Shown one piece after another: positions 1 to 36,126 of a stretch of 36,126 bases of DNA. The position numbers were made by a program, and so were the translations under genes. Within the stretch, counting starts at the first letter, position 1, and each line of letters begins with the position of its first letter. The stretch is taken from positions 1 to 36,126 of IMG/VR virus record IMGVR_UViG_3300003541_000008; one strand, given 5' to 3'. Under the pieces are notes generated by a model. The model saw only the letters and a list, made by a program, of their open reading frames with translations. It was not told the origin of the DNA and did not search any database. Source of the stretch: a virus (taxonomy: Duplodnaviria > Caudoviricetes).

Positions 1-25
1 CCCCCCCCCAAGAGGAGCCCAAACC

Positions 26-250
26 ATGGCTTTAGTTGAACTTTCAGACGAAGACATGCAAGCGCTTAATGAAATTCGCCAGCGCCGCGCCGCGCACGCG
101 GACAATCAGCCCCAACTGCTCACGGCCAATGTAACGGGCCGCCACATGCGAGCCATCGCAGAGCTTATGAAGGCGTCGGGTATGACGCATGACGAGGTTG
201 TCTGTCTTGCAGTCGAGACGCTCCACTCCGACAACCTCTTTGGCATTTGA
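26..250 (+). CDS. Small hypothetical protein, possible ribbon-helix-helix DNA-binding C-terminus
   Basis: GAGGAG RBS before ATG; LTANVTGRHMRAIAELMKASGMTHDEVVCLAVETL fits a strand-helix-G-helix RHH pattern. Confidence 0.6.
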   Translation: MALVELSDEDMQALNEIRQRRAAHADNQPQLLTANVTGRHMRAIAELMKASGMTHDEVVCLAVETLHSDNLFGI

Positions 251-287
251 TTAGCTCAATAGCCACAGCATTTAAAGGATCACGAAG

Positions 288-533
288 ATGAAACTAGACC
301 TTAATACAGTCCCGTCTGCGGTGGTAATCACGCTTTCTCATAACGGCTACACGGCGGAGCGCATGCACGCCATGACGCGGCGTGAAGTGTTTACCGCCTA
401 TTGTGCAGCTCTTGAGCTTAACACAGCTGATGATCTGTGGGAGAACATCGAAACCTTATATCGGCTGAAAACGCGCATATCCGTAGACGAAGCGTTTTCG
501 GAGGCGGAGGCGGAGCGCAGAAAGCAGCTTTAG
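288..533 (+). CDS. Hypothetical protein (81 aa)
   Basis: AAGGA RBS; co-oriented with neighbours. Confidence 0.7.
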   Translation: MKLDLNTVPSAVVITLSHNGYTAERMHAMTRREVFTAYCAALELNTADDLWENIETLYRLKTRISVDEAFSEAEAERRKQL

Positions 534-543
534 CCCAGACGCG

Positions 544-577
544 AAAAGGCCCCCGTAACAGCCACGAAACGGGGGCC
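544..577 (-). terminator. Hairpin, possible minus-strand intrinsic terminator or RNA processing stem
   Basis: GGCCCCCGT (548-556) / ACGGGGGCC (569-577) perfect 9-bp stem, followed by TTTT on the minus strand; intergenic. Confidence 0.5.
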
Positions 578-622
578 AAACATGACAAACGCGAAACACC
601 ATAGAGAGGACGGGATAATAGC

Positions 623-916
623 ATGGAAGCGCAGAAAGACAACGCTGGAGACGCTCCGTCAAACTCAGCAGAGCATTTCACGCTCATTGGATTCCCCACA
701 CTGGTGTTTTCCGTTATGCGCCGCTTCATGATGGCCGAAGATATCCCCTGCGTTCACGGCCTGACGCTGGACGCGAAACACCAGACCACGGCGCGCATCG
801 CCGACGTGGTGTTCTGCGACGCCCAGGGAGCGCCAGTCAGCCGCCAGGAGGCGCTTAAGCGCGGCGAAGCCTGGGCGAATATCGATATCCCCGCGCTTAT
901 CAAGAAAGGGCGTTGA
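623..916 (+). CDS. Hypothetical protein (97 aa)
   Basis: ORF track; purine-rich RBS region upstream. Confidence 0.65.
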   Translation: MEAQKDNAGDAPSNSAEHFTLIGFPTLVFSVMRRFMMAEDIPCVHGLTLDAKHQTTARIADVVFCDAQGAPVSRQEALKRGEAWANIDIPALIKKGR

Positions 917-919
917 ATA

Positions 920-1096
920 ATGAGCCTATATCCCATCCTGCTCCCCGGCGTCTTTATGGCGGCGTCCGTGTTTTTCCTCGCTACTGGGATGGCGCAGCCA
1001 CACAGGGCCGTGAGCATTGAAACGCGCCGAATAATCCTAGACGTTTCCAAAGTCCTGGCGCTGATGGCGATTGCCGCCGCGATCATTTTAAAATAG
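920..1096 (+). CDS. Small two-TM membrane protein (58 aa, not in ORF track)
   Basis: Manual translation MSLYPILLPGVFMAASVFFLATG...VLALMAIAAAIILK; fills the gap between flanking genes. Confidence 0.65.
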   Translation: MSLYPILLPGVFMAASVFFLATGMAQPHRAVSIETRRIILDVSKVLALMAIAAAIILK

Positions 1097-1109
1097 GAGC
1101 AAAAACAAA

Positions 1110-1301
1110 ATGGCAAGACATATAGCCATTTTCCTCATAGTCATGACAGTATTTTGCCGCGTCATCTATCTGTACGCCCCTATACGCGGAGAGGACGACG
1201 TCAACGCAAACAGGAAAGTTCTAAGGTTCACTGACGGTGTTCTTTTCCTTTCCGCTATATACCTCATTTACACCTATTACGCCGAGTGGTTATCACTATG
1301 A
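1110..1301 (+). CDS. Small two-TM membrane protein (63 aa)
   Basis: AGGAG RBS; two hydrophobic segments around a charged loop. Confidence 0.7.
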   Translation: MARHIAIFLIVMTVFCRVIYLYAPIRGEDDVNANRKVLRFTDGVLFLSAIYLIYTYYAEWLSL

Positions 1302-1621
1302 TTGTAGCCTACGATTTGCGGGGGATACTTGCGTACGGCCAAAGTGACGCCGACGTGACAACTGAAGCCCTGACATACTGGGATGGAAAAACACCATTCC
1401 GCATATCCGTCTCCCAGGCGACGCCTGCCCTTGAAGCGCTTATCGCCCAGGAAGGGAAGAGCGCCGTATGCGGCGAATGCAGCGACGGAAGACTCGGAAC
1501 GGCGGCGGAGACGCCCTCCGCCACTGGGAAAGCGCCAGCGCCGGGACGCGGCCCGACGCACTTCAGCCGCCACGTCCACGGAACCGTCTCAACAGACCCC
1601 ACAGAGGAGAAAAGCGAATGA
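1298..1621 (+). CDS. Hypothetical protein (107 aa)
   Basis: ATGA overlaps with both upstream and downstream genes. Confidence 0.6.
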   Translation: MIVAYDLRGILAYGQSDADVTTEALTYWDGKTPFRISVSQATPALEALIAQEGKSAVCGECSDGRLGTAAETPSATGKAPAPGRGPTHFSRHVHGTVSTDPTEEKSE

Positions 1622-2016
1622 CGGACCCTAACACGCTTGGCGTGAATGTGAATGAGCTTTACAGGCTCATGACGGAGCGGGAAGAGCTCAACAGAGAGAT
1701 TGAGGCGTGTACGCAAGGGCTCCCCTTGTTGCGCCTCGTATCCCTGCTCCTGTCGTTTACGGACGTTCACGCAATCAGCACGACAGTCATGATTCTTGCC
1801 GGGAGACTCGGCCGCGTACGGCAAATCCAACAGTTCCTCCCAGGTTCTCCAGAAGAGCGCCACATGGCGGTTTATCAGTTCACCGACGCGCTGTTCGGCC
1901 TGCCGCGCCTGTACGTGATTGGCGTGGCGACCTCCTATCTGGGCGTTGATGAGCTCCGCGACACAGTGAAGCTTATCCGCCAGCACAGAGGAGCGCCTGG
2001 GGTCGTAATCACATGA
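1618..2016 (+). CDS. Hypothetical protein (132 aa)
   Basis: GAGGAG RBS and ATGA overlap place the start at 1618, inside ORF 1468..2016. Confidence 0.7.
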   Translation: MTDPNTLGVNVNELYRLMTEREELNREIEACTQGLPLLRLVSLLLSFTDVHAISTTVMILAGRLGRVRQIQQFLPGSPEERHMAVYQFTDALFGLPRLYVIGVATSYLGVDELRDTVKLIRQHRGAPGVVIT

Positions 2017-2192
2017 GCGGCGCAAAACACAAAGTGGGCGACAAAGTGATTATACGCCCAGGAGCATGCGAGGTTCCAGCGACTATTCAAGAAGTACAAC
2101 AGAGGCCAGACGGAGATTTATACGTGGTCTACGTCGGGAAATATGAGCCCACAGTGACAATCAAAGAAGGCTGCATTCTGCGCCTTCGTTAA
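2013..2192 (+). CDS. Small SH3/Tudor/KOW-like beta-barrel protein (59 aa, not in ORF track)
   Basis: MSGAKHKVGDKVIIRPGACEVPATIQEVQQRPDGDLYVVYVGKYEPTVTIKEGCILRLR; KVGDKV..PATI.EV..YVV pattern; ATGA overlap. Confidence 0.6.
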   Translation: MSGAKHKVGDKVIIRPGACEVPATIQEVQQRPDGDLYVVYVGKYEPTVTIKEGCILRLR

Positions 2193-2213
2193 CCTTATGT
2201 CATAGAGGTAACA

Positions 2214-2441
2214 ATGACTAACGAACATATTACGAAGATAAAGAGCATCAGGGAAGAACTGTTCCCCGCGTCATACGGCGCTTATACAGCAGAGCAGACA
2301 AGGGCCGCCCTGGATGTCTACGAATTTTCTCTCAAGGCCGAAGGCGTGAGCGAAATAGAAGAAACTCTCGGGCAACTGGCGCCGCTGCTCACGGTGTTTA
2401 TTGAGGGCCTGACGGAAGCAGCCAGCGCCAAGAAGCCCTAA
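2214..2441 (+). CDS. Hypothetical protein (75 aa)
   Basis: GAGGT RBS; stop overlaps the convergent terL stop. Confidence 0.7.
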   Translation: MTNEHITKIKSIREELFPASYGAYTAEQTRAALDVYEFSLKAEGVSEIEETLGQLAPLLTVFIEGLTEAASAKKP

Positions 2442-3898
2442 CCCGCCCAACTTGAAGCGCGCCGCGCGTCATGCTTTTTCTTGATGACGCGGCGCTCCGA
2501 ATTCGTGGCGAAAGTGAGCAGAAAGCTGTCGGCCCTATTGGGCGACTTGACCCCACGGTTTTTCAGCTCCCGCTTGCTTTCGACCACGATTTTCCCATTC
2601 GCATGAAAGTCATAGCGCGGCGTTGTCAGCTCCGCGACCAACGCCTGATCGCTGGGCATGCCGCAATCACGCGCTTCGAACCATTCCCGCCCAGAGAACC
2701 ACAACTCATCTCGCAACCTCATGTAACGGTCATTCGAAGAGGCGGATTCCGCGACGTTGACGCCATAGAGCGGGAGCCCCTCCGTTCGCCCTATGTCGAC
2801 AAGGCCCGCGCCCAGGCCGATGGCGTCGACCATGATTTTCTTTGGGCGATCGAGCTCCGGCGTATCCAGATATTCGCGCTTGATTTTGCCCAGTGTCACG
2901 GCAAGGTCGACGCCGCCCCATGTCTGCACGGGCTCTGTGATCATATTGAACCGGCGCTTGCACAGAGCGTTGTCATCGTCTCCGTAGCGCGCCACGTCAA
3001 GCCCCCACACGGGGATATAATCAGTAAGTTCAATCACATCCCGCTTGATTGCGGCCTCAACCAGATCAAGCGCTATCACCGTGTCGTCGTCGGCCGTGGG
3101 GAACTCGCCCAGGACGCGCACGCGGTATTTGTTGGAGCCCTTGCCGTAAGCGTCAATCACATCCTGAATGTGGCCCCTGGCGCGGGGGACATCCTCTGAA
3201 TTGACAGTCAGGCAGCGCCAGCGATCGCGAAGCTTATGATGTGTGTCGTAAAAATAGCCTGACGTGCGCGTGGGGTTGGCCGCCAAAATTACTTTTGCGC
3301 CCTTGGTCGACAGCGCGCCCATGGCGACTTCAAAAACCACGTCATCGATTCCGCTGGCCTCTTCAATGATGAAGAGCAGATTGTCCGCGTGAAAGCCTTG
3401 AAGCGCCTCAGAGTTCTGCTTTGACGCCGTCCGGCGCACGGCGAACGCGTTATCAGGCGCGACGCGGACCACGATTTTTTCCGCCTGGATATCGATCTGA
3501 TCACGAAGCGCGGGCGGCAATCGCCGCCACCATTTTTTGACCTCCGGCCAAACGATATCGCGCAGCTGATCCTGTGAATTGGCCGCCACAGGAATCTTTA
3601 CGTCCTGGCGCGTCAGGAGAAACCACAGGATAACCCACGATAGAAACGTCGTTTTTCCAGTTCCGTGGCCGGATTTGATGCTGATCCGGTCATATTTCGC
3701 CAGATCATCGAGCGCCCCGGCCTGCCATGCGGAAAGCTGGGGCTCATCGTTGGGGTTGGGAACGCCCAGATCCAGGACGCCCAGGACGTTGACTACGAAC
3801 AGGCGCGGATTGTCTTTGCCCGCCAACCATCCCCATTGCCAACTGTTGCGGGGGACTCTGAAAACTTGCTCCTGCCCTGGGCCAACCGTCCCCCTCAT
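2438..3898 (-). CDS. terL: Terminase large subunit
   Basis: Walker A SGHGTGKT, Walker B-like FIIEEASG, coupling motif ANPTR, RNase H-like nuclease motifs GLDVARYGDD, VDAIGLGAG, SPNRAD. Confidence 0.95.
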   Translation of the reverse strand: MRGTVGPGQEQVFRVPRNSWQWGWLAGKDNPRLFVVNVLGVLDLGVPNPNDEPQLSAWQAGALDDLAKYDRISIKSGHGTGKTTFLSWVILWFLLTRQDVKIPVAANSQDQLRDIVWPEVKKWWRRLPPALRDQIDIQAEKIVVRVAPDNAFAVRRTASKQNSEALQGFHADNLLFIIEEASGIDDVVFEVAMGALSTKGAKVILAANPTRTSGYFYDTHHKLRDRWRCLTVNSEDVPRARGHIQDVIDAYGKGSNKYRVRVLGEFPTADDDTVIALDLVEAAIKRDVIELTDYIPVWGLDVARYGDDDNALCKRRFNMITEPVQTWGGVDLAVTLGKIKREYLDTPELDRPKKIMVDAIGLGAGLVDIGRTEGLPLYGVNVAESASSNDRYMRLRDELWFSGREWFEARDCGMPSDQALVAELTTPRYDFHANGKIVVESKRELKNRGVKSPNRADSFLLTFATNSERRVIKKKHDARRASSWAG

Positions 3899-4692
3899 TC
3901 CACCGCGCTCCAGTTCGCCAGCGTGACAGCAAGGCGAGAGACAGCGTCCGGCGGCGCGCTGGAAAGCGTATTTTCCAGCGCGTCGAGGCCCTCTAAGAGC
4001 CGCCTGGATTCTTCGCGATAGTCGATGGCGACAGGCTGGGCCTCTTGCTTATCGCCCATGGTTCGCGCCGCGACAAACGAGCGTAACGCTATGTTGGCGA
4101 AGCCGTCCGCCAGCAACTCCAGCCGCTTCCTGGAGTCCCTCTCTCGGGAAAATTCGTGAGAGGCCCTGTTCTGGGCGGAGAGCAGATCCTCTAAGAGGCG
4201 CTTCAGATGCGGCGCGGCGTCGATAGACCGGCAAAGCTGGCGGACGGCGGCCCCCGGCGATGGCCGCGCTGCGCCCTCTTGGGCCTCCGGGTATTCGCGC
4301 TCCGCCAGGACGTCGACCATGTTGCGCGGCTTGAATGGCGCCGTCGTCGACGCCGGGGGGCTGGCGCGGCCGTAGCCGTGCGCGTCATAGGTCACGGTCT
4401 GCAGGGGCTTGGCGGCGTCGCACGCAGCCACGACAGCGGCGGCGAACGCAGTGAACGCGCGCCGCTCCATCTCTGGGAGCTCCACCCAGAGCGGCGGGGG
4501 GCAGGCGCAGCATTCTTGATCAGCACAGCTATCATGCTCCGAGCTGGCCATGGCCGCGCCCAGCGCGCTGAATCCTTCCTGGGCGAGGGCCTCTAAAAAT
4601 GAGGGCGGCGCATCGTGGGCAGGCGCTATTTGGGCGTCAGGCTTTCGGGCGGCGGCGACTGCATCGGCGATGGATATGGGCGTGTCAGTCAT
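3895..4692 (-). CDS. Hypothetical protein (265 aa) between terS and terL
   Basis: ATGA coupling at both ends; Cys cluster CADQECCAC followed by a WVELPE helical motif. Confidence 0.75.
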   Translation of the reverse strand: MTDTPISIADAVAAARKPDAQIAPAHDAPPSFLEALAQEGFSALGAAMASSEHDSCADQECCACPPPLWVELPEMERRAFTAFAAAVVAACDAAKPLQTVTYDAHGYGRASPPASTTAPFKPRNMVDVLAEREYPEAQEGAARPSPGAAVRQLCRSIDAAPHLKRLLEDLLSAQNRASHEFSRERDSRKRLELLADGFANIALRSFVAARTMGDKQEAQPVAIDYREESRRLLEGLDALENTLSSAPPDAVSRLAVTLANWSAVE

Positions 4693-4787
4693 GGCGAAGG
4701 GACTCCAGACAGTTTGATAAGGGCGATAATCGCCAAGACGGCAAAAATCAGCGCGCCTTTGGCGACGGTTGAGAAATACGGCGTCAT
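4689..4787 (-). CDS. Single-TM micropeptide (32 aa, not in ORF track)
   Basis: MTPYFSTVAKGALIFAVLAIIALIKLSGVPSP; one base separates it from the upstream stop, and it ends in an ATGA overlap with the next gene. Confidence 0.6.
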   Translation of the reverse strand: MTPYFSTVAKGALIFAVLAIIALIKLSGVPSP

Positions 4788-4788
4788 G

Positions 4789-5091
4789 TCAGCAACCCCC
4801 AAACCAGCGGCGCCAGAAGGGGAGCGCCGCGCGTTCTGCCGCGCGCAGGTTCATGGCGATTGCGCGTTCTTCCTGGGCGACGGCCGAGCGCGTGGTGAGG
4901 ACGGCGCGGGCGACAGCGCGCCATTTGTTTTTTGCCGCGTCGCTTTCGTCCAGCCAGCTGGAGGGCTTTTCTTCGCCCTCATAGCGGAGCGCCTCCATCC
5001 ACGCCTCCCTGGCGCAGACGTCGACGACGCGGCGCGTCTTTTCTTCACGCTCTGATTCACTCTGTTGCATGGTGAGCTCCTTTGTTTTCAC
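4789..5091 (-). CDS. Hypothetical protein (about 93-100 aa)
   Basis: Overlaps the terS stop; AAGGAG RBS also supports the internal MQQ start. Confidence 0.7.
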   Translation of the reverse strand: MKTKELTMQQSESEREEKTRRVVDVCAREAWMEALRYEGEEKPSSWLDESDAAKNKWRAVARAVLTTRSAVAQEERAIAMNLRAAERAALPFWRRWFGGC

Positions 5092-5726
5092 TTTGGTTCG
5101 TTATTGTCTTTCGATTCGTCGTCATCTTCAGGAAGTACAACAGCGCCCTTTGCGACGGCGCTCCACAAAGCCGCAAATCCTTCGTCAGCTTTCATCGTTA
5201 CAGTCTTCTGCTCTCGCCAGTCATCTGGAAATCTACATGACATTGAAGTCTTCCAAACGTCTCCTTTAAATATGGCTTCTCTTATACCGCTGCTGCCATT
5301 ATCTTCCCACCACTGCTGTGAAAGTAGTTTTGCTCGCGCGTAAGCTTCCCTGAAGCTTTCGTAAGCATCGGACCATCGTTCAAGGGACATTTTAGAGCAT
5401 CCGATTTCTGCCGCCATCCATGCCGCAGATTTACCGCGTGCGCCCCACGCTAAAACCCACTCATCAAATCTTGGGCTATACTCTGGAGGCCGCCCAATTG
5501 GCTTAAGTCTGTCAGGATTTCTTGGCAAACCTTCATTGTGATCGTCGAAATAAAAATCAGGACTGTTTGTCACAATCCCTTGTCTTACGTCGCTGGAGCC
5601 TTTCGACGGCATGGCCTTCTCCCCCCGCTTGCGACTCGCGCGCGGCCGTCCAGGCGCGCCAGTCCCAGGGCCTTCTTTCTTTTTACTGGGGCCCTTGGCG
5701 CGTGGTTTCACTTTTTTTGCGTCCAT
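5088..5726 (-). CDS. terS: Terminase small subunit (212 aa) with long basic N-terminal extension
   Basis: GRPPEY..HTH (GKSAAWMAAEIGCSKMSLERW)..FREAYARAKLLSQQWWE signature; AGGAG RBS supports start at 5726; same operon as terL. Confidence 0.85.
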   Translation of the reverse strand: MDAKKVKPRAKGPSKKKEGPGTGAPGRPRASRKRGEKAMPSKGSSDVRQGIVTNSPDFYFDDHNEGLPRNPDRLKPIGRPPEYSPRFDEWVLAWGARGKSAAWMAAEIGCSKMSLERWSDAYESFREAYARAKLLSQQWWEDNGSSGIREAIFKGDVWKTSMSCRFPDDWREQKTVTMKADEGFAALWSAVAKGAVVLPEDDDESKDNNEPK

Positions 5727-5739
5727 GCGAATCTCCTGC

Positions 5740-5768
5740 TTTACAATGGCCGAAAACCCCCCTATAAG
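5740..5768 (+). promoter_or_regulatory. Early sigma70-type promoter P1
   Basis: TTTACA-17 bp-TATAAG; 16-bp core TTTACAATGGCCGAAA identical at 10731 and 15290. Confidence 0.8.
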
Positions 5769-5806
5769 AGAGGGACAGGCAGCAACAAACAATCGGGAGC
5801 CATTAC

Positions 5807-6184
5807 ATGGTGAACCATTCAAAAGCCCTCACAGTCGAAGTTCTCCCCAACACGCACATGTTTAGCGTATCCGCCCGCACAATCCGCGAAGGATGGCGCG
5901 TAGGAGACTTTTATATAATAGCCTCTGACGTTTGCGGCAAAGAATGCTTTTTTGTGACGGAGGCCGTGGCGTTCGATTGTTTCGGCGCTCATGTGCAGAT
6001 CATCAGCCGCCCGTTCAAATCGTTTCGCGACGCCCACAAAATCGCCGTGTCGTCCGCCCGCGCCCTGCGCCGGGAAATGCGCGAGACTGGGCCGCTCCTC
6101 CCTAGCGCAATCAAGTCAATGCTGCGCTCGCTCGTCACACATCAGACAATCACCACAAAGGCCGGCGCCCGCGCAGCGCGATAA
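5807..6184 (+). CDS. Hypothetical early protein (125 aa)
   Basis: GGGAG RBS; first gene after P1. Confidence 0.65.
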   Translation: MVNHSKALTVEVLPNTHMFSVSARTIREGWRVGDFYIIASDVCGKECFFVTEAVAFDCFGAHVQIISRPFKSFRDAHKIAVSSARALRREMRETGPLLPSAIKSMLRSLVTHQTITTKAGARAAR

Positions 6185-6256
6185 TCGCCCAGGGGGAGCT
6201 AAGGCGCTCCCCCAACCCACCACGCCACCACGCCATAGAGAATAGGATTGTTCAAC

Positions 6257-6469
6257 ATGGACAAATATCGAGTGGACATATTCGCAAAAGGCGAAAGACA
6301 TATCGTAAGTTTTGAACGGTTCGGCGAAAACGCCGCTGATGTTGCGAAAAGTGTTGTCGCGCAACTTGGCGCGCAATGGAGCCCGTTTGTTGAGGATACT
6401 GATGGCAAAGACAGCGTCATTATTTTTCGCTCAGCTGAAATTGAGTTCATAAAGGCGACAAAGATATAA
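6257..6469 (+). CDS. Hypothetical protein (70 aa)
   Basis: AGGA RBS; ORF track frame. Confidence 0.65.
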   Translation: MDKYRVDIFAKGERHIVSFERFGENAADVAKSVVAQLGAQWSPFVEDTDGKDSVIIFRSAEIEFIKATKI

Positions 6470-6509
6470 CTCTTCTACGCGCAGAACTAATTTGCAAAGG
6501 GATTTAGAA

Positions 6510-7097
6510 ATGACGTTTATTCCAGACAGGCTAAACACATCTGATGAACGCGCCCTTAACGCCGCGCTGTGGCGCTTGCTGGCGCGGGGATGGAGCCACA
6601 AGCGCGCTGTAGCCGCGCTCCTGATCGCGTGGAATGAGGATTACCACTCAGAAGACGGACTTGTTGAACGCGCTCTGGATATCCCGGATGAAGACGCAGG
6701 CAAGACGCCAGGGGCGGACATTTACGCCGCCGCCGCTGAAGCATGGGGCCTTTCTCGGGGTGATGCGAAGGCGCGTCTGTGCTGGAGTCTTTACGGGAGC
6801 GGGCCTACGCCGCTCAAATCCTCAACCGAACAGCCAGCCCCCCTTGAGATCGGCGTGACGCCGTCCGTAGCGATAACCGGAGTCACAAAAAATGAAGCCA
6901 AAATGGTGAGAACCAGACTTCGCCGCGCGGGCCTCCTGTCCTTCTACCGCGTCAACGACAAATCCGTGAACATGTTCACGACGAAAGAGGGCGCGGCGAA
7001 AGATCGCGAGACGCTTATGTGCGTGTTGGAGACAGTCAGAGCGGCGATCGCGCAGCGCAAAGAGACGCGAATCAAGGGGTTCTTCGAAGACCCCTGA
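6510..7097 (+). CDS. Hypothetical protein with polymerase O-helix-like segment
   Basis: DIYAAAAEAWGLSRGDAKARLCWSLYGSG matches R-x3-K-x7-YG. Confidence 0.7.
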   Translation: MTFIPDRLNTSDERALNAALWRLLARGWSHKRAVAALLIAWNEDYHSEDGLVERALDIPDEDAGKTPGADIYAAAAEAWGLSRGDAKARLCWSLYGSGPTPLKSSTEQPAPLEIGVTPSVAITGVTKNEAKMVRTRLRRAGLLSFYRVNDKSVNMFTTKEGAAKDRETLMCVLETVRAAIAQRKETRIKGFFEDP

Positions 7098-7150
7098 CGC
7101 GCGAATAGCCTAAGCCAGCATGCCGCAACGCCAACAAGAAAGAACACGCC

Positions 7151-7666
7151 ATGAGAGACGAAGCGCCTAAAGACCCATACATGGAATATGCAACGCGTCA
7201 CGGGATAACGCGCGCCAAGGCGAAAGCTGAAATGCTGGCCATGATGTACGGCGTGGAGCCAGAGACGTTGTCCCTGGCGCAGAAGCTGGCGGCCATGAGC
7301 GACGATCGCCCCTGGGCGGAGCTCAATGCGGAGAAGCGCGCCACGTCCATTTCCGAAGCTAAAGCGGCGATAGACGCCGGAGAAGCATTCAAGGACGGCG
7401 AAACGCGAGTCAAGGTCCTGTTGCCCAGAAGCAGCGCCTGCGGCGCAGTCCCCGCCGTCGTATCCGCTCTCCGCGAAATAACGGACGCTGGCGTCATCAA
7501 TGACGCGTCCGCGATTGAAGTTCGAATCGGAGGTGTCTCCTCCGTAACAGTGCTTGTGTCGCGGCGGAGCGGAAAAAGCGAAATGTGGGGTCCGGCCCCG
7601 TGGCCTGTCGCCTTTGTCATCGACGCCGTCGCCAACTGGGCAATCAGAAAGGACCCGAAGCAATGA
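7151..7666 (+). CDS. Hypothetical protein with N-terminal O-helix-like segment
   Basis: DPYMEYATRHGITRAKAKAEMLAMMYG; ATGA overlap with next gene. Confidence 0.7.
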   Translation: MRDEAPKDPYMEYATRHGITRAKAKAEMLAMMYGVEPETLSLAQKLAAMSDDRPWAELNAEKRATSISEAKAAIDAGEAFKDGETRVKVLLPRSSACGAVPAVVSALREITDAGVINDASAIEVRIGGVSSVTVLVSRRSGKSEMWGPAPWPVAFVIDAVANWAIRKDPKQ

Positions 7667-7932
7667 AGCCGATCAAGGAGCTGATCAAAGAAAACCGCGC
7701 GGTGTGGCTCGCCTGGGCGGCCTGTGGAGGGGCGGAGCGCGAAGCGTGCGGCCTAACGCTGTCAGAGGAGCAAAAAGCTGTGGCGCACGCGGCGGAGCTG
7801 TCAGACGGCAAATTGCTCATGGCTTACCAGGAGGCGTTGCGCCGCCCTATGGATGATCCAGAGGGCCTCGCCCAGGCGGAAGCCTATTTGAAAATCCCGA
7901 AACGCATGCGCAAAGGGAGTAGGGCCGTATGA
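7663..7932 (+). CDS. Hypothetical protein (89 aa)
   Basis: ATGA overlaps at both ends; AAGGA RBS. Confidence 0.7.
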   Translation: MKPIKELIKENRAVWLAWAACGGAEREACGLTLSEEQKAVAHAAELSDGKLLMAYQEALRRPMDDPEGLAQAEAYLKIPKRMRKGSRAV

Positions 7933-8312
7933 GCTATTATCTTATTCGCGCCACATACAACACAAGCGCCAATTCAAAAAGCCTGTCTTCGTACACTGTC
8001 AGCATGCAAAAGACAGATGGCGCTGATTATTGCTATAGCTGCCAAGACGGCCCCACGTTTAACAATATATCCGCATGGGTATGCGCGACTGCGTCATTCC
8101 AAGACGCAATTAATAAAATTCTTGACTATTTAAACTTTCCGGTTGACGTCATGCTTAAATGCATAGACGGAAAACCGTATACCGTATTCTTGAGCCTTAT
8201 CGACGTAAAGCACAAGAACGGCCTTGGCGAAACGCACCACTTGCTAGGGCGGGTTACCCCGCATGGCCGGTGGATTGCGAACAACGGCAACGAACTTTTT
8301 GGAGAGGGGTGA
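7929..8312 (+). CDS. Hypothetical protein (127 aa), visibly AT-richer
   Basis: GGGAG RBS; ATGA overlap. Confidence 0.7.
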   Translation: MSYYLIRATYNTSANSKSLSSYTVSMQKTDGADYCYSCQDGPTFNNISAWVCATASFQDAINKILDYLNFPVDVMLKCIDGKPYTVFLSLIDVKHKNGLGETHHLLGRVTPHGRWIANNGNELFGEG

Positions 8313-8315
8313 ATC

Positions 8316-8738
8316 GTGGCGGACCCAACACAGACAGCTATTTCCCTTCTGGCGGTAAAGTTGGCGGAAGCCTGTTTCACAATGGAATGGAACGCTCTCC
8401 CAGAGCGCGTTCGCTCTGCCTACCGATCGAAGGCCGTGCATCTGCTGGCGACGTCGGAAAACGAAGGATTCTCCGCTCGGGTTAATGTGACGTTGCCACA
8501 GGCGACGGAGACGCTTAAAGACATCATCAGCGGAAATCTGGAAAACCTTTTGCGGGCTCGAATATTCGGGTCCAATCCAGAGGCGCAGACCTTCGTACAT
8601 GCTGGGTATTATGCAGTTTACGTTGTTATGCGAAATAACGTCACACTGAAGCAGAAGAGCGCAGCCCCAGAACTATTTGACCTTATCGCCGGTAACGTCG
8701 AGGCATCACGACGTAAATACTACGACAGCTTGATATAA
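8316..8738 (+). CDS. Hypothetical protein (140 aa)
   Basis: GAGGGG RBS, GTG start. Confidence 0.7.
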   Translation: MADPTQTAISLLAVKLAEACFTMEWNALPERVRSAYRSKAVHLLATSENEGFSARVNVTLPQATETLKDIISGNLENLLRARIFGSNPEAQTFVHAGYYAVYVVMRNNVTLKQKSAAPELFDLIAGNVEASRRKYYDSLI

Positions 8739-8755
8739 AACTAGGAGACAAACAC

Positions 8756-9187
8756 ATGGTTGATAAAACTATTACCCTGCTTAGCGGTGAACGCGTAGTG
8801 ATAAGCGACGATGGGGAAAGCGTCTTGCTGGGCCTCATAGACAAGAAAGGCGTTGCGCCCCTAGTGGTCACGCTTACGAGGGAGGAGGCGCTGAAGATAG
8901 CCGCTGTCCTCCTGAGCATGAAGGAAGATGACGTTCAGGAGGCGAAAGACTGGGAGACGCACGCGAGCCATGATGTAGAGCTCTTGGAAAAAGCGGCGTA
9001 CTACGCCTATCGCCTTTTGGTGGCGGGGCCCTTTCCGTGGACTCTCCTTAGCGAGGACGCAAAGAAAATGTGGCGGGGGAACGTGCTGGCGGACGATCCG
9101 TTTAAAAAAGATATCGCCGAAGCACAAAATGCAACTCGCAAAAAGGATATCGCGCAGTTACTGAAAAATCTTCACACGTCAGCCTGA
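8756..9187 (+). CDS. Hypothetical protein (143 aa)
   Basis: AGGAG RBS. Confidence 0.75.
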   Translation: MVDKTITLLSGERVVISDDGESVLLGLIDKKGVAPLVVTLTREEALKIAAVLLSMKEDDVQEAKDWETHASHDVELLEKAAYYAYRLLVAGPFPWTLLSEDAKKMWRGNVLADDPFKKDIAEAQNATRKKDIAQLLKNLHTSA

Positions 9188-9202
9188 AGAAAGGACCCTT
9201 CC

Positions 9203-9445
9203 ATGCGCAATGCCCATGAGCGCCCATGCTTCAGTATCGAATACCTGTTCAAACCTGATGTGTGGATTCGCATAACGACAGATGAAAGCATTGCAGGGGC
9301 GAGGTTCAGCGCGGCGTTCTACCGGAACAAGGGACGGACGATTCGCGTCCTGGGGCCCAACGGCGGAGAAGTCCCCGAAGAGCTTCTAACCCCGACGCCT
9401 GAAGAGGCGGCCACGATAAAAAAGGGCGCATATTCATATAGTTGA
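9203..9445 (+). CDS. Hypothetical protein (80 aa), paralog of 10177..10443
   Basis: AAGGA RBS; shared FS(I/V)E and GR..R(V/I).GP.GG blocks. Confidence 0.75.
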   Translation: MRNAHERPCFSIEYLFKPDVWIRITTDESIAGARFSAAFYRNKGRTIRVLGPNGGEVPEELLTPTPEEAATIKKGAYSYS

Positions 9446-9457
9446 GGTGGATAAGCG

Positions 9458-9676
9458 ATGAAAGTATCCGGTGTTTATTGCTGCCCCTGCGGCGTCGAAA
9501 CAGAGTGCGGCTGGCATGATCTGGACGTGGGCAAGGTGATGCAATGCCCGGAGTGCAAGGCTGTTTATGGCCATGTCCGGCCGCGATGGGGAGGCTCCGT
9601 GTGGGTTCGGATTTCTAAAAAAGACGTCAAATTTCACGAGCTGCTAAGAGAGCCCGCAGAGGAGGGCGAAGAATGA
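9458..9676 (+). CDS. Small zinc-ribbon-like protein (72 aa)
   Basis: CPCG...CPEC cysteine pairs; GAGGTGG RBS. Confidence 0.7.
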   Translation: MKVSGVYCCPCGVETECGWHDLDVGKVMQCPECKAVYGHVRPRWGGSVWVRISKKDVKFHELLREPAEEGEE

Positions 9677-9888
9677 AAAAATTCAGCCTTTACATTGAAG
9701 TTTTCGGGACAGTTTACGCCGGAGACGTTGAAGCGGAGACAGAAGAGGAGGCCATAGCCATAGGGAACACGCGCACGCCGTCTGTCAGCCTATGCCATCA
9801 ATGCTCTGGCAAATTCTGCGATAGCCTTACCTTGGGCAAAACGTCTGCAGAAGAACAGGAGAAGGCGGATGAAGACGCAGCACTTTAA
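9673..9888 (+). CDS. Small acidic protein with VEAETEEEA motif and CxxC
   Basis: GGAGG RBS; ATGA overlap. Confidence 0.7.
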   Translation: MKKFSLYIEVFGTVYAGDVEAETEEEAIAIGNTRTPSVSLCHQCSGKFCDSLTLGKTSAEEQEKADEDAAL

Positions 9889-10180
9889 GTTCGCCCAGGG
9901 GGAGCTGATCACCATGACGAAGGCCCTCATAGACGATCCGGAGTTTGACGCGTTCGCCAGGGAGATAGTCTCCCTGGCGGCGGAGGCCGGAAAGACAGGC
10001 GGTCCACAGCGCCGGACGACTGACAACTACCACATATCCGCCTACCCCCTGCCCAAGAAGGCGGAGCATATAGGCTGGCATATGCAACGCAATGGTCGGA
10101 TGTTCGCCGTTGGCCACGTACAGCTGAAAAAGGGGGAGCGCCCCACAAGGGTGGCGGACGAAGCGGAGAAGACGGCATGA
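9869..10180 (+). CDS. Hypothetical protein (103 aa)
   Basis: Overlapping, co-oriented gene string. Confidence 0.65.
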   Translation: MKTQHFKFAQGELITMTKALIDDPEFDAFAREIVSLAAEAGKTGGPQRRTTDNYHISAYPLPKKAEHIGWHMQRNGRMFAVGHVQLKKGERPTRVADEAEKTA

Positions 10181-10443
10181 CAGGAAAATGGGAGTTCCCC
10201 CCGGCGAATGAGAGTTTCAGCGTTGAGACTTTCGCGGCGCCCGGACGGTTCATAGTGGCGGCGCGGGCAAGAGAGTTGAGCCGCGCCGCCCTAACGGCCA
10301 AGTACATGAAAAGCCAAGGGCGAAGAGTCAGGATTGTTGGCCCAATGGGCGGCGTGCTGGACGCGGAGCTGTGGGAGACGCCGCTTACGGAGAAAGAAAA
10401 AGAGCTCCTTGGCCAGTCCATCATGCGGAGAATAGGCCCGTGA
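10177..10443 (+). CDS. Hypothetical protein (88 aa), paralog of 9203..9445
   Basis: GGAG RBS; ATGA overlap. Confidence 0.75.
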   Translation: MTGKWEFPPANESFSVETFAAPGRFIVAARARELSRAALTAKYMKSQGRRVRIVGPMGGVLDAELWETPLTEKEKELLGQSIMRRIGP

Positions 10444-10724
10444 GGAGAATCCCCCGCGCCGACGAAATAGAAATTCGCCGCCTGATTGGCGGAAGCCGAC
10501 GCATGCAGCGTTTGAGCACGAGTCAAAAAGCAAATCTTGTGCAGATCCTTAGCACTCGCTACGAGGCCCCATGCTGGGCTATCCGCAGTCTCCTGAATCT
10601 GATCGATCTGGAGCGCACACAGGACCTTGCGGCCGTCGACGGCGACGCTCCGCCAGAGCCCTCCGTTTCCTGGGCCGAGCTCCGCGCGGCGATGGACGGC
10701 GATAAGGTTTGGCGCAAAAAATAA
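10440..10724 (+). CDS. Hypothetical protein (94 aa)
   Basis: GTGA overlap and GGAG RBS place the start at 10440. Confidence 0.6.
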   Translation: MRRIPRADEIEIRRLIGGSRRMQRLSTSQKANLVQILSTRYEAPCWAIRSLLNLIDLERTQDLAAVDGDAPPEPSVSWAELRAAMDGDKVWRKK

Positions 10725-10730
10725 AATCGC

Positions 10731-10759
10731 TTTACAATGGCCGAAACAGGCGCTATAGC
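10731..10759 (+). promoter_or_regulatory. Early sigma70-type promoter P2
   Basis: TTTACA-17 bp-TATAGC with an A-rich upstream tract; same 16-bp core as P1 and P3. Confidence 0.8.
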
Positions 10760-10805
10760 TATTTTCAGAGACGAGAAACATCAAGCCATTACATGGTGAG
10801 ACAAA

Positions 10806-11135
10806 ATGACCAAAACCACAAAGACCCCCTCCGCAAAAGCCACCCGCGAAGATCGTTCCGCAGTCATGGCCGCCGCTCACGTCTTTTTCAAAACAACGGG
10901 TTTGCCATGGGGGGTCTGCCAATTGGCCGCCTGGGAAAACTGGCGCCTGAAGAAGTTCGAAGAACTGCGCCTCGCCCAGGAGGCGGCTAACGCCGCCAAC
11001 GGTTCCATGGTCGACAAATCGTTGTATTCGATCGTGGCTGATCCCTATCGCCTGAAGGATGAGGCGCGGCGTATGGCGGCGGACGGGGCGTGGTGGCTGG
11101 TGTACGAGGCGATGCGCATGAAGAGCGCCGCCTGA
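10806..11135 (+). CDS. Hypothetical early protein (109 aa)
   Basis: GGTGAG RBS; first gene after P2. Confidence 0.75.
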   Translation: MTKTTKTPSAKATREDRSAVMAAAHVFFKTTGLPWGVCQLAAWENWRLKKFEELRLAQEAANAANGSMVDKSLYSIVADPYRLKDEARRMAADGAWWLVYEAMRMKSAA

Positions 11136-11144
11136 TGAAACAAC

Positions 11145-11166
11145 GGCCCAGGGAGCTCCCTGGGCC
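11145..11166. repeat. Perfect 22-bp palindrome
   Basis: GGCCCAGGGAGCTCCCTGGGCC, intergenic. Confidence 0.9.
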
Positions 11167-11187
11167 CCACATGGAGGATGCAAGCCG

Positions 11188-11688
11188 ATGGTGAGCGAAA
11201 ATGATTTTATGGAAGCGTCAGAGGATGAAGAGGAGCGCGAAGACGGCGGGATTTGCTGGAATGTGTATTTTAAGCGAATCCGCGTAGCCCTGAGGATAGA
11301 GGCTAAAGACGTCGTTGGCGTTTTTGAATTCGCGCCTGGGCCACTGATCACGGCGAACATTGTGCACCGATGGGGGCTTGGATCGCATCAGTTGAAATAC
11401 CGTCCTATGACGCTGTTGGACTTCGACAGGTTTACACAGGGATTGCCGTCGTATGTTGCACGGAGAAGCCTAACAGAGGCCCGTGCAGAGGAAGAGCGAA
11501 GAGCGGCGGAGGAGCTGTCCGCGCGGCGCAAGGCGTCAGCCCAGAAGCGCAAGGATACGATAGCGGCTAAAAAGGCGCAGGCGATTACGTCGGAAGCGCG
11601 CCAAGCATGGGTTGCATCTCTGGAGGCGGCGGAAGAGCTGGAGGAGGCGGAGAAAATAGCAAATGAGGAGATGGAGGAGGCAAAGTAA
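11188..11688 (+). CDS. DUF1456/YehS-like HTH protein with charged coiled-coil tail
   Basis: NVYFKRIRVALRI..DVVGVF...W.....KYRPM....DRFTQGL resembles the YehS repeat; GGAGG RBS. Confidence 0.55.
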   Translation: MVSENDFMEASEDEEEREDGGICWNVYFKRIRVALRIEAKDVVGVFEFAPGPLITANIVHRWGLGSHQLKYRPMTLLDFDRFTQGLPSYVARRSLTEARAEEERRAAEELSARRKASAQKRKDTIAAKKAQAITSEARQAWVASLEAAEELEEAEKIANEEMEEAK

Positions 11689-11721
11689 TAAAAATAGGAC
11701 GCCAACGCGGCGCCCTTATTC

Positions 11722-11757
11722 AGGCCGGTTCCGTGCAGGGGTCCGGCCTTTTGTTTT
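11722..11757 (+). terminator. Intrinsic terminator ending the middle plus-strand island
   Basis: AGGCCGG...CCGGCCT stem followed by TTTGTTTT at a convergent junction. Confidence 0.75.
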
Positions 11758-12113
11758 CAGACGGCCTCAAGGACGGATATGCTCCAGTCTGGGCCAAACT
11801 CAAAGCTTGCTTTGTCCCGAAGCGTTGGGGAATCCGACGTCGCCGCGACGCTCCTATTTGACGGATTAATTTCGTAGTGGACCGTTTTTCCAGATTCCAC
11901 TTCAACGTGGAGCACGCTTGATCCTTTGGGGGCGTTGGCGCGAGTGGACGATACAGCGGCGCCCGTGGACGCCGTCAGCGTCTGTTTTCCCAGGTAGGGT
12001 TGTTTAAGAAAAAACACAGAATCCGTGGAGAACCGGCCGCCCCCACCCCCTGCGGCAACCTTGGCTGATGTGATTCCGTCATGCGTAAAAATGCGTACTG
12101 TCGCCGTCATCAT
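11757..12113 (-). CDS. Small putative virion protein, paralog of 13809..14156
   Basis: Shared blocks VRIF, TDSV, LKQPYL, ASTGAAVSS, EFG..W..SVLEA; GGAG RBS. Confidence 0.8.
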   Translation of the reverse strand: MMTATVRIFTHDGITSAKVAAGGGGGRFSTDSVFFLKQPYLGKQTLTASTGAAVSSTRANAPKGSSVLHVEVESGKTVHYEINPSNRSVAATSDSPTLRDKASFEFGPDWSISVLEAV

Positions 12114-12122
12114 GGGCTCCTA

Positions 12123-13799
12123 TTATATCTGGTATAGGTTCCCGTTAACCTGCAAATACAGAACTGGCCTGTTAGCAGTCAAAACAAGATTTGCACCAGA
12201 TGAGTTAACAAAATGACCTGCCCCGGCAGCAGGGGCGGCGTCGTGTTGAATGGTTATGTTGCCAGTTGTCGCCACGATAGACACTAAAAAGCTAAGCGTC
12301 TGATCCACGCAAGCCCCAGCGGCGGCGGTTATGGTAGTGGGTGAGGAGTGCGTAAGCTGATAGAAATTTGCGTATCCCGCAAGAGTCGTTCCCGTCGCCT
12401 GAACAAGTTCTTCCTGATGGAGGCCGCTAAAGTGGCGGGTTCCTACTGAGTTGGCGTCTCCAATCTGCAACCTGTTGTCCGAGTAACCGCGAACAGGGAC
12501 GTCAGGAGTCACGGTTCCGCCGCCGAACTGAAGCCGCCCGCTTTGCCAATCAATCCTGAAGAATTTGCCTGCTGTGACAGAGGCGTACTCATAAACATTG
12601 CCTGCGCCAGCATCGCTCACAAACACGTCAAACGGGCCGTTGAAAGTGTTGAATGAGCCCCAGCCGCCTCTGACATGGTTGTTATCCGCCCCAGACAAGA
12701 ACGTGATAAATCCAGCCGTTGCGTGGCCGCCTTCGAACCGGCAATTTATGAAGTCGTTGCTGTCGCTGGCGCAGCTAATGGCCAAATTAGTTACTGCGCC
12801 CATTTCCAGATTGACGCCAATATAGGTATTGTTATTTGATTCGTTTCCCTCGGATAGAATTTTCCAACTCGGATCAACAGTCGTATACGCGCCATCAACC
12901 CGAATGGAACCGCCAAGGAACTGATTTTGGTTTACGCCCCAGGACGCCTGGGGAAGGAGGTGAATACCAATCTTATTGTTGATCAGCCTCCCAAGGTAGA
13001 AATTATTACAGACAATATTTGCGGAAACAGTGGATGAATCAAGAAGTAGCCCAGTGCAAAAGAAGGCTATCCCAGGTATCCAAAACTCACAGTTCTGCAT
13101 TCCTCCAGTGATGCGAACGCCAACTGACGTTGTGTCAACGCTGGAATACCACACAGGCGTGGCGTTAGAGCCTTTAAATACGGCTGGCAGCTTGTACTGT
13201 CTGCCGTAAAACATATTTGCGCCGCCAAGCGTCAGACTGCTCTCAATAAGCAGCGCCGTTCCTGTCCCGTCATAACGCAAAAGCGCGCCGTCATCGGCGT
13301 ACACGGCCACATTCGCCGTAAGCGTTATCGTTGTCGTGCCTGTGTAGTATTGCCCATAGGGTATCCAGATAGAGCCATAATTGAGCGTGGCCGCCGCCGC
13401 GATGGCGTTGGTGATGGCCACCGCGTCATTATCCGTATTATTCCCATAAGCGCCAAACGCCTTAACGTTCAGGCGGCCGTTGGTGAGCTGTATCTCCCAC
13501 CACGCGCCATCAAGAGACTGGACCTTTCCAGCGTGCGTCGGTTCGCTCACAACGCGCTTATACAGCGCGTCTCCGCCGTCGCCCGCCGTTCTATACCCCG
13601 ACGTTTGAATGGCGTTGGCGGATAGCGGAAAAGACAGTGCCGCCATACTCGCCCACGTTACCGCCAGCGCGGCGCCGCCCATGGTGAACAGGGCGTCGAT
13701 CGCGCTTTGAATATCCGTGTGCGGGATGTTTGTGGAGGGCGCAAACGGGAGATGACTCGCCTCTGGGCGAAACCCGATATCAGTTGCAACTGCGGACAT
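12123..13799 (-). CDS. Tailspike / depolymerase-like protein with pectate-lyase-type beta-helix
   Basis: GYRTAGDGG..DGAWWE module, then NVKAFGAYGNNTDNDAVAITNAI..WIPYGQY beta-helix cap and Asn-rich ladder. Confidence 0.85.
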   Translation of the reverse strand: MSAVATDIGFRPEASHLPFAPSTNIPHTDIQSAIDALFTMGGAALAVTWASMAALSFPLSANAIQTSGYRTAGDGGDALYKRVVSEPTHAGKVQSLDGAWWEIQLTNGRLNVKAFGAYGNNTDNDAVAITNAIAAAATLNYGSIWIPYGQYYTGTTTITLTANVAVYADDGALLRYDGTGTALLIESSLTLGGANMFYGRQYKLPAVFKGSNATPVWYSSVDTTSVGVRITGGMQNCEFWIPGIAFFCTGLLLDSSTVSANIVCNNFYLGRLINNKIGIHLLPQASWGVNQNQFLGGSIRVDGAYTTVDPSWKILSEGNESNNNTYIGVNLEMGAVTNLAISCASDSNDFINCRFEGGHATAGFITFLSGADNNHVRGGWGSFNTFNGPFDVFVSDAGAGNVYEYASVTAGKFFRIDWQSGRLQFGGGTVTPDVPVRGYSDNRLQIGDANSVGTRHFSGLHQEELVQATGTTLAGYANFYQLTHSSPTTITAAAGACVDQTLSFLVSIVATTGNITIQHDAAPAAGAGHFVNSSGANLVLTANRPVLYLQVNGNLYQI

Positions 13800-13808
13800 G
13801 GGGGCCTC

Positions 13809-14156
13809 TTACGATGCTTCTAGGACGGACAGAGTCCACCTATGACCAAATTCAATTATCGTCGCGCCTGTGAATTGGGGCGACGCCGCCGTTGCGACGA
13901 CGCTCCGCCCAGGAGGATTGACTTCAATATGCGCCGTCTTCCCGGCCTGGACCTGGATTTGGAGCAGCGCGGCCCCCGCGTGGCCCGTAGCGGCCGAAGA
14001 TGAAACGGCGGCGCCCGTGCTGGCCGCCAGCTGCTCCCCAGCAAGATATGGCTGCTTTAAGACGTGCACAGAATCTGTGACGGGGCGGCCTGACGCCGAC
14101 ACCGACATAATGGTGACCAATCCACCGTATGCAAAAATTCTAACAGCTGCCGCCAT
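13809..14156 (-). CDS. Small putative virion protein, paralog of 11757..12113
   Basis: Full-length similarity to the 118-aa gene; GGGGA RBS. Confidence 0.8.
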   Translation of the reverse strand: MAAAVRIFAYGGLVTIMSVSASGRPVTDSVHVLKQPYLAGEQLAASTGAAVSSSAATGHAGAALLQIQVQAGKTAHIEVNPPGRSVVATAASPQFTGATIIEFGHRWTLSVLEAS

Positions 14157-14323
14157 TTGGCGTTCCCCGCTTAAGTGTGGCTTCGCTTTTTCTAATCTAT
14201 ACCGGCCGCCCAGACGGGCGCTCTGCGCGCTGTCCCCCGGACTGGATAGGAAAGACTCAGCGCAACGCCGTCAAATGGCAAGTACATCGCCCACAGAACG
14301 GCCATGGGCGGTGTTTGGTGTTT

Positions 14324-14461
14324 TCAGCACTTATCCCCGCCGCCAGACTTAGGCCCCGTCTTTGGCCCCCCAAACCCGCCTGATGAGCCAGCGCCTTTGC
14401 CGCCCGACTTTCCGCCTGATTTGCCGCCCGACTTTCCGCCTGATTTGCCGCCCTTGGCCAT
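14324..14461 (-). CDS. Basic Gly/Lys/Ser peptide (45 aa) with GGKS repeats
   Basis: MAKGGKSGGKSGGKSGGKSGGKGAG...; GGAG RBS; repeats use alternating synonymous codons. Confidence 0.65.
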   Translation of the reverse strand: MAKGGKSGGKSGGKSGGKSGGKGAGSSGGFGGPKTGPKSGGGDKC

Positions 14462-14590
14462 AGCATAAACTCCGATCCTGGATTCGTATTGAATATTCAG
14501 CCCTTGCACCATAGCGGAGGGAGGGGCGCTTTTCTACTGTTGGCGGACGGGCTCCTGAGAGGAAGTTGATCCTCCGCCCAGGGATGGCGG

Positions 14591-14698
14591 CGGTTTGGAG
14601 CAAACCAAAGCGGTTTGGAGCAAACCAAAGCGGTTTGGAGCAAACCAAAGCGGTTTGGAGCAAACCAAAGCGGTTTGGAGCAAACCAAAGCGGTTTGG
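14591..14698. repeat. Tandem array, 5 exact copies plus a partial copy of CGGTTTGGAGCAAACCAAAG
   Basis: Read directly; each unit contains the inverted repeat GGTTTG-GAG-CAAACC; no spacers. Confidence 0.95.
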
Positions 14699-14699
14699 T

Positions 14700-15290
14700 T
14701 TTTGGCTAAGCTGTTGATGCGCCTGTACCTTGCCCAGGGCGGCCGTGGCGCTGTGGCCGAAATGCAACGAAAATGGCCTCCCCGCGCTCCAAACGATCCA
14801 CGGTTTTTGCAATCGTTCTCTCTATAGAAACACATATAGACTATAGTATACACCCCCCTATAGACCTTAGTCTAATACGTTTCCCCCTCTACATAAATTC
14901 ATAACGTGGATCATGTGGATGGGTATATATATCAATAAGTTAGTTTGGATTTAGAGCCAAATCACCCCCCAAAAGTGTGGATTGTTTTCCATAACTCGTG
15001 GATCAAACCAAACCAATCCCCAAAACCAAACCAAATCGCTCCAAACCAAACCCCAAAACGCGCCAAAACCCCTCTGCGGAGCGCCCCTAAGCCCCCTCTG
15101 GGCGGGTCAAACATGCATTAGACTTTAGATAGTGACGTTAACGTCAACTCGTGGAGCGTTTGGAGCAAAACCACGAAAACCCCCCATCCGCTCCAAACCG
15201 GCGTGGTTTGGATCACGCCAAACGCTCCAAACCGGCGTGGTTTGGGTCACGGCCGCCGCCCCTTACCCGCGCATTAGACTTTTGGTTAGT
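14700..15290. other. Non-coding origin-like or packaging/terminus region
   Basis: AT-rich core, IHF consensus match at 14930-14942, five (C/T)GTGGAT boxes, C/A-skewed tract, palindrome at 15133-15146. Confidence 0.55.
15189..15251. repeat. Two 29-bp direct repeats with internal CCAAACC/GGTTTGG inverted repeat
   Basis: CGCTCCAAACCGGCGTGGTTTGG(A/G)TCACG at 15189 and 15223. Confidence 0.9.
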
Positions 15291-15318
15291 TTACAATGGC
15301 CGAAATCGCCCCTATGTT
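15290..15318 (+). promoter_or_regulatory. Early sigma70-type promoter P3
   Basis: TTTACA-17 bp-TATGTT; same 16-bp core. Confidence 0.8.
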
Positions 15319-15359
15319 GTGACTCACAGACACAGCAAACGCCAACGGGAGACAGCCAT

Positions 15360-15626
15360 ATGAAGCGGGATATCACAAAGACGACAAAAACAAGCTTTGA
15401 TCGTCAGCGCGGTTCGAAACACATAACCGTGTATGTCATAGGTTATGACGATTATCCGGAGCATGGTTTTTCTGTGAGCGGGATAACAGAGGGCCATGTA
15501 AACCCGCTTTATAAATGCTGGTCTTTCATAAGAGGCCACGACACGCGCAAGTACGGAAGTTTTGGCGGAGGATTTGAGTCAGCACAGGCTGCGGCCGAAG
15601 CGGTATTTTCTGACCTATTTGCCTGA
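15360..15626 (+). CDS. Hypothetical early protein (88 aa)
   Basis: GGGAG RBS; start re-assigned to 15360, downstream of P3. Confidence 0.75.
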   Translation: MKRDITKTTKTSFDRQRGSKHITVYVIGYDDYPEHGFSVSGITEGHVNPLYKCWSFIRGHDTRKYGSFGGGFESAQAAAEAVFSDLFA

Positions 15627-15697
15627 CCCCCGCCACCCGTGGATTGCTCACCCTGGGCAATCCACAAAACCACGCAAAACCAAACGGAGCTCAAAAC

Positions 15698-15973
15698 ATG
15701 ACAGCTACAAACATTGCAAAACTCAACGCCGCCTGGATGCGCGCACGCAGCGAGCAGGCGCGAATTCAAATGAGGATGTTCTCCCACTGGGATAAGCAGG
15801 CGCAAGCGTACAAACCCAGCGCGGCGCAGCTTATCCGGGAATATGGCGAGGCGTGCAGTGCTCGTTGCGTCGCCTACGCCGCCTATGTGTCGGCGCTTCA
15901 GGATTCAGACCCGGCCGCCCAAATCCCAATTGACTTTGAGCCGCTGGGGGGCCCCGATGAAACGCCTGAATGA
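15698..15973 (+). CDS. Hypothetical protein (91 aa)
   Basis: GGAG RBS before ATG 15698. Confidence 0.7.
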   Translation: MTATNIAKLNAAWMRARSEQARIQMRMFSHWDKQAQAYKPSAAQLIREYGEACSARCVAYAAYVSALQDSDPAAQIPIDFEPLGGPDETPE

Positions 15974-16241
15974 CCACGTCCTTTTAACCGCCGAAGAATA
16001 TCATGAGCTTAAGCAGGGGGTTGTCGTCCACGAGGTCAAGGCTGACCAGCTTATGACGAAAACCGCTGCACGGAGCGGCGTCAAAGCGCTTCTCAAAGCG
16101 TCGGGGTTCACCTGTTACCACGACAGGCGCCCTGTCCCCGGAAGGGACGACGCTTGTTGTGGGGAATGCCCCGTTATGGCCACCCTGGGCAATGATTGCG
16201 GAGAGCGCCTTTGCCAGCGCCAAAAATGGTGGGGCCAATGA
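15957..16241 (+). CDS. Cys-rich hypothetical protein (94 aa)
   Basis: CYH..CCGEC..C..C cluster; overlapping gene string. Confidence 0.65.
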   Translation: MKRLNDHVLLTAEEYHELKQGVVVHEVKADQLMTKTAARSGVKALLKASGFTCYHDRRPVPGRDDACCGECPVMATLGNDCGERLCQRQKWWGQ

Positions 16242-16528
16242 GCATTTTTGAACTTACGCCCACGCGCCTTACCCGAGTCTTTTCTTTTGACGATTCTGAT
16301 GGGTGGGTCGAACTTACGATTCTCTACAACAGGCCGGACCCCAGCGCGCCAGGGGTTTTTCCCCTGCGCTACTGGCGGGTTTTCTGCGGGGATATGCGGC
16401 TCCCCATCTCCAAGGCGAACAAGGCGCAGACGCGCCAGTTTGAAAAGCTTCTGGGCGAGCTGAATAAGCCCGCCCTTGTTAAAAGTGATAGCTATGGGTG
16501 GCTTGTTGTCTACCCGATTCGGTCATAG
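16238..16528 (+). CDS. Hypothetical protein (96 aa)
   Basis: ATGA overlap; converges on the tail fibre stop. Confidence 0.65.
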   Translation: MSIFELTPTRLTRVFSFDDSDGWVELTILYNRPDPSAPGVFPLRYWRVFCGDMRLPISKANKAQTRQFEKLLGELNKPALVKSDSYGWLVVYPIRS

Positions 16529-17587
16529 CTTTATGATTTTATTAGCTATAAGCGCAGGCTGTACGTTGTTGTGCGCCGCGTTTGACCCCGTGTTCTGTAT
16601 CGATATCCCAGTATATGCTAAACCAGATGTTCCTGGAGCTGGGGTATAGGAGTACATCGACGTGGACCCCCCTACTGTATTGTATCCGTGCGTGGTCGGA
16701 GTATCATATGTGTGAGTGTGCCCAGGATCGTTGACGCCGTGGCCATGCTGCGCCAGTTGCGCCACCGTCAGGGTATGCGTTTCCGCTCCGCCGTAGTTTC
16801 CTAAAACTGTTCCGTCAACGCCCGATCCCCCAACCGTCACACGGGAAGCCGCCGTTCCGCCCATGTCATCGCGCCCCACCACGGCGCGCCCGCGCGCGTC
16901 AGGCAGCGTGATCGTTTTGTGCGCCGCGTAGTCTGCTGCGGCGTTCGCTCCACGGCCGCCAGACACGGCCGCCAGCGTGTTGGGCAAGCTGTTCCATAAG
17001 AGCTGGAATAGCGCCGACGTGTCGGCGTTGGCGCGCTCCGTTGCTCCGGAGGACGCGTCCCCTATCGTTCTTCCGGACAGAAAAACGTACCCCGTGGGGA
17101 CGACGGACCCTATAAAGTCGTAAATCGCCCCTGTTGGAATAGCCGCCGCCATCGCATACGCGGCGGCGTCCATCGGGGCTTGCAGTAAAACCTCATCTGT
17201 CGCCAAGACATAGCTGGCCGTTCGCAACGTCCCCGTTAAGAGCTGCGCTGCGCTCATATTGACGCCTGACGTCAGGCGAAGCGGTTTGGCGGTAAGCCCG
17301 TCCAGACTGATCGTCGGCGCCGCTGAATTGTCGGCGTGGGGTATGAACGTAAAAGAAAACCCGTTTTGCCATGCGGACAAAACTTGATTAGTCGTCAAAA
17401 GATAAGCGGCGCCCGTGCCTGTCGTTGTCCCCGCGCATCCAATGTCGTCACGAAATTTTGCGGCGGCGGCCATCATGGCGCGCCCGCTGTCGTTCACGGA
17501 CCCCGGCGTTTGCCCCTCCGCCCAATTGATGGACGGGTCCGCTCCAGCGTTGGCCCCAGCTGATTTGGACCATCTATAAAAAGACAT
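16523..17587 (-). CDS. Tail fibre protein with phage tail-collar domain
   Basis: N-terminal WS..A..N..AD..INWAEGQ.P.SVNDS anchor; PTGAI..F.G..VPTGY..LPDARGR collar; GGAETHTLT..HNNVQP tip. Confidence 0.9.
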   Translation of the reverse strand: MSFYRWSKSAGANAGADPSINWAEGQTPGSVNDSGRAMMAAAAKFRDDIGCAGTTTGTGAAYLLTTNQVLSAWQNGFSFTFIPHADNSAAPTISLDGLTAKPLRLTSGVNMSAAQLLTGTLRTASYVLATDEVLLQAPMDAAAYAMAAAIPTGAIYDFIGSVVPTGYVFLSGRTIGDASSGATERANADTSALFQLLWNSLPNTLAAVSGGRGANAAADYAAHKTITLPDARGRAVVGRDDMGGTAASRVTVGGSGVDGTVLGNYGGAETHTLTVAQLAQHGHGVNDPGHTHTYDTPTTHGYNTVGGSTSMYSYTPAPGTSGLAYTGISIQNTGSNAAHNNVQPALIANKIIKL

Positions 17588-17610
17588 GCATCTTCCCCCG
17601 TAGGCGCAGC

Positions 17611-18000
17611 TTAGCCGAATAGCCGTTGCGCCAAATACCCATCACTCGGAAGCCCATATTTCTCCGCCAGCGCGGCAAAGTTCGGTTGAACCGGCGCCAC
17701 AGGCGTAGGCGGTTTTGCTGCGCCTGTGGCCGCCGCTGGCGCTGCTCCCGCTGGCGGCGTTGGTGCGGCTGCTGGCGGCGTTGGCGCGGCTGCTGGCGGC
17801 GTTGGCGATGCTCCCGCCTGGGGTGGTTGCCCACCTGGGCCAAACAGCCCCTGAAGCCCCGCGAACACAGACCCCTGGCGCGGCGCTCCGCCTGTCAGGG
17901 TGTTTAAAACTGAACCTTGCGCGCCCACGGGGGCGTTTGGGTTTTGCCCCTCATTCTGTGGCGTTTTCCCAAGGGCCGACAATATTTCAAAAATTCCCAT
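17611..18000 (-). CDS. Pro/Ala-rich putative virion protein (129 aa)
   Basis: GGAGG RBS at 18006-18010; shares two motifs with the 349-aa hydrolase. Confidence 0.75.
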   Translation of the reverse strand: MGIFEILSALGKTPQNEGQNPNAPVGAQGSVLNTLTGGAPRQGSVFAGLQGLFGPGGQPPQAGASPTPPAAAPTPPAAAPTPPAGAAPAAATGAAKPPTPVAPVQPNFAALAEKYGLPSDGYLAQRLFG

Positions 18001-18691
18001 AGGGGCCTCCGCGTCCTTGGTCCATATACCCGCCCCGCAACCCATACTGCTGGGCGTACTGGTTCCAGTTCGGCCGCGTCGCCACAGGCCCCTCGGTTGC
18101 ATGCGCTGGTCCTCCAGCGGACGCAACCGTTGAACCTGCAGGCGCGGCCGTTGAACCTGCAGGCGCGGCCATGGTTTGCGGCGTGGCGTCAACCACTCCT
18201 GGGCGATGCGCTCCGCCGCTATACGGCGTCAGGTTCGCTGGAACGCCATTGTTTCCTGATGAAAATACAGGGGTGATTTTCACCGTTGAGCTATCAGCGC
18301 CAAATGGCTGCAGCGGGTTGAATGGGTTTGGAGCGGGGACGCCCAAAGGATTTGGGGCGGACAGCCCCAAAGGATTAGTTACGGAGGGGTTTCCAAATGT
18401 CCCCCCGAGCCCCGTGAATGGTTGTGTGAGGGGGTTTGTTGGCGTTGGGAAGGGGTTTGTTGGCGTTGGGAGAGGCAGCCCCGGCGCCAACATGGGGTTT
18501 CCCTGCTGGTTCCCCTGTTGTTGCCCTTGCTGGTTTACCTGCCCCCCACTCTGCTGGCCAGCTGGCGCGTACTGAATAGTCGCCAGCCCCTGTTGCGCTC
18601 CGGGTTCCCTTTGCTGTCCTGGCGCTCCGGGCTGCGCCGCCATACCGAACGGCCTGTTTCCTGTAGTGACCGCGCTAAAGTTGGCTGCCAT
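17987..18691 (-). CDS. Pro/Gln/Asn/Gly-rich disordered putative virion protein (234 aa)
   Basis: GAGGA RBS; NP(F/L) repeats; shared C-terminal motif. Confidence 0.75.
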   Translation of the reverse strand: MAANFSAVTTGNRPFGMAAQPGAPGQQREPGAQQGLATIQYAPAGQQSGGQVNQQGQQQGNQQGNPMLAPGLPLPTPTNPFPTPTNPLTQPFTGLGGTFGNPSVTNPLGLSAPNPLGVPAPNPFNPLQPFGADSSTVKITPVFSSGNNGVPANLTPYSGGAHRPGVVDATPQTMAAPAGSTAAPAGSTVASAGGPAHATEGPVATRPNWNQYAQQYGLRGGYMDQGRGGPYGNF

Positions 18692-18707
18692 TTCTTTTCC
18701 TCTCGGC

Positions 18708-19757
18708 TTAGCCCTGGCGCTGCGCGCCGAACAGATCATTTAGGCTGAATAGGTTTTGGGTTAGATACCCGTCATTAGTTCCGAATGCGTTCGCCAATGA
18801 CGTATAATTTGGTCGAAAATCATGGGCCACAGGAGGAGCCGATGGCGCCGCCGCTGTCGCCGCCGCTTTTTCCAGGGCGTGTTTTGCCAATTCCTGCCCC
18901 TTCGCGCGTTGCTGCGCCGCCGCCTGTTGCTGGTCTACCGGCGCAGCGCCAGAGGCCCCTGACGCGCCGCCGAACAGACTTTGCAGACCCGCGAACACGG
19001 ACCCCTCAGACGGCCGCCAGCCTGGGTTTTGCCCAGCAGCGGCTTGCGCCGCTCCGACAAGCCCCGCCGTTGGCGCTCTGGCGCTCGCACGCTCCTGGGT
19101 CGGCAGGGCCCTAGAAACAGCGCCCCCTGGCGTCGCCAGCGTTTCAGCCCCCGGTTCAGGTTGCGGCGTCGGGCCCGTTCCTGGAGCTCCGCCATAGTTC
19201 GGCATGGAGCGCGGGTCAACACCGACACGTTCGGGGTCCTGGGCGAGCGTCCCGCCATGCTCTTTTGGCGTCAAGAACCTATGGCTTTTGTCGGCGAAAA
19301 CCTCATAGCCGTACATGTCAGGGTTTGCTTGCGGATCGTACCCCGTCCAGTTCGAACCACGCGGCCCCCAATCCTTGTACAGGGAGGGGTTTTTGCGCTC
19401 CTGCTCAAGCATATCTTTGGGGGACATGAGAAAATGAGTCGCCCCATTAACAGGGTCGCCGTATTCGCCAGACTGCCGACGCCTCACCCAGTCAGAAACA
19501 ATTTCCATATGCGGCGACGCCAGGACTTCGTCAAAGCGCGCCTTCGCCCTGGCGTCGAACGTCGGCTGATACATGCGAGAGCCGACGTGCGCGCCCAGGT
19601 CCTTCTTCTCTTTGGCGGCCCGGTTGACCATGGCTCCAGTGACGTGAATCGCGTCAACGGGGTTATCCTCGCCAACCTCCAGAAGCGCCATAGCGGCCGC
19701 CTTCCTGTCCGGCGTCAGCGCCTTCCACCGTGGATCATCATTTATCCAGTCCGCCAT
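18708..19757 (-). CDS. Virion-associated cell wall hydrolase, SleB/CwlJ (Hydrolase_2)-like, with disordered C-terminus
   Basis: ALLEVGE..V.GAMVNRA...DPVNGATHF...P..W...HRF pattern. Confidence 0.75.
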   Translation of the reverse strand: MADWINDDPRWKALTPDRKAAAMALLEVGEDNPVDAIHVTGAMVNRAAKEKKDLGAHVGSRMYQPTFDARAKARFDEVLASPHMEIVSDWVRRRQSGEYGDPVNGATHFLMSPKDMLEQERKNPSLYKDWGPRGSNWTGYDPQANPDMYGYEVFADKSHRFLTPKEHGGTLAQDPERVGVDPRSMPNYGGAPGTGPTPQPEPGAETLATPGGAVSRALPTQERASARAPTAGLVGAAQAAAGQNPGWRPSEGSVFAGLQSLFGGASGASGAAPVDQQQAAAQQRAKGQELAKHALEKAAATAAAPSAPPVAHDFRPNYTSLANAFGTNDGYLTQNLFSLNDLFGAQRQG

Positions 19758-19776
19758 AGTATCCCCCTGGGCGAAA

Positions 19777-22700
19777 TCACCGCGTCGCCCTGCGCGGGAT
19801 AAGATCAGCGAATGTTATCCTAACACCCTGTCCGATAACAGGGGCCTGCTCTGGCGTAAGGTCTGCGAAATCAATTCGCCCAGAGGGCGCTCCGGCCATG
19901 CCGCCCGCGACAGGAAGAAGATCATGGAACCGAATCAGCTCTGGGTCGCGATACCGGCCGCCGACGTCTCCGCTGTACATCCCTCCGAAAATGTCGCCGA
20001 CGTTTTCGGCGCCACGGTTGACGAGCGCTTTTTTCGTGCGCTTGAAGAACTCTCGGACGCGGTCAAACGCCGCCGCCGCTTCTTTTGGGACGGCCGCCGC
20101 GTCGCGGTTGACAGCGTAGTCAGCGTAAGCGTGATCTATGGCCTCTTGGAGGATAAGCCCCTCAACGTCCGGCGCATGGCGGTAGGCAGCGCGATATCGG
20201 GCGGAGTCGGCCTCCCCAATGTACTTTTCAATCCAGTTCTCTTTAACAGCCGTCTGGCGCAGAAGCGCATTTTGCTGCGGCGACAGGAGATCAAGGCCGT
20301 TCGGCCCCATCGCATGCGCGGATTCTTCATGAAAAACGCGCATCGGGTCCGCAGCGCTTAGCGCAATCCCGATCGTGCGTTGGCGGCGCGACCAATAGCC
20401 GTCCAATTGCGCCTCTCCGCCACGCTTATTGTAGAGCGGCTGTCCTCCTAGGATCGCTTCACGCATCTGCGGGGTGATGTCTATGGTTTTCAGGACAGGC
20501 GCAGGCTTAAGTTGCCTGTCAACGAACGCTTTTGCTTCAGCTGATAGGCCCCGGTACGCCTTATCTGGATAGCCCCACCGGGACTCCCCTGCTGCGTCGT
20601 CCAGCTCATCAAGGATGTGTTGCGGAGCGTCGCCGCGCATGGCGTCGCGTGTGGCCGCCTCGAAGTCGTCGCTTGTCAGCTTATCCCCCAGATCATGAAT
20701 AGGCTCCTCCGTGACCTTTCCGCCCCACTTCGCCGTATACTTTGCAAAAAACGCCGGAGTCCGATCCTCATACTGAAGCTGCATTCCTAGATTGGCCGCG
20801 CCGCCCTCTGGCATGGCCTCCTTTTGCACGCGCCCATGCAGCTCCCCCGGCGCGGCCGTTTCCCACGCCGACGCATGTGACTCAATCGGAATAGCCTGCA
20901 AAGGGTTCATTCTCCCCATGGCGAGGTCATAGCGGACTGATTCAGCGGCGGGCGCTCCGAACTTCTTCGCTATGAACGCCAGCGCCGCCGTATGGCCGCC
21001 CTGCGGATCGCCCTTCAGCTCTATCGTCTGTGCTTTTTCTGTCTTGTCGTCCGTGAAGGGTTCGCCGTTTTTATCCTTGGGCGTCAGCACGATGTTATTG
21101 TCTACAGCGCTCCAGTCGAGCTCTGATATGCGTGGCGCGCCTACGGCGTCGCCGATCATGCGCGCCTTGGGCAAGACGATCGTGTCATAGCCGTTTTCAA
21201 CTGCGTGGCGGAGCGCCAGCTTAAGCCCAAGGTCCAGCCAGAGGCCGCCTTTGTAGGGGATATTCAACATTTTGTCTGTTGGAAGCTCTGGTACTGGAAA
21301 TTCGGCCTCTACTTTATTAAGTGCGTCATAGGCTTCTACGCGTTTTTTTAGTATTTTCGCCATTATTTTAAACTGTCTTTCTGGGATACAGCTTAAAAAC
21401 TCAGTCGCGACCCAAGTTGAATACTGCTCTTCATGAGGAGCCCACTTATCGACGTTTCTTTTTCCGAAGCGCTCAATATTGAATTCTTGCGGGGTCGGAA
21501 TTTCGACAGGCTTTCCAGTCCCCGCGCGCTCTTCCATAATGCGAACGAGCCCCCCATAATCCCCCTGAAACATCGGGGCTACCCTTTTACGCATATGCTC
21601 CTCTTTAGCCATGACGTTTTCCATCATTCGTTCATAAAGAGCGCCGTTGTTATAGTTGTATGCGTCATCCAGTTTTCTAATCGCCTCCAGAGGAGCTTTG
21701 CGCGCCTCTGCGCGCCTGTCCGCCGCCTTTTGGAACGCCTGTTTCGCCGCCTCCCTCTGGGCAAGCGTCTCATATCCCCTGTCTTCTCCAAGGGCGTGCG
21801 CGTCAGACTGCGTTTCTTCAATCAGGAGGCCCTTGCGCGGCTTAGTTTGCCCAGGGAGCGGCGGTAGGTCGACCTCTCCAAGCCTTTGATGAATAATTTC
21901 GTGCGTCTCAAAGTGTTTTGATGTATACCGCCCAATCAGATGCTTAGGCTTCACGAGAATTTCAGCCATGTATCGAGCTCCGGGGATTATATATTCGTGA
22001 AATTTCGTCCCCACGGAGGAGAAATCGTTTATCCCCTGCGCGCCTTCCGGTATGTCGTCCGGCCTTTCCATGTCTATAACTTCGTTGGCTGCTTCGTCGT
22101 GCAGCTTTTGCGCCGCGTCGAGCGCCTCATTTTGATAATGGTACTGATCAGCCTCAACAGAATAAGAGCTTGGATTTGTTGAGAATACGATGGCGTTTTC
22201 GTATTTCTCGTGAGCAATAACAACAGGGTTAATATAGTCCAGCCGTGGGAAAGCGTCAGACTTCACAATATCGACGGTGAACCCCATCTTATGCATGTCT
22301 TCGAGTGTCGGGGCTTTTTCCATGTTCCCCGACGCGTCAGCAAACCCGTTCTCCTCCAACAGTTCCCAGATGTGGTTATTGTCTGTAAGCGCGCTGATCA
22401 TTTCATCAGGCGAAACAGCCGCCGTTACCTGCGCCATGCTCCGCGCCTTGCTGATGTCAAAACTGCTGTCAAGCTCGTCTCTCCTATCCTCCTCCCAGGC
22501 GCTGTTGTTCGGCTCCTGATAGTCGTTTTCTTCGGGCGGAGCGTCAGGCCCCCGCAACGTGACAAGGTCAAGGTCCACGTCGGCCGCGTCAACGTAGGCT
22601 TTCAGCGCCGCTTTGCTGACCTTGCCCTTTTCGTCCGCCAGCTGCTTCAGCGCGCCGTCGATATCGACATAGTCGCGCCAGTCCTTCGTCACGCCAGGAA

Positions 22701-25700
22701 TCTTTCCCGGCGCTAGAAGCGCGGACCACTGCCCCACGGTGGCTACGTCCTGGGGAAATGTCTCAATCGCCCGTCCCGCTGGGCTATAGAAGCCGCGCAG
22801 CGACGCCAAACGCTCAAAGGCGCCCATGGGGGCCATGGGGGCCTTTCCGCCAGCAAGCGAAAACATGGCGTCCAGCTTTTTGGGCGTCTTGTGCTCTTTG
22901 GGGATGCTGCGCCACGCGCGTTCCTGCTGGGCAAGCTCGTCTTTGAGCATTTTATGAACGTCGCGCGCCTGCTGATAGTCGTCTGCTGTTGGGCTTTTGT
23001 CTTTGGCGTTGAGGGCGTGACGTCGAAGCATCGCTGCTTTGGCGTTTATCATGCTCTCTTTTTTTCCGGCGTCGTACTCTTGGCGGTCAAAGCTATAGCC
23101 CAGAGCTTCCCGCCAGTCCGTTGATCTGAGTATGTCTTTTAATTCTTGGGGCTCGCTATTTTCAAGAATGCTCCTATCAACACCCATCGCCTTCGCGTAA
23201 CTATCAAGTATCCTTTTTGCTGATTTACTGCGAGATTTGAAATTACGCTGCGCCTGTTCTTCAATATCGTACGTCTTTAGCTCTCTCTTATTGCTTAAAC
23301 GCCCCTCGTTTATCTGCTTAGGCGACAGATATCTATCGTCTTCAGGATCAAGTTTCCTATGACCTGCGACAGCTTCGGGGTTCCTATTCTTCCAATAGGC
23401 ATATCCGTCATCAAGCAATGTCCCTGACGGGCTCATCCGCATGCCCAGCATATTTTCAAGGGCGTTGTACATGGCTGTGGCCACGCCGCGGCGGCGCCAG
23501 GATTGCCCGTTTCGCCGCTTCGGCGTTATTTCAACCATGCCAACCTCATAAAGCGGCATGCGGTGGCCATGCGTCTTGTACTGGCCGACGCCTTTAAAAT
23601 TGAGGTCCACCCCGCCCAGAGGGGTCTTATATGCGCGCTCCTGCGTTGGGAGGTCCTCAATCTTTCCCGGTATATCCTCATGGATATCAACGCGTAAGTC
23701 CTCTCCATCCTCAGAAAGGCGTAAGAGGAACGGCTTCCCCTCTTTGTCCGTCAGCCGCGTAACCATGGCGTTTCCGCGCATGACAGGCGCGGGAGGCGGA
23801 GCGCTCCGCCCAGGCGCTTCCTTCGCCGCTACGAGGGGCGCCGCCTTCGGCTCCTCCGGCGCCAGCGAAAACATTTGGTCCGGCGTCGCCCTGTCCTTGG
23901 CGTCCTGTGGCAGACTGTCCCACGCCGCTTGAAGCGCGGCGCGCTCCTTGGGCAACTCCTTCGCCCAGGCGCTCTTTAGATTAAGCCCTGGCGTCGCAAG
24001 ATTGGCGTCAACCAGTGTCAGCGCCTGCTTAATTTGGAGCGGGCTCAAATAATGGCCGTGGTATTTGCTCCACCTATGGTCTTTCACGGCCTCTGGGCGG
24101 CGGTTCTGCCACAGCTTTTGATAACCGTCCTTCGTCAGGAACCCCGACGGCTCAATCGGCGCGCCCAGATGCTGTTCGATCGAATCATAAAGCTTTTGCG
24201 CCAGCCCTTGCCCAGGCGCGGCGGATGTGTCCACGTCGTCGACCTGCCAACGGCCATCCGGATGACGCGACAGCGTGGCGTAACCAAGGGGCTCGCCATG
24301 TTGCTTTGTCGGGGACTGCAGGCGGTTGAATTTTAAACCTTCGGGGTAAATCCGGTAGGTCCGGCGATCTGTCCGGCCGCCCTCTGGCTTTTCTGCGGTG
24401 ACAACGCCGGAATGACCGGGGATGTTAACGGTTTCTGCCCCTGCAACGCCTCTGCGGCCCGCGTCTGCACGGCCGCCTTCTGGAGGAGCCCCATATGCTG
24501 TTCGCTGCCCTTCGGGAACAGCTGCGCCATAGCTTTGTTTTGCTGCGCCATTCGATGGTACTGCTTCGGATGGAATTCCGGCATTTGGAGCGCCCTCCCT
24601 GGGCAGGCTGAAAACATCGTTCGCGGGCGCCGCGCCGATCGTCCCGGCGTTTTCGCGGTAGGCGTTGATTTCGTTTATGCCCCCACGCGGGAACATACGA
24701 CCGGCCGCCGCCTGCATTTGGGCCATGTGCGCCGCCTCTTCAACGGTAGGCGCGGCCGACTCTGGCGTTGGGGACCCATTCAGAGTCGGCCGTCTCGCCT
24801 CTCCCGGAGCGCCCGGAAGCCTGTCGGCTGGCCCTTGATCCTGCGGAACAGGCGGAAGGGCCTGTTCGTCCGGCATAATCGGCAAATCCTCTGCACGCGT
24901 CGGCGGCTTAAGGCGCGCCTGGGCGGGGGTTTCCGCCGTTGGCGCGGCCTGACCTTCTGGCGGCGGCAGTCCTTCCGGCGCGGGCTCTCCGGCCGGAGCG
25001 CGGCCCGGTTCATGCGGACGGCCTTCAAAGTTGATTGGCGTCGGCTCTATTCCAGAGGCGCGCAGTTGGTCAATCGCCGCCGCGCCAAGGCGGTGGCCCC
25101 CCACAAGCACGGCGCCAGTAGCCGCGCCGATAAGCGCCGTCTGCGCGGCCTCCTCCGCCGTGGGGAGGCCCTTTCCCTCATTGATCTTAATCGCGGCCTG
25201 CTGGGCGACAGACAGCGCCGGCTGAACGCCAAACACCTGCGCCAGCGCTTCGCCCAGGGGGCGCTTAAGCGCCTCTCCGGACTTCCCGAACAGCGCGAGT
25301 CCTGGCGCCGCGCCCATCGCCGCGCCAAACGCGCCAGCGATTCCAGTCTCTTGCATGGCGCGCGAAACGGCCGCGTCATGGTCCAGCCCCTCCGCCCGCG
25401 CCTTCTGATAGGCTGGCGCGACGGTCTGCAGGGCGCTGCCCAGGCCGAACCCAAGCGCGGAACCCGCCAGCTGCCCGCCTGGGCCGTATGCGGAGCCGAT
25501 CGCCCCGCCAGCGAACCCCGTCGCCAGGGAGGGGGCTGACGCCGCAAGGCCGTGCGTCATCTGCGCCGCGATCCACGCGGGGTTGTGCCAGCCTTTGCTG
25601 ATTGGCGTCTCCAACAGCTCTTGGGCCTGGGGATTGACTTTGGCGCGGTCGCCGGTTGGCTCGCTAAACGCAGTCGGCGCGTCTGTGACTGATTGAAGCC

Positions 25701-33245: not shown

Positions 33246-34715
33246 TCACAGGCCCCCCTGCTGCACGTCAGGGACAACGCCCTGAGCGGAGGTCCATACC
33301 GATCCGGCCGGGATTCGGACGCGCGCGCGTGCAAAACGCGCGTCGACAAGAAACGGACATTTCCCGTCAATCTCGCGTGTGCTTTCTCCCGCCAGCGTCT
33401 TCACGGCGTTGATATTCATGGACTCGCGGGATTCGATATCGGCGTAAACTTCCTCCGCGTCTGTGACCGGATAGACGCCGTTGATTATAAGGCGGCTGTC
33501 ATGCGCGGACTGTTCGCCGACGTCAAGCGTCGCTTCAAGCGTGGGGCCCGCGAAAAAGCCTGCAATGTTCGTGTCGTTCATGACAGAAAGCGCAGGAAGA
33601 GAAAAAGAGCTCACGGAGTCAAGTGTAAATGGCAGGGCGTCAATGCTGGCGGACACGGCGTCGAGCCCTTCTAACGTCATCCCCGGCTTTGCCAGGGATG
33701 AGATAAATTGCCCCACCATATCAATCGGCGTCCACTTATCCAGCAACCAGTTATAACAGAGGAGCTTGTCAAACGTCCCCGCCGTTCCGCCCGCCTTCGA
33801 TCTGTACGCCCAGATGACTTGATTGGCTGTCGGGTCCGACACGCCAATCATCAATTCTGGGTGGCTGTCGTCATAGTCGGCGAAAAACGTCTTATCGACT
33901 CGTTGCGTCCCAATCGGCGTAAGCTGCCCCGTGGCGTCCGTTTGCACAAATCCCTGGGCGGATAACAGGAACATGCGCTCGCCAGCGGTGACCAAGGAAT
34001 AGGGGGCTAGCGCCCCGCGATCTTTGGCCAAACGGTCAATTTGGAAAACAATGTCTGATCCTGGCGAAAAGATCATGCGCCGCATAGCGGAATCCTGGCA
34101 CACGATTCCCATTTCTCCGCCAACGACGCCGCGCACGACGCCGCCGTCTGGAAAGTCCTGATAGTCGGAATAATCAAGCGCAGGCGTCCACCCCGTCACA
34201 TCATTAAGCGCGCTCCACTGAATGCGGTAGGGATAGGAAAGCAGGCCCGACAGCACAACAAAACGGTTAACAATCGCGATATAGGCGGCCTGGGGAGGGC
34301 TCCCGGCAAGGTCTGCGAATGCGGTTGACGACGACAGGTCGAACACTTGGGGAACGGCGTTTGCTTGAACCGCAATGACGAAATTATTGAACTGCGCGAA
34401 TTGCCATTGCGCAGAGCCGGACACAGCGGAATAGGCGGCCCCGCCCTTGGATACGTCAACCCACGTTAAGTTCGTGTTGTTCAACGTATAAACGCGCGTT
34501 GACGTAGCCGCGAAAATCACAACGGAATTGTCTGATTTGTGCGCGAAAAAACATCCGCGACAGGGGCCCGTCAACGCGGCGGCGTATCCTGTCCAGCTCT
34601 TGAATGGGGCGTATCCGTCCGCCGTAGGGAGCACGTTTTTGATGTATCCGGACGCGCCAGAGTTCAGATTGCTGAGGTCTGGCATGTACTGGGCAAAGGG
34701 TATCATTTTCGCCAT
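33246..34715 (-). CDS. Tail nozzle / head-closure protein (P22 gp10 or T7 gp12 analog)
   Basis: MIPF..Y.PD start, W.F.QF, RIQWS..ND..W, DYQDFPDGG beta-propeller motifs; follows the adaptor. Confidence 0.8.
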   Translation of the reverse strand: MAKMIPFAQYMPDLSNLNSGASGYIKNVLPTADGYAPFKSWTGYAAALTGPCRGCFFAHKSDNSVVIFAATSTRVYTLNNTNLTWVDVSKGGAAYSAVSGSAQWQFAQFNNFVIAVQANAVPQVFDLSSSTAFADLAGSPPQAAYIAIVNRFVVLSGLLSYPYRIQWSALNDVTGWTPALDYSDYQDFPDGGVVRGVVGGEMGIVCQDSAMRRMIFSPGSDIVFQIDRLAKDRGALAPYSLVTAGERMFLLSAQGFVQTDATGQLTPIGTQRVDKTFFADYDDSHPELMIGVSDPTANQVIWAYRSKAGGTAGTFDKLLCYNWLLDKWTPIDMVGQFISSLAKPGMTLEGLDAVSASIDALPFTLDSVSSFSLPALSVMNDTNIAGFFAGPTLEATLDVGEQSAHDSRLIINGVYPVTDAEEVYADIESRESMNINAVKTLAGESTREIDGKCPFLVDARFARARVRIPAGSVWTSAQGVVPDVQQGGL

Positions 34716-34718
34716 GTG

Positions 34719-35366
34719 CTAGAACCCCATAGCGTCGACGCGTGACTTACGCGTCTTGGTTTTACGCGTCGTCAGCGTTTTGAGATTGGCGAAGGCGTCA
34801 GCGATCGCCGATTGCATGCGCTGTTCAAGCGCGCTGTCATAAATTACGTGCAGCGCGAGCTCCAGTTTCGCGCGCGAGCGGATGAGGCGTTCAGCCTCAT
34901 TCATCCAAACATTATCAATCTCTGTGTCCGACGCGGGGGCTGGGCGGTTCTCAACAACCCCCGCGCGGACTTTCCAGATGTCAGTGGGAATCGGGTAAAG
35001 CCTAAGGGTTTCGTCATACCACCCAAATTCCCCAGGCTGTCCTGACATGGTGCCGTTTTGGGAAGCGCTCTCCAGCCTGATTTGGGGGCTTTGACGGAGC
35101 TCAAAGGGCGTGTTGCCGACGTATAAAAAGACAAAGTCAATTTTCATCAACGTCCCGAGCGAGGGAACGTCTGTCGCCGTATAGAATTCTTTCATAGCTG
35201 TTGTCCAAAAGACAACATCCCGCGACTCGTTAAACCAAAACCTGTCACTATTATGGACGTCTATTGCGTCCATAATAGCTAGGTCTATTTGTGCGTTGAT
35301 AGTGCTTCTTCGAATCTCTGACGCTATGCGCGCCCGCATGGTCGCGAGAGTTCTTGTGCCAGCCAT
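34719..35366 (-). CDS. Head-to-tail adaptor (215 aa)
   Basis: TL..M..RIA.E..R..I..AI..AI..RFWFNE; G.P; LRLYPIP; N.WM.EAE.LIR.RAK. Confidence 0.8.
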   Translation of the reverse strand: MAGTRTLATMRARIASEIRRSTINAQIDLAIMDAIDVHNSDRFWFNESRDVVFWTTAMKEFYTATDVPSLGTLMKIDFVFLYVGNTPFELRQSPQIRLESASQNGTMSGQPGEFGWYDETLRLYPIPTDIWKVRAGVVENRPAPASDTEIDNVWMNEAERLIRSRAKLELALHVIYDSALEQRMQSAIADAFANLKTLTTRKTKTRKSRVDAMGF

Positions 35367-35390
35367 CTTTAACCCCCCGCTGTATGCGGT

Positions 35391-35795
35391 TTATGCGTTG
35401 GGCATTGTGCGCCCGTAGGCTGTTACAGTGATAGCCTGCCCGGAGGCTATCGAGACATTATCAATAGTCATGTCTCCTCCGCCGCCTGTGGCTGTAACGG
35501 TTCCTTGCTCGTGGCATGTGGTTCCGGCCGTGTCCGTTATGCGATAATGGCCCGCCGTCCCTGGCGCCGCGCCAGCCCCCGCCCACGTCCCGGCCATCGC
35601 TACGGCCCCCGCCGACGCCGTGGCGAGCCAATCAGAGGGGAGCGCGATATCTGCGAGCAGCGTGCCCGACGCCGCCGCCGCGCAGTTGGCGGGGGGTGAA
35701 CCAGAATAAATTTTCAGATAAGGCGACGTCCCTATAGTAACCTCATAGGTTGCAGCCATAGCGGTTCTAAGAACTGTCGATAGTTGAATAGCCAT
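35391..35795 (-). CDS. Small virion structural protein (134 aa)
   Basis: LKIYSG..PA...A.GTLLA.I.LP..GTAG.YRI..QGTV..GGD pattern common next to fibre genes; AAGGA RBS. Confidence 0.75.
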   Translation of the reverse strand: MAIQLSTVLRTAMAATYEVTIGTSPYLKIYSGSPPANCAAAASGTLLADIALPSDWLATASAGAVAMAGTWAGAGAAPGTAGHYRITDTAGTTCHEQGTVTATGGGGDMTIDNVSIASGQAITVTAYGRTMPNA

Positions 35796-35840
35796 ATGTG
35801 TATTTCCTTAGAGTATTATTCCATTATGCTCTGTGGGCGG

Positions 35841-36126
35841 TTACGCCGCCGCCCACGACGCGGCGGCTATCCCCTTGTACAGGCCCGCGCTCGTGATAGA
35901 CGCAGCGGCGTTTGCAGATAGGCCCGTAGCGTGTCCGGCGTAGACGCCCCAGCTAGACCCGTTTGTTGTGATGGATGAGTCGTCTGTGGTGAGCGCTATA
36001 TCGCCAGTGATCAATAACCCTGTTACCTCAAACGCAGACGCGCCACCAACAACTATGCCATTGGCTGGCACATTTAAGTTATACGGCGGGGCCTCTCCCG
36101 CCACAGAGGCGTGAGGAATTTCTGAG
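35841..36126 (-). CDS. C-terminal part of a fibre-like virion protein, truncated by the window edge
   Basis: Frame stays open to the window end; beta-rich C-terminus ending AAASWAAA. Confidence 0.6.
   Translation of the reverse strand, partial: SEIPHASVAGEAPPYNLNVPANGIVVGGASAFEVTGLLITGDIALTTDDSSITTNGSSWGVYAGHATGLSANAAASITSAGLYKGIAAASWAAA

Follow-up and report, generated by a model that had tools for sequence, protein, structure and literature searches.

A 27-residue module resembling motif B of family A DNA polymerases in small non-polymerase phage proteins

Two neighbouring phage genes each encode a peptide with the spacing R-x3-K-x7-YG preceded by D-x-Y, a pattern that in polymerases belongs to the fingers (motif B), and the locus raises the question of where these peptides came from and what they could do outside an enzyme. 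An earlier note on this DNA had read them as an excised fingers segment, reused as a binder of nucleotides or nucleic acids or as a decoy for defences that sense phage polymerases.

The two genes and their setting

The window (the whole stretch of DNA analysed, 36,126 nucleotides) is the entire linear virus record G000, with an estimated completeness of 57 %, and PHROG matches gave it a podovirus-like layout. Two wetland metagenome runs (X4 and X5) contained near-identical pieces of the record, and a soil run (X7) contained relatives. The relevant features are as follows.

2438-5822, minus strand: terminase large and small subunits (PHROG)
5807-11688, plus strand: cluster of small ORFs between the terminase and tail genes
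6510-7097, plus strand: ORF A, 195 aa, with a helical N-terminal part (1-66), module A (70-96), a linker and a C-terminal alpha/beta part (about 118-192)
6510-6707, plus strand: N-terminal part of ORF A, optional among relatives
6717-6797, plus strand: module A, PolA-like helices N and O (D70, Y72, R83, K87, Y95, G96)
6861-7085, plus strand: C-terminal alpha/beta part of ORF A, of no family, also present in the relative P0010
7151-7666, plus strand: ORF B, 171 aa, with module B at the N-terminus, then an unrelated C-terminal part without family
7172-7252, plus strand: module B, PolA-like helices N and O (D8, Y10, R21, K25, Y33, G34)
After 11688 to the record end, minus strand: tail, ejection and head genes (PHROG)

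Neither ORF A nor ORF B matched a Pfam or PHROG family. From their homologues and substitution patterns both look like real genes. Four homologues were found for ORF A and three for ORF B, and comparison with L007, the sole DNA homologue, gave dN/dS values of 0.32 over 193 codons of ORF A, 0.14 for residues 55-171 of ORF B and 0.20 for module B (five synonymous and four non-synonymous changes; one pair only). The modules were identical to those of L007 at 26/27 and 25/27 residues, and the C-terminal parts at 37/68 and 68/117. Scans of viral and genome contigs yielded no homologues of ORF A or ORF B, and an iterated word search returned nothing beyond its own inputs. P0010 begins at the module and thus lacks the N-terminal part of ORF A, and one X7 contig joins position 6516 to 6713, a weak hint that this part is optional. 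The two genes are indeed neighbours; their description as early proteins follows solely from their position in the small plus-strand ORF cluster. A model of the whole of ORF A (pLDDT 58) had no fold match in the viral library at E ≤ 0.001. Separately, Atlas structure rows for the C-terminal part of ORF B (7260-7666) resembled the HPF/RaiA (S30AE) fold with TM 0.46/0.55, which is below the bar for naming a family, Atlas feature matches at or under 0.9 being taken as leads only.

The pattern R-x3-K-x7-YG occurred twice in the six frames of the window, both times at the modules on the plus strand, where the earlier note had placed it behind D-x-Y, compared with 0.345 occurrences expected from 200 shuffles. 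Modules A and B aligned without gaps over 27 residues, sharing D, Y, A, G, R, A-K-A and Y-G. The local score between ORF A and ORF B was 49 (p = 0.013, 2000 shuffles) and fell to 26 (p = 0.54) when the modules were masked, so that the remainders of the two proteins are unrelated, as had been claimed. At the DNA level the modules were identical at 33 of 81 bases, and the copies therefore do not stem from a recent duplication.

The reported absence of palm aspartate motifs also held. Motif C was found in none of nine proteins comprising ORF A, ORF B and homologues (p 0.17-0.97; control PolA p = 0.005), and no catalytic Asp of motif A was found in ORF A (p = 0.44). A motif A-like stretch at residues 114-130 of ORF B (p = 0.01) was taken as chance; it is lost in all three homologues. 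The D44-D70 spacing of ORF A and an Atlas row for its residues 113-184 against a PF00476 protein (TM 0.30) had also suggested a mini-polymerase, eroded but still containing motifs A, B and C; this reading was rejected because P0010 lacks both Asp residues, hhalign covers the module alone and PSSM scores were at chance. The term 'stand-alone' is apt in that both copies lie outside any polymerase, but each is fused to other domains.

The window contig, which is 57 % complete, yielded no DNA or RNA polymerase. The whole PF00476 domain had no match there at its curated cut-off (the control matched in 10 of 14 genomes), nor did phrog_17; PF00940, for T7-like RNA polymerase, likewise gave no match, in a search whose control also matched nowhere. 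Among 27 records with related terminases (seven of them at least 90 % complete but with terminases only 27-34 % identical), none carried the module or a PolA. No RNA holder was listed, and a function is known for none of the neighbouring genes in the window.

Carriers of the module and its ancestry

A profile search of 1.84 billion representatives at E ≤ 0.001 returned 20 proteins, namely ORF A with two relatives, a complete PolA, 13 unrelated non-polymerases (53-309 residues) and three repeat proteins. The last three (P0014, P0026 and P0027) lack the Arg and were dropped as a different family. The repeat proteins contain several dispersed two-helix repeats close to module B, one residue shorter before the final Tyr-Gly, and belong to no clear Pfam family.

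Further carriers were found in cultured phages. In GenBank genomes these were ORFs of 50-188 residues in Vibrio phages 11895-B1 and 1.121.O, T4S1, Klebsiella KpS8, Cronobacter GAP31, Aeromonas APT65 and Zuko. All seven exceeded the best of 200 shuffles (4.9-27.9 versus 1.5-5.3 bits) with A10, a profile built solely from non-polymerase carriers and including none of the seven; many Mydovirus genomes matched the module likewise. The carrier from Streptomyces phage Zuko is new: gp59 (L198:987-1553, minus strand) is a hypothetical protein of 188 residues with the O-helix half in mid-protein. Neighbours of the GenBank carriers included an NMN transporter, a dCTP deaminase with a reductase, and a pyrophosphohydrolase with thymidylate synthase.

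The same module occurs near the N-terminus of the 50-130-residue ORFs of phrog_16320, a family of unknown function found in Vibrio 11895-B1, T4S1 and probably Mydovirus/Seunavirus. Four of 19 aligned carrier segments matched this family. The window copies did not match it directly and are linked to it through P0010 (E 0.0011) and those four segments, with relatives at E 0.0011-0.2.

The arrangement of the module varied among carriers. P0010 contains A-type and B-type copies in one chain, ahead of the C-terminal part of ORF A, and in the ORF B homologue of L007 the O-helix has been copied in tandem (60 bases, near-identical), with all three changes non-synonymous. The order of motifs found in polymerases is reversed in two carriers, motif A following motif B in P0016 and the TGR motif following motif B in P0013. 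Judged from such fusion, duplication and the number of unrelated carriers, the module is mobile, and the proposal of a reused fingers segment is supported. P0009, a close homologue with K replaced by E and a truncated C-terminus, shows that the motif can decay. In addition, P0012, P0013, P0015, P0016 and P0022 are small patchworks of PolA motifs A, B and TGR, in non-polymerase order in two of them. A 106-residue ORF of a Bacteroides phage (BS162P1_00005, L180:2588-2908) ends in a long-loop, bacterial-type N-O fragment (PF00476 180-226, E 0.003), the phage's own PolA being of the short-loop type.

The closest known counterparts are the short-loop family A polymerases (cyanophage KBS-P-1A PolA, actinophage NBR1-type PolA, Pol gamma and T7 gp5), in which D-x-H/Y, a D-to-R distance of 13 residues (T7: 14) and R-x3-K-x7-Y follow one another without gaps in two helices, as in the module; the equivalents in T7 gp5 are D504, H506, R518, K522, Y526 and Y530. 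The module differs from these enzymes in comprising only 27 residues, without motif A or C, thumb or exonuclease, and in its fusion to unrelated domains; in the window copies the residue at K+2 is charged, that at K+5 large and that at K+4 non-aromatic. Both segments very probably descend from helices N-O of a short-loop PolA, a judgement drawn from sequence comparisons.

Standard profiles miss the modules, and tests not tuned to the segment were therefore used. One was an HMM built from 15 PolAs, which came from a spread ranking with T7 types added and had not been picked by resemblance to the segment. Searched against 29,631 six-frame ORFs, it placed four genuine polymerases on top, followed by ORF A and ORF B as the leading non-polymerases (iE only 1.1 and 3.1), and within the 839 ORFs of the window gave E-values of 0.032 (ORF A) and 0.087 (ORF B). 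Its matches fell at the motif B columns in both. In the reverse direction, A10 had five matches in 21 whole genomes, which were motif B of the cyanophage PolA (E 1.9e-4), three T7-type RNA polymerase O-helices (E 0.005-0.009) and Zuko gp59; it matched no HTH gene, and at E ≤ 0.1 it did not detect T7 gp5 or the DNA polymerases of 11 of the 12 spread PolA phages. When module A was compared with GenBank phages by tblastn, 19 records were matched (best E 0.3), of which 18 lay in one orthologous group of actinophage genes and 16 of these were annotated as DNA polymerase, the match in NBR1 being motif B of its polymerase. Matches in DelaGarza and an N4-like endolysin were judged spurious. Antibody frameworks dominated the PDB sequence searches, in one of which Pol gamma was the best single stretch (E 0.058).

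The earlier note had left the donor as either a family A DNA polymerase or a T7-like RNA polymerase, and the first of these, in its short-loop form, was favoured. By hhalign, A10 reached 85 % over 32 columns with the cyanophage PolA and 23 % over 24 columns with T7 RNA polymerase (repeat protein P0014, 74 %). The O-helix of T7-like RNA polymerase (R627, K631, Y639) does resemble the module in its G-V-T-R-x3-K-x7-YG and was matched in three genomes, but the N-helix part with D-x-H/Y is unmatched. The hhalign values obtained with alignment A7 (95.5, 93.7 and 77 %) and the E-values of its HMM were disregarded, since three of the five polymerases in that alignment had been picked by the segments. 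No single ancestry test was significant at database scale; the tests, each weak and independent of the others, agree on an origin in the fingers of a family A DNA polymerase.

The alternative that the likeness to motif B is convergent, the module belonging to a generic helix-turn-helix-like peptide family unrelated to polymerases, is very unlikely. It would account for the close resemblance of P0014, P0026 and P0027 to module B without the Arg, and for database-scale E-values to PolA above 0.05. However, PolA motif A, which was no selection criterion, was present outside the module in three of the 13 unrelated carriers (P0012, P0016 and P0022; p = 0.003 each, the floor of 300 shuffles). P0013 showed motif A (p 0.03) and a TGR motif (p 0.01), and P0015 a weak TGR motif (p 0.07); neither motif was found in eight of the 13. 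In six of the seven GenBank carriers the residue two positions after the Asp is His, as in PolA, and four of the five whole-genome matches of A10 were polymerase O-helices.

The module is an undescribed reuse of a known subdomain and is not a polymerase. At abstract level, the literature search retrieved no paper on stand-alone O-helix modules, and supplementary target tables of Avs and anti-defence papers could mention such proteins. The nearest described case is divPolA1/divPolA2, an extra PolA-derived phage gene, of which divPolA1 keeps the palm and catalytic residues, in the portion of that paper available (PMC11348598), whereas the module has none. A reclassification of PolA, as excerpted, removed sequences shorter than 350 residues, so that the module falls outside it (PMC10201439).

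Residue constraints and predicted structure

Residues were compared between carriers and 18 PolAs, with 23 of 24 carrier rows parsed; GAP31 gp238, which has W at the final Tyr, was dropped by the regular expression. Conservation of R, K and Y among carriers is circular, being forced by the profile and by this selection. Homologues did not keep R, K and YG without exception: P0009 has E for K, GAP31 has W for the final Y, and the G after Y was present in 11/23 carriers versus 16/18 PolAs. Among the remaining positions, D+2 was Y or H in 22/23 carriers and K-1 was Ala in all 23. K+2 was R or E in 19/23 carriers (Arg in 14) versus 0/18 PolAs, and K+5 was G or A in 3/23 versus 18/18. K+4 was hydrophobic in all carriers and aromatic in 12/23, the window copies having C (ORF A) and L (ORF B). 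An aromatic residue at D+5 was found in 15/23, and its combination with R/E at K+2 is a signature absent from PolA.

In polymerase structures the triphosphate is held by the His, Arg and Lys of helices N-O, K+4 stacks on the sugar and base, and a small residue at K+5 packs against the nascent base pair. As K+2 and K+5 have drifted while D+2, R and K have stayed, the inner packing faces appear to have drifted and the triphosphate face to have been retained. The helix pair may thus have adapted to life outside the enzyme, keeping its triphosphate face and losing its packing against the duplex.

That the modules are functionless or structural debris, pieces of PolA taken up by illegitimate recombination and persisting because they fold harmlessly, is highly unlikely. 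The patchwork and permuted PolA motifs would be expected of debris, as would the altered Lys and truncation of P0009 and the non-synonymous changes in the L007 tandem copy, and phages swap polymerases frequently, according to the accessible text of PMC11348598. Set against this are the near identity of both modules to those of L007 next to much more divergent C-terminal parts, the dN/dS of module B (from one pair only), and the signature at K+2 and D+5, which recurs across unrelated phages and implies long selection after excision.

Module B was modelled as two helices, 9-17 and 21-33, with a pLDDT of 85, and the module is predicted to fold as an independent helix pair. The model superposed on Pol gamma with an rmsd of 0.8-1.9 Å over 27-29 residues in six of the seven listed rows and 2.6 Å over 37 in the seventh, and none of its matches reached significance in the PDB, the viral library or the VIA-wide library (Foldseek E > 2.7; Z < 3 for VIA). 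HU, RHH and antitoxin chains also fitted it, with rmsd values of 0.7-3.5 Å (all insignificant), and canonical HTH regulators fitted at about 4-5 Å over 31-35 residues (all Z < 3). The comparison with the fingers is therefore compatible with the proposed fold but does not separate fingers from other helix pairs, and the fold searches would still allow a generic helix pair.

In a further possibility, rated as quite unlikely, the PolA-derived module would have become a small helix pair for DNA binding or dimerisation (RHH/HU/HTH-like), with DNA phosphates bound by R and K. The spacing A-x3-G-I-S/T-R, which resembles HTH and RHH patterns, was counted in its favour, together with the fit of HU, RHH and antitoxin chains, the change of K+2 to Arg in 14 carriers and weak HTH Pfam matches in two of 19 segments (HTH_AsnC-type, E 0.0042; HTH_Tnp_1, E 0.12), neither being a window copy. 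However, canonical HTH regulators fitted less closely, the module lacks a third helix or ribbon strand, no HTH gene was matched in the 21 genomes, and between 5700 and 11800 of the window no repeated operator-like site stood out and no meaningful repeats were seen.

Possible functions of the module

The explanation that we prefer, tentatively and with rather less than even confidence, is that the module is a non-catalytic accessory domain that binds nucleotide triphosphates, as the residues kept among carriers and the nucleotide genes close to the GenBank carriers suggest. A portable two-helix module taken from helices N-O of a short-loop phage PolA and fused to unrelated domains would grip the triphosphate end of nucleotides without catalysis, and might hold or sense nucleotides during infection. 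Since copies tend to come in twos, the module probably acts as a pair or oligomer. This explanation has weak points. The stacking position K+4 is C or L in the window copies and aromatic in only about half of the carriers, and two short helices without metal or palm would presumably bind weakly on their own. Motif A and TGR are simply the most conserved parts of PolA, and their permuted order in P0016 and P0013 speaks against the reconstruction of a pocket.

The main rival, unlikely in our estimate, is a decoy derived from PolA: the module would bind, without activating it, a host sensor (Avs19-like or aRES-like) that recognises family A polymerases of phages, and would be displayed by any small protein into which it is inserted. 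Such sensors have been described: the core polymerase domain triggers EcAvs19 irrespective of the catalytic Asp, in the excerpt of PMC13581612, EcAvs19 shows a preference for family A enzymes of phages over Pol I of E. coli, in the available part of PMC12803255, and aRES binds T7 DNA polymerase, as given in the accessible lines of an editorial (PMC13728456). The module is of the short-loop phage type, the carriers T4S1, 11895-B1 and Zuko have a PolA of their own, and duplication, arbitrary fusion partners and permuted motifs suit an epitope better than a pocket. On the other hand, the contig (57 % complete) showed no PolA or RNA polymerase and the 27 terminase-related records no PolA. Borvo escape mutations lie in the proofreading cleft and not in the fingers, according to the portion available of 10.1101/2022.08.27.505566. 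Further, Avs sensors recognise entire folds and the site at which Avs19 binds is unmapped, K+2 and K+5 differ from those of every PolA compared, which a faithful mimic might not allow, and long-loop host-like fragments such as that in BS162P1_00005 occur too.

A broader idea, conceivable though somewhat doubtful, is that phages keep a mobile kit of peptides taken from active-site motifs of their own PolA (most often motif B, also motif A and TGR), in any order and copy number, on small proteins, as decoys or nucleotide sponges against defences that sense polymerases or that deplete or signal with nucleotides.

Among many phages unrelated to one another, a 27-residue piece of a polymerase active site appears to have survived as a movable domain that Pfam does not detect. 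Nucleotide binding, as in the preferred explanation, would make it a natural triphosphate clamp of minimal size. Blocking of Avs19- or aRES-type sensors would make it an anti-defence protein of a new class and would show which epitope those sensors read. As cultured phages carry the module, both the binding and the decoy ideas are testable.

Several other features of the window were observed. There was no excess of promoters (one found versus 2.6 expected). A 29-base direct repeat at 5738-5766 and 10729-10757 (83 % identical) contains a TACAAT hexamer, and its second copy overlaps the sole sigma-70-like site found; it is possibly a shared promoter for the plus-strand cluster. Two ORFs on the minus strand, at 19777-25998 and 26008-28866, encode probable internal virion proteins of 2073 and 952 residues, without a confident PHROG family. 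The region 14300-15250, between tail genes, looks non-coding, with tandem repeats in ORF translations near 14350-14460 and 14570-14710 and further short repeats up to about 15250, and is a candidate origin or genome end. Paralogous ORFs of 115-118 residues at 11757-12113 and 13809-14156 (minus strand) lie on both sides of the tail spike gene at 12123-13799, which suggests a duplicated spike-plus-partner cassette.
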